Part shown: positions 1 through 57,697 of the stretch, in pieces
How positions within the stretch are numbered: the first letter of the stretch is position 1
Layout of the letters: each line of letters starts with the position of its first letter
Assembly: GCA_043767805.1 (NCBI GenBank)
Contig: JAYUGC010000134.1
Coordinates: 1-57,697 of the forward strand
DNA: 57,697 bases
Direction of reading: 5' to 3'
Source: Pseudomonadota bacterium
GTDB taxonomy: Bacteria; Bdellovibrionota; FAC87; UBA2466
Made by a program: the position numbers and the translations under genes
Notes under the pieces: generated by a model
Databases searched by the model: none
Seen by the model: only the letters and a program-made list of their open reading frames with translations
Told to the model about the DNA's origin: nothing

Positions 1-497
1 AAGAGATCGGCACGCTGGTAATCCACCTGGGCCGACATCAGGTTGAAGGCGATTCCCAGGCGAGCGGCCGCGAATAACTTCTTCAATGCCGCCGAGAGAA
101 AAGCCTCCATGGCCTGATGGGATAGCTCGCGCTTTTCGGTAAACACGCCGTTGGCGACGCAGTAATCGACGGGAAGGATAGCCGCTCCCTGGGTCAGAAT
201 GTCGGCTACCTGAAAGTCGCGGCCTGGAAATTTTCGCCGGCAGGCCTCGACGAAAAGCGGAGAGATATCCAAACCGCGATAGGCGAGCCCGCGCGCTTCC
301 GCGGCCGGAACCAAATGGCCCAGACCGCAGCCAAAGTCGAGCAACGTCGCTTTTTCACCCGAAGGCACGAGGTCCAGCATCACCGCGTGACGAACGAATA
401 CGTCCGCCTCTTTGGGCCAGTCGACGCCCAAATGCGAGTCCCCATGCTTTTGATAACAGGCCTCGTAGTGCGCCTGAAGGCAGTGGTAGTCGGCCAT
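1..497 (-). CDS. Class I SAM-dependent methyltransferase (3' end runs off the window; not in the ORF track)
   Basis: Manual translation from ATG at 497: MADYHCLQAHYEACYQKHGDSHLGVDWP...TLLDFGCGLGHL...YRGLDIS...; contains motif I (DxGCGxG). The frame is open to position 1 and starts 2 nt after the aceA stop. Confidence 0.85.
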   Translation of the reverse strand, partial: MADYHCLQAHYEACYQKHGDSHLGVDWPKEADVFVRHAVMLDLVPSGEKATLLDFGCGLGHLVPAAEARGLAYRGLDISPLFVEACRRKFPGRDFQVADILTQGAAILPVDYCVANGVFTEKRELSHQAMEAFLSAALKKLFAAARLGIAFNLMSAQVDYQRADL

Positions 498-499
498 CC

Positions 500-1777
500 C
501 TAGTGGAACTGTTCTTCCTCGGTGGAGCCCTTGAACGCTGAGGTGGAAAGATTGCCGCTCGCGATCACCTGCGCCACCTGATCGAAGTAACCAGTTCCCA
601 CGAACTTCTGGTGCGCGGTCGCCCGGTAGCCTTCGGACTCCTTGCTGAACTCTTCCGTCTGGAAGTTCGCATAGGCCAGCATGCCTTTGTCGCGGTAGTC
701 GCGAGCCAAGTTGAACATGCTGTAGTTGAGCGCGTGGAAACCCGCTAGGGTCACGAACTGGAACTTGTAGCCCATGGCCGCGAGCTCTTTCCTGAACTTC
801 GCGATGGTCGCGTCGTCGAGCTTCTTCTTCCAGTTGAAAGACGGCGAGCAATTGTACGCGAGCATCTGATCGGGATGCTGCTTTCTCACCGCTTCGGCAA
901 AGCGCTTGGCTTCCTGAAGATTGGGCTCGGAAGTCTCGCACCAGATCAGATCCGAATAAGGCGCGTAGGCGACTCCGCGGGCGATAGCGGCATCGAGGCC
1001 GCCCTTGATGGTGTAGAAGCCTTCCACCGTTCTGTCGCCGGTGAGAAAGGGCTTGTCGCGATCGTCGATGTCGGTCGTGAGGAGCTGAGCGCCGTTCGCG
1101 TCCGTGCGGGCGATGACGAGAGTCGGCACGCCCATGACGTCGGCGGCGAGACGGGCCGCAACGAGCTTTTGTATGGCGTCTCCGGTACCGACCAGGACTT
1201 TACCGCCCATGTGACCGCATTTTTTCGCGGAAGAGAGCTGATCCTCGAAGTGCACCCCGCCAGCGCCCGCTTCGATCATGTTCTTCATGAGCTCATAGGC
1301 GTTGAGGTTGCCTCCGAAGCCGGCTTCGGCGTCGGCGACGATGGGAGCGAAGTAGTTCGGTCCCTTGCGGCCTTCGGCGGTCGCGATCTCATCGGCGCGG
1401 CGAAAAGCATTGTTGATCCGGCGGACCAGGGCCGGAACGCTATCGACGGGATAGAGACTCAAGTCGGGATACACCTGACCGGACTCGTTGGCGTCGGCGG
1501 CGACTTGCCATCCGCTGCAGTAAATCGCGGGAAGCCCGGCTTCCACCTGTTGCACGGCCTGGTTGCCGGTCATGGCGCCGAGAGAGAACACGCATTCGTC
1601 GGTGTGGAGCTGCTTCCAGAGGCGCTCGGCTCCCAGCCGGGCGAGCGTGTACTCGATGTGAATGGAGCCGCGGAGCTTGACGACGTCTTCGGCTTGATAA
1701 GGACGCTCGATGCCCTTCCAGCGTACGTCCTTCTTCCAGCTCTCTTGCAATTCCGAAGCGGTCTTCAGCGTCCCCAT
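500..1777 (-). CDS. aceA: Isocitrate lyase
   Basis: KKCGHMGGK catalytic signature, DAEAGFGG and [10 protein letters not shown]. Start set at MGTLK (1777), behind a GGGGAG SD. Confidence 0.97.
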
Positions 1778-1797
1778 TTTATCTCCCCCTGTTAGGC

Positions 1798-3357
<1,560 letters not shown>

Positions 3358-3516
3358 CGAAATATTTTGTGTCTAATGAAAGGGATTGTCGACGATTTTT
3401 ACGCAAAGCGGGAGAGAGGCTTAGTCCGGCGAGAGCGCAGAGCTTTCCCTGCCCAACAATTAGACAGCGAGAGTACGAGCGAAAAAGCCAGGTACGGAAG
3501 CTTTGGTTTCAGAGAG

Positions 3517-3759
3517 TTATTCGAAACCCAAGGCGTGGAGCTGCTCAACGCCGCTACAACGAGGCAGGCCGAGGCCCGCAGTGCGTGGACCGACGTCGCA
3601 AGCTGGCCTTTTCACATCGGTTTGAGAGGCCGGAGCCCGCTTTTCGACGAGTTTTCCAATCACCCAGTGGCCCACGCCCAAACAACCTATCCCCAGCAGG
3701 AAGGCCAGGGAAAGAGACGCTATTTCGCGGTGTATGCGTGAGTCATCTTTAGGGTGCAT
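3517..3759 (-). CDS. Putative small single-TM protein of unknown function
   Basis: 80-aa ORF filling the intergenic gap, with one hydrophobic segment (IASLSLAFLLGIGCLGVGHWVI). No recognisable family. Confidence 0.4.
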   Translation of the reverse strand: MHPKDDSRIHREIASLSLAFLLGIGCLGVGHWVIGKLVEKRAPASQTDVKRPACDVGPRTAGLGLPRCSGVEQLHALGFE

Positions 3760-3834
3760 ATGCCGCTATCCATTGCAATCCGGCGGCCGATCTAACGCAG
3801 CGTGGGTCCGGAGGGCTAAGTTATAATTAACTGG

Positions 3835-5001
3835 ATGAAAATCACCCTTTCCGTGGCCGGGCGCCTGCATTCCTTCGAAGCGGCGCGCGAGCTCGAAAGC
3901 CGGCAAAGCCTCGCGCACTTGATGACGAGCTACCCGCGCTTCGCGGTCACGCCGCACGGAATTCCCGCGAACAAAGTGAAGAGCCATCCCTGGATGGAGG
4001 TCTCTCGCCGCCTCTGGGGAAAGATGCCCGAGGCTATGAAGGATCGCTGGAACGCGCAGTTCTTTTTCGATCATCAGTTCGATCTCTGGGCCGCGAGACA
4101 ACTGCGCGCGGACTCGGACGTCGTGGTCGGCTGGTCCGGCTGTTCGCTTTCCACCCTTCGCCGCGCGAAAGAGCTAGGAATGGTGGCCACCGTCGATCGC
4201 GGCAGCAGCCACATGCTCACTCAGCAGAGGCTTCTCGAGGAAGAGTACGCGCGCTTCGGCCTGAAGTTCGTCCTCACGCACCCCCGCACCATCGAACAAG
4301 AGGTGACCGAGTACGCGGAAGCCGACGTCATTCAGGTGGGAAGCTTATTTGCGATGAAGACGTTCAAAGAACACGGCGTTCCGGAGTCTAAAATTTTGCA
4401 TCTGCCCTACGGCTTCGTGCCGAACACTTTTAAAAGCACGGCGCCCAAGGACAAAGGCTTTCGGATCGTCTTCTGCGGCAACCTTTCGCTGCGCAAAGGG
4501 CTCGTCTACCTGCTCGAGGCGTTTAGCCAATTGAAACTCAAAGACGCGGAGCTTTGGGTCTTCGGCGGTCCCAGTGCCGATTTCGACGCGGCCAAGATCA
4601 AGCTCGATCGCCCGGGCGTAAAGTACTTCGGCAAGCAGCCCTGGAGCGTGCTCGCCGAGCATTTTTCCCGCGGAAGCGTGTTCTGCCTTCCGTCCATCGA
4701 AGACGGGTTCGCGATGACCTTGCTCCAGGCGATGGCCTGCGGCCTACCCGCCATCGGCACCGATCATTCGGGCGCGCCGGATGCGGTTCGAAGCGGGCAA
4801 GAGGGCTTCGTCGTTCCCATCCGCAACGTCGACGCGCTCAAAGAATCCATTCTCTGGTGCTACCGGAACCGGGAGCGTTGCGACGAAATGGGGCAAGCCG
4901 CCCAGCGCCGGGTCTACGAGCAATTCCAATGGAAAAACTACGCCGACAAAATGCTCGCCTACTACACAACCCGCCTCTCCCAAACCAAGCGGGCCATCTA
5001 A
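3835..5001 (+). CDS. GT4 (group 1) glycosyltransferase
   Basis: FCGNLSLRKG and LPSIEDGFAMTLLQAMACGLP GT-B motifs. TATAAT lies 7 nt upstream of the ATG. Confidence 0.92.
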   Translation: MKITLSVAGRLHSFEAARELESRQSLAHLMTSYPRFAVTPHGIPANKVKSHPWMEVSRRLWGKMPEAMKDRWNAQFFFDHQFDLWAARQLRADSDVVVGWSGCSLSTLRRAKELGMVATVDRGSSHMLTQQRLLEEEYARFGLKFVLTHPRTIEQEVTEYAEADVIQVGSLFAMKTFKEHGVPESKILHLPYGFVPNTFKSTAPKDKGFRIVFCGNLSLRKGLVYLLEAFSQLKLKDAELWVFGGPSADFDAAKIKLDRPGVKYFGKQPWSVLAEHFSRGSVFCLPSIEDGFAMTLLQAMACGLPAIGTDHSGAPDAVRSGQEGFVVPIRNVDALKESILWCYRNRERCDEMGQAAQRRVYEQFQWKNYADKMLAYYTTRLSQTKRAI

Positions 5002-5013
5002 AAGCTAAAAGGA

Positions 5014-5092
5014 GCTAAAAGGTGTGTGGATACTTTTAGCTACGGCAAGATCCGGCCCGTCGCTGGCTAAAAGTATCCACACACCTTTTAGC
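5014..5092. repeat. Perfect 27-bp inverted repeat (REP-like element or bidirectional terminator) between convergent genes
   Basis: GCTAAAAGGTGTGTGGATACTTTTAGC (5014-5040) and its exact reverse complement (5066-5092). Additional GCTAAAA / CTTTTAGC half-sites flank it. Confidence 0.85.
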
Positions 5093-5105
5093 GAAAAAGT
5101 ACCTT

Positions 5106-6467
5106 TTAGCGGATGCCGAGCTCTTTCATTTTTAGCTGGAGCCCCTTGCGGCTGATGTTCAGCTTTTTGGCGGCGCGAGTGACGTTGTTCTCCGTCTCGA
5201 CGAGCGCCTCCTCGATGGCCTTCTTCTCGATGCGGCGAGTGGCCTCCTTGACCTGCTCTTTGAGCGAAGCGCCGGGTCCGAGCGCGCGCTCCTCTTCGTA
5301 CTCGAGAATGTCTTCGGGAAGCTGATCCGCGATGAGCTCCTGGCCATCGCTCATCACGATGAGCCGCTCGATGACGTTCTCGAGCTGACGGATATTGCCG
5401 GGCCAAGTGAATTGCGTGAGCAGCTCCAGGGATTCCGCGCTCACTCTGGGGACGGATTTTTTCATTCGCTCGGAGAACTTGCCGACGAAGTAAGCGACAA
5501 GCTGAGGGATGTCATCCCGCCGATCGCGCAGCGGGGGAAGCGCGATGGGAACGACGTTCAGGCGATAAAAAAGATCTTCGCGGAAGTTGCCTTCTTTGAC
5601 TTCCTTTTCGATATCCCGGTTGGTCGCGGCAACGAGGCGCACGTTCACTTTCAAGGTACGAAGTCCGCCGACGCGCTCGAAAGTGCCATCTTGAAGCACC
5701 CGCAAGAGCTTCACTTGCATCTCGGTGCTCATCTCGCCAATCTCATCCAAAAAGAGGGAGCCGCCGTCGGCAAGCTCGAAGCGGCCGGGCTTTGCGGTAC
5801 CCGCGCCCGTGAACGCGCCCTTCTCGTACCCAAAGAGCTCGCTCTCCATGAGTGTTTCCGGAATGGCCGCGCAGTTAATCTTGATGAAGGGCTCCTTCGC
5901 CCGAGGACTCGCTTCATGAATCGCCTGCGCGATGAGCTCCTTACCCGTTCCGCTCTCGCCGGTGATGAGCACCGTCGAATCGGTGGGCGCGACCTTTTCG
6001 ACTAGGCCGTAGATGCGCTTCATCTTGCTGTTTGATCCCACCATGGCCGAGCCCGCGAAATTCGCGCCCGCGGTGCGCACGAATTGGCTCGCTTGGTACT
6101 TATAGGTCAAAAGCGCTTTGCGAATCCCGCGCGTGAGCTCCGAGCGCTCGAAAGGTTTGGCGACGTAGTCATAGGCGCCCTGCTTCATGGCGTCGACCGC
6201 GCTATCGACCGTACCGTGCGCCGTCAGAATGATCACCGGAATGGTGGGGTACTCTTCCCGTACCCATTTGAGCATCTGCAAGCCGTCTTCCCGCTCGAGA
6301 CGCAAGTCCGTGAGAATGACGTGAATCTCTTTCAAGCGGACCAGCTCTTTGGCTTCCGCGATGGTGGCCGCCGTCTCTACCTCGTGGCCCTCGGCGAGAA
6401 GCATGGCGGACAGAATCTTTCTGAGCGGTGGCTCGTCGTCCAAAATCAGGATGCGGGAAGTGCTCAT
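5106..6467 (-). CDS. Sigma54-dependent response regulator (NtrC family: REC-AAA+-Fis HTH)
   Basis: REC domain (ILILDDE...TDLRL), GESGTGKE, ESELFGYEKGAFTGA, WPGNIRQLEN and a C-terminal HTH. Confidence 0.95.
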   Translation of the reverse strand: MSTSRILILDDEPPLRKILSAMLLAEGHEVETAATIAEAKELVRLKEIHVILTDLRLEREDGLQMLKWVREEYPTIPVIILTAHGTVDSAVDAMKQGAYDYVAKPFERSELTRGIRKALLTYKYQASQFVRTAGANFAGSAMVGSNSKMKRIYGLVEKVAPTDSTVLITGESGTGKELIAQAIHEASPRAKEPFIKINCAAIPETLMESELFGYEKGAFTGAGTAKPGRFELADGGSLFLDEIGEMSTEMQVKLLRVLQDGTFERVGGLRTLKVNVRLVAATNRDIEKEVKEGNFREDLFYRLNVVPIALPPLRDRRDDIPQLVAYFVGKFSERMKKSVPRVSAESLELLTQFTWPGNIRQLENVIERLIVMSDGQELIADQLPEDILEYEEERALGPGASLKEQVKEATRRIEKKAIEEALVETENNVTRAAKKLNISRKGLQLKMKELGIR

Positions 6468-8629
6468 GCCGGTAGCTCTTTCGTACGGAGCTTCTCGGGA
6501 AGCGGATCCCCCTCTTCCCGGAGCGGTAAATGTATCGTAAAGATCGTCCCGCGCGGACGATTCGGCTTAACCGTGATGATACCACCCATCGCTTCCACCA
6601 TGCGCTGGCATATCGCGAGCCCCAGTCCCGTGCCCCGGGGCTTGGTCGTATAGAAGGGCGTGAAAATTTTAGCGCGGCTTTCGGCCGGAATGCCGGGCCC
6701 GTTATCGATGACTTCAATCTCGGCGACGCCTTTGCTGTCGCGCGGGATGGATCGCTGCCAGCCTTCCCATACTTTGTAGAGCGGAAGCTTGCCGGCGAAA
6801 GGAAGCGCGCGCTTGGGCCGAATGGGGCGGACGCGCAATAAGATCCGGGGCGTTTCCGTGTTGCCTTCGAGTGCCTCCACCGCATTCAAGAGCAGATTCA
6901 AGACCACTTGTTTGAGGCCATCCGGATCGGCGTCGACCAAAAAAGTTTCTTTATCGGACTGAATCTCGACCCGGACTTTGGAGTCTTTCAGCAAGAGAGC
7001 GGTCGCGTGCTCGAGGACCCGGACCGGATCGCAACCTTGATGACTCTGCTGCCGGCGGGGTTTGGCGTAATCGAGAAAGTCGGTCAGGACGCCCGAGAGC
7101 CGGTCGGTCTCATCGACGATGATTTTCAAGAACTCGGCGGACGCCGAATCGGTGCCCAGATTTTGGCCGGCGAGTAGCTGAGCCGCGCCTTTGATGGAGC
7201 CCAGCGGATTTTTGATTTCGTGCGCGAGGCCCGCGGCCATCTCTCCCACCGCAGCCAGTTTATTGCGCTCGCTGAGCGTGCCCAGAGTCTGAGAGTTACG
7301 AAGCAGCAAGGCGATTTGGCGAGAGACGGGAATGAAGATGCGAAGCTGCTCGTTGGAAAGCGCCAGCGTCTCCGCCGATTTCACCGCGGAAAATCCGACG
7401 ACCCGGCCCTCGTGAGTGAAGGGTAAAATAAAATCGGCGCCGATTTTGCGCATGCCCTCTATGCACTCCTCGCAAAACTTCCTCGCCTGAACCGAATGGA
7501 AGGAATCGCGGTCGTTCTCCACTGTCTCCACCACGAAAGGACGCCCGCGGCGGAGAATCATGTACTCCACGAGCGGCGCCGTGGAGGATTCCTCGTCATT
7601 GCCGAAGGGCACGCCCTCGGAATCAAAGCGCACGAAGGTGAGGCCGTCTCGCTCCAAGACGAAGAGCGAGCAGGACTGGATGCCAATAGTCTTTCCAAGC
7701 GCCTCACTTACCCGCCGGGAAAGCTCCGCGGGCTCGACTAGACCCCGCAAATTAGCCGACAGCGCCGCGAGCTCGTCCTCCAGCATGCTATTGCTGCGAA
7801 GGAGCAACCGCCGGGTCGCCCAAGCCGTAAACGATCGGATGGGTTCGAAAAGCACGACGATCACCACGGAAGCGATGAGCGTATTGAAAAGGAAGAGGTC
7901 GCGCTTATCTCCGACCCAGCTCACTAGAAACAAATAGATGGTGGAAAGCACCACCGAGACTCCGCTAAAGAGCGCGAGCTTTCCGAGAACTTCCTCGGCG
8001 GTCATCAGCTCCTTCTGCACGAAGGTGTGAAAGATGAAGAACAGGTAAAGCGTCCGCGCCAAGGTCCCCAGCGGAGGCACACTGACTCCCGAAAGGCTCA
8101 GGATGTCGGTCGTAAACACGGCGACCGTGACGATCCCACCGAGATACGCGTACTGAAGGCGAAGCCGCTCGCGGGTCAAAGTCGATTGCACGGCGACGCT
8201 ATGAACGACGATGACCCACACTCCCGCGGGAAAGAGGTAGGCGACGTGGGCCAGAATGAGTAAAAGCGGCGCGTATTTCGGCTCGAAGCCGGGGAGCCAA
8301 AGGACGGCCAGAAGAATCAGAGTCAGCGGAGCATAGGGCCAGAGATATCGCTGAAGGCGGTCGCCCCGAATAGGGACCATTTCCTTTAGGAACCAAAGCG
8401 TCGCCGGCCCGGCCAGCCAGACGGACAAGGTGTGGGTCACCGAGCTCGAGATCCAGGGACTTTGCTGGAACTTTTCGAGGACGGTCACGGCGTCGTGAAC
8501 AAAGAGCACACCCATCCAGCAGGCAAACGCCACGCAAAGGCGACTGCGGATATTGCGAAGCAATGCGGCTATCGCGAGCGATGCGTTAACAAACGCTGCG
8601 ATAACCAGACTTACCGTTTCAACTCCCAT
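6464..8629 (-). CDS. Membrane sensor histidine kinase (multi-TM N-terminus, GAF-like domain, HisKA, HATPase)
   Basis: AAGLAHEIKNPL H-box, NLLLNA N-box, DNGPGI, FTPFYTTKPRGTGLGL; hydrophobic N-terminal ~270 aa. ATGA overlap with the regulator. Confidence 0.93.
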   Translation of the reverse strand: MGVETVSLVIAAFVNASLAIAALLRNIRSRLCVAFACWMGVLFVHDAVTVLEKFQQSPWISSSVTHTLSVWLAGPATLWFLKEMVPIRGDRLQRYLWPYAPLTLILLAVLWLPGFEPKYAPLLLILAHVAYLFPAGVWVIVVHSVAVQSTLTRERLRLQYAYLGGIVTVAVFTTDILSLSGVSVPPLGTLARTLYLFFIFHTFVQKELMTAEEVLGKLALFSGVSVVLSTIYLFLVSWVGDKRDLFLFNTLIASVVIVVLFEPIRSFTAWATRRLLLRSNSMLEDELAALSANLRGLVEPAELSRRVSEALGKTIGIQSCSLFVLERDGLTFVRFDSEGVPFGNDEESSTAPLVEYMILRRGRPFVVETVENDRDSFHSVQARKFCEECIEGMRKIGADFILPFTHEGRVVGFSAVKSAETLALSNEQLRIFIPVSRQIALLLRNSQTLGTLSERNKLAAVGEMAAGLAHEIKNPLGSIKGAAQLLAGQNLGTDSASAEFLKIIVDETDRLSGVLTDFLDYAKPRRQQSHQGCDPVRVLEHATALLLKDSKVRVEIQSDKETFLVDADPDGLKQVVLNLLLNAVEALEGNTETPRILLRVRPIRPKRALPFAGKLPLYKVWEGWQRSIPRDSKGVAEIEVIDNGPGIPAESRAKIFTPFYTTKPRGTGLGLAICQRMVEAMGGIITVKPNRPRGTIFTIHLPLREEGDPLPEKLRTKELPA

Positions 8630-8776
8630 AGTTAACTGCGGTTCCGAGGGTAAAAAAGCTCCCCCTCAAGTACCACATCCGGGCAAGTGGGGTCTAGGCG
8701 GACCCAGGCTCCCGAATAAACCTTTGAGAACTATGCCTAATCGACCGATAGAGACGTTGGAGCGTATTGAAACCCC

Positions 8777-9784
8777 GTGTCTCTCTTTAAAGTAAAAATA
8801 CCTCAGCCGACCCCCTCCGAGACGCCGGAGACGAAGGTCAATATCCCGTCTCGCGGCATCCGCGCGGGAGCGACCAATCAGAAAATGATCTGGGCCGTCG
8901 GCGGCGGCAAAGGCGGCATCGGCAAAACGCTTCTCACGTCCAATATGGGCGTGTATCTCTCGTGGCTGAACAAAAAAGTCGTCGTGGTCGACATGGATCT
9001 CGGCGGCGCGAACCTCCACACGGCTCTCGGCGTGGACGCTCCGACCCGCACCCTCTCCGATCTCGTCATGGGCCGGGTCGAGGACATGCAGGAGCTCGTT
9101 CAGCCGACGCCCATCCGCAATCTCTTTTTGGTGAGCGGAGCCCAGGACGCCATGGGCATCGCGAACATGCGCCACATGCAAAAGGCCCGGCTCATCCGGA
9201 AATTCCGGGAGATCAACGCCGACTTCGTGCTCCTCGATCTCGGCGCCGGAACCGCCTCTAACACGCTCGATTTCTTCCTGCTCGCCGATCAAAAGATCGT
9301 GGTCGTAACCCCCGAGCCCACCAGCATCGAGAACGGTTACCGCTTCATCAAGTCTTCCTTTTACCGCATGCTGCGCTCGGCGACGCCTTCGCCCTACGTC
9401 CGTCAGCTCATCGAACAGGCGATGGACTTGAAAAACAGCCGAGGCATCCGGACGCCGAAAGATTTACTCAATGAAGTGAAACGTCTCTCTCCCGTGGACG
9501 GCGCTGATCTCGAAGCGCGCATGAAGGAGTTCCACGTCTCCCTCATTGTGAACCAGGTCCGCGTGAAGTCGGAAGCCGAGATCGGCAATTCCATCACCAT
9601 GGTTTGCGAGCGCTATTTTGGAATGGGTATCGATTATATGGGTTACATGCCGTACGACAATGCGGTCTGGCAGTCCATCCGCCGCCGCGTGCCCTTTTTA
9701 ATAGATGCTCCCAACAGCACCGCCGTCACTCACCTAGAAGCTATTTTGCGAAACCTTTTGAAGGATCGTCAGGAGAAGAAATGA
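8777..9784 (+). CDS. MinD/FlhG-family ATPase
   Basis: Deviant Walker A GGKGGIGKT, DMDLGGANLH, LLDLGAG and VVTPEPTSIEN. Confidence 0.9.
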   Translation: MSLFKVKIPQPTPSETPETKVNIPSRGIRAGATNQKMIWAVGGGKGGIGKTLLTSNMGVYLSWLNKKVVVVDMDLGGANLHTALGVDAPTRTLSDLVMGRVEDMQELVQPTPIRNLFLVSGAQDAMGIANMRHMQKARLIRKFREINADFVLLDLGAGTASNTLDFFLLADQKIVVVTPEPTSIENGYRFIKSSFYRMLRSATPSPYVRQLIEQAMDLKNSRGIRTPKDLLNEVKRLSPVDGADLEARMKEFHVSLIVNQVRVKSEAEIGNSITMVCERYFGMGIDYMGYMPYDNAVWQSIRRRVPFLIDAPNSTAVTHLEAILRNLLKDRQEKK

Positions 9785-10443
9785 GGCCCGAGCGTAAAAT
9801 GGAAGAGGCGCCGGCTAGAAACGAAGAGACGTATTACGACGTCCTCAAAGTGGATCGCACGGCGACCATCTCGGAAATAGTGGCGGCTTACCACACGGCG
9901 AAAAACGCGTTCTCCCGCGAGTCCATGGCCACCTATTCTCTTTTCAGTCCCGAAGAGACCCAGGGCATTCTGGACCGTCTGGATGAGGCTTTTCACACTC
10001 TCGCCAACATCGAGAAGAAACGCGAGTACGATCACATTCTAGAGCTCAAAGCGCAGAACATCGACGTGCCCTCCATGGCCGACATGGGCATGGCGAGACG
10101 GGCGGAGCTCCAAGGCAAGAAGGAAAAGACGGCGCAAAAAATCGCCGAGTTCACGCCGATCCCGCCCGACTACAAGGGCGAGCTCTCCGGTCACTTCCTC
10201 AAAGGCTTGCGCGAGAATCGCGGCCTCACGGTCGACGACGTTTCGAAGACCACCAAGATTCCATCCAAGTACATCGTCGCCATCGAAAAGGACGACAGCG
10301 CCCATATGCCAGCGCGCGTGTACCTCCAGGGCTTCGTGAAAAACCTGGCCGTTCTCTACAAGCTCGATCCCCAGCTTGTAACGAAGGGGTACCTCGACTA
10401 TACGGACAGGAATGGCGCCCCCTCCGGAAGTTCCAGTCTCTAA
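9781..10443 (+). CDS. J-domain-like plus RodZ-type (XRE) HTH protein
   Basis: N-terminal YYDVLKVDRTATISEIVAAY...AFHTL...KREYD is J-like but lacks HPD. C-terminal LKGLRENRGLTVDDVS..TKI...YLQGFVK is an HTH_25-type motif. ATGA overlap with the ATPase. Confidence 0.8.
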   Translation: MRPERKMEEAPARNEETYYDVLKVDRTATISEIVAAYHTAKNAFSRESMATYSLFSPEETQGILDRLDEAFHTLANIEKKREYDHILELKAQNIDVPSMADMGMARRAELQGKKEKTAQKIAEFTPIPPDYKGELSGHFLKGLRENRGLTVDDVSKTTKIPSKYIVAIEKDDSAHMPARVYLQGFVKNLAVLYKLDPQLVTKGYLDYTDRNGAPSGSSSL

Positions 10444-11404
10444 TCCCCTCCTCGTCGAAGGCGAGACCAGCCGTCTCGACGTCTTTCTTGTGACTCACAC
10501 GGGGCGATCTCGCATGTTCTTGAAGGAACAGATCGAGGCCGGCCACGTAATGGTCAACGACAAGCCCGTCACCAAAGTTTCGGGAAAAGTCAGGCCCGGA
10601 GATAAGGTCAGCTTTCACTTTGTCGAAGCGACCGTTACGGACTTGGAGCCGGTGGACGGAAAGCTCACCGTACTTTTTGAGGATGAAAGCGTCCTCGTCA
10701 TCAATAAGCGCCAAGGCGACGTAGTTCATCCGGGCGCCGGCTACCGCGCTCATACCCTGGTCAATTATCTTTTGTACCACCTCCGGGACGTGTCCACTTT
10801 CGCCGAGCAGAAGACCGGCGAGATCGAGGAGCGTCCCGGCATCGTTCACCGGCTCGATCGCGGAACGAGCGGCGTGATGATCGTCGCGAAAAGCCGGCTA
10901 GTTCAGGAAACGCTCTCTCGTCAATTCAAGGACCGGCTCGTAAAAAAAGAGTACGAAGCCATCGTCTGGGGAAAACCTGGCAACCGTAGCATTTGGCGCT
11001 CGGACATCGGGCGGGATCCGTACGATCGCAAGAAGATGAGCTCGAAGAGCGATCGCGGCCGTGATTCCATCACTAAATGGGAACGGGCTCGCGCTTTTCA
11101 GCACTTCGCGCATCTCATTTTGTATCCGCACACGGGACGAACGCACCAGATCCGCGTGCATTGTTCCGAAGCGGGCTTTCCCATCGTGGGCGACGCTCTG
11201 TACGGAAGAAACAGCACTCCCGTTCGCTTACGTGGTCTTGCTGAGGAAATTGCGAACCTCGCCGCGGCACAGCCAGAAACCCTCTTGCATGCGAGGGCCC
11301 TCACGTTCCATCATCCCGTAACGGGGGCGGAACAGAGGATCGAGGCGCCCCGGCCGGACTCATTCAATACGTTTCTGGGTCTCTTGGAGAAGAAGAACGC
11401 GTGA
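10412..11404 (+). CDS. rluD: RluA/RluD-family 23S rRNA pseudouridine synthase with S4 domain
   Basis: RLDVFL S4 domain, RPGIVHRLDRGTSG and TGRTHQIRVH; followed by a yfiH/pgeF-like gene. Confidence 0.9.
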   Translation: MAPPPEVPVSNPLLVEGETSRLDVFLVTHTGRSRMFLKEQIEAGHVMVNDKPVTKVSGKVRPGDKVSFHFVEATVTDLEPVDGKLTVLFEDESVLVINKRQGDVVHPGAGYRAHTLVNYLLYHLRDVSTFAEQKTGEIEERPGIVHRLDRGTSGVMIVAKSRLVQETLSRQFKDRLVKKEYEAIVWGKPGNRSIWRSDIGRDPYDRKKMSSKSDRGRDSITKWERARAFQHFAHLILYPHTGRTHQIRVHCSEAGFPIVGDALYGRNSTPVRLRGLAEEIANLAAAQPETLLHARALTFHHPVTGAEQRIEAPRPDSFNTFLGLLEKKNA

Positions 11405-12006
11405 CCGCCGAGTGGGGATTTTCCATCGAGCCGAAAGGCAAGACCCAGAAGCTCATCAACCAGATCCACGACCGCGGCGTGCTCGAAGTCGAAGACGCCG
11501 CGCACTTGGCGGCCCTAAAGAAGCGTCCTTTGGACGCGGACGCGGCTTATACCTGGGAGCCGGGGCTCGAGCTCTCGGCGTACTCCGCGGATTGCATTCC
11601 CCTGCTCTTCTACTCTCCAAACGTGGTGGCGGCCGTGCACTCCGGCTGGCGCGGCACGATGAAGGGCGTCGTACCGGCGCTATTGGAGCGAATCGGGCGG
11701 GAGAAAACGGATTTACGCGTAGTGATTGGCCCCTGCATCGGAGGCTGCTGCTTCGAAGTGCGGGAGGATTTCATTACCGCGATGAAAGAGAATCACCATC
11801 CCATCGAGAAGTACCTCGATAAGCGCGGCGATTCGATTTACTGCCGGTTGCCGGAGCTACTCATTGAGACGCAGCTCAAAGAAATCCCGAAGGATCGCAT
11901 CGACACGACGGCGTTGCGCTGCACGGTCTGCTCGCAACCACGGCTCCCAAGTTTTCGCCGCAACAAATCGACTGATCCGCAAATCCGAGCTTGGATCCGC
12001 CGCTAA
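11401..12006 (+). CDS. pgeF: YfiH/PgeF-family (laccase-domain) protein
   Basis: NQIH, SADCIPLL, AAVHSGWRG and IGPCIGGCCFEV motifs; syntenic with rluD. Confidence 0.85.
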   Translation: MTAEWGFSIEPKGKTQKLINQIHDRGVLEVEDAAHLAALKKRPLDADAAYTWEPGLELSAYSADCIPLLFYSPNVVAAVHSGWRGTMKGVVPALLERIGREKTDLRVVIGPCIGGCCFEVREDFITAMKENHHPIEKYLDKRGDSIYCRLPELLIETQLKEIPKDRIDTTALRCTVCSQPRLPSFRRNKSTDPQIRAWIRR

Positions 12007-12022
12007 CGACTCCGCGCGCCGG

Positions 12023-12113
12023 GGAAGCATGAGAATGAGATCGAGAATAAGCATGAGTTTAAGACTCTTATTCCCTCACTAACGCTTATTCTCGATCTCA
12101 TTCTCATGCTTCC
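12023..12113. repeat. Palindromic GAGAAT/GAGATC-hexamer repeat element, copy 1
   Basis: Perfect 30-bp inverted repeat GGAAGCATGAGAATGAGATCGAGAATAAGC (12023-12052 / 12084-12113) between convergent genes. Confidence 0.88.
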
Positions 12114-12544
12114 TCCTGATCGGCGCGCACCCACTTCATGCTGTAGGCGTCGCGGACGCCGTCGTAGTAGCCCTTGCGGGTGACGGTGATACTGAAGCTG
12201 ATCTTTTTATAGAGCTCGAAGGCCGCCGTATTCTTGCACTCCACTTCGAGAAACGCGCGCTCGACCCCGTTCGCCGCAAGCGCCGCCCGCATCAACCCCT
12301 CGCCGATGCCTTGCCGGCGCAATGATTTATCGGTCGCCACCGAGACCACGTCCAAATCCCCCGCGACGAGTAGCCCCAGGAAATACGCCTTCAGCTTCCC
12401 TTCGACGAAGTGCCCCAAGCAAAGCCCGCAATCGTGATCCAGAAAATAGGCGAACTCCTTCGGTTCCCAAAGCCGCGGAAACGATCCGCGAGCGATGTCT
12501 CGAAGGTAGGGCATGTAACTGCCGTTCAAGCGGGGATAAGTCAT
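12104..12544 (-). CDS. GNAT acetyltransferase (RimI-like)
   Basis: RRQGIG acetyl-CoA motif, FLEV..NTAAFELYKK, RKGYY and DAYSM. Confidence 0.85.
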   Translation of the reverse strand: MTYPRLNGSYMPYLRDIARGSFPRLWEPKEFAYFLDHDCGLCLGHFVEGKLKAYFLGLLVAGDLDVVSVATDKSLRRQGIGEGLMRAALAANGVERAFLEVECKNTAAFELYKKISFSITVTRKGYYDGVRDAYSMKWVRADQEEA

Positions 12545-12547
12545 CGC

Positions 12548-13213
12548 CTAGCCCGTCAGGTGATTCACGACGCCGTACTTATCGCGCAGGAAGCGAATCC
12601 ATTCCTCGAGCCCCTTGCGCATCCGCTCTTTCTTCAGGAGCACCTCGATGCTGGGACGGAGGGCTTCGAAGTTCGAGCCCTTGAAACGATCCCGGTTCTG
12701 ATTGAAGTAGGTCTCGACCTCTTTCATCGTCACGATGGGAGTGAGCGTCTCGACTTTCTTTTGCAGAAACCGCTCGACCTGCACGCTCTTCGACCAGCGC
12801 TCCAGCGCTTCGGACTCCGTCCGGCCATACGTTTTCAGAAGCGTGTTGAAGCTGCCCTTACTCTTCTCCGCGCTACGCGCCCGGCGCAGCGGCTCTTCCA
12901 CTTGAGCGCGCGAGCCGCCGTCGAACTGGATGGCTTTCATCTCTAGAAATACCATCTCCTCGAAGGCCATCTTCTGAACGGTCTTTCGCAAAGCTTCGCC
13001 GTTCTCGGGCTCCAGAGGCTTCGGCTCTCCTGCGACGAATCGATTGAGAGCCCGGTAAAATCGGGCGTCCTGGATCGTGATGAGCGCCTTACCGACGGTC
13101 GCGGCCGTCCCATTGTAAAAGGACGCATCCGCCCACAAGACCGACGGAAAAAGCAAAATCACGATGCGGAAAATTTTAGAGATGGGCGATAGCCTCAATC
13201 TCGACGATGGCAT
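12548..13213 (-). CDS. Exported SurA/PrsA N-domain-like chaperone
   Basis: Signal-like segment (IFRIVILLFPSVLWA), VT..EVETYFNQN..RF and WIRFLRDKY.V C-terminus typical of SurA/PrsA helical domains. No parvulin motif; start codon uncertain. Confidence 0.6.
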   Translation of the reverse strand: MPSSRLRLSPISKIFRIVILLFPSVLWADASFYNGTAATVGKALITIQDARFYRALNRFVAGEPKPLEPENGEALRKTVQKMAFEEMVFLEMKAIQFDGGSRAQVEEPLRRARSAEKSKGSFNTLLKTYGRTESEALERWSKSVQVERFLQKKVETLTPIVTMKEVETYFNQNRDRFKGSNFEALRPSIEVLLKKERMRKGLEEWIRFLRDKYGVVNHLTG

Positions 13214-13562
13214 CCCGGGGAAGCCCTGCGACCGCAAAGGTCGCACGCGCCGGATAGGGCTGCTGCAAGAAGGTGGCGTAGACCTCATTAAATGGGGTGA
13301 AATCAGCCATGCTCCTGAGAAGTACGGTGGTTTTCACGAGGTTACCAAATCCCAGCCCCTGAGACTGAAGCACTGCTTCCAAGTTCTTCATAGCTTGCTT
13401 GGTCTGGCCTTCGATACCGCCCTCGACGAGCTTGCCCGTCGCGGGATCGAGACCGACTTGGCCCGAGAGAAAGAGAAAATCTCCGAAACGAATGCCTTGA
13501 GAGTAAGGACCGATGGCCTGGGGCGCGTTGGTCGTGGCGGCCGCTCTTTTCGTCTTTTCCAT
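13176..13562 (-). CDS. ridA: RidA/YjgF enamine deaminase
   Basis: APQAIGPYSQ, LSGQVGLDP, YPARA and LPRDAIVEIEAIA. Confidence 0.93.
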   Translation of the reverse strand: MEKTKRAAATTNAPQAIGPYSQGIRFGDFLFLSGQVGLDPATGKLVEGGIEGQTKQAMKNLEAVLQSQGLGFGNLVKTTVLLRSMADFTPFNEVYATFLQQPYPARATFAVAGLPRDAIVEIEAIAHL

Positions 13563-13564
13563 GA

Positions 13565-13915
13565 TTACTCCTTCTTTTTCTCAGTATCGGAATCCTTGGG
13601 CTCGAACGTCATGCGAGCCTCGAAATGCACTTTATGAGTCTCCAGGAACTTGGCGACCTCTTTCGAGATATCCACTTTCGATAAGACTCGGCCGAATTCC
13701 TTCGCCATGGACTCGTATAGGTCGTCCTTCTTCTTTCCCACATTGTCCATGAGGGCGGCGACCACATCCTTGGGGAGCTTCTTGTCCTTTAGATAATTGC
13801 GCACGGCCTCTTCCGTCATGAAGAGGGTGCCGAGACCCATGGTAGTGACTTCTTTCATCACGTCGGTCCACCACGGGCCGGATTTTTCGTCCGGTTTGTC
13901 GGATTCGTCGCTCAT
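13565..13915 (-). CDS. Hypothetical protein
   Basis: 116-aa ORF translationally coupled within the glpX operon; typical codon usage. Confidence 0.7.
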   Translation of the reverse strand: MSDESDKPDEKSGPWWTDVMKEVTTMGLGTLFMTEEAVRNYLKDKKLPKDVVAALMDNVGKKKDDLYESMAKEFGRVLSKVDISKEVAKFLETHKVHFEARMTFEPKDSDTEKKKE

Positions 13916-14343
13916 ACCATCTCCTTCGCTCGTTTTTCGAACCCTTCGAGCATTTTCGGAAGACTCACTTCCGTGAGTTTGCGCGTGACCCAGCCAGGGA
14001 CCATGAAGCCGAAATTCAGATCGACCTCATAAGTCGCGTGCACGCGGTTGCCGCCGAGATCTTTCAAAAGCCAGCGGCCGTCGTTCTTTTTGAAGAAATT
14101 GCTCTCAACCAGACGCCAGCTCAGCTCTTTGTGCTCCACCTCGGTAAATTCCAGGGTGTACCCAAAGCGCTTTACGACTTCGAGCTCGAACTGAACGACC
14201 TGCTTGCCGCCGCTCTGGGGAAGGCGCTTGGCGACGACCACTTCCTCGACGAAATCGGGATAGCGCTCGTAATCCGTGATGACCTTCCAGAGGGCCGCCA
14301 CACTGACGTCCATCTCTTTTTCTTTAGCGACTTTAGCGCCCAT
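13912..14343 (-). CDS. SRPBCC/START (polyketide cyclase, RatA-like) protein
   Basis: VITDYERYPDFV, SWRLVES..FKKNDGRW and ATYEVDL; C-terminal helix. Confidence 0.85.
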   Translation of the reverse strand: MGAKVAKEKEMDVSVAALWKVITDYERYPDFVEEVVVAKRLPQSGGKQVVQFELEVVKRFGYTLEFTEVEHKELSWRLVESNFFKKNDGRWLLKDLGGNRVHATYEVDLNFGFMVPGWVTRKLTEVSLPKMLEGFEKRAKEMV

Positions 14344-14346
14344 GGT

Positions 14347-15306
14347 TTACCAGCCGAAATTGGGTTTGGTGTGAAAGTGATGAGTCGCGCGGATATCGCG
14401 GATGGTGCCCGTTTCCGAGCGCATCACGACGGAGTGAGTGCGCGCGCCGCCGCCGAAATAATTCACGCCCCGGAGGTAACTGCCATTAGTTACGCCGGTA
14501 CCGATGAACATGACGTTGCCGCGCGCGAGATCGAGCAGGCCGTACACGCGCTTTTCGTCCGTGATGCCCATCTTCTTCGCCCGCCCGCGCTCGTCGTCGT
14601 TTCTAAATTTCAAAACGCCCTGCATGTCGCCGCCGAGGCAACGCAAAGCGGCCGCCGCGATGACGCCTTCGGGAGCGCCGCCGATGCCGATGAGCATGTC
14701 GACGCCCGTGGAATCGTCCGCCGTCGCGATGGCCGCCGAAACGTCGCCGTCGCCGATCAAGCGGATGCGAGCGCCCGACAGGCGCACTTCCTTGATGAGC
14801 TCCGCGTGGCGCTCTCTATCCAAAATGATGACCATCATGTCGGCCACGTCTTTGCCTTTGGCCCGCGCCACTTCCTGGATGTTCCAGGTAGGGCTTCTCG
14901 TGATGTCGATGGCGCCTTTCGCGCGAGGACCGACGGCGATCTTGTCCATGTAGGTGTCGGGGGCGTGGAGGAAGTTGCCCTCTTCCGCGGCCGCGATAAC
15001 CGAGAGCGCTTCGCTGCGCCCCATGGCCGTGATGCTCGTGCCCTCTAAAGGATCGCAGGCGATGTCGATTTTCGGGCCCGACCCCGCGCCGACTTTTTCG
15101 CCGATGTAGAGCATCGGCGCTTCGTCACGCTCGCCCTCTCCGATTTGAATGGTGCCGTCGAACTCGATGGTATCGAACGCTTTCCTCATGGCTTCGACGG
15201 CGGCGTTATCGGCCGCGTCCGCCTCACCACGCCCAATCCAGCGGCCCACCGAAAGGGCGGCCGCTTCAGTCACACGCACGAATTCCAGAGCTAGGTTTCT
15301 ATCCAT
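14347..15306 (-). CDS. glpX: Class II fructose-1,6-bisphosphatase
   Basis: RVTEAAA, IGEGERDEAPMLYIGE, DPLEGT and GGAPEGVIAAAAL. Confidence 0.96.
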   Translation of the reverse strand: MDRNLALEFVRVTEAAALSVGRWIGRGEADAADNAAVEAMRKAFDTIEFDGTIQIGEGERDEAPMLYIGEKVGAGSGPKIDIACDPLEGTSITAMGRSEALSVIAAAEEGNFLHAPDTYMDKIAVGPRAKGAIDITRSPTWNIQEVARAKGKDVADMMVIILDRERHAELIKEVRLSGARIRLIGDGDVSAAIATADDSTGVDMLIGIGGAPEGVIAAAALRCLGGDMQGVLKFRNDDERGRAKKMGITDEKRVYGLLDLARGNVMFIGTGVTNGSYLRGVNYFGGGARTHSVVMRSETGTIRDIRATHHFHTKPNFGW

Positions 15307-15374
15307 TCAACGGTTCTCCTCGCTGACTTTTACCATAGGCAAAAGGGGATGCAAATCAGAGGAACCGTTGAAAG

Positions 15375-15455
15375 AAGGAGAAAATTGGAGAGGTGGATGA
15401 AGAACTGGCAGCTCTTCACCCACCTCTTCGGGGGGTTGGAGGGGTCTCGTTTGCC
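15375..15455 (-). ncRNA. Candidate small RNA (C-rich single-stranded segment plus long terminal hairpin)
   Basis: Minus strand reads CCCCTCCAACCCCCC, then a hairpin GAGGTGGGTGAAGAGCTG/CAGTTCTTCATCCACCTC that pairs fully only on this strand (two G-U), then a pyrimidine run. An ECF-like promoter lies upstream. Confidence 0.4.
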
Positions 15456-15463
15456 TAGATAAC

Positions 15464-15490
15464 GACGAAAGCCGGTCGAAGGGTGTGACG
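15464..15490 (-). promoter_or_regulatory. ECF41-like promoter
   Basis: CGTCACA-N16-CGTC on the minus strand, compared with the ECF41 consensus TGTCACA-n16-CGTC. Confidence 0.4.
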
Positions 15491-15512
15491 GACTCCGTGT
15501 TAAAATTTATCC

Positions 15513-16286
15513 ATGTCCGCCAAAGCTCAACGCACCGGGCCTCAAAACCCAGACGGCTCTTACGCTGAAAAACAACTGCGCTCCCGGGTGCCGCTCCTCA
15601 GATTCAGCCATGGAGCGCGCTTTCGGATGGCCCGGCGTCTAGTGCGTCCTTTCATCGGAAAACGCCTCCTCGATTTCGGCTGCGGCGACGGAACTTTTCT
15701 CGCCTCCCTCCAAAACCTCTTCCCGCGCTCCACGGGCGCGGATCAGGACGCCAACCAGCTCGCCCATTGCCGGAAAATCATGCCGCAAGGTGAGTTCGTG
15801 GAGCCCGGCCGGGTGACCGGCCCATTCGATCTCATCACTTGCATGGAAGTCTTCGAACATTGCCTCGCCGACGAAAGACTCCGGCTTCTCGACGCCTTCT
15901 CGAGCTGGCTCGCCCCCGGCGGCGCGCTCATCATCAGCGTTCCGGTGGAAATCGGCCCGAGCTTACTCATCAAGGAAAGCATGCGGGCGCTGGCCGGCTG
16001 GCTCGGCCAGAAGGATTATCGCCACAAAGAGATCTACCGCTGGAAAGAGCTTTTGACTCAAGTCGGCGCAAACGCCGATACGCAAATCGCACGCCCTGTC
16101 TGGAAGAGCGGCCCGCAGGAAGCGCCCGTGCCCTACCACGGGCACAAAGGGTTCAACTGGATGGCGTTTCAAATCGAGATCGAGCGCCGTTTCACAGTGG
16201 AAAGAGTGACGTTCTCTCCCGTCCCGCGCCTCGGGCGCTGGCTGAACAGCCAGACGTGGTTTGTTTGCCGACCTCGCGAGACTTAA
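15513..16286 (+). CDS. Class I SAM-dependent methyltransferase
   Basis: LLDFGCGDG, FDLITCMEVFEH and LAPGGALIISVP. Confidence 0.88.
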   Translation: MSAKAQRTGPQNPDGSYAEKQLRSRVPLLRFSHGARFRMARRLVRPFIGKRLLDFGCGDGTFLASLQNLFPRSTGADQDANQLAHCRKIMPQGEFVEPGRVTGPFDLITCMEVFEHCLADERLRLLDAFSSWLAPGGALIISVPVEIGPSLLIKESMRALAGWLGQKDYRHKEIYRWKELLTQVGANADTQIARPVWKSGPQEAPVPYHGHKGFNWMAFQIEIERRFTVERVTFSPVPRLGRWLNSQTWFVCRPRET

Positions 16287-16312
16287 CGTATGGTGGGACC
16301 GTGATTACGGAC

Positions 16313-16684
16313 ATGGAAAAGCTATTAAAGCTGCAGAGGGACCGGCGCCGGGATCGGCAACAGGCCACCACTCGCCGCCGGAGAGCGGTTCAAGGCGCGC
16401 CCAAAAAGATGGACAATCTGGTCTCCGAGTTCTTCGGCCACGACCCCGAGGCCGTCCGCCGCATCGAAGAGCATAGGGCCATTCAGGCCTGGGCCGAAGT
16501 CGTGGGCCCCGCCGCCGCCGCCTTCTCCAAAGCCGAGCGCGTGAGAAACCGTCAGCTCGTCATCAAGGTGCGGGACCCGATGTGGCTCCACCAGCTCTAT
16601 CTTTTGAAGAACGAACTACTTCGAAAGTACCGGACGGCGTTTCCGTCCTTAAAGCTCGATGATATTTTTTATACCGGCACCTGA
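16313..16684 (+). CDS. dciA: DciA (DUF721) helicase-loader family protein
   Basis: AWAEVVG...LVIKV.DPMWLHQL..LKNELL pattern. The true start is probably the ATG at 16313, not 15839. Confidence 0.8.
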   Translation: MEKLLKLQRDRRRDRQQATTRRRRAVQGAPKKMDNLVSEFFGHDPEAVRRIEEHRAIQAWAEVVGPAAAAFSKAERVRNRQLVIKVRDPMWLHQLYLLKNELLRKYRTAFPSLKLDDIFYTGT

Positions 16685-17118
16685 ACGCCGGTGCTACCAA
16701 AGCCGCCCACGCCGCGCACGGTCTCGCCCAAGCTGTCCGTCTCCACGAACGCCATCTGATCGACCTTTTGCAGGACTAATTGCGCGATGCGATCGCCCGG
16801 CTGAATGGTCACGGGCTCGGTGCCGAGATTGATGACCAGTACCTTCACTTCCCCGCGGTAATCGCTGTCGATGGTACCCGGCGCGTTCACCACGGTGAGC
16901 CCCTGCTTAAAGGCAAGGCCGCTGCGAGGACGGACCTGAATCTCGAAGCCCAGGGGGATTTCCACGGCAAGGCCTGTGGGGATGGCGTCCCGAGCCGACG
17001 GGGCGAGCACGCGCGGCGTATCGAGGCACGCGGTGACGTCGCAGCCAGCCGCTCCTTCCGACATATAACGCGGGACTTGAGCTTTGGGATCGAGCTTTCG
17101 GACTTTAATGGAAATCAT
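16669..17118 (-). CDS. dut: dUTP diphosphatase
   Basis: AAGCD, RPRSGLA, GTIDSDYRGE, GDRIAQ and RGVGGFGSTG. Confidence 0.96.
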   Translation of the reverse strand: MISIKVRKLDPKAQVPRYMSEGAAGCDVTACLDTPRVLAPSARDAIPTGLAVEIPLGFEIQVRPRSGLAFKQGLTVVNAPGTIDSDYRGEVKVLVINLGTEPVTIQPGDRIAQLVLQKVDQMAFVETDSLGETVRGVGGFGSTGVQVPV

Positions 17119-17185
17119 GACCGTGGAAACTAGATCACAAAGCGCGGGTTGGCAAAGTACCAGGCCCGTGAAACACTTTAGGCCT

Positions 17186-17638
17186 ATGAACAAAAACGGC
17201 ACCCAGACTCCTTCAGGCGTTCAAGAACAGATCCCCGATCGGCAAGGTCCGGCGTCCGTCGCCTTCTCCATCGGCCTCGGAGCGGCGGCCATCGCCGCGC
17301 TGGCGGGGGTGGTGATCTTGTTTTTTCTGATGTTCAAGAAGGAAGCTCAGATGACGAGCGGCCCGGTGACGAGCCCCAACGCTTACCGGCTGTCCCAAGC
17401 GCTCTCCATAGCCGCCAAGGAAAATTCCCTGGAACAAATGGCGTCGCTCCTCGCGGAAGGCGCCGACCCAAATTTCTACGGCAACTGCCATGGCTCGACG
17501 CCTCTCTTTCAGGCGTACCTGACCGGCAATATGGAAGCCATCGAGCTGCTGCGAAAAAACAAAGCAGCCGCCCTCTGCGACGGTTTTCAGAAGCTGCTCA
17601 GAGAGAAGTACGACTGGAAGGAATCCGACTTTCAGTAA
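17186..17638 (+). CDS. Single-TM ankyrin-repeat protein
   Basis: TM segment (IGLGAAAIAALAGVVILFFLMF) followed by LSIAA...LLAEGADPN...GSTPLFQA..GNMEAIELL. Confidence 0.75.
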   Translation: MNKNGTQTPSGVQEQIPDRQGPASVAFSIGLGAAAIAALAGVVILFFLMFKKEAQMTSGPVTSPNAYRLSQALSIAAKENSLEQMASLLAEGADPNFYGNCHGSTPLFQAYLTGNMEAIELLRKNKAAALCDGFQKLLREKYDWKESDFQ

Positions 17639-18818
17639 CTCGCCCGCTTCCGAAAGCGGCCCGGTACTCCGTCGTCAGGCGATCGAGATGCGTTTTGGCG
17701 GAGAAGCGCGCCGAGAGCATTTCTTTTCCGCGATTGCCCATTCGCACGCGTGAGACTTCGTCACGGAGCAAAGCGCCCATGGCCTCGGCCAAAGCGTCGG
17801 CGCTCGTCTCTTTGAGTAAGCGGCCGTTCTCCCCGTCTTTTAACCACTCGCCGATGCCACCGCGATCAAATCCAATAATGGGACGAGCGGCCGCCATGGC
17901 TTCGAGACCCACCAAACCAAAAGGCTCCGGCCAGAGCGAGGGCACGACGACGATCGCCGTGCTGTCATACGCGTGGTGAAGCGCTTCGCCTTCGCTCCAC
18001 CCGTAAAAATCCGCTTCCAACCCGAGCTCGCTCGCGCGATCGGTCAGCTGACCGCGCAGCGGGCCTTCGCCGATGACGACGAGACGAGGCCGGGGCCGCA
18101 TCCGCGCCACCGCTTCGACGAGAAGCGCAACGCCTTTGTCGGGCGTGAGCCGACCCACGTAGAGGATGCCCTCCCCGCCGCCCGCGGTTCCCCACGGCTC
18201 GGGTCCCGGAAGCCCCACGAGAGCCACCCGGCCCGCGTCGACTCCGTTGGAGACGAGCTCTTTGCGCATATACTCGCTCGCCACGAAATATTTCTTCAGG
18301 TGACTCTCGCTGCCGCGGTAACGAACGCTCGCGGCGTACCGGGGCAAATGCACCCATGGCCGGCGAGAGCCGCACCCTTGCAGAAGAGGCGCGATGGCGC
18401 AGAAGGGACCCACCCGGCGGTCGCAAGCTTGCCCCGAGGATTTCAAAAATTTTCCAAAGCCCGGGCAGGCGAGCGGAAACTGATCGTGCAGAAAGGCGAC
18501 CGTCGGAAACTCAGTGGCGAGCCACAGCGTCGGTTCCCACTGCGCGAGACGATTGACGTGCACGACGTCCGGGCGAAACTCGGCGGCGATGCGCCTCACC
18601 TGATCGCGATCGATATCGACGGATCCGGACAAAGTGAGGCCGGGGCAAAGCGCGCTTTTCGCGGACGCCGGCAGCGGCGGCCGACCCCGTTTCGCGTACA
18701 GCAAACCGACGTCATAGCCGCGCTGGGTCAGTCCGGCGGCGATACTATGGACGTAACTTTCGGTTCCGCCGGCTGAGCCTCCCCATTCGTTGACGAGGAG
18801 AATTCTTTTGGGGTCCAT
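17598..18818 (-). CDS. GT4 glycosyltransferase
   Basis: GGTE, YVGRLTPDKG and PSLWPEPFGLVGLEAMAA. Confidence 0.9.
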   Translation of the reverse strand: MDPKRILLVNEWGGSAGGTESYVHSIAAGLTQRGYDVGLLYAKRGRPPLPASAKSALCPGLTLSGSVDIDRDQVRRIAAEFRPDVVHVNRLAQWEPTLWLATEFPTVAFLHDQFPLACPGFGKFLKSSGQACDRRVGPFCAIAPLLQGCGSRRPWVHLPRYAASVRYRGSESHLKKYFVASEYMRKELVSNGVDAGRVALVGLPGPEPWGTAGGGEGILYVGRLTPDKGVALLVEAVARMRPRPRLVVIGEGPLRGQLTDRASELGLEADFYGWSEGEALHHAYDSTAIVVVPSLWPEPFGLVGLEAMAAARPIIGFDRGGIGEWLKDGENGRLLKETSADALAEAMGALLRDEVSRVRMGNRGKEMLSARFSAKTHLDRLTTEYRAAFGSGRVTESRIPSSRTSL

Positions 18819-18954
18819 GAGTGTGAAATTTCCAGTCCGGGAAGGAAGTGCTGGCCGCATCGCAGCGCAAACGCACTTAAGTCAGCTAAACCGTTTTTTT
18901 ATTATAGAATGGAAAGGGAGGTGATTCCCACCTTCACGTGCCCCTCTACTTAAA

Positions 18955-20463
18955 ATGACGCGCACCAAAAAGTTCCTCTACGGCGTGGGCTGGGGCTACG
19001 TAAACCAGTTCGTCATGGCGGCGGCCGGACTCTACCTCACCCGCTTCTATTTGGGCGCGCTCGGCAAATCGTTTTACGGCTTGTGGATCGTAGGCCTTCA
19101 GATTCTCGCCTATCTCACGCTCCTGGATCTCGGTCTCGTCGCGCTTCTCCCCCGGGAGACCGCTTACGCCCTGGGGGGTAACCGCGGGCGCTTGCCGGCG
19201 CTAATCGCGGAAACCGTTTCGCTCTCTTCCGCGCAGGCTCCCCTCCTCGCGCTACTTTCTCTCGTCGCCTGGTTCTGGCTTCCCGTCGAATGGGCGACAT
19301 TGAAAGGCCCGCTCGCTTTTACGTTCGCGGCTTTCGTTTTCAGCTTTCCGTTAAGAACCTATCCGGCGGTTTTGCAGGGACTTCAGGATTTTTCTTTTTT
19401 AGGTAAAGCGCATTTCATCACGTGGGCCTTGGGTACGGTCGCTTCCGTCGCGGGCCTTTGGGCCGGACTTGGCCTCTACGCCCTCGCCGCGGGTTGGATC
19501 GTCACCCAAGGCACGCTCTTTCTTTCGTGCTACGTTAGACTGCGCAGTGAGTTCGCAAGCGATCTACCCACACGGATTGCCCTGCCGACATGGGCGCTCG
19601 CCAAAGCGCGCTTCGCGAAAAGCGGCTGGATCACCCTGAGCCAGGTCTCCCAGGTTCTCTTGGTCGGCACCGACGTTCTCGTCCTGGGAAAGCTTCTCGG
19701 GCCGGGCACGGTCGTGGTGTACGCCTGCACAAGTAAGCTCGTTCAACTTTTGGTGAATCAACCGCTGACTCTCACCCAAAGCGCGCTCCCCGGTCTCTCC
19801 GAGCTGAAGTCGAGTCAAGATCTGGGTGCCATCCGGCGCGTGTCCGAGTCGCTCACGCTTCTCGTGATGCTCGTCTCGGGCGCTATCGTGGCGGTGGTTC
19901 TCGCCGTCAACGGCGGATTCGTGCGCTGGTGGGTCGGGACGGAACAGTACGGCGGCAACGCCCTCACCCTGCTTCTCGTCCTCAACATGACCGTGCGCCA
20001 CTACGCGACCACTCTCGTTTTCTCGCTCTTTTGTTTCGGTCATGAAAAAGCGCTTGCGCTCATCGGCATCGCGGACGGCGTGCTCACCTTGGGACTCAGT
20101 CTCTTGCTCACGCCTCGCTTCGGCATGCTGGGGCCGGTCATCGCGTCTCTTCTCGGCGCCGTCACCCTTTCCATTCCCCTCGTCGCGCGCTATCTCGCTC
20201 ACGATCTTCGCCTTTCGTTTTTCGGCATGCTTCGCCCCTTGGTTGCGTGGACGTGGCGGATGACGGCGCTCGGAGCCGTCGCGGCCATGGTCCTCTGGGG
20301 CCGCCCGCCCCGAGGCCCGCTCGAAGTCGGCGCCGTGACCGCCGTGATGGCCACCATTTACGCGCTCCTCATGCTTCCCATCGTGAAGCGCTCGAGCCTA
20401 CTTCTCTACGCTCAGCCCGTATGGGATCGTACGGTGGGACTCGCGCTAAGGAGAGCCAAATGA
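18955..20463 (+). CDS. wzx: Wzx-type polysaccharide flippase (MOP superfamily)
   Basis: About 12-14 hydrophobic segments, LG...YGLW...LLDLGL N-terminal pattern and TDVLVLGKLLG; located in the GT cluster. Confidence 0.85.
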   Translation: MTRTKKFLYGVGWGYVNQFVMAAAGLYLTRFYLGALGKSFYGLWIVGLQILAYLTLLDLGLVALLPRETAYALGGNRGRLPALIAETVSLSSAQAPLLALLSLVAWFWLPVEWATLKGPLAFTFAAFVFSFPLRTYPAVLQGLQDFSFLGKAHFITWALGTVASVAGLWAGLGLYALAAGWIVTQGTLFLSCYVRLRSEFASDLPTRIALPTWALAKARFAKSGWITLSQVSQVLLVGTDVLVLGKLLGPGTVVVYACTSKLVQLLVNQPLTLTQSALPGLSELKSSQDLGAIRRVSESLTLLVMLVSGAIVAVVLAVNGGFVRWWVGTEQYGGNALTLLLVLNMTVRHYATTLVFSLFCFGHEKALALIGIADGVLTLGLSLLLTPRFGMLGPVIASLLGAVTLSIPLVARYLAHDLRLSFFGMLRPLVAWTWRMTALGAVAAMVLWGRPPRGPLEVGAVTAVMATIYALLMLPIVKRSSLLLYAQPVWDRTVGLALRRAK

Positions 20464-21323
20464 GCGCGCCGCCAAAAGCAAATCCAGCGCGGCCTTTGGT
20501 GAGCGTTCTCATCGCGGCCTACAACGAGCGCCGCCATATCGAGGAATGCTTGAGCTCCCTCAGAGTTCAAGACTACGAGCCGCTGGAAATTCTCGTGGCC
20601 GATGATGGCTCCACCGACGACACGGTCACTCTGGCGGAAAGCGCCGGCGCGCGTACCCTTCGCCTGCCCCACCGGGGAAAAGCGCTGACTCTGAACGACG
20701 CCGCTCATAAGGCTCGGGGAGACATTCTCGTTTTCTTGGACGCCGACATGGTCTTCGAACCGAATTACATTTCCGAGCTCACTCGCCCGATCCTCCTGGG
20801 ACAAGCCAGCGGAACCGCGCACGGTACCGAAAAGGTCGCGAATGAGACGAATGCCTGGGCGAAATGCTGGCAAACGCTAGCGCATCTCCCGGCGAACGAT
20901 CGTCTCGCTCTCTCGGCGGAAGCCCTGAAATTGGGAAGCCTCGTCTTTCGGGCTCTGACCAAAGCGGACTTTCTCGCCGCGGGCGGCTTCGACGACATCG
21001 GTTTTGCCGACGATCAAACGCTCTCTCCCAAGCTTGGCAAACGCGCGCAATGGGTGAAGACGGCGCGAGCCCGCCACTACAACCCCGAGACCCTTTCCGA
21101 AGTTTGGTCGGGCGGCCGATGGTCGGGAAAAACGATTCTCCATAAATTCGGCGCGAAAGCAGTCTGGCGGTATAGCCCGCCCGTCGCTTTCGCGCGGGCA
21201 TTGCAATTAGCTTTGAAGCACACGAATCCATGGCTCGTTCCTTATATTCTTACCCGCGATACGGCGAGTTTCGTGACGTTGCTTTTCGCCGCCCTGGGAA
21301 GGAGATCCCATGCAGGAAAGTAA
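20460..21323 (+). CDS. GT2 glycosyltransferase
   Basis: VSVLIAAYNE, VADDGSTDDT and FLDAD. ATGA overlap with wzx. Confidence 0.9.
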   Translation: MSAPPKANPARPLVSVLIAAYNERRHIEECLSSLRVQDYEPLEILVADDGSTDDTVTLAESAGARTLRLPHRGKALTLNDAAHKARGDILVFLDADMVFEPNYISELTRPILLGQASGTAHGTEKVANETNAWAKCWQTLAHLPANDRLALSAEALKLGSLVFRALTKADFLAAGGFDDIGFADDQTLSPKLGKRAQWVKTARARHYNPETLSEVWSGGRWSGKTILHKFGAKAVWRYSPPVAFARALQLALKHTNPWLVPYILTRDTASFVTLLFAALGRRSHAGK

Positions 21324-22242
21324 GCCACCGCTCATCTCCATCGTTTGTCTGAGCTTCGGTCGTCCCCAATTGCTGCGAGAAGCGCTGCCTTCTCTCTCCA
21401 AACAGACGTATCCCAATACCGAGCTCTGGGTAATCGACAATCGCAGCGCTCACTCCGAAGAGATCATGGGCATCGTCAATGACGATCCCAAAGCAAAGCT
21501 CCTCTCCATCTTCCGTAACCGCGGCTACACCGGCGGCATGAACACAGGCCTCGACAACGCGACGGGTGAGTACATTTTTCTCACCGAGGACGACGTGGTC
21601 GCCGCTCCGGATTGCGTCGAGAAGCTGCACGCTTACCTGCAAGCCAATCCCGAAACGGGGCTCGCGACCGGCCTCATGCTGAACAAAGGCTCGGGCACAA
21701 TCCGCGCGGCCGGCGGCGTTTTTCGCCTGCAGAGCCACTGGGACAAGCACATCGTCTCGCCCGACGCCCCCGATAACGGGGCACTGAAAGCGCCCTACTT
21801 CGTCAATTACATACCGGGGGCGATGATCTTCACGAAGACTTCTTTTCTGAAAGAGCTGCGTGGCTTCCGCAGGGATTTTTTCGTCTACTGCGAAGACGAC
21901 GAGCTCTGCCTGCGGGTTTCTCGCTCGGGAAGACCGATCGTGGTAGTGCCCGAAGCGCGCATCTCTCATTTCGAGCCGCCGGTATCCGAGGACAAACCTG
22001 TCATCACCTTTCACAAGCAGAAGAACTTTCTCGCGCTCTACGTCCTCCATGCGCCCTGGCCGGTTTTATGGCGGGCCCTGCTCCGCTACGGGATCGGCAC
22101 GTTGCGCGTGGTGTGGCTAGCGGGCGGAGACTGGTGGGTTTACCTGCAGGCCCGCTTCTGGTTGCTCAGAAATTTCCCCCGTCTTCTTCTCGATAGATGG
22201 CAAATCCACTCGGACTGCCGGCCCAAGGAGCCCACGGCGTGA
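21310..22242 (+). CDS. GT2 glycosyltransferase (rhamnosyltransferase-like)
   Basis: VIDNRS, NRGYTGGMN, TEDD and FFVYCEDDELCLR. Confidence 0.88.
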   Translation: MQESKPPLISIVCLSFGRPQLLREALPSLSKQTYPNTELWVIDNRSAHSEEIMGIVNDDPKAKLLSIFRNRGYTGGMNTGLDNATGEYIFLTEDDVVAAPDCVEKLHAYLQANPETGLATGLMLNKGSGTIRAAGGVFRLQSHWDKHIVSPDAPDNGALKAPYFVNYIPGAMIFTKTSFLKELRGFRRDFFVYCEDDELCLRVSRSGRPIVVVPEARISHFEPPVSEDKPVITFHKQKNFLALYVLHAPWPVLWRALLRYGIGTLRVVWLAGGDWWVYLQARFWLLRNFPRLLLDRWQIHSDCRPKEPTA

Positions 22243-23306
22243 GCGAGGTCCTGCACATTTCTCCCGCAGGCTTCGGGCGCCACGGGGTAGTGGGCGGAGC
22301 CGAACGATACGCGCTCGAGCTTGCCCGCCATATGGCCGAGGAAGTCTCGACGACCCTCCTTTGTTTCGGCGGCAAGCGCCGGAGGGAAAAGATCGGAAAA
22401 CTGCGCGTGGAACATTTTCCGGCGCAATGGCTCGTCAAAGGCGAAGCGCAGAATCCTTTTTCCCTGCACATCCTTCCGCTCCTGCTCAGGCCTCGGGTCG
22501 TGCATTGCCATCAGAAACACATTCTGACGACGTCTATCGTCGCGGGAGCTCGTAAGCTCATGTTTCGCCCGGTCTTCGTGACCGATCTGGGCGGCGGGGG
22601 CTGGGACATCTCCGCTTACGTCAGTACCGAGCGCTGGTTTACCGGCGAGCTTCACATCTCCCAGTACTCGCTCTCCTTGAACCCTAAGCCGCATCCGAAT
22701 AGCTCCGTGATCTTGGGCGGCGTCGATACGGAAACTTTCAAGCCGGCGCCGGGGGCTCGCAAGAACAAAATCGTGTTCGTGGGCCGCATCCTTCCTCACA
22801 AAGGAGTGGATTTCCTAATCGAGTCCCTGCCTGAAGGGCTCGAGCTCGAAGTCATCGGCCAGCCTTACGATCACACTTATTTGGCGACCCTGAAAGATAT
22901 CGCAAAACACAAACAAGTCCGTTTCACCCATGGCGCCACAGACGAGTATCTCGTCCAAGCTTACCGGGAATCTCTCGCCGTCATTCTGCCTAGCCTGTAC
23001 GAAGATCGCTTCGGCAATAAGACGAAAGTCCCCGAGCTTCTCGGACAAACTCTTTTGGAAGGCATGGCCTGCGGGACGCCGGGCATCGCCACGCGGGTGG
23101 CGAGCTTGCCCGAAGTCGTCGATCACGAAGTGAGCGGCTTTCTCGTCGACCCCAAATCCAGGGACGACCTCAGAGCCCGCCTGCAATGGCTTCTCGCCAA
23201 TCCGGATGGCGTGAAAACGCTCGGGCGCGCGGCGCGAGAGCGTGTCCTCTCTCTCTTTACCTGGCCTCAGGTGGTCAGCCGCTGCCTCACGGCTTACGGC
23301 TTCTAA
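22239..23306 (+). CDS. GT4 glycosyltransferase
   Basis: GGAERY, FVGRILPHKG and ELLGQTLLEGMACGTP. GTGA overlap. Confidence 0.9.
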   Translation: MSEVLHISPAGFGRHGVVGGAERYALELARHMAEEVSTTLLCFGGKRRREKIGKLRVEHFPAQWLVKGEAQNPFSLHILPLLLRPRVVHCHQKHILTTSIVAGARKLMFRPVFVTDLGGGGWDISAYVSTERWFTGELHISQYSLSLNPKPHPNSSVILGGVDTETFKPAPGARKNKIVFVGRILPHKGVDFLIESLPEGLELEVIGQPYDHTYLATLKDIAKHKQVRFTHGATDEYLVQAYRESLAVILPSLYEDRFGNKTKVPELLGQTLLEGMACGTPGIATRVASLPEVVDHEVSGFLVDPKSRDDLRARLQWLLANPDGVKTLGRAARERVLSLFTWPQVVSRCLTAYGF

Positions 23307-24325
23307 GGGATCCGCAAGCCGAGCCCGCCGTACACTTCCGCGAACTGACGAGCGGCGCGTTCCCACGTAAACCGTTCGCGCTTGGGAAAGACCACCGCCT
23401 CTGGCTTAGCCGCCGTGATTTTATCGACGATAGCGCGCCGATCAGTCTCACTTCCACCGGCATCGAACGCACTGAAGTCCAGGACTTCGGCTCCCGTGTC
23501 GCCCGCGAAATGCTCGGCGGCCGGCACGCCTTCCGAAACCCACGCGCGCGTTCCCACGAGTCTCGCTTCGATGACTGGCATGCCGAATCCTTCATAGCGC
23601 GAGGGAAAGACGAACGCGCTCGCCCTGGCATACGCTTTGGCCAAATCCGGGAGACCTACGTCGCCTCGTTGCTCGATCCTGGACGCGACTCCTAGGTTCT
23701 CGATGAGCTTTCGCTCCTCGACTCCCCAGTTACCGCCGATCTGCGTGAGCCGCCAGTCGGGAGGAAGCGCCGCGATCAGGCGAATCAACCGATCCGGCCC
23801 TTTTCTGAGAACGAGAGTACCGACGTGCAAAAGCGTTTTGGCGGCTCTCGCCCCGCCCTGATGGGCGAAGGTCTCGAGATCGAACCCGGGCGGAATCACC
23901 GCATGCACATCGAGTCCCAGGACTTCACGCACGGACTTCGCCGTGGCTTCACTGACGACCACTCTTCTGTCCGCCCGCCCGAGACCGGAGAGAATGCGAG
24001 CGCGAATGGGCGCGTTCCACCAGGTCCGGCACCGCCAAAAATCGATGTCGTGAATCAAAACGACCGAGCGACTGGATTTTTTGAGACCGAGCAAACCATT
24101 GCCGTAAGACTGATCCATCAGCTGGACCAAATCGGCTCTAGGCATTTGCAAGGGATACGCGAAACGCCGATCCCACCATGTCGGGGGGCGGCCGAGGGAT
24201 GGCGCGAAGCGCTCGGCTTTTTTAAAGCCGATGGCCTTCAACGCGGCGTAGAGCTGTTCGGTCCAAAGGCGGCTCGAGTTCCAGCCATCTTCGAGATACC
24301 CCATGGCGACGACGAGCGATTGCAT
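23303..24325 (-). CDS. GT4 glycosyltransferase
   Basis: HVGTLVLRKG and FPSRYEGFGMPVIEA. Confidence 0.88.
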   Translation of the reverse strand: MQSLVVAMGYLEDGWNSSRLWTEQLYAALKAIGFKKAERFAPSLGRPPTWWDRRFAYPLQMPRADLVQLMDQSYGNGLLGLKKSSRSVVLIHDIDFWRCRTWWNAPIRARILSGLGRADRRVVVSEATAKSVREVLGLDVHAVIPPGFDLETFAHQGGARAAKTLLHVGTLVLRKGPDRLIRLIAALPPDWRLTQIGGNWGVEERKLIENLGVASRIEQRGDVGLPDLAKAYARASAFVFPSRYEGFGMPVIEARLVGTRAWVSEGVPAAEHFAGDTGAEVLDFSAFDAGGSETDRRAIVDKITAAKPEAVVFPKRERFTWERAARQFAEVYGGLGLRIP

Positions 24326-24356
24326 CGCGCTCTAGTGTATCACGCAGAACGGACCG

Positions 24357-24449
24357 GGAAAGAATGAGCATGAGATCGAGAATAAGAATGAGTTTTCGGA
24401 AGAAAGATCTTCCCTCATTCTCATTCTCGATCTCATGCTCATTCTTTCC
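24357..24449. repeat. Palindromic hexamer repeat element, copy 2
   Basis: 36-bp inverted repeat with one mismatch: GGAAAGAATGAGCATGAGATCGAGAATAAGAATGAG (24357-24392 / 24414-24449). Confidence 0.88.
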
Positions 24450-24457
24450 TTGGCGGG

Positions 24458-25696
24458 TTAAGCGCCGAGCAGGCGCTTTTGCGCCGGACGGGCGGGCGCC
24501 AAGCGACGGTAGTGCTCGAGAAAAGAATCAACGTAACGCTGCACGGAGAACCGGGAAACAATCCCGGCACGAGCTTGCTCTCCCATCTTTTTTCGCGTCC
24601 AGTCGTCGGTAATCAAACGCTCCATGGACACCGCCAGGGCGGCGGGATCCCGGGACGGCACCGAAACGGCCTCTTCGGGACGAGTCAAAATTTCCGTCGC
24701 GCCGCCTAGAGCCGTCGCGATGACCGCTCTTCCGCAGCTCATCGCCTCGACGATAGCCCGGCCGAAAGGCTCGGGCTCGGTACTCGCATGCACCACCACG
24801 TCGAGCCCCCGGTACACGCGGGCGACGTCGGTTTGAAAGGGAACGAAAACCACCTGCGCTTCGAGCCCGAGCCGGCGAACTTCGGCTTTGAGCTCTTCCT
24901 CGGACCATTGCGAGGCTTTCGTCCGGTAGATGGGGCCACCGACGATATAAAAGCGGGCTTTGGGCCCGAGCCGATCGGCGACCCGCCGCGCGGCCTCCAA
25001 AAAGACGAGATGCCCTTTCCAGCGCGCGTAGGTCGCCACGAGTCCGACGCGAACGCCGTCCGCCGGCGCCGCTTTCGCGATACCGTCGAGCCAAGCGCCT
25101 TCATGGGGACCCGGACGAAAATAATTCAGGTCGACGCCGTTGTGGACGAACTCCACGGCGACGTTTTTCAAAAGCGCGGAAGCGTCATCCGCCACCGCCT
25201 GGGAATTGGCGACAGCGAGAGAAACGCGACGGCTCGCGAGCGGGAGCAAAAGCCGGGAAAGCCCGCGCGCGCCTAAATAATCGTGAAGATGCCAAAGCAG
25301 TTTCGCGTTGGGAACGCCGGCGACGGCGCCCAAGAGATGCGCTTTCGCGCCGTTGGTATGAACGACGTCGGGACGAAGATCCGACAAAGTCTGACGGAGC
25401 AGCGTGGCAAAACGAAGCGCCGGCGCTGACGCGCGGCCTCCAGACCAAAGAGCCCGCATCCGATCGCCCAGGGCTCCCGAAGCCGCTTCGCCCCAACCCG
25501 AGACTTCACGGGGGAGCGGAAGCACCGTCACTCCGGCACCGCCGCGGCGCAGCCGGTCCGCCAGGGGACCCTCCGCCAGCAAAACCACATGGCTTTCCCA
25601 CGTCGCGTCGCGAGAAGGCAACCCGAGGGCGAGATCTTCCAAGCAGCGCTCCGCGCCGCCCAGACCTGCCTCCGTGCTTAAGAAAACGACTTTCAT
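24458..25696 (-). CDS. GT4 glycosyltransferase
   Basis: MKVVFLS..GLGGAE, WKGH and HASTEPEPFGRAIVEAMSCG. Confidence 0.9.
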   Translation of the reverse strand: MKVVFLSTEAGLGGAERCLEDLALGLPSRDATWESHVVLLAEGPLADRLRRGGAGVTVLPLPREVSGWGEAASGALGDRMRALWSGGRASAPALRFATLLRQTLSDLRPDVVHTNGAKAHLLGAVAGVPNAKLLWHLHDYLGARGLSRLLLPLASRRVSLAVANSQAVADDASALLKNVAVEFVHNGVDLNYFRPGPHEGAWLDGIAKAAPADGVRVGLVATYARWKGHLVFLEAARRVADRLGPKARFYIVGGPIYRTKASQWSEEELKAEVRRLGLEAQVVFVPFQTDVARVYRGLDVVVHASTEPEPFGRAIVEAMSCGRAVIATALGGATEILTRPEEAVSVPSRDPAALAVSMERLITDDWTRKKMGEQARAGIVSRFSVQRYVDSFLEHYRRLAPARPAQKRLLGA

Positions 25697-25848
25697 GAGA
25701 ATGCGGGGAGAGACACCCCCCGGCACCCCTTCTTCGGCGGAAACCGTCCAGACCTTTAGCCGCAATTGGGGGCAACGCGCAGTTAAACCGCGGGATTCGT
25801 TCAACTTTGAGAGCAAATCGGTCGATAAGTTATTTGGTAATCTAAGAG

Positions 25849-27372
25849 ATGACTTCGTTTACTAAAATAATTTCGCGGATCCGAGAAAGCGCAACTCGGT
25901 TACACGCATACCGCTGGACACTGCTTCCGCCGCTCACGGCGATGTTTAGCATTTATCTTTTGCTCCAATCGGACAAAGCCGCGCTCATGCTCACCGGGGT
26001 TCTCGGAATCGCTGGCGCGACGAGCGTCTTGAAGATCCGTCCCGACAAGCTCGTTCGTTTTTATTTCCTGTACTTGATGTTCGAAGGCGGCTTCAAGCTC
26101 CTCACGAATTACAATCCGCTCATTCACGTCGGAAGTGACGTGATTCTCATCGTGATTTTCCTCCGCCTCGTGCCGCGTTTTTCGCGCAATAGCAATTTGG
26201 ATCTGACGCCCGCGATGCGTAAGCGCCTGGATCGAGTGGCGACTTTCCTGCTTCTCTTCTGGCTTTGGGTCGGCGTGCAATTTTTCAATCCGTGGGGACT
26301 GGGCTTCTTGCCGTCCGTCGCGGGACTCAAAGTACATGTCATCCCCATGCTCATGCTGTTCGTGGTCGGCTACTTGCTGACGGACGACGAGCTGCTCGCG
26401 ATTCCGCCACTTCTTCTGGGCATGGGCATTTTCCAAGGCGCCATCGCGCTCACCGACTGGTACCTGGGACCTAACGTGCTGCCGATGATTCACCCGCGTT
26501 ACCAAGAAACGCTGATTCAGTTTCTGCAAGGATTCCCGTATCGTCCGTTCGGCACCACGAACTTGCCCGGCGCGCCAAGCCTGTGGATGTACCACACCTT
26601 GACCGCGGCGCTCATCATGTTCCATCTCGCCTCGAGCGGCGAACGCCCCGCGCTGAGCCCCAAACTTTACTCGCGCCTTTTCCTGTTGTTCCTGCCGCTC
26701 GCTCTCGGGACGCTGGTCGTGTGTCAGGTGCGCGCGGGCGTCATCCGTTTCCTCGCCATGATCTTCATGGGCACGTCGGCCTTGGGGAAAAAGTACGTCG
26801 GCTATGCGATGATAGCTCTGCTCGCCATTCCGCTAGCGACCTCGATGACGCCGAAAGCGCGCTTTGAGGAGCTCGTTTCGAGCGGCGACAAAAGTCAGTC
26901 CATGCGCCTCAAGCAGGCGCTCGCCCGCCTCAGCACCTTGGGAGAATCGAAGGCCTGGACTCAGGCGCGCGGAGGCAACTGGGCCTTCAATGAGTTCAAG
27001 GATCGCGCGAGCTTTTCTCTCGTCGGTAACGGCCTTTCCCGTTTCGGTGCCGCCGCCGGGCCTTGGAAAGCGCTCATCGATCGCGACCGGCTTTTCCCGG
27101 CCAAATGGACCTTCTCGGACAACGTGTTCCTCGCGCTCTTCACGGAGCTCGGCGTCGGCGGCGTTTCGGCCTATTTGATTTTGGTCTTCGCCGTCATCTG
27201 GCACCTTTTGACGGTCGGCTCTAAGGTAGCATACCTGGCGGCCTTCGCCTGCCTCATCACGGTGCTCTCGGGCTTCGGCTCCGAAGGCATTCTCTTTCAG
27301 CCGGACGCGTCGTTCTTTTGGTTTTACGCGGCGTTTGGCCTTAGGTTTCCGGACGGGAGGGTGGCGGCATGA
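25849..27372 (+). CDS. Wzy polymerase / O-antigen-ligase-like membrane protein
   Basis: Multi-TM protein with RPFGT loop, G.GL..FG and DNVFLALFTELGVGG (Wzy_C-like); directly upstream of the chain-length regulator. Confidence 0.75.
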   Translation: MTSFTKIISRIRESATRLHAYRWTLLPPLTAMFSIYLLLQSDKAALMLTGVLGIAGATSVLKIRPDKLVRFYFLYLMFEGGFKLLTNYNPLIHVGSDVILIVIFLRLVPRFSRNSNLDLTPAMRKRLDRVATFLLLFWLWVGVQFFNPWGLGFLPSVAGLKVHVIPMLMLFVVGYLLTDDELLAIPPLLLGMGIFQGAIALTDWYLGPNVLPMIHPRYQETLIQFLQGFPYRPFGTTNLPGAPSLWMYHTLTAALIMFHLASSGERPALSPKLYSRLFLLFLPLALGTLVVCQVRAGVIRFLAMIFMGTSALGKKYVGYAMIALLAIPLATSMTPKARFEELVSSGDKSQSMRLKQALARLSTLGESKAWTQARGGNWAFNEFKDRASFSLVGNGLSRFGAAAGPWKALIDRDRLFPAKWTFSDNVFLALFTELGVGGVSAYLILVFAVIWHLLTVGSKVAYLAAFACLITVLSGFGSEGILFQPDASFFWFYAAFGLRFPDGRVAA

Positions 27373-29441
27373 TCTCCCACTCTCCGCTTAGACACATCCA
27401 TCTTTTCCGGTTCCGGCTACGCTTTATCGTCATCACCGCGCTGATTTCTTCCTTCGGCTCTGCGGTGGTGGGCCTGCTTGCGCCCTACCACTATACGTCG
27501 ACCGCGACCATTCAGGTGGAAACCAAGCAAAAGCAATCGCAAATGAGTTTTGGCGATGAGGGCGTCGAGTTTCATAAAGCGGCGCTACTCATCGAGTCTC
27601 CGCAAATCCTGACCAAGGTGGCCGAGAAACTGGTCTCCAAGCCGCTCGACACTCGTTACTATTTCCCGCGTGCCATTTCCGCCTTCGATTTTCCGGCGCG
27701 TGTTTCGCTCCTTCTGCGCCACATGGGTTATCAGCCTCCGGCGACCTCGCAATCGGGACATAGTTATTTCACGGCGGAAGTCGTCACCAGCCTTCTCGCT
27801 CAGCACGTACAAGTGACGCCCGATTACCGCATTCATACCATCGCCATTTCCTACGAAGCGGGAAGCCCGGATGTCGCGCGCACGATTTGCTCGCTCATCG
27901 TCGATGCTTTTGTCGAGCTCTCCAACGCCATGGAAAAAGACGAGCTCCGCCGCCAGGAGAAATACCTGCTGGACTCCATCGACCGGCAGCTGGCCAGCAT
28001 CCGTCATTTAGAACAGAGCATGCAGGCCATAGTGGAAGAGCATCCGAGCATGACTTCCGCTCAGCGCGAGCAGGGCCGCGGCGCGACGCTCGCGGCGCAG
28101 AGACTTCTCGACAAGAAGGAGCGCCTGGCGAAGATCGAGCAGGAACTGGGATCTAATGGAAGAGTGCTCGCCGCTATTGAACACGATCTGACTTCGGCCA
28201 ACACGCTCAAAGCGGACATCACCTCGGACGTGAGCTCAAAGCTCATCGAGGAAATCTCTACCTTAGAGTTCCGCCGGCTCCAGTCGATTAAGGTGACTGG
28301 TTACCCCGAGAACCACCCCTCCGTAGTGAGCATCACGCGTCGCATTAACGACTTGAAGCGCGCGCTCGGCAATCTGGACCGCGGCCGCGTGCCGGCCTCG
28401 CGCTCCGGTTCCGGCAATCAGACCCTGGACATCAAGAACCTCTACGCTCAAGCGGGCGATCTCCGGGCGAAGTCCCGGGTGCTAGTCGCCGAACGAGACC
28501 TCCTCTTAAAGGAGATGGCCGGAGAAGGAGCTCTCTTCAAGGAGGCGGTGAAGATCAATTTTCGCTTCGATTCCCTGGTGCGTGAGCTGACTTCCGATTC
28601 GGCCGTCACCAACGAGCTTTATCGCGAGCTCCAGAGAATCCGTATCACTCTGGCGGGCGCGACCCCGACCTCCGCCGTCCTCTCTCCGGCGAACTTCAAC
28701 CCGCACGCCGTGAACCTGAGCGTGCGGCGCCGCACCATCTTCGGCTTATTCGTCGGCATCGCCTTCGCGATGTCACTCCTAATTCTTTACGAGATTGTGC
28801 GGCCGACCCTGCTCCAAGCGGACGATTTAGAGTACATTAAGCTATCGCACATGGGCACATTCACTAACTCTCCTCGCTCCCTCTCTCAGCTCGGTTATTG
28901 CATCCGCTCGCTCGAGCCCCCAGAAGGCAAAAAAGAAGGCGGGCCACAAGTCATCAGCTTCCTTCCCTTCGCTTCTAGCCTAGACGTTTCCGAGTTCGTG
29001 GCGGGCATGGCCGGCGCCCTTTCGGATAAAGGCGCGAAGGTGGGCGCGGTTCTCATTCTCGATCCGGACGCGCCCACAACCGCTGAACAGGAGAGCCTCT
29101 GGGCCGACGCGAGCATTGGGGTACAGCCCCTGTCCCGGGATGAAGTGCCGTTCTTCCTCGTTCCGACGGTGGAAGATCTCAAGAAAAAATGGGACTTCAT
29201 TCTCATCGTCGAGGCCAAGCAAGGGACCGTGCCCATCGAGACGTACCTTGCCCGTTGCTCGGATCATTTCATTTACGTCACTCAAGTGGGGGATACCGAT
29301 CTCACTTCCGTCGATCGCGTGCGCCATCTACCGCAACTTCCCTCGACCGTACGGCATCACTCCATCATCGTGCACGTACCGATCGGCGCCAATAACTCCG
29401 TTCTGCAAGGATGGAAACGACGAGGAGACCGGGCCGCATGA
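27369..29441 (+). CDS. Wzc/GumC-type polysaccharide co-polymerase with a degenerate kinase domain
   Basis: N-terminal TM plus PYHYTSTATI, coiled coil with YPENHPSV motif, a second TM, then a P-loop-like domain without GK[ST]. Confidence 0.8.
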   Translation: MISHSPLRHIHLFRFRLRFIVITALISSFGSAVVGLLAPYHYTSTATIQVETKQKQSQMSFGDEGVEFHKAALLIESPQILTKVAEKLVSKPLDTRYYFPRAISAFDFPARVSLLLRHMGYQPPATSQSGHSYFTAEVVTSLLAQHVQVTPDYRIHTIAISYEAGSPDVARTICSLIVDAFVELSNAMEKDELRRQEKYLLDSIDRQLASIRHLEQSMQAIVEEHPSMTSAQREQGRGATLAAQRLLDKKERLAKIEQELGSNGRVLAAIEHDLTSANTLKADITSDVSSKLIEEISTLEFRRLQSIKVTGYPENHPSVVSITRRINDLKRALGNLDRGRVPASRSGSGNQTLDIKNLYAQAGDLRAKSRVLVAERDLLLKEMAGEGALFKEAVKINFRFDSLVRELTSDSAVTNELYRELQRIRITLAGATPTSAVLSPANFNPHAVNLSVRRRTIFGLFVGIAFAMSLLILYEIVRPTLLQADDLEYIKLSHMGTFTNSPRSLSQLGYCIRSLEPPEGKKEGGPQVISFLPFASSLDVSEFVAGMAGALSDKGAKVGAVLILDPDAPTTAEQESLWADASIGVQPLSRDEVPFFLVPTVEDLKKKWDFILIVEAKQGTVPIETYLARCSDHFIYVTQVGDTDLTSVDRVRHLPQLPSTVRHHSIIVHVPIGANNSVLQGWKRRGDRAA

Positions 29442-30589
29442 TGCTCCGGATTTTACATCTCACCAAGTACATGCCGGAGTTTCCCGGCGGCATCGAACGG
29501 GCGACTCACACCATGGCTTTGGCCGGCAAGGCCTGCGGGGCGAAAGTGAAAATCATCGGGGCCACGCCTCGGCCCGAAGAGCGCATCGTCACCGGAGAAA
29601 CGGTGGATTCCCTGGCGCTTCCCATCGTGGCGAAGCTAGGTAGCGTTCCCGTCGTACCCGGCTTTTTTCATTTGAAGCCGTATTTGGATGAAGCGGACAT
29701 CGTCCATATTCACTTACCAAACCCCACGGCGGAGCTCGCGCTGCTTTGGTACTTGAGGAACCGTCCAGCCAACGGCCCGCGCATCATTCCCGTGGTCCAC
29801 GCCCCCATGGTTCGCTGGCGTCGTTTCGCCATGCTTTGGGAACGGTGGGTTCACTTCAATCTCCTTCGTAAAAGCGATGCGGTCATTTTCCCGAGCCCGC
29901 AGCTCGCCGAATTTTTAGAAGGCTATCGCCACGCCATTGCTCCTAAGCCCGTGCACATTTTGCCGTTTGGCATTCCGGCTCCAGGCAACCACGGTCAGGA
30001 CACGGCGCGACCGCGCTCGAACGGTCCCATCCGGCTTTTGGCCATCGGACGCCTGGTTCCCTACAAGGGATTCGACGTCCTTCTCGAGGCGGTTTCGCAA
30101 ATCAAGCTCGACTGGGCTTTGACCATCGCGGGCCAAGGGCCGGAGCATGAGTCCTTGAAGAATCAGATCGATCGCCTAGGCATGACCTCCCGGGTGCAGC
30201 TCATCGAGCGCATTCCGGAAGCGGATAAGCACGCGCTTCTCTCGCGCGCCGATATTTTAGTGATGCCTTCGCAGACCGTCGCGGAAAGTTTCGGACTCGT
30301 AATGGGAGAAGCCTTCGCCCACGGAAAACCGGTGGTCACGACGAATCTGCAGACGGGCGTCGCGTTTCTCGCTCGCAACGGGGAGTGCGGCGCGGTGGTT
30401 CCGGTGCGCTCTCCCGGTCGTCTCGCCGACGCCATCGAAGCGCTCATCCTCGACGAAAAACGGCGCAAAACCGCGGGGCAAGCCAACTACGCCTTCTGGC
30501 AACGCGAGCTCGCGCCCGAGACGTTCCACCGCCGCTACGCCGAGATCGTGGCCGCGATGCTAGCTCGGCGCTTGGCGAAGGCCTCGTAA
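29438..30589 (+). CDS. GT4 glycosyltransferase
   Basis: KYMPEFPGGIE, IGRLVPYKG and ESFGLVMGEAFAHGKP. Confidence 0.9.
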   Translation: MMLRILHLTKYMPEFPGGIERATHTMALAGKACGAKVKIIGATPRPEERIVTGETVDSLALPIVAKLGSVPVVPGFFHLKPYLDEADIVHIHLPNPTAELALLWYLRNRPANGPRIIPVVHAPMVRWRRFAMLWERWVHFNLLRKSDAVIFPSPQLAEFLEGYRHAIAPKPVHILPFGIPAPGNHGQDTARPRSNGPIRLLAIGRLVPYKGFDVLLEAVSQIKLDWALTIAGQGPEHESLKNQIDRLGMTSRVQLIERIPEADKHALLSRADILVMPSQTVAESFGLVMGEAFAHGKPVVTTNLQTGVAFLARNGECGAVVPVRSPGRLADAIEALILDEKRRKTAGQANYAFWQRELAPETFHRRYAEIVAAMLARRLAKAS

Positions 30590-30600
30590 GAAGAAGAAAA

Positions 30601-30687
30601 AGCATGAGATCGAGAATGAGAATTAGTTGGGAATTTTTCTCCGAAAACTCATTCTGATTCTCGATCTCATTCTCATTCTCTCATTCT
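30601..30687. repeat. Palindromic hexamer repeat element, copy 3 (opposite orientation to copy 2)
   Basis: AGCATGAGATCGAGAATGAGAAT...ATTCTGATTCTCGATCTCATTCTCATTCTC. Its loop reverse-complements to GAGTTTTCGGAGAAA, as in copy 2. Confidence 0.85.
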
Positions 30688-31584
30688 TAAGCACTTCCAC
30701 CCCCGCGGCTGAAAGCGAGCGAGCGCCCGATCCGCATCCCGAGTCGCGAGAAAGTTCGGCGGCTCCCAGGGCGTCGGCGCGGACGGGCTAAGCGGGTCCG
30801 CAAGGGTCGGCCCAAGAAACGTTTTCTCCAGCCGAAACAAACGAAACCCCAACTCCTCGAGGTAACGCGTTGCCGGCGTGGGCAAGGCGGCATTCTCCTC
30901 GAACACGAGGTCACGAACAGCGCCCGAGCGGAGTAGCTTTTCTCCGCCGCGATAAACGTTGAGCTCTGCCCCTTCGACATCAATCTTGATGATTTGAGGC
31001 GTCGTTTCGCTCGTGAAATACTCGTCCATGGGCCTGACTTCGACCTGAATGCTCGGGCCCAAGGCACCCTCGGCCCGCGTTTCCTTCAGATAAGCGATTC
31101 CGGAATTCGCGCCCATCTCCGCCGGGAGCACGAGCTCCGCCTGACCATTTCGATCGGAGAGAGCAATTTTTTCGACCACGAGCTCCGCGACATGGGCCCG
31201 GGTTCTCCAACGTTTCACGTTTTGATCGAGCTGAGCGTAAATCTCAGGCATCGGCTCGAAGGAAGTCACTTTCCCTCTATCAGTGAGGCGACGAGCAAGG
31301 AGCGAGGTCATATGCCCAACATTTGCCCCGATATCGGCCGCGCGCTCGCCCGGATCGGCCAAGCGCCAAAGCGCTTCGCTCACCATCAAATCGTAAAGTC
31401 CCAGGCGCCACACCGCCATGCCAATGGTCTCGTCCACGTGCACGTCGATATCGAGGTCCCACGGCAGCTCCATCCGCCGCAAGCGCCCGTCATGGGGCAC
31501 GATGCGCCGTTGGAGACGCTTAAATATCTGCACGGGGCGAAAGAAATACTCCGGCTTATTGAGCGAGGCTCGCCAGTCTCTCAC
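30673..31584 (-). CDS. FkbM-family methyltransferase
   Basis: ADIGANVG, SFEP and IKIDVEGAE. GTG start overlaps the upstream stop (GTGA), with a GAGGGAG SD. Confidence 0.88.
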   Translation of the reverse strand: MRDWRASLNKPEYFFRPVQIFKRLQRRIVPHDGRLRRMELPWDLDIDVHVDETIGMAVWRLGLYDLMVSEALWRLADPGERAADIGANVGHMTSLLARRLTDRGKVTSFEPMPEIYAQLDQNVKRWRTRAHVAELVVEKIALSDRNGQAELVLPAEMGANSGIAYLKETRAEGALGPSIQVEVRPMDEYFTSETTPQIIKIDVEGAELNVYRGGEKLLRSGAVRDLVFEENAALPTPATRYLEELGFRLFRLEKTFLGPTLADPLSPSAPTPWEPPNFLATRDADRALARFQPRGWKCLRMRE

Positions 31585-32741
31585 TTCGCTCTCCCTCGAA
31601 GCTCGAGCCAAGCCGTCTCGCTCGCTTCCATCCAGTCCACCCATTGTTCGGCCATCTTCGCCCAGGTAAAAGACCGCAGGCTCGCTCCAAAATCCTGCAC
31701 GCGGCGGCGGGTCGCCTCGGGATCTTTCGCCCACGCTTCGAGCTGCCTGGCGAGAGCGGCGCTGTCATTGGGATCGTCGATGAGAAGATCGTCCAGCTCG
31801 GCCGGGTATCTCTCGGAAAAGCCCGCGCTTCTAGCCAAAAAACACGGCGTGCCCGAGGCAAACGCCTCTTGCGCCGCGAGCGAGTACGGCTCGTACCGGC
31901 TGGGCGCGGCTATAGCGTCACACGCCCAAAGTAGTTTCGGAATCTCTCGGTGGAAGCCCAGAAAATGCACGCGTTCCTCGAGCTTGTCGGCTTTGGTTCG
32001 TTCCTTCCAATGGGGCAACTCACGCCCCGCGCCCGCCACTAAAAGGACGGCGCCGTCCGGAAGCTTCGAGCAAAAGGAAGCCCAGGCGGTATAAAGCGAG
32101 TCGAACCCTTTGCGCAGATCGCCCAGGGCTCCGACGAAGCCGAGCACCGGCCCACTAGCGCTCACGCCCAAAGCTTCGCGAGCCGCGATCCGTTCCCCGT
32201 CAGACGGAGGCCGAAAGCGTTCCGGATCGGTGCCCAGCGCGATTACCTTGATCGATTCCCGGCGCAAGCCGAACAACCGAACGAGATCCTCGCGGTTTTT
32301 TTCCGCGGTGGTCACGATCATCTTCGCCTGTAAAAGCGCCCGGCGTTCCTCGGCGCGGAAGCGAGTGGCGCGCCAATCGTCCCAAGCTCTCGTCTTCGGC
32401 TCTTCATACGCCGCGTGTAAGTAGTGCACCCAGTTGACGTCGTTCCAGCGGCAGTTGCCGCCGTTGACGACGACTCTTCCCCTTTCAGCCGTCACCCGGG
32501 CCGCCCAATAGCGGCCCATCTGGGAGAGGAGTGGAAATCCCAAAAAGTAAGAGCCCAGGGGCTTTGCGACCGGATGAAAGCGAATGTTCGGATGGGACGT
32601 GAGATCTTCGGAAGCGGTGAAAGCGACCAAGTGCACAGGGTGGCCGCGCTCGGCGAGACGCAGCGCGAGAGCGTGGTTCGCCCAGTCCATGCCGCCAAAA
32701 CGGCCGAAGTCGCCCGTTACTAAAAGGTAAGGTCGTTTCAC
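31581..32741 (-). CDS. GT4 glycosyltransferase
   Basis: FVGALGDLRKG and PSRYEPYSLAAQEA. Confidence 0.88.
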   Translation of the reverse strand: MKRPYLLVTGDFGRFGGMDWANHALALRLAERGHPVHLVAFTASEDLTSHPNIRFHPVAKPLGSYFLGFPLLSQMGRYWAARVTAERGRVVVNGGNCRWNDVNWVHYLHAAYEEPKTRAWDDWRATRFRAEERRALLQAKMIVTTAEKNREDLVRLFGLRRESIKVIALGTDPERFRPPSDGERIAAREALGVSASGPVLGFVGALGDLRKGFDSLYTAWASFCSKLPDGAVLLVAGAGRELPHWKERTKADKLEERVHFLGFHREIPKLLWACDAIAAPSRYEPYSLAAQEAFASGTPCFLARSAGFSERYPAELDDLLIDDPNDSAALARQLEAWAKDPEATRRRVQDFGASLRSFTWAKMAEQWVDWMEASETAWLELRGRAK

Positions 32742-33844
32742 GCTTCTTTTCTCATTTCCACCGCGGCCGGCTCACCGAGCAGCCTCGTCACCACCGCGTC
32801 CCAGTCGAAATATTTTTCGAAGAGCCGTACTCCAATCCAAGCCCGCACTCGTCTAGCTTCGGGCGAAGCGAGCAGCGTCCGGATGGCCGCGGCAAAGGCG
32901 CCCGCCTCTCTCGGAACGAGCCAGGTGGCATCCGACTCGGTGAAAATGGGATCGGTGAGACGGCCCCAGTTCGTCACCACCGCAAGCTCGTGGGCGAAGG
33001 CGGCGATGGCCGACGTCCGCCGAGCCGAGACCCCATCGACAAAAGGCGCGAGAAAGACGTCGAGACGACCGAGCTCGCGAGACACTTCCGCTTCGGAGAG
33101 CGCGCCCGTGAATCTCCAGCGCGGATCGTCTTTGAACTTTCCCGGCCACTCGGCGCGCGTGATCCCAATCAAGACCAGCTCTGCGTTGATGGGTCCGAGG
33201 CGCTGCCACACCGCTTCGAGAAACTTCGGATCCTTTCCGGAGCCGAGCGGGCTGAAAACTCCGATGCGGGCTTTGCCGTCTTTGGCATGCCGCTCGCCCG
33301 CGGGCCGTATGGTCGAGCCGACCGGAGACCACACGACTTTGCCCTGAGCTCCCGGAAAATCCCGGCCGATCCATTCCGCCCAAGCTTGCACCGTCACCGG
33401 AACGCGATCGCTCGCGGTGATGAGGGCGGCGAGCGTGAGCCTTTGCCCGAGGGCGAGAATACCCGCTTTGCCCCAGCCCCAATCGACGAAAGGCTCATGC
33501 ACGTTCGTTTCCCAGCGAATGCCTTCCGCGCGCAGCCGCGCCGCCGCGAAGGCGGGCCACATATTCCAACCCCGGCGATGATAGAGAAACGGCTCCCACT
33601 GAAACCAGATTGCGTCGGGGCGTTCTTGCTTCGCTCGCTCTATGAGCTGAGTGAATCCGCGCCGGCTCCAATCCCTCATTCCATTCCACACGGGGACGCC
33701 GTCCAGCTGAGACGCTTGCTCGACGCCCGTCACGAGGGTGACCTCGTGCCCACGGCGAGACAACGCCTCGGCGATCCGCGCCGTGTAATCGCCCACTCCG
33801 CAACGGGCCGGAGGGATTCTTCGGGTGACGAGCCAGATCTTCAT
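32738..33844 (-). CDS. GT4-like glycosyltransferase
   Basis: PPARCGVGDYT N-terminal motif and PFVDGVSARRTSAIAA. Confidence 0.82.
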   Translation of the reverse strand: MKIWLVTRRIPPARCGVGDYTARIAEALSRRGHEVTLVTGVEQASQLDGVPVWNGMRDWSRRGFTQLIERAKQERPDAIWFQWEPFLYHRRGWNMWPAFAAARLRAEGIRWETNVHEPFVDWGWGKAGILALGQRLTLAALITASDRVPVTVQAWAEWIGRDFPGAQGKVVWSPVGSTIRPAGERHAKDGKARIGVFSPLGSGKDPKFLEAVWQRLGPINAELVLIGITRAEWPGKFKDDPRWRFTGALSEAEVSRELGRLDVFLAPFVDGVSARRTSAIAAFAHELAVVTNWGRLTDPIFTESDATWLVPREAGAFAAAIRTLLASPEARRVRAWIGVRLFEKYFDWDAVVTRLLGEPAAVEMRKEA

Positions 33845-33882
33845 TAAGAATAAAGGGGGGCTATATGAAGTATAATCCAGTT

Positions 33883-35001
33883 ATGCGAATGCTCCACTGC
33901 CATTCGGGCAACCTCTTCGGTGGGATTGAAAGAGCTCTCCTGGCCCTCGTCGCGGCGCCCAACACGGGGCTTACTTCGGAGTTTGCGCTCTGTTTCGAAG
34001 GCGCTTTCGCCAACGAGCTGAGAGCCGCGCGTTACAATCCTAAAATTCTGGGCCCAGTCCGCTTCCGCTCTCCTTTGAGCGTGTGGACCGCGCGCAAACG
34101 ATTCGCCAAGGCTATCGTCGAGAAAAAGCCGGATTGGGTACTAACGCATGGGCTTTGGTCCTTTCGTTTGGCTTACCCCGTGGCGAGACGGTGCGGCATT
34201 CCGATAGCCATCTGGGTGCACGACGTTTTTCAAGGGCACTCGTGGCTCGAGCGGCCTGGCCTCTACTCTCCCGATAAAATTTTCGCCACGAGTCAGTTCA
34301 CGGCTCAAGGCGTCCCGCGCGTTTTTCCGGGCCGCTGGCCCGAAGTGCTTCCGCCCCCGCTCGCCACTCGCGCCCCTGATGAATCGGCGAGAAGCCGCGT
34401 GCGAGCCGAGCTCGGAGCTTCCCGCGAAACCGTCGTCATTCTCATGGCAGGACGTTTCGAGCCCCTCAAAGGGCACGGCATGCTGCTAAAGACTCTGTCT
34501 CGGGTCGCAGTGAACGTACCGACCTCCATTCGCTGGTGCGTCTGGATCGCCGGTGACGCCCAGAGACCCGCGGAACGCCTTCTCAAAACCCAGCTCGAGG
34601 CCCAAGCCGAGGCCCTGGGAGGCCGCGTGAAGTTCTTGGGCCATCGCACGGATATCGCCGCGCTTTATTCCGCGGCCGACATCTATTGCCAGCCGAACGT
34701 CGGCCCCGAAGCGTACGGGCTCACTTTTGCGGAAGCAGCGGTAGGGGGCCTGCCCGTGGTCACCACCCGCCTGGGAGCGGGACCGGAGCTCGTCGACAAC
34801 GACATCGGGCGGCTCGTGCCGCCCTCCGATGAAATCGCCCTCGCCTCGGCCCTCACCGAGCTCGTCGGCTCCGCGGAATTGAGGCAGACACTCGGCGCCG
34901 AAGCCGCTCGGCGTGCCAAGCGCATTCCGGATGCGAGAGTCATCGCCAACCGTCTCGCCCATCATCTCCAAGGCGAGTACGTGAGCCGCTTGGCCGTCTG
35001 A
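33883..35001 (+). CDS. GT4 glycosyltransferase
   Basis: GNLFGGIE, GRFEPLKG and GPEAYGLTFAEA. TATAAT lies 6 nt before the ATG at 33883. Confidence 0.88.
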   Translation: MRMLHCHSGNLFGGIERALLALVAAPNTGLTSEFALCFEGAFANELRAARYNPKILGPVRFRSPLSVWTARKRFAKAIVEKKPDWVLTHGLWSFRLAYPVARRCGIPIAIWVHDVFQGHSWLERPGLYSPDKIFATSQFTAQGVPRVFPGRWPEVLPPPLATRAPDESARSRVRAELGASRETVVILMAGRFEPLKGHGMLLKTLSRVAVNVPTSIRWCVWIAGDAQRPAERLLKTQLEAQAEALGGRVKFLGHRTDIAALYSAADIYCQPNVGPEAYGLTFAEAAVGGLPVVTTRLGAGPELVDNDIGRLVPPSDEIALASALTELVGSAELRQTLGAEAARRAKRIPDARVIANRLAHHLQGEYVSRLAV

Positions 35002-35030
35002 ACCCTCTAGTCCGTGGTAAAATTATCCCC

Positions 35031-36215
35031 ATGCTTCCCAAGCTAAAGACCGCCCCGCGTCTGAAAGTTCTCTTTTTCGTAGAGGGCTTTACCGACATTC
35101 GCTTCGTCACGGGCCTTTCGGAAATTTGCGATCTCACGCTGGTGGTACCGCAAAGAGCATACGAATCGAGCGGCTTGAAAGAGCGCGTGAACGAGAGCGG
35201 CGCGACTCTCACCCAAATCGAGATCACCGGAAGCCGCCTTCAGTTTCAAGCCAAGAGCTTGAAATGGCTCTGGGACAACTCCGCTCACTTCGACGTCGTT
35301 CTCGCTCAAGAAGTCTTACGGGGCGCCTTCAACGCGACCCTCATTGGGAAATTAAAGGGGGTTCCCGTGGTCACCTACATGGGCATCTCGCCGGTCGAGT
35401 ACTTCCGCTGTCGACGAGAGCGCGGTCAAATTGGCGCGCTGAAAAGCTGGCTCGGAGAGACCACCATCGAGACTCTGATGCGCGCGAACGGACGCATGGC
35501 CACCACTTGCCTCGCTATGGGCCCCTACCTAAAAGACGTCGCCGCGGACTATTGCCCCCGGAGCCAGGTGGGGCTCTATTACGGCGTCGACACGAAATTT
35601 TTCCGTCCGGCGGCGGCCGCCGAAAAGAAGAAGCTGCGCGAAAAGCTCGGGCTTCCTCAAGACAAATTTTTGGTCGTGCTCTCCAGCCGCATCAGCCACG
35701 AGAAAGATCCCGAGACCGCATTGAAAGCCGTGGCGAAAGCCCGGGCCAAGGGACTCGATGTGGCGCTCCTCAATCTGGGAGGCGGGTTCAAGGATTTCCT
35801 CAAGCTCTCCAAAGAGCTGGGGCTTCCCGATGCGACCGACTGGGTCCTGGGCCGCCAAGCGGTACACCCCATGAAAGATCTCGCCGATTATTTCCGTGCG
35901 GCTGACTGCATGATTCAGGCGTCTCTCGCCGAAGGTGCGGCGTTCTCGACCCTCGAGGGGCTTGCCTGCGAAGTGCCAGTCATCGCCACCGACATCGGAG
36001 GCATGGCGGTCCAGCTCCGAGGCGTTGCGCATCTCACCCCGCGCGCCGACAGCGATCGCATGGCCGACAAATTACTCTGGGTCGCTTCCCACAAAGCCGA
36101 GGCGCAAAAGATCTCCACCGAGGGCCGCGCCTACGTGGTGCGGGAATGGGATCGGGAAAAGGCCTTCCGCGATCTCCAGATAATTCTCTCGGATGCCGCC
36201 AGCACCCGCCGTTAA
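35031..36215 (+). CDS. GT4 glycosyltransferase
   Basis: YYGVDT, SRISHEKD and ASLAEGAAFSTLEGLACEVP. Confidence 0.88.
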   Translation: MLPKLKTAPRLKVLFFVEGFTDIRFVTGLSEICDLTLVVPQRAYESSGLKERVNESGATLTQIEITGSRLQFQAKSLKWLWDNSAHFDVVLAQEVLRGAFNATLIGKLKGVPVVTYMGISPVEYFRCRRERGQIGALKSWLGETTIETLMRANGRMATTCLAMGPYLKDVAADYCPRSQVGLYYGVDTKFFRPAAAAEKKKLREKLGLPQDKFLVVLSSRISHEKDPETALKAVAKARAKGLDVALLNLGGGFKDFLKLSKELGLPDATDWVLGRQAVHPMKDLADYFRAADCMIQASLAEGAAFSTLEGLACEVPVIATDIGGMAVQLRGVAHLTPRADSDRMADKLLWVASHKAEAQKISTEGRAYVVREWDREKAFRDLQIILSDAASTRR

Positions 36216-36360
36216 TTCGCCGAAATTAGGCGACCTGCCGTTAACGACGCGTGCGGGAGGGAAAGATCTAATAGACTCCCTCGTACCGGCAACCCGTGTC
36301 CCGTGACTGCCCCGGTCGAGTGCGCGAAAGCGCGGGTCCGAAAGCACGAAAAAAAGCGCC

Positions 36361-36909
36361 TCACTTCTTCGTGACGAGATACACGCTGATCGTCGCCGTT
36401 ATGATGCCCAGAAACGTGGAGAAGATCGAAAGCGTTCGCATGAACGTGTCCACTTTCGGGGGAGAGTCGAGATGGATGACGTCTCCGTTGCGTAAAACCA
36501 TGTCGCGATAACTCACCTGCTCGACCAGCTCCTCGCCGTCGATGCGGACGGTTTTCTGATTCGCGGCGATCTTCGCATCCTTGCTCTCCCGGGTGTCGTA
36601 AATGCGGCTCAGTGAGATTTCCGTCTTGGAGAGAACGCCCGTGCTTCCACCGGAGTAACCGAGGGCATCGAGGAGCGTGGCATTGTCCGGCAGGTAGTAC
36701 ACGCCCGGCGCCGAGACATCCCCCCAGATGTGCACGCGGATCAAGAAACGCTTCTCACGGTTCGACGAGAAAAACTCTCGTACGTTGCCTTCCCCCTGCT
36801 CCTTCGGCGTGATGAGCACCGGCGCTCCGTGCGCGTAGCGGAGGGCTCCCGTATGAGAGACGATGAGAAGCGGCACGAGACTCTGAACTAACCAGCGTGG
36901 GGTTTTCAT
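36361..36909 (-). CDS. Small SLBB-domain polysaccharide export (OPX/Wza-like) protein
   Basis: VHIWGDVSAPGVYYLP...LLDALGYSGG...LRNGDVIHL SLBB fold, N-terminal signal-like segment and C-terminal hydrophobic helix. Confidence 0.8.
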   Translation of the reverse strand: MKTPRWLVQSLVPLLIVSHTGALRYAHGAPVLITPKEQGEGNVREFFSSNREKRFLIRVHIWGDVSAPGVYYLPDNATLLDALGYSGGSTGVLSKTEISLSRIYDTRESKDAKIAANQKTVRIDGEELVEQVSYRDMVLRNGDVIHLDSPPKVDTFMRTLSIFSTFLGIITATISVYLVTKK

Positions 36910-36970
36910 GGTGGTACCTTCATTTTAGCCTAAAGGCGCCGCCGTGAGATACCGCGCGCGGCGTTAACGC

Positions 36971-37915
36971 TCATCCGGCAAACGAACGGCTCATGGCGTA
37001 AGCGAGAGCCTCCCCAAACCGATCCCGCAAGAGCGCCTTCATTCCCAGGTACAGCACGCGAGGAGCGCGGTGTTTTTCTAAAATCAAACGCTCCGGCGAA
37101 AGAGACCGTTCGAGACATTTAGCGACGAGCCAGCCGCCCAGGCCGGCATGCCCGATCCCTTCGGGAACCGGCGTTCCGAAATGCCGCCTGAGCACGGCCG
37201 CCGAAACGGCGACCGCCCGGCGGAGCCTCAAGCGAATGGCGAGCCGCTCGACCGCGGCGACATCCAGGCCTTCCCGCCGGACGAGATGATCGAGATCCAC
37301 GAGCCAATGGAGCTGATCGAAGAGATGCTGAAGCGCCCCGTGCCCGCAGAGATAGACGAAGTTCAAGTTCGTCTCGAACTCGCGGAACCAGTCAACCTCA
37401 GGGATGCAGGAAGCGCGGCTGTGCCAGCGCGAGATGCCTTCGAAATCCCGGCCGGCGAGCATTTGCCGATGGCCTTCCACCGGGACCCCGTCCAGGACGA
37501 AGACCTGACGAAACTCCGTGCCGAGCCAGCTACCTGGATCGCCCGGCTCCGCGCCCAGCCCTTGAAGGACTCTCCCAAAATCACGCCAGCGGTGTTCCGA
37601 CACCAAAATGTCGATGTCCGTGCAGGGCCGGTGCAAGGGGGAATCGTAAATCCGGTAGGCGAGACTCGGCCCTTTCAAAAGCCAGGCCGGAAGCCCCGCC
37701 GCTTTGAACGCCTCATTCAATTTTTTCAAGACGCCGCGAAAAGTCACCTCGCGCACGGCGCGCGAACTCCAAGCTCGTCGACAAACGGCTTCGAGCTCCG
37801 TTCCTTCGACGCCTCCCTTGGCTAACGCCAAAGGACCGAAGGCGGCCGCCCCTTGCGGCGTGGCCAGCCAGTTCCGGAAGGCGGGAGTCCTCATCCAAGT
37901 TTCAAATGGTGTCAC
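36971..37915 (-). CDS. Nucleotidyltransferase (NTP_transf_5-like, RiPP-associated)
   Basis: LLKGPSLA..IY....RPCTDIDILV motif, VEGH and WLVDL. Confidence 0.85.
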   Translation of the reverse strand: MTPFETWMRTPAFRNWLATPQGAAAFGPLALAKGGVEGTELEAVCRRAWSSRAVREVTFRGVLKKLNEAFKAAGLPAWLLKGPSLAYRIYDSPLHRPCTDIDILVSEHRWRDFGRVLQGLGAEPGDPGSWLGTEFRQVFVLDGVPVEGHRQMLAGRDFEGISRWHSRASCIPEVDWFREFETNLNFVYLCGHGALQHLFDQLHWLVDLDHLVRREGLDVAAVERLAIRLRLRRAVAVSAAVLRRHFGTPVPEGIGHAGLGGWLVAKCLERSLSPERLILEKHRAPRVLYLGMKALLRDRFGEALAYAMSRSFAG

Positions 37916-38348
37916 GCCGGACGTTCCCTCTTCCTAGCTGCAGAGCCATTTCGATTAAAGCGAGCGCCTTCAGGCCGACGCGAGCGGGTCGTCCTTTCGG
38001 GCCCGCGCGCATGCGGCGGGAAAACCAGGCCGACCAACGTTTGAGCCCCGGCCCGCGCTCGCCCCACACCACCCGCCAAGCGCCACGCCGAACTCCCAAA
38101 ACCCGGCCCACGAGCGGCGAAGGGGGATCCCATTCGCAAGCCGCGTCTCCTTTGGTGGCGAGCCCGCCGCCCTTGCCCACCACCCGGTGCGCGGACCAAA
38201 CTCGATTGCCTTCGAGGCGGAACGGGCCGGTAACGACCAGGTCCCCTTCCCCTACGAGCGGCGAGTCGCCGAGCTCGACGAGCAAAGCGTCTCCAGGCTT
38301 CAGGAAAGGCACCATGCTCTCACCATGAAAAGAGACCCAGGTAGGCAT
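37902..38348 (-). CDS. Soluble S24/S26-family peptidase (candidate leader peptidase)
   Basis: GESMVPFL (catalytic Ser), SAHRVV and TKGDA. The ATG overlaps the precursor stop (TAATG); no N-terminal TM anchor. Confidence 0.82.
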   Translation of the reverse strand: MPTWVSFHGESMVPFLKPGDALLVELGDSPLVGEGDLVVTGPFRLEGNRVWSAHRVVGKGGGLATKGDAACEWDPPSPLVGRVLGVRRGAWRVVWGERGPGLKRWSAWFSRRMRAGPKGRPARVGLKALALIEMALQLGRGNVRRDTI

Positions 38349-38527
38349 TAGGAGAGAAGTCGGTTGGAGCGACAGAAGTTGGGAGCCCCGAGCGATTCCT
38401 TGCGTCCCCCAACCAAGGAACCGTTGCAGGTGATGGCGGCGCCGTTGACCATCCACTTCTCCGAAACAATCTTCGGCTTCTCGTAAGGAATTTTCTCGGG
38501 CTTCTTGTCTTTGGGGTCGTCGCTCAT
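38348..38527 (-). CDS. Putative RiPP precursor peptide, 59 aa (absent from the ORF track)
   Basis: Manual translation: MSDDPKDKKPEKIPYEKPKIVSEKWMVNGAAITCNGSLVGGRKESLGAPNFCRSNRLLS*. GAGGAG SD, ATGA overlap with the rSAM stop, TAATG overlap with the peptidase start, and a YxxPxI RRE-binding motif. Confidence 0.88.
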   Translation of the reverse strand: MSDDPKDKKPEKIPYEKPKIVSEKWMVNGAAITCNGSLVGGRKESLGAPNFCRSNRLLS

Positions 38528-39555
38528 GCTGTAGTCTCCTCGAAAACTTGGGCGCGGATTTTCGCCGCTTCCGCCGCGTAAGGAATCACTTTCAAAGGAT
38601 CGCGAAGCTCATTTCTCGCCATGCCGGGACAATGCTCGCAAAGGCCGGCGGCGTTGCCCTTCGGCATGCCCGACAAATCGCCGAGTCTCAGATCTCTCCA
38701 TTTGAGTGCGATCTCATTTCCCCAGAGCTCGGCGAAAGACGATTCCGTGAGAAGCCCGAGCGGCTCCCGCACTTCAATGCAGGGGAGCAGCTCTCCGTAG
38801 GCGGTGACCGCGCACTTCGCCTTTCCGACGCCGCAGGTATGGTGCTCGAGCGTAGTCGCCTCGGGCTCGCGAGCCCGCCCCGCTCGCCTGGCCTGCTCAC
38901 GATAGTAGACGAGAAGCTGTTCCGGAGTCGCTCTCTGGCGAGTCGGCGCCATATCGCCGCTGAACTTCGCGGTGACCACGGGATCGGCTTGCATGGGAAG
39001 CGATCGCTCCGCGCACCAGGCTTCAAGATCGAAGTAGCCGTCGATATTTTCCCGGGTGAGCAAAGTATTGATGGTCACGCCGAGGCCCGCCTCTTTGGCG
39101 AACTCGATGGCCCGCACCAGACGGGCATGGGAGCCCGCGACCGCGGTCATCCGATCGTGCACGGCCGAGTCGGTGCTATAGAGACTGATGGTCAGATAAG
39201 AAAATCCCGTTCGCTTCAAACGAAACGCGGCCGCTCGATCTATTTTCAAAGCGTTGGTGATCATCGACAACGAGAAGCCCAGCCCCGCCGCATACTCGGC
39301 GATGGCCCAAAACTCCGGGTGGAGCATGGCTTCGCCGCCCATCAAGACGACGTAGAGCACTCCCGCGCCGCGAATTTCCCGTAGGACATGCTTCCACTGA
39401 TCCAGAGTAAGCTTTCGCTCGGGATCGTCTTTAAACGAGTCGAGATAACAGTGCGTGCAACGCTCGTTGCAGCGATAAGTAAGCTCCAGGGAAGCCTTCA
39501 TGGGTCTTGCCTTGAGGAGACTGTGATCTCCCCATTTGTCGAGCAAGGCGCTCAT
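38524..39555 (-). CDS. Radical SAM enzyme with SPASM/twitch-type C-terminal domain (PqqE-like)
   Basis: ELTYRCNERCTHCY (CxxxCxxC), MGGEA, CGVGKAKC...GELLPC and CEHCPG. Confidence 0.93.
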   Translation of the reverse strand: MSALLDKWGDHSLLKARPMKASLELTYRCNERCTHCYLDSFKDDPERKLTLDQWKHVLREIRGAGVLYVVLMGGEAMLHPEFWAIAEYAAGLGFSLSMITNALKIDRAAAFRLKRTGFSYLTISLYSTDSAVHDRMTAVAGSHARLVRAIEFAKEAGLGVTINTLLTRENIDGYFDLEAWCAERSLPMQADPVVTAKFSGDMAPTRQRATPEQLLVYYREQARRAGRAREPEATTLEHHTCGVGKAKCAVTAYGELLPCIEVREPLGLLTESSFAELWGNEIALKWRDLRLGDLSGMPKGNAAGLCEHCPGMARNELRDPLKVIPYAAEAAKIRAQVFEETTA

Positions 39556-39824
39556 TCGGCTACTTCCACCAGCCCCAACTCTTTCAATTCCATTTCAAAG
39601 GCGAGCATGTCGGCCGAGGCGGTCGCTTCATCCACGTCAAAGGTTTCACTCAGGCGCCGAATGAGAGTCTCGCGAGGGAGCTGCCCATCGAGCCGCTCCC
39701 AAATCCAGGTTCCCGCGCGGTTGCACTCATGAACGAGATCGCGCCCGGGATTGAGTAAGACAGCGACTCCTTCGAAGGTCTGCCACCCCACGCCGAGCGC
39801 GCGCTTCAAGCCGTATTCAGCCAT
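39552..39824 (-). CDS. PqqD-family RiPP recognition element (RRE)
   Basis: 90 aa; AVLL...HECNRAGTWIWERLDG...LSETFDVD.ATASADM..F...L...GLV. Confidence 0.9.
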   Translation of the reverse strand: MAEYGLKRALGVGWQTFEGVAVLLNPGRDLVHECNRAGTWIWERLDGQLPRETLIRRLSETFDVDEATASADMLAFEMELKELGLVEVAE

Positions 39825-40704
39825 CGATGACCCTCCAAAAATCCGCGTCTCTGCGAAACGAAAGCTCGAAGCCCGGCACTTGGCGCACGAGCTGCACCAA
39901 GCGCTCCATCAAAGCGGAAGCTAACGACGAGTCGGAAAGTAAGAACGTGTGCACGAGCGCCCGGGCGAGTTCGCCCGGGCCGAGCGCGCGCACCTGCACT
40001 TCACTGGATTGCCGGAGCCAATAAAACCCCGCGAGCGGCGCCGGCTTATCGATTCTATCCCTGTCAAAGCGCGCCTGGCCGAGCAGCGCCGGCTCGACGG
40101 TGGCGCCGAGCTCTCCCACCCGGATCAAATTAATGTCGTCTCCCAAAACCACGCGGTTTCCGGCAAACGAAGCGATGGTGGATTTCCCCGCGCCGGAGTG
40201 GCCGAGAAACACGTGCGCCCTTCCGTCATTCCCGATCACGGCCGCCGAATGCGCCACGAGCGCGCCCCGAGAGAGCAACGCGGGAGGCAGAAACCAGCGG
40301 AGCGCATTGAAGAGCCCATCGGAGCTGTCGGCCTTCGCCGCAATCACCGCTTCGCGCGGGCTCAAACGGCGCGCGACGAAATCGCGCTGGAGCACCATAT
40401 CGCCACGCACTTCAAAGCCCGGATCGGGATCTTCGTCGAACTCGACGTCGCCTCCGGTCCAGAGGCGATGAGCGTCCTGCCAATGGAGCGAAAGCGCCGG
40501 CTCGGCCTCGCGAAGCCAAGCCATCGGTAAACGTCCCCGCGCGAACTCGAGCGAGGCCCGGTGGTCGAAGGCAAAACGGAGGGGCACGCCATGATACAGG
40601 CAATAAAAATGCGGCGCGGACCCGAGCGGCGTCAGGTGCTGCGCGAGCTTGCGCTTACCCGGGCGAGAGGACGCTTCGGGAAGTCGAATAATTTCCGGCA
40701 CCAA
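39817..40704 (-). CDS. HprK-related kinase (P-loop; ScmC/PadeK-like)
   Basis: AHSAAV, GHSGAGKSTIA (Walker A) and VLGDD motifs of the HPr-kinase superfamily. Start is TTG 40704 or GTG 40701. Confidence 0.8.
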   Translation of the reverse strand: MVPEIIRLPEASSRPGKRKLAQHLTPLGSAPHFYCLYHGVPLRFAFDHRASLEFARGRLPMAWLREAEPALSLHWQDAHRLWTGGDVEFDEDPDPGFEVRGDMVLQRDFVARRLSPREAVIAAKADSSDGLFNALRWFLPPALLSRGALVAHSAAVIGNDGRAHVFLGHSGAGKSTIASFAGNRVVLGDDINLIRVGELGATVEPALLGQARFDRDRIDKPAPLAGFYWLRQSSEVQVRALGPGELARALVHTFLLSDSSLASALMERLVQLVRQVPGFELSFRRDADFWRVIDG

Positions 40705-40790
40705 ACCATTATAGGCGGGGCGGGCTCAAGATACTAATGCGACGCATCACACACCTTCATCCCAAACCGTTTTTAAGCCGAAACGTAGGG

Positions 40791-41846
40791 GTGAGGACCC
40801 AGTTAATATCATGGATCTTAATCGCGCTGCCAACGTGGGCTCACGCCCGCGAGCCCTCGATTTCCGACTGGATCGCCCATCTTGGTCTCGATTCTTGTGC
40901 CACCCACTACCCATCGCTCATGCCCTCGAGCCCGCTGGCGGAAGCCGTTCGTTCTTCCTGGGGCGGGAAAAAGCATTTACCGCTCGATCCCGAAATTGAA
41001 ATCTTACGGCGGGTAAACTTCGAGGATTGGGCGCAAATTCCTAGCAGCTCTCGCCAGAGGCTCTTCGGCGATGAGAGCATCAAGGCCTGGCAGAACGCCA
41101 AGCAGTTTGCCGAAGCTCACGCAAGCGACGCGGAACTCGGGCCGGATCTACTGAAAAAAATGCATTTGCTCGCCCTCGAAGGTCATTACTTCGCCGGTTA
41201 TGAGCGGCGCCGGATCCAGCACGCCACCCAGCAAGGAAAACTTTCCGCCAGCGCGGGCATGAAACTTCTCGAGGAAATAAAGGAAGGGCAAAAGCCCCTT
41301 CCTTCCGGAACCGATCACAGAAGTCTGCGGGGCGTTTTTCGCAAAGATCCTTTGGATGCTTTCGTGCAAAACGGCAGGCATGTCCTTCCCAACGGCTCCC
41401 GCTATTTTACAGCGTCCGAGTTGGCTCAGATCAGGAAAAACCCGTTCTTGAAAGTGGACGAGGGCTCCTTCAAGGACATCGGCGAAGGCAGGTTTACCGG
41501 CAACGTCCATTTCGTAGCTCCCGCGGAATTGGAAAAAGCCGTGAACAGCGTCTTCAAAACTCTCGAGACGGATCTCAAGGGCGCCAAAGACGATCTAGCC
41601 AAGATAAGCGCCATCGTCCGGTTCCGAAGAGAGATGCTTACCATCCATCCGTTCCTGGACGGCAACGGCCGCTCGATACGGCTCTTTGCGGACTTGCTCT
41701 ACTTACGCCATGGCTTTCCGCCGCCGCTGACGTTTCACGAGAACGATCTCATCATCAGCCAGGAAGAGGATGTGAAGAGCACGTTAATCGGAATGCAACT
41801 CTACCTGATGGCTCTCGATAAAAAGGCCTCTACCGAAAAACGCTAA
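40791..41846 (+). CDS. Fic-domain protein with a predicted signal peptide
   Basis: Canonical motif HPFLDGNGRSIR. From GTG 40791 the N-terminus reads MRTQLISWILIALPTWAHA/RE (AxA site); alternative start at 40737. Confidence 0.85.
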   Translation: MRTQLISWILIALPTWAHAREPSISDWIAHLGLDSCATHYPSLMPSSPLAEAVRSSWGGKKHLPLDPEIEILRRVNFEDWAQIPSSSRQRLFGDESIKAWQNAKQFAEAHASDAELGPDLLKKMHLLALEGHYFAGYERRRIQHATQQGKLSASAGMKLLEEIKEGQKPLPSGTDHRSLRGVFRKDPLDAFVQNGRHVLPNGSRYFTASELAQIRKNPFLKVDEGSFKDIGEGRFTGNVHFVAPAELEKAVNSVFKTLETDLKGAKDDLAKISAIVRFRREMLTIHPFLDGNGRSIRLFADLLYLRHGFPPPLTFHENDLIISQEEDVKSTLIGMQLYLMALDKKASTEKR

Positions 41847-43104
41847 TCAGCCCCTTCGGCTTACTTTTTCCGAGAGTAAGTACGGACTCTTTGCCGGGCT
41901 GGAAAATCCGCGCGGCCATGGCTTGTACCGAATCGGGAGTCACCCCTTCGATTTCGCGCACGATCTCCTCAACCGACAGATAGCGGCCGAACACGAGCTC
42001 GTTCCTACCGATGGACTCTTGCCGGGAATCCATCTCATCGGCCGCGAGCAGCACGGCCCCCTTAAGCTGTCCCTTCACCATCTCGAGATCTTTTTCCTCG
42101 AGCGGAGTTTCCACGAGGCGCAGAAGCTCTTTGGAGAGAATATCCATGCACTTGCCAAGCGATCGCGGCGAGGTATTCAGATACACGTCGAAAATCCCCG
42201 TGTCCGAGAACGAGATGCAATCGCAGTCGATGGAGTAAGCAAGCCCCGCCTTTTCGCGAATTTCCTGAAAGAGCCGGCTGCTCATCCCGCCGCCCAAGAA
42301 AAAGCTCACCATCAGGAGATCGAAGCGCCCCGTATCGCGAAAGCCCAGGCCTTCGAAACCGAGCAGCAGATGCGTCTGCTCGGTGGGCGCGCTGAGATGC
42401 CGGCGCTTCGATTGAAACTTGGGCCGTTTGGATTTTAGCGGCTTACCTTTTGGCGACGGTCCGAAGGCAAAGAGCCGCTCCACCGTTTCTCGCACCTGGT
42501 CGAACTCCACATTGCCGGCGACACTCAAGACCATGTTGTCGGGCCGGTAGTGCTGCTTGAAGTATTTGTAGAGCTGGTTACGGGTCGTTGCGAGAATGTT
42601 TTTGCGGTTTCCGATGACGGGAACGCCGAGCGGATCATCTTTCCAGACCGTTTGAAGATAGAGGTCGAGAATGCTGTCATCCGGGGCGTCTTCCAAAACG
42701 GAGAGCTCGTGGATGAGCACTTTCTTCTCGCGCTCGACTTCGTCTTTCGGAAAAGTCGCGTGAATGACCAGATCGGAGAGCACGTCGAGCGCGTTCTCCA
42801 GGTGCTCCGCGAGAACTGTCGCGTGATAGCAGGTATATTCCTTGTCTGTGAAGGCGTTGAGATCCCCGCCCAAGCGCTCCAACGAAGTCGCGATTTCCAG
42901 AGGAGTGCGAGTCGCGGTCCCTTTGAAGAGCATGTGCTCGACGAAGTGACTGTAACCCGCCTCTTTGATCTTCTCGAACCGGCTTCCCATGCGCACCCAG
43001 GCGCCGACGGAAACGCTGCGCACGCGCGCGTGTTTCTCGACCACGAGAGCTAGGCCGTTAGGAAGCGTATATTTCTTGAATTCCGGAGCGGGAAAATCCC
43101 ACAT
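41830..43104 (-). CDS. M16 (pitrilysin-like) zinc peptidase
   Basis: HFVEH inverted zinc motif, LNAFTDKEYT and GGGMSSRLFQEIRE; usual position after pnp. Confidence 0.93.
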   Translation of the reverse strand: MWDFPAPEFKKYTLPNGLALVVEKHARVRSVSVGAWVRMGSRFEKIKEAGYSHFVEHMLFKGTATRTPLEIATSLERLGGDLNAFTDKEYTCYHATVLAEHLENALDVLSDLVIHATFPKDEVEREKKVLIHELSVLEDAPDDSILDLYLQTVWKDDPLGVPVIGNRKNILATTRNQLYKYFKQHYRPDNMVLSVAGNVEFDQVRETVERLFAFGPSPKGKPLKSKRPKFQSKRRHLSAPTEQTHLLLGFEGLGFRDTGRFDLLMVSFFLGGGMSSRLFQEIREKAGLAYSIDCDCISFSDTGIFDVYLNTSPRSLGKCMDILSKELLRLVETPLEEKDLEMVKGQLKGAVLLAADEMDSRQESIGRNELVFGRYLSVEEIVREIEGVTPDSVQAMAARIFQPGKESVLTLGKSKPKGLISVFR

Positions 43105-43112
43105 GGGACGTT

Positions 43113-45446
43113 TCAGCGACCGCCGCGGAAGCCTCCGCCGCCGCCTCCGCGTCCACCGCCACCGCCGCGTCCGCCGCGATCTCCGCCGCCGCCACGACCA
43201 CCACGGAAGCCACCGCCTCCGCCGCTGCCGCCACGACCGCCGCGATCTCCACCGCCGCTACCGCCGCCGTATCCGCCGCCGCCTTCACCGCGGCCACCGC
43301 CACCGCCCTGGTCTTCCGACCCAGGAGGCGGTCCTTCCGAACCGTCATTGGGGAGGAGCGCTTTGCGGGATAGACGAATCTTGCCCTGAGGATCGACCTC
43401 GAGACATTTCACCTGAACGATGTCGCCTTCTTTGACGATGTCGTCCACCTGGCGGACCCGGTAATGGGCCAGCTCTGAAATGTGGCAAAGGCCATCCGTT
43501 CCGGGAATGATTTCGATGAACGCACCGAAATCGGCGATACGGGTAACCCGGCCTTCGTAGATTTTGCCTGGCTCGGGCTCTTCCGTGATCTGGTTGATGA
43601 TGTTCATCGCCTTCTGCGCGCTTTCGCCGTCAGAGGAAGCGATGTGAATCGTGCCGTCGTCTTCGATATCGATCTTAACGCCCGTGCGCTCGATGATGCT
43701 GCGAATAACCTTACCGCCCGACCCGATGACTTCGCGGACTTTGTCCGGGCGCACTTTCATGGTGAAGATGCGCGGCGAGTACTTGGAGAGCTCCGGCTGA
43801 TGCACGGAGATGGTTTTCGCCATCTCGCCGAGAATATGGAGCCGGCCTTCTTTAGCTTGGTCGAGGGCTTGTTCCATAATCTCGCGGCTGACGCCCGCGA
43901 TCTTAAGATCCATCTGGAACGCGGTGATACCGTCCGCCGTTCCGCACACTTTGAAGTCCATGTCTCCGAGATGATCCTCGTCGCCGAGAATGTCGGAAAG
44001 AACGGCGACTTTATCGCCTTCCTTGATGAGCCCCATCGCTACGCCCGCGACGGGCTTGGTAATCGGAACGCCGGCATCCATTAGCGCCATGGAACCGCTA
44101 CATACGGTCGCCATGGAAGAGGAGCCGTTCGACTCGAGGACTTCCGCCACCAAGCGAATGGTGTAGGGGAAAACTTCTTTCGACGGCACTACGTAGGAAA
44201 GCGCGCGCTCGGCGAGAACGCCGTGGCCGATTTCCCGGCGCCCTGGCGGCCGAAGCGGACGGGCTTCACCCACCGAGAACGGGGGGAAGTTGTAGTGCAG
44301 GAGAAACGTCTTCTGATACTGCCCGGCCAAAGCGTCAATCTTCTGCTCGTCGTCTTTGGTGCCGAGGGTAACCGTCGACAAGACTTGAGTCTCACCGCGC
44401 GTAAAGAGCGAGGAGCCGTGCACGCGGGGCAAGAGGCGGACTTCGCTCGAGATGGGGCGAATCTTGTTGTAAGCGCGTCCGTCGATGCGGGCTTTCGTAT
44501 CCAAGGTGAGCTCACGGGCGAAAGTCGCCTTCAGCTCTTCGAGGTACGTGCTAACGAGCTTGTTACGCGCGTTGTCTTCCGCCGTCTTGGGCTCGGCATT
44601 GGCGAACTTTTCCTTCGCGAGTTTCTTCACTTTATCGAGTGCGTTGTAACGCTCGAGTTTTTCGCGAACCGCGAAGGCGGTTTTGAAGGAAGGCCAGAGA
44701 GCCTCCTTCATTTTCGCCTTCATCGACTCGTCCCGAAGCGGCTTCGGGTAATCGCGCTTGGCCTTATTGCCGGTCTTGGCGCGCAAATCTTCCTGGAGCT
44801 GGAGAATGGGCTGAATCGCCTTGCGAGCGAACTCGAGGGCGTCCACCATTTCTTTTTCGGAAACTTCTTTAGAGAGGCCTTCCACCATCACGATGCCGTC
44901 TTTGATACCGGACACGATGATGTCCAACCGGCTGTCGACCAGCTGCTCGGGCGTCGGATTGGCGATGTACTGGCCATCGATGAGACCGATGCGCAGGCTT
45001 CCCACGGGACCCGCGAACGGAATGTCCGACATGTGCAGACAAGCCGAGGTGGCGATAGAGCCGAGAAGGCCGGGCTCGTTCACTCCGTCGTGAGACAGAA
45101 TGGTCACGGTCACGTTCGTCTCGTGCATGTAATCTTCAGGAAAGAGCGGCCGCATGGGCCGGTCGATAAGCCGTGCGGTGAGTGCCGCCATATCTGGCGG
45201 CTTCGCTTCGCGCTTGAAGAACCCGCCGGGGATACGGCCCGCGGCGTAAAACTTTTCTTGGTAGTCTACCGTGAGGGGGAAGAAATCCTGATTTTCCTTG
45301 GCGGTCTTCGCGGAGCAAATCGCGACGAGGACTGCGGTCTCACCACAACGGGCGAGAATGGACGCGTCGGCCTGCTTGGCCATCTTCCCGGTCTCAAGCG
45401 TTAATACACCTGCCCCGTAATCGACACTTAGTTCAATGACAGACAT
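43113..45446 (-). CDS. pnp: Polyribonucleotide nucleotidyltransferase with a Gly/Arg-rich tail
   Basis: FFPLTVDY, RREIGHG, SNGSSSMA, EDHLGDMDFKV, KH and S1 domains. Confidence 0.98.
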   Translation of the reverse strand: MSVIELSVDYGAGVLTLETGKMAKQADASILARCGETAVLVAICSAKTAKENQDFFPLTVDYQEKFYAAGRIPGGFFKREAKPPDMAALTARLIDRPMRPLFPEDYMHETNVTVTILSHDGVNEPGLLGSIATSACLHMSDIPFAGPVGSLRIGLIDGQYIANPTPEQLVDSRLDIIVSGIKDGIVMVEGLSKEVSEKEMVDALEFARKAIQPILQLQEDLRAKTGNKAKRDYPKPLRDESMKAKMKEALWPSFKTAFAVREKLERYNALDKVKKLAKEKFANAEPKTAEDNARNKLVSTYLEELKATFARELTLDTKARIDGRAYNKIRPISSEVRLLPRVHGSSLFTRGETQVLSTVTLGTKDDEQKIDALAGQYQKTFLLHYNFPPFSVGEARPLRPPGRREIGHGVLAERALSYVVPSKEVFPYTIRLVAEVLESNGSSSMATVCSGSMALMDAGVPITKPVAGVAMGLIKEGDKVAVLSDILGDEDHLGDMDFKVCGTADGITAFQMDLKIAGVSREIMEQALDQAKEGRLHILGEMAKTISVHQPELSKYSPRIFTMKVRPDKVREVIGSGGKVIRSIIERTGVKIDIEDDGTIHIASSDGESAQKAMNIINQITEEPEPGKIYEGRVTRIADFGAFIEIIPGTDGLCHISELAHYRVRQVDDIVKEGDIVQVKCLEVDPQGKIRLSRKALLPNDGSEGPPPGSEDQGGGGGRGEGGGGYGGGSGGGDRGGRGGSGGGGGFRGGRGGGGDRGGRGGGGGRGGGGGGFRGGR

Positions 45447-45502
45447 AGGTTTCCTTTTTCAATTTTCGATGGCAACGAAGGGCGGCAAAAAGACCGCAGC
45501 CG

Positions 45503-45772
45503 TTACTTTCTGATGTTCAATTTTTCGATGATCGCCTGGTACCGACTGACGTTGACCTTCTTCAAGTAGTCGAGAAGCCGTCGCCGGGTTCCGACCATCT
45601 TGAGAAGACCACGACGGGAGTGGTGGTCCTTCATGTGGCTCTTGAAATGGGGGGTCAAGGAGTTGATCCGCTCCGTCAAAAGCGCGACTTGGACTTCGGG
45701 AGACCCGGTGTCATTGGCGTGAACGGCGTGGGTCTTGATCAGCTCGTTCTTTTTTACCTTCTGGAGACTCAA
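45503..45772 (-). CDS. rpsO: 30S ribosomal protein S15
   Basis: [13 protein letters not shown] and [17 protein letters not shown] start with an AGAGG SD. Confidence 0.97.
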
Positions 45773-45793
45773 GGTTACCTCTGTTTATCCTTA

Positions 45794-46576
45794 TTAATTT
45801 ACGAAGCTATTACCACTGGACTGTGGCATTTGCAACGGATGGCCATCGGCAAATGGGGGGTTGCGGCGCAGTAGCCCTTCCCCACGCAAAAGCCGGACAT
45901 AATTGCGATATCCCTTTTCCATCCATTGGGGAATCGCTTCGGAAAGTTTCTCGACCGTGACCGCTTCCTCGAGGGTGAACTCCCCGCAGGAAAGGCGTCT
46001 CAACTGGTTCAGGTGACCGACCGTTCCGAGCCGGCGCGCCAGATCGTCGGCGAGGCTTCTGATGTAGGTCCCTTTGGAGCAGTGAACTTCGAACTCAATG
46101 TCCGGGAGGTTCATCGAAATCAGTTTCATCTCGTACAGCTGCACCGGAATGGGCTGGAGCCGGACTTTGATGTTTTGACGGGCCAGTTCGTAGAGGCGAA
46201 CGCCGTGCATCTTCTTGGCGCTGTACATGGGGGGCGTCTGGTGCCAGGTGCCCACGAAGCCTTCCAGGCATTCCCTTACTTGAACTTCGGTGAGCTCAGG
46301 CACGGGCTTATTCTCGTTCACTTCGCCGGTAAGGTCTTGGGTATCGGTCGCCTGACCGAGACGCACCAAAGCGCGGTAGCGCTTGTCGGCATTGAGTAAC
46401 GCGTTCGAAAGTTTCGTGGCTTTGCCAATAAGCAAAATCAAAGCGCCCGTGGCGAAAGGATCGAGACTTCCCGCGTGGCCGACCTTGTCGGCGCCGAGGA
46501 TCTTCTTCACGGTGCGAACCACGTCGAAACTCGTGGGGCCGATCGCTTTGTCGATAATTAAAAGGGACTCTCTCAT
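45794..46576 (-). CDS. truB: tRNA pseudouridine(55) synthase
   Basis: KVGHAGSLDPFATG, QTPPMYSAKK and CSKGTYIRSL. Confidence 0.96.
   Translation of the reverse strand: MRESLLIIDKAIGPTSFDVVRTVKKILGADKVGHAGSLDPFATGALILLIGKATKLSNALLNADKRYRALVRLGQATDTQDLTGEVNENKPVPELTEVQVRECLEGFVGTWHQTPPMYSAKKMHGVRLYELARQNIKVRLQPIPVQLYEMKLISMNLPDIEFEVHCSKGTYIRSLADDLARRLGTVGHLNQLRRLSCGEFTLEEAVTVEKLSEAIPQWMEKGYRNYVRLLRGEGLLRRNPPFADGHPLQMPQSSGNSFVN
45807..45835 (-). promoter_or_regulatory. Sigma70-like promoter for rpsO-pnp, embedded in the 3' end of truB
   Basis: TTGCAA-N17-TAATAG with an extended TG on the minus strand. Confidence 0.5.
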
Positions 46577-46938
46577 CCGGCCGCTCCCGAAGAAGGATCA
46601 GCCGATCCCACTCTTTCCAATAGTCCGAGAATATTATTCAGCTCGTCGGTGTGGGTATCCACTTCGAATACAAGCTCGGGGACCTGACGAAGACTCAGGT
46701 TCCGGCCGATGACCCGGCGAAAGAACGGGAGGGCGCGCACGATGCCCTTACCAATTTCTTTAATGTCGCCGAAACCGGGATGGAAGAACACTTTCGCGTG
46801 CTTCAAATCCGACGATAGCTCGACTTCCGTGATGGTGATGCCACGGACCTGAGGGTCCGCGATGTCTTCCACCAGAAGGCGCGCGATCTCCGACTGAATG
46901 AGGGACGCGACCCGGTTATTGCGACGAGGAGATGCCAT
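46573..46938 (-). CDS. rbfA: Ribosome-binding factor A
   Basis: RVASLIQSEIA, DPQV, TITEVELSSDLKHAKVF and LRQVPELVF; follows infB. Confidence 0.93.
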   Translation of the reverse strand: MASPRRNNRVASLIQSEIARLLVEDIADPQVRGITITEVELSSDLKHAKVFFHPGFGDIKEIGKGIVRALPFFRRVIGRNLSLRQVPELVFEVDTHTDELNNILGLLERVGSADPSSGAAG

Positions 46939-49652
46939 TAGAGTGAGCTCTTCACTTCCTCTTTAACGAACGCTTCGAAGCGATCGCCGGTCTTCACGTC
47001 GTTGAAATTCTCAACGCCGATACCGCACTCGTAACCCGTGGACACTTCCTTCACGTCGTCCTTGAACCGGCGGAGCGAAGACACTTTGCCTTCATAGACC
47101 ACTCGGCTGTCGCGCACCAAGCGCAGGAAACAGCCGCGGGTGACTTTGCCGTCGGTAACCGCGGAACCGGCGATGGTGCCGATCTTCGGGATAGTGAAGA
47201 CGTTGCGAACTTCGGCGTGCCCGATGACCGTCTCTTTAATGAGGCGATCGAGGAGGCCTTCCATGAGGTTCTTCACGTCATCGACGATTTCGTAAATGAT
47301 GGTGTAGGTGCGAAGTTCGACCTTGTCGGCTTCAGCCTTGCGCCGGGCATTGTTGTCCGGCTTCACGTTGAAGCCCAAGATAGCCGCGCGGCTCGCCATC
47401 GCGAGGTTCACGTCGCTTTCGGAAATACCGCCGGTCGCCGTGTGAAGGATTTTGAGCTTCACTTTGTCGTCGGGGATTTTCGAAAGGGCAACCTTGATGG
47501 CTTCCAGAGATCCGACCACGTCGGACTTCAGGATGAGACGGAGCTCTTTGGTGCCCGTGGTACCGACTGCCATCATCTCTTCCAAAGTCATCTTCGGACG
47601 ATCGAGGACGGTTTCGGACCGGGCCTTATCGGTGCGGGCTTCGATGATGGTGCGAGCGGTGCGATCGTCTTCGACGACCGCCATCTCTTCACCGACCGGC
47701 GCCGCATCGCTAAGACCTAAGATCTCGACGGGCGTGCTCGGTCCCGCTTCTTTCAGCGGTTTGCCGTACGCGTCATTCATGGCGCGGACTTTACCGACGG
47801 CCGTACCGGCGACGACGAGGTCTCCGAGCCGCAGGGTTCCCTGCTGCACGAGAACGGTCGCAAGCGAGCCGCGGTTCCTGTCCATCTTGCTCTCGATGAC
47901 GGTTCCACGCGCGGGGCACGTGAAGTTCGCTTTGAGCTCGAGGACTTCCGCCTGAACCAAAATAGAGTCGAGAAGTTCCGGAATGCCTTTGCCGGTTTTC
48001 GCGGAAACGCTCACGTAAATCGTGGTGCCGCCCCAGTCTTCAGGAGCGAGATCATGACCCGCAAGGACCTGCTTGATGCGGTCCGGGTTCGCGTCGGGCA
48101 AATCGGTTTTGTTCACCGCCACGACGATAGGCACGTTACCGGCCTTCGCGTGGGCAATGGACTCCAAGGTCTGGGGCATCACGCCGTCGACCGCCGATAC
48201 CACGAGGACCACGATGTCGGTGACCTTCGCGCCGCGGGCGCGCATGGCCGTGAACGCTTCATGACCGGGAGTATCGATGAAAGTGATCGTTCCCTTTTTG
48301 GGAAGGACGACCGAGTAAGCGCCGATGTGCTGGGTGATGCCGCCCGCCTCGCCGCTTGCCACATTCGCCTTGCGAATGGAGTCGAGGAGCGACGTCTTAC
48401 CATGATCCACGTGACCCATGATGGTGACGACAGGCCCGCGCGGAGAGAGGTTCTCGTCGGCGAGCTGGACCTTCGGAATGAAAGTCTCCTCTTTGAACAT
48501 CTCCTGCTTCACTTCGAACTTGAACTCGTGCGCCACGAGGATCGCGGTATCGTGATCGATGGCTTCGTTGAGCGACGCCTGAACACCCATTTCCATGAGC
48601 TTCTTGATGAGCTGCGTGCCTTTGATACCGAGCTGGTGGGCAAAGTCGGAAACCTTGATCTTCTCACCCATGTCGATCACGCGTTTTTTATCGCCCGGGA
48701 CGGTGATCATGGTCTTTTGCGCGGGACGCGAAGCGGTCTTGCGCTTCTTCGTCGCGTGCACGAGCTCGCGCTTCAGGTAATCGGCGCTGCGGAAAACGGT
48801 ATTTTGCTGACCCGTACGGCGCTTGTTGGCGACGTTAGCCACTTCCGTGGCGACGGGGCCCATGGTGACTTCTTTCACGCGGCGAAGTCCGCCGGCATCT
48901 TCTTCAGTGCCGGGCTTTTTCGCGGTCAAAGGCGCGGCGGGCCGCTTGGGCGGCGCTTCGCGCTTGGGACCGACCGTCGAGGTCAAATGACTTTCGACGG
49001 AGGACTTCTTGATGATGCTCGGGAAAGTGCGGCGTTTCGGCGCTTCGATGGTACCCGGCGTTGTCGGGAGCGCCGCGGTAAGCGGAGCCGAGATGACCGG
49101 CGCGGTAACTACCACGGGAGCGGGCTTCGAATCGGCTTTGCGCGGACGCGGAGGCGGCGGCATCACTTCTTCGATGCGCGTGCGCTTCACGATGGGCTTG
49201 TGCTCGAGCGGCTTTTTGGCCGCGGGCGCCGCGGGCGCCGCAACGACTTTTTCGGGAATGACGGGCTCGGGCGCCTCGTCTTCGACAGGGGCCCCGGCGG
49301 TGACCACTGGCTCTTCGATAGACTCAGGCTCGGGAGCGGCTTCCACTTCCACTGGAGCCGGCGTCTCCTCGGGAGCGGCGGCTTCCTCGCCTTTAGCGGC
49401 GACTCGGCGGCGAATGACTTTTCCACCCACTCGGGACTCCGTCACCGGGCCTTTGCCCGTGAGGATGGCGTCCTTCTTGTTGATGGCCCGGTGCTTTTCG
49501 TAGAACTCGCGGACGCTCTTGACCTCCTCGGAGCCCAGCACACTCATGGAGTTCTTTGTGTCGACCCCCAATCGTTTGCAGATTTCGAGCAGATACTGAT
49601 TGTCGATTCCCAGCTGTTTCGCGAGCTCGTAGACTTTTAGCTTAACCGTCAT
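46938..49652 (-). CDS. infB: Translation initiation factor IF-2
   Basis: [29 protein letters not shown] and [17 protein letters not shown]. Confidence 0.98.
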
Positions 49653-49704
49653 GCCTATCTAGTTTCCCTTCAAGAACACTCCCAGAGGAGTGCCCTAGTT
49701 CCCC

Positions 49705-51156
49705 CTAAACGCCGTCGGCGCCAGAGGTTCCGCCGGACTTGGGCGCCGCATCGGCGCCGGTCTCGTCGGCCTTGGGCGCTTCTTCCGCCCGAGTACGCTC
49801 TTTCTGAGCTTTCATTTCCGCTTTCAAACGTTCGAATACCGCATCCGAAGTCATCTTCGAGGACGCGGCGGTCGCCACGGCTTCCGCCTGGGCAATTTCT
49901 TTTTTCAGTGCCTGGTACTTGCCGGAAGCCATGAACGCCTTCGCGTTGGCGATGATTTCCGTGGCCTTGTCGACCGTGAAGCCGGGAACCGCGGCCAAGG
50001 CCGTGGCATCCGCTTGCGCGATCTGATCGACACTCAAGCCGTAGTGGAACGAGCTCTGCGCGAGCGTGTCGTTCATGCCTTCGATGGCCAGCAGCAATTT
50101 CTTTCTCTCGTCGAACCGCTTAGCCATCGTATTTTCGGACACGATGTCAAGCTTCCAGCCGGTGAGCTGGCTAGCGAGCTTCACGTTCTGGCCGCGCTTA
50201 CCGATGGCAAGCGACAGCTGATTGTCGGCAACGACGATCTCCATGGACTTGGCCTGCTCGTCGACGAGCACTTTGACCACTTCCGCGGGAGCGAGAGCGT
50301 TACAAACGAAACGGGTCTCTTCGGCGTCGAAGGGAACGATGTCGATCTTCTCACCGCGAAGTTCCTGCACCACGTTCTGGACGCGGGCGCCTTTGACGCC
50401 TACGCAAGCGCCGACCGGATCCACGTCGGAGTCGGAAGACTCGACGGCGATCTTCGCGCGCACACCCGGCTCACGAGCCGCGTGCTTGATGGTGACGATG
50501 CCTTCGGCCACTTCCGGCACTTCCTGGTGGAAGAGCTGGATGAGGAGCTCGGGGCAGGTGCGGGAAAGGACGATGCGCGGACCGCGAGGAGTCTGCTGCA
50601 CGTCGATGAGGAATCCGAGGACGCGGTCGCCCGGGCGATAATGCTCGCCGGGGATCTGTTCGCGCGCGGGCAAAATGGCATCCGTGCGGCCGAGATCCAC
50701 GATCACGCAGCCGCGCTCGACGCGACGGCAGGTGCCGCTGACCACTTCGCCTTTGCGAAGATTGAACTCGTTGTAAATGATGTCGCGCTCGGCGTCCCGG
50801 ACCTTTTGGATGATGACCTGTTTGGCGGTCTGGGCGGCAATGCGGCCGAACTCGGAGGAGTCGAGCTTGATACCAATGGAGTCGCCGACGCTTGCTTCCG
50901 GGTCGAGTTTTTTCGCTTCAGTGTGAAGCACTTCGATGTCCGGGTTCGCGAGGGTCTCGACCACGGTCTTGAACTGGAAAAGCTCGATCTCACCGAGATC
51001 GGGATTGAAGTGCGCTTCGATTTCTTTTTCGATGCCGAACTTCTTTTTCGCGGCGGTGAGCATGGCCGTTTCCAGCGCTTCGATCAGGATGGCCCGATCG
51101 ATGCCCTTATCTTTTTCGACTTGCTCAAGTACGCGACCTAATTCTGAACCTGCCAT
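49705..51156 (-). CDS. nusA: Transcription termination/antitermination factor NusA
   Basis: FGRIAAQTAKQVI, AREPG.RAKIAV, DPVGACVG and AIGKRGQNVKLA. Confidence 0.97.
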   Translation of the reverse strand: MAGSELGRVLEQVEKDKGIDRAILIEALETAMLTAAKKKFGIEKEIEAHFNPDLGEIELFQFKTVVETLANPDIEVLHTEAKKLDPEASVGDSIGIKLDSSEFGRIAAQTAKQVIIQKVRDAERDIIYNEFNLRKGEVVSGTCRRVERGCVIVDLGRTDAILPAREQIPGEHYRPGDRVLGFLIDVQQTPRGPRIVLSRTCPELLIQLFHQEVPEVAEGIVTIKHAAREPGVRAKIAVESSDSDVDPVGACVGVKGARVQNVVQELRGEKIDIVPFDAEETRFVCNALAPAEVVKVLVDEQAKSMEIVVADNQLSLAIGKRGQNVKLASQLTGWKLDIVSENTMAKRFDERKKLLLAIEGMNDTLAQSSFHYGLSVDQIAQADATALAAVPGFTVDKATEIIANAKAFMASGKYQALKKEIAQAEAVATAASSKMTSDAVFERLKAEMKAQKERTRAEEAPKADETGADAAPKSGGTSGADGV

Positions 51157-51171
51157 GGAACTACTCTCTTT

Positions 51172-51702
51172 CTAATTCTTCTCGGGAGGCACGCCGTCGG
51201 CGCGCCAAACCCGCACTGCCTGGAGCACTTGCCCCAAAGGAACGGAAACTTCGTCCCGATCCACAATTACAAAAATCTCGTCTTTATCCACCCGCGCGAG
51301 CCTGCCCGTCAAATTGGCGCCGCGACCCGGCAATCTTTCCGCGAGTTTCAACTTCAACTCTTGGCCGACCACCTTTTCGAAATCGCCCTTCAGCCGCAGC
51401 CGGCGGTCGATTCCAGGGGAGGACACTTCCAAATCGTAGGCGCCGGGCACTTTCTCATCGAGAACGGGACCAAGAGCCCGGCTAACCGTCGCGCAATCCT
51501 CAATGGACACACCAGTGGGGGCCTCGGCCGACGTTGCCTCCGCCTTTTCCGCCTTCATTCTTTCGATGAAGAGCCGAATCAGCGACCGGCCAGAAGCCCG
51601 GTAGTCGAGATCGATCGGTCGAAATCCCAGCGGCGAAAGCGTCTGATCGCAGAGCTCTAAAATTTCCGCCTCCACTTGGGATTTACGAATAGATTCGACC
51701 AA
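51172..51702 (-). CDS. rimP: Ribosome maturation factor RimP
   Basis: GVSIEDCATVSR and YDLEVSSPGIDRRL; first gene of the nusA-infB operon. Confidence 0.94.
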   Translation of the reverse strand: MVESIRKSQVEAEILELCDQTLSPLGFRPIDLDYRASGRSLIRLFIERMKAEKAEATSAEAPTGVSIEDCATVSRALGPVLDEKVPGAYDLEVSSPGIDRRLRLKGDFEKVVGQELKLKLAERLPGRGANLTGRLARVDKDEIFVIVDRDEVSVPLGQVLQAVRVWRADGVPPEKN

Positions 51703-51724
51703 TTAATGACCCTCAAAGGTTCAC

Positions 51725-51752
51725 AAAAGAAAAAAAGCGGGCACTGCCCGCC
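51725..51752 (-). terminator. rimP-leader hairpin / attenuator
   Basis: GCGGGCAGTGCCCGC hairpin followed by TTTTTTTCTTTT, between a TTGTAT-N17-TAGAAG promoter (51781-51809) and rimP. Confidence 0.65.
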
Positions 51753-51845
51753 TGAGCTTTTATGAGCGCAAGACGGTGTACTTCTAGCAGCTTCCCCTAA
51801 CAAATACAAGATTCTAGGGGCTAGCGCGAAGCCAAGATTCGAGGG

Positions 51846-54488
51846 TTATTCCTGATAGCCTTGACGCAGAAAATCGCTCGTCTCGGACTCTTTGGCGGTG
51901 TCGACTTCGGACTCGCCGGGCGTAGTGGCCTCCCCGGGCGTACCCGTGGCGGTCTCGACGTTGGAAAGCTTGGTGCGGCTTCCCGGCTCGCCGATGCGGT
52001 TCAAGTTGCTGCCGTCGCGCGAAGGCACGCTTCCGACTTTGTAAGCGGCCCGCACGCGGCCCTTTTGGCCGGCGTTGGCGAGCCGGCCCGTTTCGGGATC
52101 GATGAACGCGAAAGAGATGCCTTCCGGCACGTTGAACCCGCCACGCGGGTACTTCGGAACGACCTTCGCCATGTAGTCGACCCAGATGGGCGTCGCCGTA
52201 TGACCACCGGTCTCGGCGGCGGCAAGAGGCTTGTCCTTTTCATAACCGACCCAGACGCCGGTCATGATGGTCGGCGTAAAGCCGACGAACCAAGCATCGC
52301 GGTGATCGTTGGACGTTCCGGTCTTACCAGCAACCGCGCCACCGACCGCGGCGGCCCTGCGGCCGGTGCCCGTGGGATCGTTGACCACGCCTTGAAGCAT
52401 GTCGACCATGACGTAAGCCGTGGTGGGCGAAATCACGCGGCCCGGCGGTAAGCCCTCGGGCGTTTCGGCGGTGGCCAGGACGGCGGCTTCTTCTTTCTCG
52501 GGCTTGTACTCTTCGAGCACTTTGCCTTCAGCGTCGGTGACTTTCTTCAAATAGTAAAGCGCGACAGGTTTTCCGAGACGCGGGAAGACGGAGTAGGCGC
52601 GCGTGATCTCGTCGAGACTGCTCGACCAGGAACCGAGCGCGATCGACAGATCGTGATTGAGCGGCGCGGTGATACCCATCTTGCGGGCGAACTCGATGCC
52701 GTGATCGATGGTGATCTGATTGAGGAGCTTCACGCTCGGAATGTTCATGGAACGGGTCAGCGCGAGGCGGAGCGGGATGTCGCCCTTGAACTTGCCGGCG
52801 TAATTATGCGGGCGCCAATCTTCGCCGACGTTGTCGGAATCGAGATCGCCTTCGACTTTGAAGACGATGGGCGCGTCCGAGACCTGTGAGGATTGATTGA
52901 AGCCTTCTTCCATCGCGGCGGCGTAGAGGACCGGCTTGAACGTGGAGCCCACCTGGCGCTTGGCCTGAAGCGCGCAGTTGAACTTGCTCTCTTCGAAATT
53001 CTTGCCGCCGACCATGGCGCGGACCGCGCCGGTCTTCAACTCGAACGAAAGGAGCGCGCCTTGGATCTCGGGGTACTGCTCGAGCGAGGCGAAAATGGTA
53101 CCGGCCTTGCGATCGATTTTATCGATCTTTACTTCGATGACGTCACCGGCCTTGAGCACTTTGGAAACTTTGTCGACGGGCTTTTCGTCCTTAATCACCC
53201 ACACCATGGTGGAGAGCGGAAGCACGACGTTCGTCTGGCCGACTCGGGCGGACACTTCGTTCTTCGTGTCGTCGACCGCGGTGACGACGGCCTTGTAGTA
53301 CTCGTTCTCGAGAGTGGGCGTCGGGCCGAAATACTTGGAGTCCGCGGTTTGGAACGCGGAGAGATCCCAGCCGAGCTGGCTCTTCTCGCCTTCGGGAAAG
53401 CTCGCCGGCAAAATGCGGAGCGGCGTTACCTTACGGAGCACGTCCTCGTGAATCTTCTTTTCGTACGCTTCGATGTCGACGGGAGAATCGAGATGAGCCA
53501 AAGCGCCGCGCCAGCCGAGACGCTTGTCCGCCTCGCGCAAGCCGCGCATGGTGGCGATGTCAGCCGCCTTCTGGAACTCGTAGTTGAGCGTCGTGTAAAT
53601 CTTGTAGCCCGAGTTGAGAATCGTATCGGAGCCATACTTATTCATCAGATAAAGACGAATGTGCTCGACGAAAAACGGCGCGAGCCTATTGTTGATGTCT
53701 TCCACTTCGTACAGCTTCAAGGGCTCGGCGAAGCTTTCCAGTGATTGCGCCTGAGTGATATAGCCGTCGGTCGCCATGCGGTTCAGAACGTACTGCTGGC
53801 GGCGCTTGGCGAGATTCGGGTTATGGAACGGATCCCAGTCGTTCGGGCGCTGCGGGAGGCCGGCGAGTATGGCCCCTTCCGCGATCGTCAGCTGAGTCAC
53901 GTCCTTGTTGAAGTAGTTGCGCGCGGCGGCGCCGATACCAAAAGCGCCGTGACCGAGATAAATCTCCGACAAATAGAGCGAGAGGATCTCGTTCTTTGAG
54001 AGCTCCTTCTCCATGCGCCAGGCGAGAACGATCTCGCGCACTTTGCGGGTGATGTTCTTTTCGCGCGAGTTGAGCACGATGGAACGGGCCACCTGCTGGG
54101 TGATGGTACTGCCGCCCTGGGCGTACTTGCCGCGCATGACGTTGGAAAGCACGGCGCGCAAAATGCCCGCGGGATCGACGCCTCTATGTTCGTAAAAGTG
54201 AGAGTCTTCCGCCGCGATGAAAGCGGAGACCACGTGCCTGGGCATCTTATCGAACTCGGTGGGGTAGCGGCGCTGCTTGGTGAACTCCCCGATCTTGACC
54301 CCGTCCTCGCTGAACACTTCGGTGGCGTTCGCGTGCTTGAAGTCTTTCAAGCTCGAGACGTCGGGCAGCTCTTTCAGAATGCGGACGACGAAAATCGTGC
54401 CGCCGATTCCGCCTAGCAGGATGAGTCCGAGCGCAATGAGGGAAAAGGTTTTCACCGTTCCTTTCAAAATGCGCTTGTCGAAAGCCAT
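51846..54488 (-). CDS. mrcA: Class A penicillin-binding protein 1A
   Basis: N-terminal TM, EDSHFYEHRG and GGSTITQQ transglycosylase motifs, an OB-like insert, and STFK, SMN, KTGT transpeptidase motifs. Confidence 0.93.
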   Translation of the reverse strand: MAFDKRILKGTVKTFSLIALGLILLGGIGGTIFVVRILKELPDVSSLKDFKHANATEVFSEDGVKIGEFTKQRRYPTEFDKMPRHVVSAFIAAEDSHFYEHRGVDPAGILRAVLSNVMRGKYAQGGSTITQQVARSIVLNSREKNITRKVREIVLAWRMEKELSKNEILSLYLSEIYLGHGAFGIGAAARNYFNKDVTQLTIAEGAILAGLPQRPNDWDPFHNPNLAKRRQQYVLNRMATDGYITQAQSLESFAEPLKLYEVEDINNRLAPFFVEHIRLYLMNKYGSDTILNSGYKIYTTLNYEFQKAADIATMRGLREADKRLGWRGALAHLDSPVDIEAYEKKIHEDVLRKVTPLRILPASFPEGEKSQLGWDLSAFQTADSKYFGPTPTLENEYYKAVVTAVDDTKNEVSARVGQTNVVLPLSTMVWVIKDEKPVDKVSKVLKAGDVIEVKIDKIDRKAGTIFASLEQYPEIQGALLSFELKTGAVRAMVGGKNFEESKFNCALQAKRQVGSTFKPVLYAAAMEEGFNQSSQVSDAPIVFKVEGDLDSDNVGEDWRPHNYAGKFKGDIPLRLALTRSMNIPSVKLLNQITIDHGIEFARKMGITAPLNHDLSIALGSWSSSLDEITRAYSVFPRLGKPVALYYLKKVTDAEGKVLEEYKPEKEEAAVLATAETPEGLPPGRVISPTTAYVMVDMLQGVVNDPTGTGRRAAAVGGAVAGKTGTSNDHRDAWFVGFTPTIMTGVWVGYEKDKPLAAAETGGHTATPIWVDYMAKVVPKYPRGGFNVPEGISFAFIDPETGRLANAGQKGRVRAAYKVGSVPSRDGSNLNRIGEPGSRTKLSNVETATGTPGEATTPGESEVDTAKESETSDFLRQGYQE

Positions 54489-54630
54489 GGAAGTCCTCTG
54501 TGGTCTTTGGGTAAGGGAGAATAGGTTTGGACGGGCATTATAAGGATATCAGAGTTTAACCGCCACCCAAATTGACGCGAAGGCTCCCAAGGCCTTGACC
54601 GGAAAACCCCTTCGTTTATGATTTAGAGTC

Positions 54631-54819
54631 ATGAGCAAATACAAACTCTCGGCTGAAGATCTCGCCCCCACCGCGATGACGGTGAAGCTGGAAAAACACA
54701 TCGTCGAGGACTTAAAGACCATGGCCAAGAACACTTCCATGCCTGTGGACGAACTCGCCCGCAAGGCTCTCCTCATGTTCATCGCCACGCACAACGACTA
54801 CCTCGGTCGTCGGTCCTAA
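54631..54819 (+). CDS. Small ribbon-helix-helix-like protein
   Basis: MTVKLEKHIVEDLKTMAK...PVDELARKALLMFI RHH pattern. TTGACC-N16-TATGAT promoter lies 8 nt upstream. Confidence 0.7.
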   Translation: MSKYKLSAEDLAPTAMTVKLEKHIVEDLKTMAKNTSMPVDELARKALLMFIATHNDYLGRRS

Positions 54820-55133
54820 GATCAGATCTTATTTAAATTCATATACTTAGCGTTTAAGGCAAAAGCCTAGGGCCCTCGTCCGCGGTATCGATTGGACCGT
54901 ATTCTCGCCACTCGGAGGAACGGCGGCCCTCGAAAAGCTGAGCGGTTCCGTGCGGCTCCCTAAACTGGAACCCTGCAGACCGCGAGAGCGCGACCAGAAA
55001 CCAGTCGCGAGCTATCTTTTATCCACTTTCCGTAACTCGCCGTAAATATGCGGTCTCTCGTGTGCTCGTGGAAATTCGTCTTAACCGGTGACACGCTCGT
55101 TTGGTGTACGGGCGAAAACCCATGCTTGTTTTC

Positions 55134-55149
55134 TGGCACCGCCGTTGCA
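55134..55149 (+). promoter_or_regulatory. Sigma54 (-24/-12) promoter
   Basis: TGGCACCGCCGTTGCA is an exact match to TGGCAC-N5-TTGCW. Confidence 0.75.
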
Positions 55150-55160
55150 CTAGTACCATC

Positions 55161-55540
55161 CCGTGACTGGGCGAATCACAGATAAGAACAATCCTCGAGT
55201 AGAAGTTTTAAAGTAGTACGTGTGCGACGCGTGGATTTTTCACTGTGGTACGTGGATTCTTTTGTAAGGTTTGCCTCGTCCCCTACCCCCCAATGCTCCC
55301 GAGAGGGAGCTGGACAGCTTTTCGTTCAGCGGGGTGGAAACTTCGGTTTCCGCCTCGCTGGGCGACTGTCTAAACGCAGTCCGTAAAAAAGCGGACGTTG
55401 GTGGGCTAGGTTTGCGTTTAGTACAGGATGGTAGCTTCAAAACTGTGTGCCTGTTCCGTCCCGGGCGTATCAAGCAGTTACGGTCTGTGCCGACCGCAAC
55501 TGACGCCGAGAGAACAGAAAACAAACAGCTACCGTTCAAG
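55161..55540 (+). ncRNA. Candidate sigma54-dependent structured ncRNA (~380 nt)
   Basis: GCTCCC-GAGA-GGGAGC GNRA hairpin, a 20-bp stem with a cUUCGg loop and four G-U pairs, and nested stems to ~55537. No credible CDS in the interval. Confidence 0.6.
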
Positions 55541-55543
55541 CGA

Positions 55544-56389
55544 CTACATGCCACCGCCGAGCCCGAACTTTTCAGGGATAGCCTGGAGAATTGCCTTCTC
55601 CACTTCCGTGGCTGTCTCTTCCAGCGCTTTTCCCGTCACGTCGAAGACCGGCCAACGCCGGTTCTTTCTAAACAATCCCTTGCAGTACTCGATTTCCTGA
55701 ATGACGTGATCGAGGTTCGCGTAATTGCCACCCGGATCCTCGCCCATCTTGATGAGGCGCTCCCGGCGAATGCGCACCAGATCTTCGGGATCGATGATGA
55801 GCCCCACGATCTTTCTCTGATCGGTTTGAAAGAGCGGCTCGGGAAGCGGGATGCCGTGCACCACGGGCACGTTGGCTACTTTCCAACCCTTGTAGGACAA
55901 GTACACGCTAAGCGGCGTTTTGCTCGTACGTGAAAGCCCCACGAGGATGATGTCGGCCTCTTGAAGGTTATCCGTGTACCGCCCGTCATCGTGCTTCACG
56001 GTGAACTCGATCGCTTCGATTCGCTTGAAGTAGTACGCGTTCACCTGATGGAAGAGACCAGGCTGGGAGTCCGGATCTTTTTTCAGGAACTGCGAGAGCC
56101 GGTCCATGAGGGGCCCGAGAAGGTCCACGCTGGTCACGCCCGAGTCCTGAGACAGCTTCTGAATGTAGGTGCGCAAACGGTCCGACACCACCGTGTAGAT
56201 GATGAGTGAAGTCTGAGTGTGCGCCTCTTCGAACACGCTCGCCACCTGGCTGTCGGTGCGGATGTTCTTGTAACGAACGATCTTGAGATTATCCCGGTGG
56301 TACTGAACGAGAGCCGCCTTGATCATCTGATCGGCGGTCTCGCCGGTTCCATCGGAGAGCACGAAAATCGTCACGCCTCCGTCGGTCAT
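55544..56389 (-). CDS. ppsR: PEP synthase / PPDK regulatory kinase-pyrophosphorylase (DUF299)
   Basis: SDGTGETA, YFKRIEAIEFTVKHDDG, GLSRTSKTPLS and DVTGKALEETA. Confidence 0.92.
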   Translation of the reverse strand: MTDGGVTIFVLSDGTGETADQMIKAALVQYHRDNLKIVRYKNIRTDSQVASVFEEAHTQTSLIIYTVVSDRLRTYIQKLSQDSGVTSVDLLGPLMDRLSQFLKKDPDSQPGLFHQVNAYYFKRIEAIEFTVKHDDGRYTDNLQEADIILVGLSRTSKTPLSVYLSYKGWKVANVPVVHGIPLPEPLFQTDQRKIVGLIIDPEDLVRIRRERLIKMGEDPGGNYANLDHVIQEIEYCKGLFRKNRRWPVFDVTGKALEETATEVEKAILQAIPEKFGLGGGM

Positions 56390-57339
56390 TTGGACCCCTC
56401 CCAGCGGTATTTAAGTGGCTGGCCGCCCGCAAAGCGAGCGGCTTCCTCAATGCAAACTCTGGCCATGGCCTCGCGTGCGATTTTCGTCGCCGAGCCCACA
56501 TGGGGCAAGCAGAAGGCATTAGGCAAAGACGCGAGTCCCGCCGCAATCCGCGGCTCAGCCTCGTACACATCGAGGCCCGCGAAAAACTCAGGGTTCGATC
56601 TGAGATGCGCGGTCAATGCCGCTTCATCGACGATCGACCCGCGAGCGGTGTTGACGAGCACCGCATTCGGTTTCATCAAGGCAAGCTGCTTCAAGCCAAT
56701 GAGATGCTTGGTCTCGGCTTTCAGCGGACAATGCAAAGAGACGACGTCCGCGCTTCTCAAACCCTGTTCGAGCGAGATCCGATCCGCTTGAAGACCGGGC
56801 CAGGTCTTTTCCGGTCCCGCATACAGAATGCGCATGCCACAGGCGGCCGCCCGCCGGGCGACGGCGGAGCCGATTTTGCCGAGCCCCACCACGAGGAGCG
56901 TCGAGCCGGCTAGCTCGAGCCCCAGATAAGAAGACGGATCGAAACCGGCCCAGCGGTTTTCCTCGATGAGGCGCAGGGCGGGCTTCACTTTGCGCGCGCA
57001 GTTGAGCAGGAGCGCTAAAGTGAGGTCCGCGGTGGCGTTGGTCAAAACATCCGGCGTGTGGGCGAGCGGCAATTTGCGCCGGCGGACGGCCTCCAGATCG
57101 ATGTGATCGAGTCCCACCGAATAGGTGATGAGACAAACGAGATTTTCCGCATGGGAGAGGAGCGCTTCGTCCACCCGGTCGGCGACGGTCACGATGAGCA
57201 CGTCCGTGCCGGTGGCCAGGCTTTTTAACTCTTCGGCGGTGGCGGGGCGGTTCTGATCGAAAACCCGGACCGGCTCATAGAAGCCTAATAATTTTTTCTC
57301 GGCTCCGCCGGGAAGCCGCCGCGCTACCGCGCAGTTCAC
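56386..57339 (-). CDS. D-2-hydroxyacid dehydrogenase (glyoxylate/hydroxypyruvate reductase-like)
   Basis: SVGLDHID, HTPDVLTNATAD, GLGKIG, VNTARG, GLDVYEAEP and PHVGSAT. Confidence 0.92.
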   Translation of the reverse strand: MNCAVARRLPGGAEKKLLGFYEPVRVFDQNRPATAEELKSLATGTDVLIVTVADRVDEALLSHAENLVCLITYSVGLDHIDLEAVRRRKLPLAHTPDVLTNATADLTLALLLNCARKVKPALRLIEENRWAGFDPSSYLGLELAGSTLLVVGLGKIGSAVARRAAACGMRILYAGPEKTWPGLQADRISLEQGLRSADVVSLHCPLKAETKHLIGLKQLALMKPNAVLVNTARGSIVDEAALTAHLRSNPEFFAGLDVYEAEPRIAAGLASLPNAFCLPHVGSATKIAREAMARVCIEEAARFAGGQPLKYRWEGSK

Positions 57340-57697
57340 TGAGGCACCACATGGGGGTCGAGCTTCAGCCAGCTGGCCGTCGACTTCATGATGCGGATCT
57401 TGAAGCGCGCGCCCTCTTCCACGTAATCGGTCTCGATCACTTTCGAGAACTCATGGATCTTGGCCTGCAGCATGGTATTGTCGTAGGGCACCACGACTTC
57501 CATCTCGATCATGTCGCGCTCGAAATAGTCGTAGAGCGCCTGGCGGAGGCGTTTCATGTCCTCAGGCCGGAGCGCGGAGACCACTACGCTATTGACGTAG
57601 CTACGCTCCAAAATCTTCGGCAGGAAAACTTCCTTAACCAAATCGGCTTTATTGAAGACCAGCATGCTCGGTCTATCGCCGGCGCCGATTTCCTCGA
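57336..57697 (-). CDS. hflX: C-terminal part of the GTPase HflX (5'-truncated by the window)
   Basis: LVFNKAD (G4), VVSAL (G5) and a C-terminal domain typical of HflX. Confidence 0.7.
   Translation of the reverse strand, partial: EEIGAGDRPSMLVFNKADLVKEVFLPKILERSYVNSVVVSALRPEDMKRLRQALYDYFERDMIEMEVVVPYDNTMLQAKIHEFSKVIETDYVEEGARFKIRIMKSTASWLKLDPHVVPQ

Follow-up and report, generated by a model that had tools for sequence, protein, structure and literature searches.

Two groups of phosphopeptide pathways come closest to the locus described here, six genes within a 57,697-nt stretch of DNA (the window). Linear polyphosphorylated peptides (LPP) of Bacillota (LppA/K/B/S/D/N; Popov et al., Nat Commun 2026;17:6633, PMC13381572) are made by an HprK-like kinase, an RRE, an SpI-like peptidase and a PF14907 protein encoded in capsule loci, and the functions of LppK, LppS and LppB, in phosphorylation and leader cleavage, were demonstrated by experiment. 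Cleavage of the LPP leader follows T-1, the Tyr+15 position of the motif YxxPxVLxHQxIxFET↓xxS, F-3 matters to LppS cleavage, and phosphorylation falls on core Ser3, not on a terminal Ser; LppN was inactive in a heterologous host, the supplement assigns lppN and pbaN to PF14907, and the authors describe LPP as confined to Bacillota (PMC13381572). In the paeninodin and pseudomycoidin lasso clusters, an HprK-like kinase (PadeK or PsmK) acts on a precursor ending in Ser, PsmK phosphorylating this C-terminal residue, and the PF14907-type "NTP transferase" PsmN is needed for the addition of 162-Da hexose units on the phosphate (PMC6993621), as the original prediction had correctly stated. The B1-type RRE of phosphorylated lasso peptides recognises [Y/W]xxP.

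A further resemblance is to SynChlorMet (ScmC TIGR04249, ScmD TIGR04248, ScmE/ScmF TIGR04250/04251), which combines an HprK-related protein, a PqqD-family chaperone and radical SAM (rSAM)/SPASM enzyme(s), and to GeoRSP (TIGR04302/04303), grouped with it for the same trio logic. To our knowledge, both are bioinformatic definitions without characterised products, and a literature search for these names gave only unrelated SCMC papers among the matches listed. Members of the cassette family matched ScmC (E 2.4e-3 in the window, 8.5e-8 in locus L022), ScmD (1.1e-5) and ScmE (2.2e-19), but the scores lay far below the cutoffs (ScmC, 17.3 bits against 125; ScmD, 25.5 against 100; ScmE, 69.6 against 400; GeoRSP rSAM, 100.9 against 400), and the window cassette has one rSAM gene, not two.

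Direct reading of the window sequence located six minus-strand ORFs at 36971-40704, all junctions overlapping and a small precursor gene lying between those of the rSAM enzyme and the peptidase, as predicted (Table 1). From kinase to nucleotidyltransferase, the overlaps were 8 nt (ATGGCTGA), 4 nt (ATGA), 4 nt (ATGA), 1 nt (TAATG) and 14 nt, the last two values hinging on the start codons picked; the longest ORF of the S26-like peptidase starts from GTG at 38456. Overlapping gene junctions are commonplace in operons, and the cassette stands above chance because the whole of it, including the small ORF, is conserved in other genomes. Pfam scans of window ORFs of at least 150 aa revealed neither an asparagine-synthase-like lasso cyclase nor a transglutaminase-like B2 protein, and likewise no further pqq gene, ABC transporter or dedicated exporter, all of which the original prediction had reported as absent. 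Unlike the phosphorylated lasso clusters, the window has a serine peptidase and an rSAM enzyme in place of the lasso cyclase and B2 cysteine protease. The scans also delimited a polysaccharide locus of about 19 kb (17.6-36.9 kb of the window), with 11 glycosyltransferases, a Polysacc_synt_3 flippase-like protein, a Wzz-domain protein, an FkbM methyltransferase and an SLBB export gene, and the cassette was situated at its end, again as predicted. Synteny of the SLBB gene was found only in the closest relative, L004 (72.5% identity), and its membership of the six-gene operon is uncertain.

Table 1. Predicted genes of the cassette and the adjoining SLBB gene (window positions)
Predicted product	Position	Strand	Length and start	Remarks
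PEPCK/HprK-fold P-loop peptide kinase	39817..40704	-	295 aa, TTG start	Alternative GTG one codon later
Discrete PqqD-type RRE	39552..39824	-	90 aa	PF05402 E 7.7e-14
Radical SAM enzyme, reduced SPASM domain	38524..39555	-	343 aa	PF04055 E 9.6e-25, PF13186 E 2.3e-5
Precursor peptide	38348..38527	-	59 aa	Lys-rich leader, PYEKPKI motif; conserved homologues
Archaeal/ER-type signal-peptidase-I-like (S26B) putative leader peptidase	37902..38348	-	148 aa from ATG	
PF14907 (NTP_transf_5) nucleotidyltransferase-fold tailoring enzyme	36971..37915	-	314 aa, GTG start	PF14907 E 1.5e-30
SLBB-domain polysaccharide-export-like gene	36361..36909	-		PF10531 E 5.9e-7; 61 nt downstream of cassette

Loci for comparison were retrieved via the rSAM enzyme, those of other phyla being the 35 with a strong rSAM match. 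Profile HMM scans of 18 Bdellovibrionota loci detected the kinase in 18, the rSAM enzyme in 18, the S26-like peptidase in 17, the PF14907 protein in 16, the precursor in 16 and the RRE in 14; the corresponding counts for the 35 other loci were kinase 28, RRE 28, precursor 27, Peptidase_C25 26, S26-like peptidase 25 and PF14907 3. The small ORF expected in homologous cassettes was thus found in most of them, in Bdellovibrionota, Chloroflexota and Acidobacteriota, and the usual gene order was kinase-RRE-rSAM in one direction. A second cassette copy was located on contig C23 of the source genome. No RRE was detected within the DNA retrieved for the Bdellovibrionota loci L005, L009, L011 and L015, and the RRE may therefore be dispensable or encoded elsewhere.

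The precursor gene, preceded by GAGGAG 8 nt upstream of its ATG, encodes a peptide with no Pfam or NCBIfam match. Among 27 aligned precursors from three phyla, Y15 and P18 (the YxxP leader motif), C34, C52 and the C-terminal S59 were invariant, and Ala was present at Tyr+15 in 26; the predicted core, AITCNGSLVGGRKESLGAPNFCRSNRLLS, comprises residues 31-59. Residue -3 was F or Y in 14 of 17 Bdellovibrionota precursors, whereas the window's precursor has Asn at this position and two extra residues ahead of the first Cys, and therefore the cut site is least certain for the window's own copy. Comparison with L004 revealed 22 codons with synonymous differences only and 10 with nonsynonymous ones, 26 of the 42 nucleotide differences being at third positions. 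A profile search of the whole library gave 351 representative clusters at E<=1e-3. The best 150 of these 351 included 149 under 120 aa, which ended in Ser (128) or Thr (13) and carried [YW]xxP in 147 cases, 140 of the latter having exactly two Cys past the predicted cut and 128 having Ala at +15, counts with some circularity for Y, P and C, since the profile itself encodes them, the sole independent part being that the last profile position coincided with the protein end. Judged by these sequence features, the small ORF truly encodes a precursor, and the locus is very probably a genuine RiPP cassette with a 59-aa precursor.

A family profile of 16 RRE sequences matched the lasso RRE TbiB1 (1.9e-15), LppB (9x8z_B, 1.3e-12), TfuB1 (4e-10), PbaB1 (6.4e-10) and true PqqD (6.8e-9). 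Co-folding of the RRE with the precursor scored 0.48 versus 0.00 for the best control, a result graded as weak support, with at least 73% of contacts agreeing among runs and a partner pLDDT of at least 50. Among the 157 solved complexes 116 attained this mark, as did 2 of 215 mismatches; only 18 of the solved complexes, but both mismatches, passed at <=0.60. Since solved RRE-leader complexes exist, the pass may reflect likeness to them.

The kinase contains the P-loop GHSGAGKST, and G168, S170, G171, G173, K174, T176 and D189 were invariant across 22 homologues. Its AlphaFold2 model (pLDDT 92.7) aligned with PEPCK over 256 residues (Z 14.2, rmsd 5.3) and, within residues 147-295, with four HprK/P chains over 115-117 residues (Z 9.4-10.0, rmsd 2.9-3.3), the next unrelated structure having a Z of 4.8; the NCBIfam matches, HprK_rel_A/B and ScmC, were weak (E about 2e-3) and below cutoffs. 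By analogy, it seems fairly likely that this kinase acts on the terminal Ser of the precursor. In the peptidase, S11, M12, H54, R55, G67 and D68 were invariant in 22 homologues, S11/H54/D68 corresponding to the LppS triad S29/H68/D93. The best solved relatives of its profile were SEC11C (3.4e-8) and SEC11A (5.7e-8), with bacterial SPase I at 2.6e-3, and TIGR02228 was matched below cutoff in the window (E 1.7e-4) and above it by the L038 orthologue (64.5 bits versus 51.85). This S26-like enzyme is probably the leader peptidase. Residues K81, G82, D100, D102, E147 and H149 of the nucleotidyltransferase were invariant in 18 homologues, and, given such invariant catalytic motifs, the enzymes look intact.

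The window cassette and LPP clusters thus have in common a kinase, a discrete RRE, an archaeal-type SpI-like Ser/His/Asp peptidase and a PF14907 protein, the likeness of LppK, LppS and LppN to the window enzymes being at family or profile level only. Both have a YxxPx[VLI] leader with a small residue at Tyr+15, the LppS cut position, most of the Bdellovibrionota precursors also share F at -3, and both are found at capsule/EPS loci. However, an rSAM/SPASM enzyme is constant in window-type cassettes, while the words "radical" and "SPASM" have 0 occurrences in the LPP main text (PMC13381572). Window-type precursors have a short core in which two Cys and the C-terminal Ser are invariant, in contrast to the variable, Ser3-phosphorylated LPP cores, and they do not conserve the HQxIxFET stretch of the LPP motif. 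An MsbA-like exporter is missing from the window, and the cassettes belong to Bdellovibrionota, Chloroflexota and Acidobacteriota, not Bacillota. None of the cassette parts is claimed by a curated NCBIfam model, and literature searches found no description of an rSAM-containing cassette. The original statement that no characterised product has this enzyme set therefore holds for the rSAM-containing form, but LPP already uses the kinase, RRE, SpI-like peptidase and PF14907 set. What is new here is a conserved rSAM enzyme and a two-Cys, Ser-terminated core joined to LPP-type enzymes in several phyla outside Bacillota.

We consider the six genes to be a RiPP maturation operon, related to LPP and paeninodin-type phosphopeptide pathways but containing an rSAM enzyme, with a probability of roughly 0.7. 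The observations cover gene content, conservation, catalytic motifs, folds and features of the precursor, and from them we infer all chemical steps and their order by homology and conservation. The discrete RRE would bind the precursor through the leader motif P-Y-E-K-P-K-I, and the rSAM/SPASM enzyme would then modify the core near C34 and C52, most likely with sactionine- or ranthionine-type thioethers. The HprK-fold kinase would phosphorylate a hydroxyl, most likely that of the invariant Ser59 after the example of PadeK and PsmK in lasso peptides, and might do so more than once, and the PF14907 enzyme may put a further group on the phosphate, a hexose by the PsmN precedent. Finally, the Ser/His signal-peptidase-I-like protease, aided by the RRE, would cut after Ala30 (Tyr+15) to release a 29-residue core, the predicted ruler being the same as in LPP. 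For the non-lasso RiPP originally proposed, the RRE-delivered precursor, the rSAM enzyme, the HprK-like kinase, the PF14907 protein and the signal-peptidase-fold protease are well supported in silico; the crosslinking is a proposal from homology.

The rSAM reaction can be read in more than one way. The enzyme has the motif CNERCTHC (C29/C33/C36), and C241, C248, C259, C306 and C309 are conserved, whereas in the CxxCx5CxxC block the first Cys is absent in 19/19 and the second in 18/19 Bdellovibrionota enzymes, both being present in 32/32 members from other phyla. The two missing Cys are what we take to be ligands of the second auxiliary cluster in anSME-type SPASM structures, and with this reduced set the Bdellovibrionota enzymes may catalyse a chemistry other than that of the full SPASM thioether synthases. 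Sactipeptide and ranthipeptide maturases (SkfB, AlbA, StsB and CteB/PapB type) likewise pair an rSAM/SPASM-type enzyme and an RRE with a short Cys-containing core, and thioether chemistry is proposed from them, but in the window the RRE is a protein of its own and not an N-terminal domain (the radical SAM motif begins at residue 29), and the kinase, PF14907 and SpI-like partners are foreign to those pathways. The window enzyme reached no NCBIfam cutoff, scoring 106.9 bits against 500 for AhbD, 92.6 against 265 for MftC and 87.7 against 381 for PqqE, in addition to the GeoRSP and ScmE values above, so that it fell outside every curated cofactor or RiPP model compared. The same cassette and precursor could instead serve a chemistry other than Cys thioether formation, candidates being crosslinking through a C-C or C-O bond, epimerisation, oxidation of the Cys-to-formylglycine type or, close to the C-terminus, an MftC-like reaction, in which case the two Cys would make a disulfide or bind metal. 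This is suggested by the reduced Cys set, by a C-terminal residue as conserved as the Cys, by curated-model likenesses led by AhbD, NirJ, MftC, GeoRSP and PqqE rather than sactisynthases, and by the L038 enzyme, which aligned with MftC over nearly its full length (144.7 bits). On the other hand, L038 also matched the StsB sactipeptide maturase model (139 bits), the sactisynthase SkfB ranked second among solved relatives by sequence (E 7.2e-15), and, apart from the terminal Ser, no core side chain but those of the two Cys is invariant across three phyla, exactly two Cys being retained in 140 of the 147 library matches among the best 150 of 351 clusters. The scores with AhbD, MftC, AlbA (60.6 bits for the window enzyme), SkfB and StsB do not discriminate, because all are far below cutoffs. 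We regard thioether formation as tentative, its chances falling somewhat short of even, and a non-thioether reaction as rather unlikely.

Two other explanations concern the cassette as a whole. That it is an ordinary LPP cluster with an unrelated rSAM neighbour, or that the small ORF arose by chance, could be argued from four of the five enzymes matching the LPP core set and from the unmatched precursor, but is very improbable: the kinase accompanies the rSAM enzyme in 18/18 Bdellovibrionota and 28/35 other loci (all found via rSAM), the window rSAM gene overlaps both neighbours by ATGA, the small ORF has synonymous-biased substitutions relative to L004 and 351 library relatives, and the LPP paper describes variable cores that lack the two-Cys, terminal-Ser pattern. 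The mature peptide as a cell-surface component, bearing sugars or polysaccharide on a phosphorylated C-terminal Ser or exported by the machinery of the neighbouring locus, would fit the abutting polysaccharide locus with its same-strand SLBB gene, the lack of a dedicated exporter in the window, the PsmN-dependent hexosylation of phosphate, the capsule loci that also enclose LPP and paeninodin clusters of Bacilli, and the up-regulation of lppB in synchrony with an EPS gene. Glycosyltransferase genes occurred in 7/18 other Bdellovibrionota loci (8/19 with the window), a moderate enrichment over the 14% of 5000 random 13-kb windows of the source genome, although related loci are not independent samples. 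We know of no linkage chemistry for this enzyme set. Moreover, only 5/38 loci of other phyla had a glycosyltransferase match, about baseline, with a profile built from the window's enzymes that may be less sensitive there, and the second cassette on contig C23 had none, so that the predicted conjugation to or export with the polysaccharide appears improbable. A further point against it is that 6/19 Bdellovibrionota loci have their own ABC ATPase gene adjoining the cassette, five of them together with an ABC-2 permease gene.

Six consecutive minus-strand ORFs were read from the sequence, with an overlap at every junction (see the table), and the radical SAM gene is translationally coupled to both of its neighbours through these overlaps. 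In Pfam searches the cassette matched PqqD (E 7.7e-14), Radical_SAM (9.6e-25) together with SPASM (2.3e-5), and NTP_transf_5/PF14907 (1.5e-30); the small ORF and the peptidase matched nothing, and the kinase matched PEPCK_ATP alone, slightly under the threshold. With NCBIfam, the kinase gave weak matches (E about 2e-3) to the HprK_rel_A/B and ScmC models, the sole match of the peptidase was the archaeal-type signal peptidase I model TIGR02228 (1.7e-4), and the radical SAM protein matched many radical SAM/SPASM models, each far below its curated cutoff; no curated NCBIfam model was reached by the cassette parts, apart from the generic archaeal signal peptidase I model for one orthologue (Chloroflexota locus L038). 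The cassette is followed, after 61 nt, by the SLBB export gene of a polysaccharide locus. Beyond the kinase gene comes first a Fic-domain gene running divergently, then a set of housekeeping genes (M16 peptidase, PNPase, TruB and IF-2). A promoter and terminator scan of positions 36000–41200 gave one promoter-like and six terminator-like sites, not above shuffled sequence. The stretch was present in the DNA reads of four runs from one sediment-metagenome study, possibly including the source run itself, and there was no RNA dataset among the matching read sets listed.

Features of the cassette, its surroundings and related loci
Feature	Position	Strand	Remarks
HprK-fold kinase	39817–40704	minus	8-nt overlap with RRE gene, ATGGCTGA
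PqqD-type RRE	39552–39824	minus	4-nt overlap with radical SAM gene, ATGA
Radical SAM/SPASM enzyme	38524–39555	minus	4-nt overlap with small ORF, ATGA
Small ORF (predicted precursor, 59 aa)	38348–38527	minus	1-nt overlap with peptidase gene, TAATG, if the peptidase start is the ATG at 38348
S26-like peptidase	37902–38348	minus	14-nt overlap with nucleotidyltransferase gene
PF14907 nucleotidyltransferase	36971–37915	minus	GTG start at 37915
Polysaccharide locus	17.6–36.9 kb		11 glycosyltransferases, flippase-like gene, Wzz-domain gene, FkbM methyltransferase, SLBB export gene (Pfam)
Fic/DOC-domain protein	40737–41846	plus	PF02661, E 1.6e-9; divergent, 32 nt from kinase start
PNPase	43113–45446	minus	Gly/Arg tail at 43113–43330
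Second cassette, same genome (contig C23, locus L061)	about 5150–17260	both	
RRE-like/PF14907-like pair, same genome (contig C71)	58867–60912	plus	
Peptidase_C25, locus L038	7638–10787		
Peptidase_C25, locus L039	7445–10531		
Peptidase_C25, locus L042	7267–10182		

Judged from its sequence conservation, the small ORF is the precursor peptide. Set against its counterpart in L004, the closest relative, it shows 22 synonymous and 10 non-synonymous codon changes, with third positions making up 26 of the 42 nucleotide differences, and a clear Shine-Dalgarno sequence precedes the ATG both in the window (GAGGAG) and in the homologue examples checked. Its homologues shift position (downstream of the radical SAM gene, upstream of the kinase gene, or on the opposite strand) yet remain with the cassette, and two tandem, nearly identical precursor genes were located downstream of the radical SAM gene in three Chloroflexota loci (L034, L038 and L052). 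When 27 precursors of three phyla were aligned, Tyr15, Pro18, Cys34, Cys52 and the C-terminal Ser59 were the sole residues beyond Met1 that never vary; Tyr15 and Pro18 form a YxxP leader motif that comes after a Lys-rich stretch. A profile search of a 1.84-billion-cluster library gave 351 relatives at E≤1e-3, 25 of them at E≤1e-10, and among the best 150 of the 351, 149 were shorter than 120 aa. Of these 149, 147 carried [YW]xxP, and of the 147, 140 had two Cys, no more and no fewer, beyond the predicted cut site and 128 had Ala at Tyr+15, the Y, P and C counts being partly circular because the profile itself favours these residues. The C-terminal residue of the 149 was Ser in 128, Thr in 13 and another in 8, and this count is independent since the profile does not encode the protein end.

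As a single sequence, the RRE found only TfuB1 in the PDB, at E 0.49, and a profile search was needed; a profile of 16 family RREs matched the solved chains of TbiB1 (1.9e-15), LppB (9x8z_B, 1.3e-12), TfuB1 (4e-10), PbaB1 (6.4e-10) and PqqD (6.8e-9), being closer to lasso-type RREs and LppB than to true PqqD. Co-folding of the RRE with the precursor (ESMFold2, with alignments) scored 0.48 against 0.00 for the best control, a pass classed as 'weak support'. Of 157 solved complexes 116 attain the mark, as do 2 of 215 mismatches; the passes that score no higher than 0.60 comprise just 18 of the 157 together with both mismatches, and the present pass may reflect likeness because RRE-leader complexes have been solved. 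The runs agreed in at least 73% of contacts, with a partner pLDDT of at least 50.

For the kinase, the P-loop GxSGxGK[ST] and D189 were invariant in 22 homologues. Its AlphaFold2 model (pLDDT 92.7) matched PEPCK with Z 14.2 and rmsd 5.3 Å over 256 residues, and residues 147–295 matched four HPr kinase/phosphorylase chains with Z 9.4–10.0 and rmsd 2.9–3.3 Å over 115–117 residues (VIA-align), unrelated rows standing at Z 4.8 or less. The HPr kinase/phosphorylase matches surfaced in the VIA-align search alone, the Foldseek matches listed being all PEPCK, and the kinase profile searched against PDB sequences gave nothing but generic P-loops and the P-loop region of PEPCK among the best 60 of 180 matches. 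In the peptidase, S11-M12, H54-R55 and G67-D68 were invariant in 22 homologues; the best solved relatives of its profile were the eukaryotic SEC11C and SEC11A catalytic subunits (3.4e-8 and 5.7e-8) versus 2.6e-3 for bacterial signal peptidase I, and the L038 orthologue passed TIGR02228 (64.5 bits; cutoff 51.85). The peptidase is thus of the Ser/His (S26B) type. The PF14907 transferase had K81-G82, D100, D102, E147 and H149 invariant in 18 homologues, and its family profile gave no match to PDB sequences.

Examination of 51 radical SAM sequences showed that CX3CX2C, C241, C259, C306 and C309 are invariant. The CxxCx5CxxC block had its two leading Cys in 32 of 32 non-Bdellovibrionota members, whereas they were found in 0/19 and 1/19 Bdellovibrionota members, and C248 was in 19/19 Bdellovibrionota enzymes versus 6/32 of the others. 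By analogy with anSME-type SPASM structures, we take the missing pair to be ligands of the second auxiliary cluster. A single auxiliary cluster with full Cys ligation is probably left in the Bdellovibrionota clade, to which the enzyme of the window belongs, and the full-SPASM enzymes of other phyla and these reduced-SPASM enzymes, acting on similar cores, offer a natural comparison for auxiliary-cluster function. The two invariant Cys, together with the auxiliary-cluster Cys of the enzyme, are compatible with a Cys thioether to an alpha-, beta- or gamma-carbon, of the sactipeptide/ranthipeptide type. The reaction of the radical SAM enzyme is the main uncertainty of the proposed pathway.

Two familiar settings for these domains were considered and rejected. 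One is a characterised cofactor pathway (PQQ, mycofactocin or heme d1/heme b). The radical SAM protein does share similarity with the curated models for AhbD, NirJ, MftC, GeoRSP, PqqE, StsB and AlbA, but this similarity is non-discriminating and far below every cutoff: 87.7 bits against 381.35 for PqqE (TIGR02109) and 92.6 against 265 for MftC (TIGR03962), with 26 against 46 for the PqqD model. The companion genes of these pathways are absent from the window, where Pfam scans of ORFs of at least 150 aa gave no pqq gene other than the PqqD-like one. Comparison with PqqE, SynChlorMet and GeoRSP models had been proposed with the original prediction as a check, and the cutoffs of the latter two were likewise missed (ScmC 17.3 against 125, ScmD 25.5 against 100, ScmE 69.6 against 400 and ScmF 58.4 against 400 bits; GeoRSP radical SAM 100.9 against 400 and GeoRSP PqqD-family 22.2 against 100 bits). 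The other setting is a lasso cluster; the same Pfam scans gave neither an asparagine-synthetase-like macrolactam cyclase (C) nor a transglutaminase-like B2 protein. The genes reported as missing in the original prediction (lasso cyclase, B2 protease, further pqq genes and ABC transporter) are thus indeed absent from the scanned ORFs.

Relatives were collected by a back-translated pattern scan with the radical SAM protein over species-representative genomes, giving 147 pattern matches, of which 59 were confirmed, at 57 distinct loci. By their titles, the closest loci (46–75% identity) are Bdellovibrionales and Pseudobdellovibrionaceae MAGs, and those at 28–35% are mostly Chloroflexota and Acidobacteriota. 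Profile HMMs from the aligned families were then scanned over all fetched loci, which had been found via the radical SAM gene. Among 18 Bdellovibrionota loci, the kinase and the radical SAM enzyme were each found in 18, the S26-like peptidase in 17, PF14907 in 16, the small ORF in 16 and the RRE in 14; the loci in which the ORF, peptidase or transferase was missed include the short contigs L010 and L014 and, for the transferase, L009. Among 35 other-phyla loci with a strong radical SAM match (3 of 38 were left out for want of one), the kinase and the RRE were each found in 28, the small ORF in 27, the S26-like peptidase in 25, PF14907 in only 3 and a Peptidase_C25 protein of about 1000 aa in 26, some misses lying at contig ends (L029, L031 and L046 begin with the radical SAM gene). 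Conservation of the small ORF among homologous cassettes, on which the original prediction had staked itself beforehand, is borne out by these counts. Two loci, L049 (Ruminococcus) and L050 (Muribaculaceae), had none of the partner genes, and their radical SAM proteins probably belong to a different family. No discrete RRE was detected in the fetched DNA of L005, L009, L011 and L015, where its absence is genuine because kinase and radical SAM genes abut; these four form a Bdellovibrionota subclade in which the precursor lies upstream on the opposite strand, with the YxxP motif still kept. From the partner counts, the core is therefore kinase, RRE, radical SAM enzyme, precursor and signal peptidase I (SpI)-like peptidase, and the sixth member, by gene content, is one that alternates between PF14907 (Bdellovibrionota and some Acidobacteriota) and a C25 protease (Chloroflexota and others).

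Within the phylum, the radical SAM gene was found at E≤1e-60 in 24 of 401 sampled genomes (17 of 204 genera), and its distribution is patchy. A 5.8-billion-protein index gave 210 relatives at E≤1e-20, the 120 listed bearing generic names only. It was also noticed that the window's own genome has a second, diverged cassette on contig C23, whose radical SAM protein is 47% identical to that of the window; PF14907, the S26-like peptidase, a 56-aa precursor and the kinase are on the minus strand, the RRE and radical SAM genes are on the plus strand, and a giant Peptidase_C25-like ORF then reaches the contig end. Proteins of this gingipain family, roughly 1000–1500 aa with a propeptide domain, are the usual cassette neighbour outside Bdellovibrionota (L023–L058) and adjoin 5 of the 18 Bdellovibrionota loci, among them L005, L011, L015 and L016. 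Between its two Cys every precursor carries a conserved Lys/Arg (GGRK or NGK), which is a possible cut site. Contig C71 of the same genome carries a weakly RRE-like ORF (E 2.2e-5) with a PF14907-family-like ORF (E 1.8e-21) immediately behind it; the profiles of this family gave no kinase, radical SAM or precursor match nearby, and the pair may belong to a different RRE-dependent system.

The nearest described system is that of the linear polyphosphorylated peptides (LPP), defined in May 2026 in Bacillota, to which their authors called them restricted, with clusters situated within capsular polysaccharide loci (Popov et al., Nat Commun 2026, PMC13381572). As described there, the core set comprises LppS (a SpI-like peptidase of archaeal type), LppB (a discrete RRE), LppK (an HprK-like kinase), LppN (annotated PF14907 in the supplement) and an MsbA-like pump; leaders carry the motif YxxPxVLxHQxIxFETxxS, core Ser3 is polyphosphorylated by LppK, LppS (S29/H68/D93) cleaves after T-1 with LppB required and F-3 mattering, LppN was silent in the heterologous host, and the final product and role are unknown according to the authors. 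In the window, the peptidase is likewise archaeal-type and SpI-like, with S11, H54 and D68 set against S29/H68/D93; the RRE is discrete and of the lasso-B1/LppB kind; the kinase is HprK-like by fold and by its invariant P-loop and Asp, a likeness to LppK at the family level; and a PF14907 enzyme is present, as with lppN. Thus four of the five enzymes of the window correspond to the LPP core set. In contrast, the MsbA-like pump is absent, no ABC transporter domain being found in window ORFs of at least 150 aa, and whereas the LPP core set has no crosslinking or cyclising enzyme, a radical SAM/SPASM enzyme is in every fetched locus (the loci having been found via it), flanked by the kinase in 18/18 Bdellovibrionota and 28/35 other-phyla loci. 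The main text of PMC13381572 has no mention of 'radical', 'SPASM', 'Bdellovibrio' or 'Chloroflex'; a few members of the present family may sit unnoticed in its dataset, because the supplementary 'Total domain matrix' of 199 SpI neighbourhoods has columns for Radical_SAM, TIGR04545 and Peptidase_C25.

A common ruler could be applied to both leaders. T-1 of LPP is the 15th residue past the motif Tyr, and that position is Ala in 26 of the 27 aligned precursors (Val in one); YxxP is invariant, Tyr+5 is I/V/L/F in 26/27, and the HQxIxFET part of the LPP motif is unconserved. We therefore predict RRE-assisted cleavage after Ala30, which would leave AITCNGSLVGGRKESLGAPNFCRSNRLLS as the core in the window. 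The -3 residue is Phe or Tyr in 14 of 17 Bdellovibrionota precursors; the window and L004 precursors have Asn at -3 and two extra residues before the first Cys, which makes the window copy the least typical. As for the terminal Ser, the account of pseudomycoidin on which the original prediction drew proved correct as described in PMC6993621: PsmK adds one to three phosphates to the C-terminal Ser; the phosphate can carry one or two hexose units of 162 Da, and these require the uncharacterised NTP transferase PsmN.

The original prediction also placed the cassette beside a polysaccharide locus and suggested conjugation to, or export with, its product. The glycosyltransferase-rich locus does adjoin the cassette (Pfam). 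Using profiles that derive from GT4 and GT2 genes of the window itself and whose sensitivity may be lower in other phyla, a glycosyltransferase match was found in 7 of 18 other Bdellovibrionota loci (8/19 with the window) versus 5 of 38 other-phyla loci; the baseline was 14% of 5000 random 13-kb windows from the same genome, and related loci are non-independent samples in this enrichment. The second cassette of the genome, on C23, had no match with the same profiles. An ABC ATPase was located beside the cassette in 6 of 19 Bdellovibrionota loci, five of these also with an ABC-2 permease. By the locus counts, a real association thus exists, moderate in strength and limited to a single phylum, and it echoes the capsule/EPS-locus setting reported for Bacilli (PMC13381572). 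Conjugation of the peptide to the polysaccharide, or export with it, stays speculation.

From gene content, conservation, motifs and folds we infer the following pathway. The RRE would bind the YxxP leader of the precursor; the radical SAM enzyme would then modify the two-Cys core, most likely with thioether crosslinks; the kinase would phosphorylate the invariant terminal Ser/Thr; the PF14907 enzyme would decorate the phosphate; and the SpI-like peptidase would cut the leader off. On the gene content, LPP/paeninodin-type tailoring is here combined with a radical SAM enzyme, the precursor being distinctive and the kinase/RRE/peptidase/PF14907 module already known from LPP, and the resulting hybrid chemistry, crosslinked plus phospho(glyco)sylated, is probably new. 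Our broadest reading, to which we give a probability of only about 0.1, is a RiPP class that spans phyla, with at least 351 precursor clusters, in which the two-Cys core is crosslinked by the radical SAM enzyme and the phosphorylated C-terminal Ser/Thr serves as a phosphate-borne attachment point for sugars or the polysaccharide of the adjacent locus, the peptide being covalently joined to, priming or capping EPS, and in which the finishing step falls, in the other phyla, to a gingipain-type C25 protease instead of the nucleotidyltransferase.

A full-text literature search, which did not extend to most subscription journals, gave no description of an HprK-like kinase together with a radical SAM/SPASM enzyme in a RiPP cluster, and for the SynChlorMet and GeoRSP names only unrelated 'SCMC' papers were among the matches listed. 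The main text of a compendium of about 15,000 RiPP radical SAM enzymes (PMC10288494) does not mention kinase, HPr, Bdellovibrio, nucleotidyltransferase, signal peptidase or Chloroflex. The operon places the LPP recognition/kinase/peptidase/PF14907 module well outside Bacillota, united with a radical SAM enzyme, and gives entry to the unexplained, recurring link of such peptides with capsule or EPS loci. Since precursor conservation gives sharp predictions (a cut 15 residues past the leader Tyr, two Cys modified and the terminal Ser/Thr phosphorylated), the cassette would be a tractable entry to this chemistry, to the PF14907 reaction and to the capsule/EPS link.

Two observations concern the flank beyond the kinase gene. 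The Fic/DOC-domain protein has a hydrophobic, signal-like N-terminus and weak NCBIfam matches to XopAC/AnkX-type Fic models, far below cutoffs; L004 has no counterpart at that position, the M16 peptidase gene lying there immediately before the kinase gene. In addition, the PNPase carries a C-terminal tail of about 70 residues, nearly all Gly and Arg in RGG-like repeats, which is unusual among bacterial PNPases.

Follow-up and report, generated by a model that had tools for sequence, protein, structure and literature searches.

A 59-residue open reading frame on the minus strand of the 57,697-nucleotide stretch analysed here (the window) is likely to be the precursor (A) gene of a six-gene RiPP cassette, in which it is joined by genes for a P-loop kinase, a PqqD-type RRE, a radical SAM/SPASM enzyme, a signal-peptidase-like protease and an NTP_transf_5 nucleotidyltransferase (Table 1). 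Judged from genome sequences, Bdellovibrio-type bacteria commonly carry this cassette. It is related to the linear polyphosphorylated peptide (LPP) pathway, whose first description dates from 2026, and the two appear to have four enzyme types in common (PMC13381572).

Table 1. Positions in the window of the predicted cassette features and of the adjoining export gene
Feature	Position	Strand	Basis
P-loop kinase, PEPCK/HprK fold, 295-aa ORF from TTG	39817..40704	minus	fold, P-loop motif
Discrete PqqD-family RRE, 90 aa	39552..39824	minus	Pfam PqqD 7.7e-14
Radical SAM enzyme, reduced SPASM/Twitch-like C-terminal domain, 343 aa, no fused RRE	38524..39555	minus	Pfam Radical_SAM 9.6e-25, SPASM 2.3e-5
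Shine-Dalgarno sequence GAGGAG	38536..38541	minus	read from sequence; ends 8 nt before precursor ATG
Precursor peptide gene, 59 aa + stop	38348..38527	minus	ORF translation and conservation
Predicted leader, residues 1-31	38435..38527	minus	column statistics, 61 members
Predicted core, residues 32-59 (ITCNGSLVGGRKESLGAPNFCRSNRLLS)	38351..38434	minus	alignment of 61 members
Leader-peptidase candidate, soluble signal-peptidase-I-like serine protease, ER/archaeal (SEC11/SipW) type, 148 aa	37902..38348	minus	invariant residues, profile match
NTP_transf_5 nucleotidyltransferase, 314 aa	36971..37915	minus	Pfam PF14907 1.5e-30; start overlaps peptidase gene end by 14 nt
SLBB-domain polysaccharide-export protein	36361..36909	minus	Pfam SLBB 5.9e-7; co-directional, 62 nt downstream

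A short gene between the radical SAM and peptidase genes

An earlier, sequence-only reading of this DNA had proposed a hidden precursor that exactly fills the gap between the radical SAM stop codon and the peptidase start. The peptide it quoted is the exact translation of the minus-strand interval, and the coding regions overlap at both ends. The precursor ATG (38527-38525) shares bases with the radical SAM TGA (38526-38524) as ATGA, and the precursor TAA (38350-38348) with the ATG of the next gene, that of the peptidase (38348-38346), as TAATG. The GAGGAG Shine-Dalgarno sequence of that reading is also present, 8 nt upstream of the ATG, and purine-rich stretches of the same kind precede the chosen starts in all six homologous peptide ORFs (6/6).

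An open frame of this size could have arisen by chance, in which case this DNA would either go untranslated, as a spacer, or form the 5′ end of a longer peptidase gene whose start codon is GTG 38456. Short ORFs are plentiful in this GC-rich DNA (129 of at least 40 aa overlap positions 30000..47000, a span of 17 kb), a precursor-sized frame alone is nothing unusual, and an overlapping 184-aa GTG frame (37902..38456) that would extend the peptidase is indeed present. Conservation, however, lifts the precursor ORF above chance. Three 59-aa proteins at 81-90% identity to it have already been called in public data (a collection of 5.8 billion proteins), and diverged homologues adjoin radical SAM paralogues at six other loci. 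Compared with the orthologue in a second genome, G001, 42 of 180 bases differ, at 9, 7 and 26 first, second and third codon positions, respectively, and the codon changes comprise 22 synonymous and 10 non-synonymous ones. This concentration at third positions fits the precursor frame and therefore indicates that the ORF is a real gene, one under purifying selection by the pattern of substitutions. The 184-aa frame is far more weakly conserved on the same DNA (by a hand count from translations), and peptidase homologues begin a few residues ahead of their G-x-S-M-x-P box, without the N-terminal extension that this frame would add. Throughout the phylum the peptide persists next to the same set of enzymes, even where identity has dropped to 35-40%. 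A chance ORF is already contradicted by the conservation data, and we regard it as exceedingly improbable. A look for sequencing runs over 36900-40800 gave four, all of them DNA runs from a single study and none of RNA.

The peptide family and its conserved residues

A profile of the precursor gave 70 matches at E≤1e-3, 29 of them at ≤1e-10, among 1.84 billion cluster representatives. Within the phylum it matched sequences from 50 of 401 genomes, belonging to 32 of 204 genera. Genome contigs were also scanned with a radical SAM alignment. Five long repeat proteins (P0004, P0037, P0041, P0065 and P0067; 208-3464 aa) were rejected as members and excluded from the family counts, as they match merely via C-N-G-like repeats or tandem copies. 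Family counts below refer to 67 small members and column statistics to 61 aligned members. The sequence-only reading had named in advance, as a check on itself, conservation of the YxxP motif, the cysteines and the terminal serine. All three are conserved: [YF]xxP occurs in 67/67 small members, exactly two Cys in 64/67, and a C-terminal Ser/Thr in 65/67 (61/61 of those aligned).

The predicted leader combines a Lys-rich N-terminus with the RRE motif Y15-E-K-P18-K-I20 (38468-38485), [ST]22-E23 and a small-x-small site, G29-A30-A31. Across the 61 aligned members, Y/F15 and P18 are found in 61 each, I/V20 in 54, S/T22 in 56 and E23 in 54; towards the end of the leader, position 29 is A/G/S/T in 50 and position 31 A/G in 56. 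Positions 29-31 form a conserved small-bulky-small site, in keeping with the core start that had been proposed, I32, and we infer a leader cleavage site near Ala31.

Within the predicted core, Cys34 (38426-38428) and Cys52 (38372-38374) are invariant and are the sole invariant internal residues over the 61 members. They are accompanied by N35 (53 members), G36 (57), S/T37 (44), G40 (51), R42 (52) and K43 (59), and the last residue, Ser59 here (38351-38353), is S/T in all 61. The distance from the last Cys to the C-terminus is 7 residues in 46 and 5 residues in 17 of the 67 small members. The family is without a name in the curated libraries searched: none of 21 members had a meaningful NCBIfam match, and the profile detected neither LppA nor lasso leaders in the PDB, where its best E value, 1.2, was a chance match to p63/p73. 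Related two-Cys, Ser-terminated peptides occur in Acidobacteriota.

Linkage of the cassette genes

We collected 40 loci picked by the peptide alone and recorded their neighbours. A P-loop kinase was found in 38, a radical SAM enzyme in 37, a Ser-His signal-peptidase-like protease in 36, a PqqD-type RRE in 35 and NTP_transf_5 in 31 (by phmmer; 35 by clustering). The partner genes are shuffled, with at least four gene orders among the loci. The hosts are Bdellovibrionota, with relatives in Acidobacteriota and other phyla; relatives from Halobacteriovorax or Bacteriovoracaceae are candidate cultured carriers. The M16 peptidase and PNPase genes upstream were rejected as cassette members, as was the Fic gene, all being absent from the paralogous loci. 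No exporter was found in the window's cassette, nor an ABC transporter among the ORFs of 35.5-47 kb (Pfam/NCBIfam); among the 40 other loci, 19-20 have ABC-2 type genes at the flanks of the cassette.

Enzymes encoded beside the peptide

A profile of 24 RRE homologues matched the solved lasso RREs TbiB1 (2.8e-16), PbaB1 (9x90_B; 2.3e-11) and TfuB1 (5.9e-10), followed by LppB (9x8z_B; 4.4e-9) and PqqD (4.3e-8). The profile was needed here, as a PDB search with the single RRE sequence returned nothing significant (best E 0.49). The neighbouring PqqD protein is of the lasso-B1/LppB RRE type, which fits the lasso-type setting that had been claimed for the YxxP motif. Prediction of an RRE-peptide complex scored 0.51 and the best of 3 controls 0.00, with at least 90% contact agreement between runs and a partner pLDDT of at least 51. 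Of 157 solved complexes 116 attain the mark used, as do 2 of 215 mismatched pairs; just 18 of the 157, and both of the passing mismatches, account for the scores up to 0.60. The prediction lends weak support to binding of the precursor leader by the RRE; similar complexes have been solved, so the pass may reflect memory.

In the radical SAM enzyme the motif C29-x3-C33-x2-C36 is invariant. Its C-terminal domain contains just five Cys (241, 248, 259, 306 and 309), against seven in acidobacterial relatives, and so keeps 5 of the 7 usual SPASM Cys. Foldseek placed SuiB, SkfB, MoaA, PqqE, anSME and CteB at the top of the matches to the AF2 model (pLDDT 96), and by this model its closest structures are SuiB, SkfB and CteB, all peptide maturases.

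The kinase P-loop, G-x-S-G-A-G-K-[ST], is invariant in 20 homologues. By VIA-align, the AF2 model (pLDDT 91) superposed on PEPCK with Z 14.0 (rmsd 5.3, 261 aligned), and its P-loop domain, residues 147-295, on four HprK/P structures with Z 9.4-10.1 (rmsd 3.1-3.4, 115-120 aligned); unrelated rows in the comparison had Z 5.1 or less. Only PEPCK appeared in the Foldseek top 50, HprK/P emerging only with VIA-align, and the best structural match of the modelled kinase is PEPCK rather than HprK/P. The likeness to HprK/P thus holds mainly by fold. By sequence it is weak: NCBIfam HprK_rel_A/B and ScmC were matched at E of about 2e-3, far under their cut-offs (125-200 bits), and Pfam Hpr_kinase_C was matched by 1 of 20 homologues. 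Pfam PF27840 is precomputed on relatives of the kinase. The true kinase start may lie a few codons downstream of the TTG.

Residues S11, M12, P14, G19, H54, R55, G67 and D68 are invariant among 21 homologues of the leader-peptidase candidate. Its profile matched SEC11C/SEC11A at 2.2e-11 and gave weaker matches to bacterial SPase I and LexA; NCBIfam sigpep_I_arch was matched at 1.5e-4, under the cut-off. Here too the profile was needed, a PDB search with the single sequence giving nothing significant (best E 0.88).

Relation to known pathways

The sequence-only reading had looked to lasso- and sacti-type systems. That affinity stands for the YxxP motif and the lasso-B1/LppB-type RRE, but by gene content the closest system is the LPP pathway, encoded in Bacillota by lppA-K-B-S-D-N clusters (Popov et al., Nat Commun 2026, PMC13381572). 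The enzyme types that the two appear to share are a discrete lasso-type RRE, a P-loop kinase (HprK-like in LPP, and resembling HprK/P mainly by fold here), an SpI-like Ser/His/Asp peptidase (S29, H68 and D93 being catalytic in LppS) and an NTP transferase (PMC13381572). The two systems also have in common a YxxPx[VI] leader motif and a location in or beside polysaccharide loci (PMC13381572).

The two systems also differ. A radical SAM/SPASM gene is part of the operon here and recurs in 37 of 40 loci, whereas the LPP product is linear; and where LPP cores vary, the present core is conserved as well as short and has two invariant Cys and a Ser/Thr at its end (PMC13381572). Of the LPP leader consensus YxxPxVLxHQxIxFETxxS only YxxPx[IV] is found, HQxIxFET being absent and the remainder reading x-[ST]-E-x-L...[AG]-x-x-C (PMC13381572). 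The MsbA-like pump of the LPP core set is missing from the window's cassette, and while LPP is described as restricted to Bacillota, the cassette belongs to Bdellovibrionota and has relatives in Acidobacteriota and further phyla (PMC13381572).

Phosphorylated and phosphoglycosylated lasso clusters (paeninodin, pseudomycoidin) likewise have a B1-type RRE, a YxxP leader, a kinase, acting on the C-terminal Ser in the lasso case, and an NTP_transf-type enzyme, which there decorates the phosphate (PMC8498205). In contrast to lasso clusters, a serine peptidase and a radical SAM enzyme stand in for the cyclase and the B2 cysteine protease: Pfam and NCBIfam searches of the 11 ORFs around the peptide found neither an Asn-synthetase-like lasso cyclase (C) nor a transglutaminase-like B2 protease. 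Sactipeptide and ranthipeptide pathways resemble the cassette in their radical SAM enzyme with SPASM/Twitch domain, short Cys-containing core and a fold near SkfB/CteB. The cassette differs from them in its separate RRE, its only two Cys, the added kinase, nucleotidyltransferase and signal-peptidase-like protease, and the reduced SPASM Cys of the window's clade.

Haft's orphan cassettes, the SynChlorMet (ScmC/D/E/F) and GeoRSP systems (NCBIfam TIGR04248-04251 and TIGR04302-04303) also have a PqqD homologue with a radical SAM/SPASM enzyme, and ScmC is kinase-like. They are weak best-in-class NCBIfam matches, 4- to 7-fold under the cut-offs, and membership was rejected for both: scores against cut-offs were 17 versus 125 for ScmC, 25.5 versus 100 for ScmD and 70 versus 400 for ScmE, and 101 versus 400 for the GeoRSP radical SAM enzyme and 22 versus 100 for its PqqD. 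A PQQ- or mycofactocin-type assignment of the radical SAM enzyme was also rejected, its scores being 87.7 against a cut-off of 381 for PqqE and 92.6 against 265 for MftC. We found no description in the literature of a cassette combining radical SAM, HprK-like kinase and signal peptidase.

A proposed pathway and its alternatives

These data allow us to propose a pathway. By analogy with lasso peptides and LPP, the RRE would bind the leader at Y15-x-x-P18-x-I20 and present the peptide to the enzymes. The radical SAM enzyme would then modify the Cys core, most likely forming intramolecular thioethers from Cys34 and Cys52, as some of its relatives do; the two invariant Cys are consistent with such crosslinks. 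The kinase would phosphorylate a Ser hydroxyl, most likely that of the C-terminal Ser59, and the nucleotidyltransferase may extend the phosphate. Finally, the Ser-His peptidase, aided by the RRE, would remove the leader just before Cys34, probably after Ala31, to give a core of about 28 residues. There is precedent for several of these steps: SpI-like LppS cleaves with the assistance of LppB, and LppK polyphosphorylates Ser (PMC13381572), while paeninodin is phosphorylated on the Ser at its C-terminus, with a nucleotidyltransferase adding hexose in pseudomycoidin (PMC8498205). In LPP, cleavage falls after Thr, Phe being the residue at -3, instead of at an A-x-A site, and the nucleotidyltransferase reportedly had no activity in the heterologous host (PMC13381572).

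Two steps of this pathway have competing readings. Since the structural neighbours of the radical SAM enzyme catalyse varied chemistry, among them C-C linkers, epimerases and oxidising enzymes, thioether formation is only the commonest precedent. On a genuine precursor, the enzyme might instead carry out epimerisation, a C-C or C-N crosslink at Arg42-Lys43, or oxidation, with the Cys pair serving as a disulfide or metal ligand. Lys43 (59/61) and Arg42 (52/61) almost match the Cys in conservation, SuiB, which leads the structural matches, joins Lys to Trp, EpeE is an epimerase, and the reduced SPASM Cys set speaks against assuming a standard sactisynthase. Nevertheless, only the two Cys are invariant in the core, SkfB and CteB, which are thioether synthases, lie just as near in structure, and the core lacks any conserved aromatic residue that could enter a streptide-type link, and we consider chemistry other than thioether formation somewhat unlikely. 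The site of phosphorylation may also follow the LPP pattern. Because LppK phosphorylates only core Ser3, on which cleavage by LppS depends (PMC13381572), Ser37 in C-N-G-S is an alternative site: the kinase would (poly)phosphorylate a Ser/Thr close to the N-terminus that cleavage gives the core, leaving the terminal Ser/Thr for recognition, later processing or attachment. The SpI-type peptidase, common to the cassette and LPP and not to paeninodin clusters, favours this, as does S/T at position 37 in 44 of 61 members. However, the remaining 17 have other residues there (Met in 8), the terminal residue is S/T in 61/61 at a fixed distance from Cys52, and lasso-cluster kinases target the C-terminal Ser (PMC8498205). 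We therefore prefer Ser59 and judge phosphorylation at Ser37 to be unlikely.

A broader alternative concerns what the product is for. The SLBB gene is the first gene of an adjoining exopolysaccharide locus (about 17.6-36.9 kb; 9 GT4, 2 GT2, Wzx-like, Wzz and methyltransferase genes), and its membership in the cassette is doubtful. The peptide could be part of a cell-surface system instead of a free natural product, with the phosphorylated terminal Ser as a sugar handle for this locus, or a partner of giant C25-protease surface proteins. The cassette runs directly into the SLBB gene and the polysaccharide locus, a synteny maintained in G001; LPP and paeninodin clusters of Bacilli are also located in capsule loci, LppN appeared to require an outside partner, and the pseudomycoidin nucleotidyltransferase places hexoses on phosphate (PMC8498205). 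In 27 of 40 loci a C25-domain protein, roughly 2000 aa long, is encoded beside the cassette. On the other hand, no C25 gene adjoins the cassette in the window, only 14 of the 40 other loci have EPS-like genes within 6 kb, GT4 genes are common anyway, and adjacency is no proof of a shared product. The recurrent polysaccharide and surface-protease neighbours are hints of a cell-surface role, and a surface system of this kind seems to us distinctly improbable.

Significance

The wider, and equally long-odds, form of this idea is that Gram-negative predators and soil bacteria may have a RiPP class of their own, so far unrecognised and defined by this cassette, radical-SAM-crosslinked, with a C-terminal Ser phosphate as sugar handle, and tied to exopolysaccharide or giant C25-protease surface proteins rather than released as a free antibiotic. 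If true, RiPP machinery would gain a new role, in making a surface polymer that is peptide-primed or peptide-capped, and this would account for kinase/nucleotidyltransferase peptide cassettes in the polysaccharide loci of unrelated phyla. For the reading that we favour, a precursor crosslinked through its Cys and phosphorylated at its C-terminus, the predicted product would be both crosslinked and phosphorylated, a combination of which we found no description in the literature. The finding gives the orphan radical SAM/kinase cassette a candidate substrate, which makes the pathway directly testable. It would also take the LPP/lasso toolkit (RRE, kinase, nucleotidyltransferase, signal-peptidase-like leader protease) outside Bacillota and link it with radical SAM chemistry.

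The peptide frame and its family

Read from the sequence alone as a hidden RiPP precursor, the 59-aa frame translates exactly to the residues quoted for it, and the GAGGAG Shine-Dalgarno sequence that had been claimed is present, ending 8 nt 5' of the ATG. This ATG shares bases with the radical SAM stop codon upstream (ATGA), and the TAA with the ATG start codon of the gene that follows downstream (TAATG). As 129 ORFs of at least 40 aa overlap positions 30000..47000 of the window, a frame of this length is unremarkable there, and the case for a gene therefore rests on conservation. In a collection of 5.8 billion proteins, all three candidates were 59-aa proteins, with 90, 88 and 81% identity to the peptide. 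Compared with the syntenic orthologue in a genome of the same genus (G001), 42 of 180 bases differ, with 9, 7 and 26 changes at the three codon positions; 22 codon changes are synonymous and 10 non-synonymous, and GC3 is 0.75-0.80. We considered and rejected an extension of the peptidase gene from a GTG at 38456, whose overlapping frame is about half identical between the two genomes against 83% for the peptide frame (counted by hand from the G001 translations); peptidase homologues start a few residues ahead of their G-x-S-M-x-P box. The frame is thus confirmed as a real gene.

Searching the loci around radical SAM relatives with tblastn located diverged peptides of 34-48% identity in three other genomes (G004, G020 and G035), at a second locus of G001 and, within the window's own genome, on contig C23. 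Residues kept when these are aligned are M1, Y15, P18, A31, C34, N35, G36, R42, K43, C52 and S59. A profile built from 10 sequences and run over 1.84 billion cluster representatives matched 70 proteins at E<=1e-3, 29 of them at <=1e-10. Five were long repeat proteins, which were set aside from the family counts; the other 65 are 47-105 aa long and, with database proteins P0001 and P0002, make up 67 small members. The sequence-only reading had looked to relatives for conservation of YxxP, the cysteines and the terminal Ser, and each is borne out: [YF]xxP occurs in 67/67 (Y 64, F 3), exactly two Cys in 64, and the last residue is S in 45, T in 20 and another in 2. The last Cys lies 7 residues from the C-terminus in 46 members and 5 in 17, and the first is found as CNGT (29), CNGS (14) or CNGM (7). 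An alignment of 61 sequences (the window peptide, P0001-3, six locus peptides and 51 of the 65 small matches), which excludes members with long insertions or extensions, has P18, C34 and C52 invariant and S or T at the C-terminus throughout. NCBIfam models gave no meaningful match to any of 21 family members, and no Pfam model matches the window's peptide.

A cassette of five enzymes

Coordinates of the cassette, its second copy and neighbouring features (window positions unless a locus is named)
Feature	Position	Strand	Remark
P-loop kinase	39817-40704	-	window operon
PqqD	39552-39824	-	window operon
Radical SAM/SPASM enzyme	38524-39555	-	window operon
Peptide	38348..38527	-	window operon, between radical SAM and peptidase genes
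Peptidase	37902-38348	-	window operon
NTP_transf_5	36971-37915	-	window operon
Exopolysaccharide locus	~17598-36909 (~17.6-36.9 kb)		nine GT4, two GT2, Wzx-like flippase, 690-aa Wzz, FkbM methyltransferase, SLBB export protein
507-aa ORF	25849-27372		in exopolysaccharide locus
Fic-domain ORF	40737-41846	+	between kinase and M16 peptidase genes
Polynucleotide-phosphorylase-like ORF (presumed)	43113-45446	-	Gly/Arg-rich tail
Second cassette copy, L013	G000:C23:4000-14000		window's own genome
L013 peptide	L013:2598-2765	-	38% identical to window peptide
C25 / ABC neighbour set, example	L153:6167-12169	-	from L127-L166
C25 / ABC neighbour set, example	L129:1397-2335	+	from L127-L166
C25 / ABC neighbour set, example	L162:738-2006	+	from L127-L166

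We evaluated linkage in a sample not picked by the enzymes, running the peptide profile against 401 genomes of the phylum. It matched 50 genomes in 32 of 204 genera, at 54 places; 7 in already studied genomes and 7 weaker or second places were left out, and 6 kb was fetched either side of the remaining 40. These loci, whose genomes are kin so that the counts are not independent, hold the kinase in 38, the radical SAM enzyme in 37 (at least 150 bits to its profile), the peptidase in 36, PqqD in 35 and NTP_transf_5 in 31, or 35 by clustering. Two have none of the five, one being cut by a contig end. The C-terminal residue of their peptides is S in 38 and T in 2. Paralogous loci are divergent, their radical SAM and PqqD genes lying on the opposite strand to those for kinase, peptide, peptidase and nucleotidyltransferase, and the enzyme set stays together across at least four different gene orders. 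A whole, diverged second copy in the divergent order is present in the window's own genome; behind it lies an ORF that exceeds 1532 aa, continues past the end of the retrieved sequence and matches no Pfam model.

A further scan, with the radical SAM enzyme as its anchor, retained 79 loci from one-per-species genomes. The nearest relative is in a Bdellovibrionales MAG (49% identity), followed by many from Terriglobia/Acidobacteriota (29-34%), then Omnitrophota, Nitrospirota and others. Single-sequence searches found the kinase in 46 of these loci, PqqD in 28, and the peptidase and the nucleotidyltransferase in 22 each; 22 have a profile-matching peptide. The acidobacterial peptides, of the form KKPYxKPxFxxERVFETMALxCGK...C....S, have the leader motif, two Cys and terminal Ser of the window family.

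Identity of the enzymes

Against solved structures, a profile of 24 RRE (RiPP recognition element) homologues matched TbiB1 (2.8e-16), PbaB1 (9x90_B, 2.3e-11), TfuB1 (5.9e-10), LppB (9x8z_B, 4.4e-9) and PqqD (4.3e-8). The peptidase, which lacks an N-terminal membrane segment, is by its sequence of the ER/archaeal Ser-His type: all 21 homologues compared have S11, M12, P14, G19, H54, R55, G67 and D68, and the solved structures that it matches best are SEC11C and SEC11A (2.2e-11), with bacterial SPase I and LexA behind. The kinase model (AF2, pLDDT 91) aligned with PEPCK (Z 14.0, rmsd 5.3, 261 aligned) and, over residues 147-295, with four HprK/P structures (Z 9.4-10.1, rmsd 3.1-3.4, 115-120 aligned), unrelated structures reaching Z 5.1 at most. 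By sequence it matches HprK_rel_A/B, ScmC and Hpr_kinase_C weakly, and every public relative bears the name 'hypothetical protein'; most (among P0073-P0137) carry the precomputed Pfam family PF27840.1.

The radical SAM enzyme (model pLDDT 96) has the canonical CxxxCxxC motif, and the nearest folds are SuiB, SkfB, MoaA, PqqE, anSME and CteB. In its C-terminal region (residues 236-322) the window's clade has 5-6 Cys, 5 in the window's enzyme, and has lost the CxxC. Acidobacterial relatives show the full 7-Cys SPASM pattern, and the smaller number here suggests that there is only one auxiliary cluster. In another Bdellovibrionota clade the count is 6-7, with ...C-x-R-S-S-G. Membership of SynChlorMet or GeoRSP was rejected, all scores being far under the family cut-offs.

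Genomic surroundings

The cassette adjoins an exopolysaccharide locus, a synteny kept in G001, and 14 of the 40 other loci have EPS-like genes at a distance of 6 kb or less. The 507-aa ORF has no Pfam match, and relatives of it lie near three other cassettes (L130, L131, L166). In 27 of the 40 loci the cassette is flanked by a protein of roughly 2000 aa whose C-terminal domain is Peptidase_C25 (gingipain-type), in 20 by an ABC-2 permease and in 19 by an ABC ATPase. None of the three adjoins the window's copy; five C25 matches occur on other contigs of its genome. The Fic-domain ORF has a hydrophobic, signal-like N-terminus, is missing from the otherwise syntenic G001 locus, and matches Fic-type secreted effectors in NCBIfam weakly, far under cut-offs. 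The ORF that we take, from reading its sequence, to be polynucleotide-phosphorylase-like ends in a tail of about 75 residues with GGRGG-type repeats.

Relation to known systems

The closest parallels are the linear polyphosphorylated peptide (LPP) pathway of Bacillota (lppA-K-B-S-D-N; Popov et al. 2026, PMC13381572) and phosphorylated lasso clusters, which share with the window cassette four enzyme types and a YxxP leader. As described for LPP, the clusters frequently sit inside capsule loci; the core residue that LppK polyphosphorylates is Ser3; LppS (catalytic S29/H68/D93) requires LppB and cuts after Thr-1 at the site F-E-T; LppN was inactive in the heterologous host; and LPP and paeninodins are called restricted to Bacillota (PMC13381572). 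In paeninodin the C-terminal Ser is phosphorylated, and in pseudomycoidin a nucleotidyltransferase puts one or two hexoses on such a phosphate (PMC8498205); the part of PMC4289311 consulted mentions HPr kinase only in lasso clusters. Unlike these systems, the window cassette has a radical SAM enzyme and a conserved core that contains two Cys and ends in Ser, and it belongs to another phylum; the words 'radical', 'rSAM' and 'SPASM' do not occur in the main text of PMC13381572. It has neither the cyclase and B2 protease of lasso clusters nor the LPP export pump. Full-text literature searches found no description of a cassette combining a radical SAM enzyme, an HprK-like kinase and a signal peptidase.

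A proposed model for maturation

By analogy, the RRE would bind the leader at Y15-x-x-P18-x-I20. The predicted RRE-peptide complex scored 0.51 against 0.00 for the best control, with 90% or more of contacts common to the runs and a partner pLDDT of at least 51. This is weak support: 116 of 157 solved complexes and 2 of 215 mismatched pairs pass the same mark, scores of 0.60 or below include only 18 of the 157 together with both passing mismatches, and, like complexes having already been solved, the pass may reflect structures memorised by the predictor. The radical SAM enzyme would modify the Cys core, perhaps by forming thioethers, the outcome with the most precedents.

The leader may be removed after Ala31. 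Small-x-small is the pattern of type I signal-peptidase sites, and of the 61 aligned peptides 50 have A, G, S or T at position 29 and 56 have A or G at position 31, with a bulky residue between the two, which would place the cut there and start the core at about Ile32, as the sequence-only reading had guessed. The assignment is tentative because LppS cuts at F-E-T instead. The kinase would phosphorylate a Ser, and the phosphate might be extended; Ser59 is the favoured site, since all 61 aligned peptides end in S/T with a fixed spacing from Cys52, while no more than 44 of them have S/T at position 37. Together these data support the reading of the peptide as a hidden RiPP precursor, with a chemistry proposed by analogy.

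Follow-up and report, generated by a model that had tools for sequence, protein, structure and literature searches.

What is transcribed from a sigma-54 promoter that appears to have no gene behind it? The question arises near one end of the window (the whole 57,697-nt stretch of DNA analyzed here), in the interval between a well-formed −24/−12 element and the stop codon of a convergent ppsR gene. The first-pass annotation of this DNA placed there a ~380-nt, four-domain, structured and apparently non-coding RNA, and called it an undescribed enhancer-controlled regulatory RNA. The features of the locus are collected in Table 1.

Table 1 Features of the putative sRNA locus and its immediate surroundings, in window coordinates (strand given as "." where none is assigned).
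Feature	Position	Strand	Basis or remark
Small ribbon-helix-helix (RHH)-like gene	54631..54819	+	Pfam RHH_3, E 0.002, below the curated cut-off
Upstream non-coding region, candidate activator sites	54820..55133	.	No ORF of at least 60 aa
GTGTGC half-site	55060-55065		Upstream of the sRNA promoter
GTGTAC half-site	55104-55109		Upstream of the sRNA promoter
Sigma-54 −24/−12 promoter, TGGCAC-CGCCG-TTGCA	55134-55149	+	TGGCAC-N5-TTGCA
Variable 5′ domain	55161..55269	+	Start near 55160 inferred from promoter geometry
C-box, near-invariant C-rich seed	55270..55294	+	Holds the invariant and near-invariant columns of alignment A1
Hairpin P1, 6 bp, GAGA loop	55295..55310	+	Compensatory changes in 6/6 pairs
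Hairpin P2, 7-bp base, internal loop and 20-bp stem, UUCG loop	55311..55372	+	Covariation
Genus-specific extra domain, closed by TAAACGC/GCGTTTA	55371..55421	+	Closing helix kept in same-genus genome G001
Species-specific long interrupted stem, GGTAGCT/AGCTACC	55430..55533	.	Present in folds of both strands
ppsR (kinase/pyrophosphorylase), convergent neighbour	55544..56389	−	Pfam PF03618, E 6.9e-94

The promoter was confirmed in the sequence. The strict pattern TGGCAYN5TTGCW occurs once in the 57.7-kb window, compared with 0.02 matches expected from shuffles, and 52 times in the source genome as a whole, where our own estimate of the chance number is ~9. The source genome also contains rpoN (PF04552, 219.6 bits, within a 503-aa open frame), and one other copy of the identical 16-nt promoter was found on contig C147 ahead of an unrelated ORF. 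Among the 27 related sRNA loci, a GG-N10-GC promoter lies 81–212 nt 5′ of the conserved C-rich segment, or C-box, in every case, and 19 of these loci fit the strict TGGCAY-N5-TTGCW form.

The non-coding sequence ahead of the promoter had been suggested as a possible seat of enhancer and IHF sites. The IHF part of this proposal found no support, as no match to the consensus was detected in 54820-55133 with up to one mismatch allowed. Enhancer sites are weakly indicated. GTG[CT][GA]C half-sites stand at −62 to −65 and/or −30 to −32 from the −24 element in 12 of 27 sRNA loci; in the source window only the −30 half-site lies at the conserved spacing, and the alignment with G001 begins only at ~55070, within this upstream region. 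No second promoter with both upstream half-sites was found in the source genome. Nor does an activator gene adjoin the sRNA, the only one in the window being 49 kb distant. At 5106-8629, the gene for an NtrC-type sigma-54 activator (a response regulator) adjoins one for a GAF-domain histidine kinase, and isocitrate lyase and malate synthase genes are found at 500-3357. Elsewhere in the window (36971-40704), genes for a radical SAM protein, a PqqD-like protein and an uncharacterised nucleotidyltransferase are neighbors and may form a peptide-modification cluster.

When 41 related genomes were searched at the DNA level, a core of ~50 nt (window ~55260-55320) was detected in 19 of them, and only G001, from the same genus, could be aligned further (55070-55382, 74% identity). 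Related loci share an architecture consisting of a sigma-54-type promoter, a variable stretch, the C-box, hairpin P1 with a GAGA-like loop, and the long hairpin P2. An exact-pattern scan of one genome per species returned 33 places, 17 of which have the P1/P2 architecture. All 17 are in metagenome-assembled genomes labeled Pseudobdellovibrionaceae, Bdellovibrionaceae, Bdellovibrionales, Bdellovibrionota or unresolved (delta)proteobacteria. The remaining 16 fall in unrelated phyla, lack that architecture and were discarded as chance matches. In this analysis the family of organisms carrying the RNA is known only from metagenome assemblies.

We aligned 21 sequences with MAFFT (alignment A1), predicted pairs with RNAalifold, and built a covariance model (R1) from this alignment. 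P1 and P2 together received 18 predicted pairs, each supported by compensatory changes, and 11 columns of the C-box are invariant. R1 finds a single copy in the source genome and one copy per genome in 28 of the 34 genomes of family f1, spread over 12 of its 12 genera. In a 151-genome sample of the phylum, it was detected in 16 of 20 genomes from f1 and two of three from the sister family f2, with only five marginal matches in other families. Those five, together with a second match in one f1 genome, were rejected: none of the six weak places has the C-box, P1 and P2, and one has a sigma-54-like promoter. In a second, model-fitted alignment that leans towards R1 (A2, 29 rows including two antisense rows), 95.7% of cells are paired, compared with 37–53% when partners are slid by 1–3 columns; 18 of 18 pairs are changed on both sides, and none of 500 shuffles attains the observed values. 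MAFFT and RNAalifold, used independently, gave a result that agrees with these pair counts. The covariation analysis suggested earlier for homologous regions finds compensatory changes at every modeled pair.

Searching positions 50000-57697 against Rfam 15 with E values up to 1 gave no match to the sRNA, in keeping with the earlier remark that hallmarks of tmRNA, RNase P and SRP RNA are lacking. By the same scan it is not 6S RNA, nor a member of the Qrr, Pxr, GlmY or CrcZ families, and a snoRNA-like match inside ppsR was dismissed as chance. The description as an undescribed enhancer-controlled regulatory RNA holds in so far as the RNA is structured, has a sigma-54 promoter and matches nothing in Rfam; its enhancer component is the weak part.

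The conserved RNA is predicted to be ~210 nt long, from about 55161 to 55372; a look-up of sequencing runs for this sequence listed no RNA data set. Its 5′ domain differs in sequence and length among relatives and is unconserved; in the source genome its fold is a long, irregular hairpin in which the 5′ half of the C-box is also paired. Positions 55280-55294 of the box, which include the C-rich tract proper (55280-55291), are unpaired in the 216-nt fold (55161-55376, z −5.5), and the C-rich part is likewise unpaired in most folds of relatives. Beyond it lie P1, with 98.2% of alignment cells paired, and P2, with compensatory changes in 12 of 12 modeled pairs and 94.5% of cells paired. The UUCG-capped stem of P2 (55322-55365) contains four G-U/U-G pairs. 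Such pairs, frequent in P2, and the covariation fit transcription of the sRNA from the + strand, as had been proposed from the four G-U pairs. In a 386-nt fold, the + strand reaches −161.2 kcal/mol (z −5.7) vs −140.1 kcal/mol (z −4.3) for the − strand.

Every structure named in the first-pass annotation, namely the C tract, the GAGA hairpin, the UUCG stem, the TAAACGCA/TGCGTTTA pair (at 55371-55420) and the GGTAGCT/AGCTACC stem, is present in the sequence. The proposed unit of ~380 nt and four domains was too long, since conservation across the family is confined to 55134-55372. The rest of that unit, ~165 nt at its 3′ end (55371-55540), is specific to the genus or the species and falls outside the conserved RNA because the ppsR stop comes soon after P2 in most relatives (10–70 nt beyond it). 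The interior of the extra domain has diverged in G001, and the domain is absent from other genera. The long interrupted stem, which begins 11 nt beyond the ppsR stop codon, has no aligned counterpart in G001 or the remaining relatives, and could be part of the ppsR 3′ end, of the sRNA 3′ end, or of both. In the 386-nt fold, pairing with the C-box is possible for a G-rich stretch within the genus-specific extension (55397-55412). If the transcript reaches this far, that stretch could mask the C-box seed internally.

P2 is likely the 3′ hairpin or terminator of the conserved RNA. A U-run stands behind P2 in G005, G015 and G157, and behind an extra hairpin in G025, indicating that P2 probably terminates the RNA in those relatives. 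A terminator scan of the source window found no U-run or terminator after P2, and candidate 3′ ends in the source genome are 55372, 55421 or beyond. There is also a terminator-like hairpin with a T-run at 55217-55233, inside the variable 5′ domain, which is at chance level (shuffles average 1.6 such sites).

Genes for PBP1A, the small RHH-like protein, ppsR and a 2-hydroxyacid dehydrogenase are the frequent neighbors of the sRNA. The loci we retrieved reach only about 1.5 kb each way, and within that distance ppsR was found in 18 of 27 (one match weak), convergent and close in 16; the RHH-like gene, which in the window has a sigma-70-like promoter at 54595-54622, was found in 11 of 27 and PBP1A also in 11 of 27. 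Gene order and orientation vary by genus, and in one genus (g7) ppsR, the sRNA, the RHH gene and PBP1A follow one another on one strand. This variation points to a separate gene and not to a leader attached to one fixed downstream gene. No + strand coding sequence follows the promoter, and the ORFs over the region are short or shadows of ppsR. One-base indels in the C-box among relatives imply that no reading frame is conserved, in agreement with the non-coding nature first assigned to the region.

What might such an RNA act on? The C-rich tract had been listed among the features of the locus, and both its status as the conserved core and the existence of matching G-rich sites elsewhere were missed. 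In a scan of the whole source genome for sites that could pair with the C-box, the strongest non-self duplex (−38.2 kcal/mol) was found on the minus strand of contig C62 at 7322-7340, starting directly beyond the stop codon of a small gene. Apart from the opposite strand of the sRNA gene itself, this is the only place within one edit of the 18-nt complement. A second site, an exact 13-nt complement, lies 18 nt further on (C62:7292-7304), and a strong hairpin stands behind the two. In G001, three G-rich sites are found at the homologous place after the stop codon of the small gene, and eight T come after the hairpin there.

With up to two mismatches allowed, the 18-mer gave nine non-self matches across 34 genomes, vs three for a reversed control. 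Four of the nine are at homologues of the same small gene (G001, G002, G008 and G020), and two are in the 5′ UTR of a vWA-domain gene in genus g11. Exact 13-mer matches must be read differently: five non-self places were found vs six for the reversed control, which is no excess, and the argument for the target therefore rests on where the matches fall. Further source-genome candidates, in start regions on C9 and C77 and at a site on C157 that lies behind a sigma-54-like promoter, were not retained, having energy and position in their favor and no comparative support.

The small gene encodes a protein of ~150–200 aa with a signal peptide and four conserved cysteines, for which we found no Pfam or NCBIfam family and no useful protein atlas match. 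Homologues were identified in 20 of the 34 genomes, and all 20 have a TGG[CT]N-N6-TTGC[AT] promoter directly upstream. A NitT/TauT-type ABC permease gene lies downstream on the same strand in 12 of these 20 loci. The 20 loci also have upstream motifs in common, including a GACAGCTGTC palindrome, and these differ from the motifs upstream of the sRNA. In three genomes (G161, G162 and G142) the target gene is present and the R1 search detects no sRNA.

We scored the 20 target loci with the C-box of each genome, using a consensus box for five genomes. Duplexes of −38 kcal/mol or stronger occur in 10 of the 20, the best value for a reversed box being −35.0, and the real C-box outscores the reversed one in 16. 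Complementarity between box and target extends over 13–21 bp, most of the strong duplexes having 10–21 contiguous pairs. The site is found in the Shine–Dalgarno region or 5′ UTR (G161, G023, G012), at the start codon and codons 2–8 (G020, G024), in early codons (G014, G017), at the junction of signal peptide and mature protein (G002, G008), beyond the stop codon (G000, the source genome, and G001), or inside a second small ORF (G005, G015). Because sites occur in the 5′ UTR, in early codons, past the stop and in a second ORF, protein-coding constraint does not explain them. A matched change was found in G017, where the C-box has A for the C of the others and the site has U for the G of the others. 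The other 10 target loci, including all five of genus g11, have only a run of 5–8 G at the ribosome-binding site, and in these the real and reversed boxes score alike.

Several observations accompany these sites. In g11 (L119 G157:C78 and L120 G011:C88), the gene for a vWA-domain protein has in its 5′ UTR, about 5 nt past a sigma-54-like promoter, an 18-nt stretch that complements the C-box with a single A bulged out; we regard this gene as a second candidate target. In genus g5 (L131 G015:C372 and L133 G005:C6), the second small ORF is a conserved one of ~70 aa with a CDCDxCK motif; it lies downstream of the small gene and carries the G-rich site within its coding region. An exact 13-nt complement with 17 contiguous pairs occurs in G006 (L098, C75), 47 nt upstream of the start of a gene for a helix-turn-helix, excisionase-like protein. 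Two of the three G-rich sites in G001 (L127, C123) are each followed by an AT-rich palindrome of AACGTTAA/TTAACGTT units, and one related palindrome stands behind the second site of the source genome (L126, C62); the G-rich sites may have multiplied along with this palindromic repeat unit. Between the G-rich sites and the ABC permease gene of the source genome is an inverted repeat, perfect over ~36 bp and with a loop of ~70 nt (L080:3893-4037, C62 about 6892-7036), which may be a small mobile or regulatory palindrome. Rfam matches in this intergenic region are miRNA hairpin models falling on the 36-bp inverted repeat and were rejected as chance.

A search for the Hfq gene (PF17209) was negative in all 34 family genomes, of which 26 have a completeness of 90% or more, and it did detect Hfq in control genomes. 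ProQ was not found in the source genome; CsrA was. The length of the predicted duplexes suggests a fit with chaperone-independent pairing. The best reading of the locus, which we hold with somewhat better than even confidence, is that it is a gene for an Hfq-independent, enhancer-controlled base-pairing sRNA acting on the secreted-protein/transporter operon, an operon that the sRNA probably controls. Sigma-54 RNA polymerase, with an enhancer-binding activator, would start the sRNA near 55160. The exposed part of the C-box (55280-55294) would pair over 13–21 bp with G-rich sites in the mRNA of the sigma-54-driven operon. In most genera the site covers the Shine–Dalgarno sequence, the start or the first codons, where pairing would block translation. 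In the source genus, two or three tandem sites lie past the small gene's stop and before the terminator hairpin, and these may serve in control of mRNA stability or as a decoy. The duplex would perhaps be cleaved by a double-strand-specific RNase.

A more elaborate version of this scheme is rather doubtful, and we offer it tentatively. The sRNA and the mRNA would form a two-input sigma-54 circuit with a separate activator for each, and the site would have migrated from the ribosome-binding site through the early codons and the second small ORF to the 3′ UTR. The endpoint would be that of the source genus, where the terminated 3′ UTR, with its two or three near-perfect sites, would provide an array that titrates the sRNA as a decoy. 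If true, such an array would make the mRNA a sponge for a sigma-54 sRNA, in a lineage whose genomes gave no Hfq match.

The invariance of the C-box allows other explanations than pairing with an mRNA. The sigma-54-driven RNA could bind or sequester a protein through the C-box and P1, its complementarity to the operon being incidental. Pairing with a few targets would not demand a box as conserved as this one, with 11 columns of A1 invariant; half of the target loci are without long complementarity; and CsrA is encoded in the genome. We nonetheless consider this improbable, since there is one C-box and one GGA-like motif and no repeated protein-binding motif, homologues of a single gene hold the genome-wide best complement in five genomes from four genera, which chance does not explain, and the change in G017 is matched on both sides. 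A binding protein could also act on the DNA, the C-box and the G-rich sites being copies of its site rather than RNA partners, as might be thought from the recurrence of the same 13–18-nt word downstream of sigma-54 promoters. We give this very little credence. Read on the sense strand, every sRNA locus inspected has the word in its C-rich form and each of the 10 strong target sites has it in its G-rich form; its placement varies between the 5′ UTR and a point past the stop codon, and partial sites cover different halves of it. Sense-strand bias and mobile, partial sites fit RNA pairing better than an operator.

Other explanations look to the neighboring genes. Antisense or convergent interference with ppsR, by read-through past P2, could be the main role of the transcript. 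This would suit the source genome, where read-through of 55371-55540 would give an RNA of ~380 nt or longer and the 55430-55533 stem abuts the ppsR stop codon; it also gains from the frequency of convergent, close ppsR genes (16 of the 27 loci) and from the lack of a U-tract behind P2 in the source window and in many relatives. Against this, ppsR lies upstream on the same strand in G021 and G027 and was not seen in nine of the 27 loci (over a reach of only ~1.5 kb each way), several genera do have a U-run behind P2, and the invariant C-box and its complements elsewhere would be left unexplained. We judge interference with ppsR to be quite improbable as the main role. A cis-acting leader or a small-protein gene, in place of a trans-acting RNA, is harder still to sustain and in our view highly improbable. 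It has on its side the g7 arrangement, in which the RNA precedes the RHH gene and PBP1A on one strand, and the 42–54-aa ORFs that overlap the region in the source window; the downstream gene differs among genera, however, and is convergent in most, and neither the one-base indels of the C-box nor the compensatory changes of the stems are suited to coding.

With base pairing of a trans-acting sRNA as the preferred reading, the locus yields an RNA family for which there are a covariance model, a defined seed and a specific operon as the proposed target, and each of these is open to testing in a heterologous host, with no need for a culture of the organism. It would be an example of long-duplex pairing in a lineage where the Hfq gene was not found. 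The proposed target, a sigma-54-controlled secreted four-cysteine protein beside a NitT/TauT-type transporter, is itself uncharacterised. The portion of the literature reached by full-text search held no description of this sRNA, or of any sigma-54-dependent sRNA in Bdellovibrio-like bacteria. The predicted RNA is a previously uncatalogued sRNA family with the design of a sigma-54-dependent base-pairing sRNA and a putative target supported by genome comparison.

Base-pairing sRNAs that depend on sigma-54 and an activator include Qrr1-5 of Vibrio (LuxO), NrsZ of Pseudomonas (NtrC) and Pxr of Myxococcus. The present locus resembles these in plan: a −24/−12 promoter, a short non-coding RNA, a conserved unpaired seed and 3′ hairpins, amounting to a signal-controlled post-transcriptional regulator that is predicted here from sequence alone. 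It differs from them in having no sequence or structure match to any Rfam 15 family, in belonging to uncultured Bdellovibrionota, and in its greater length, with a variable 5′ domain of 80–210 nt. Qrr needs Hfq, whereas no Hfq gene was found in the family that carries this sRNA. In its seed, the RNA resembles sRNAs that use C-rich motifs on G-rich ribosome-binding regions, such as RsaE/RoxS of Firmicutes, sX13 of Xanthomonas and CcsR of Rhodobacter, some at least of which act without Hfq. As in those, an exposed run of C is predicted to pair with G-rich sites at or near translation starts. Their C motifs are short, several in number and placed in hairpin loops, whereas the RNA described here has one long linear box, predicted duplexes of 13–21 bp, and a sigma-54-type promoter.
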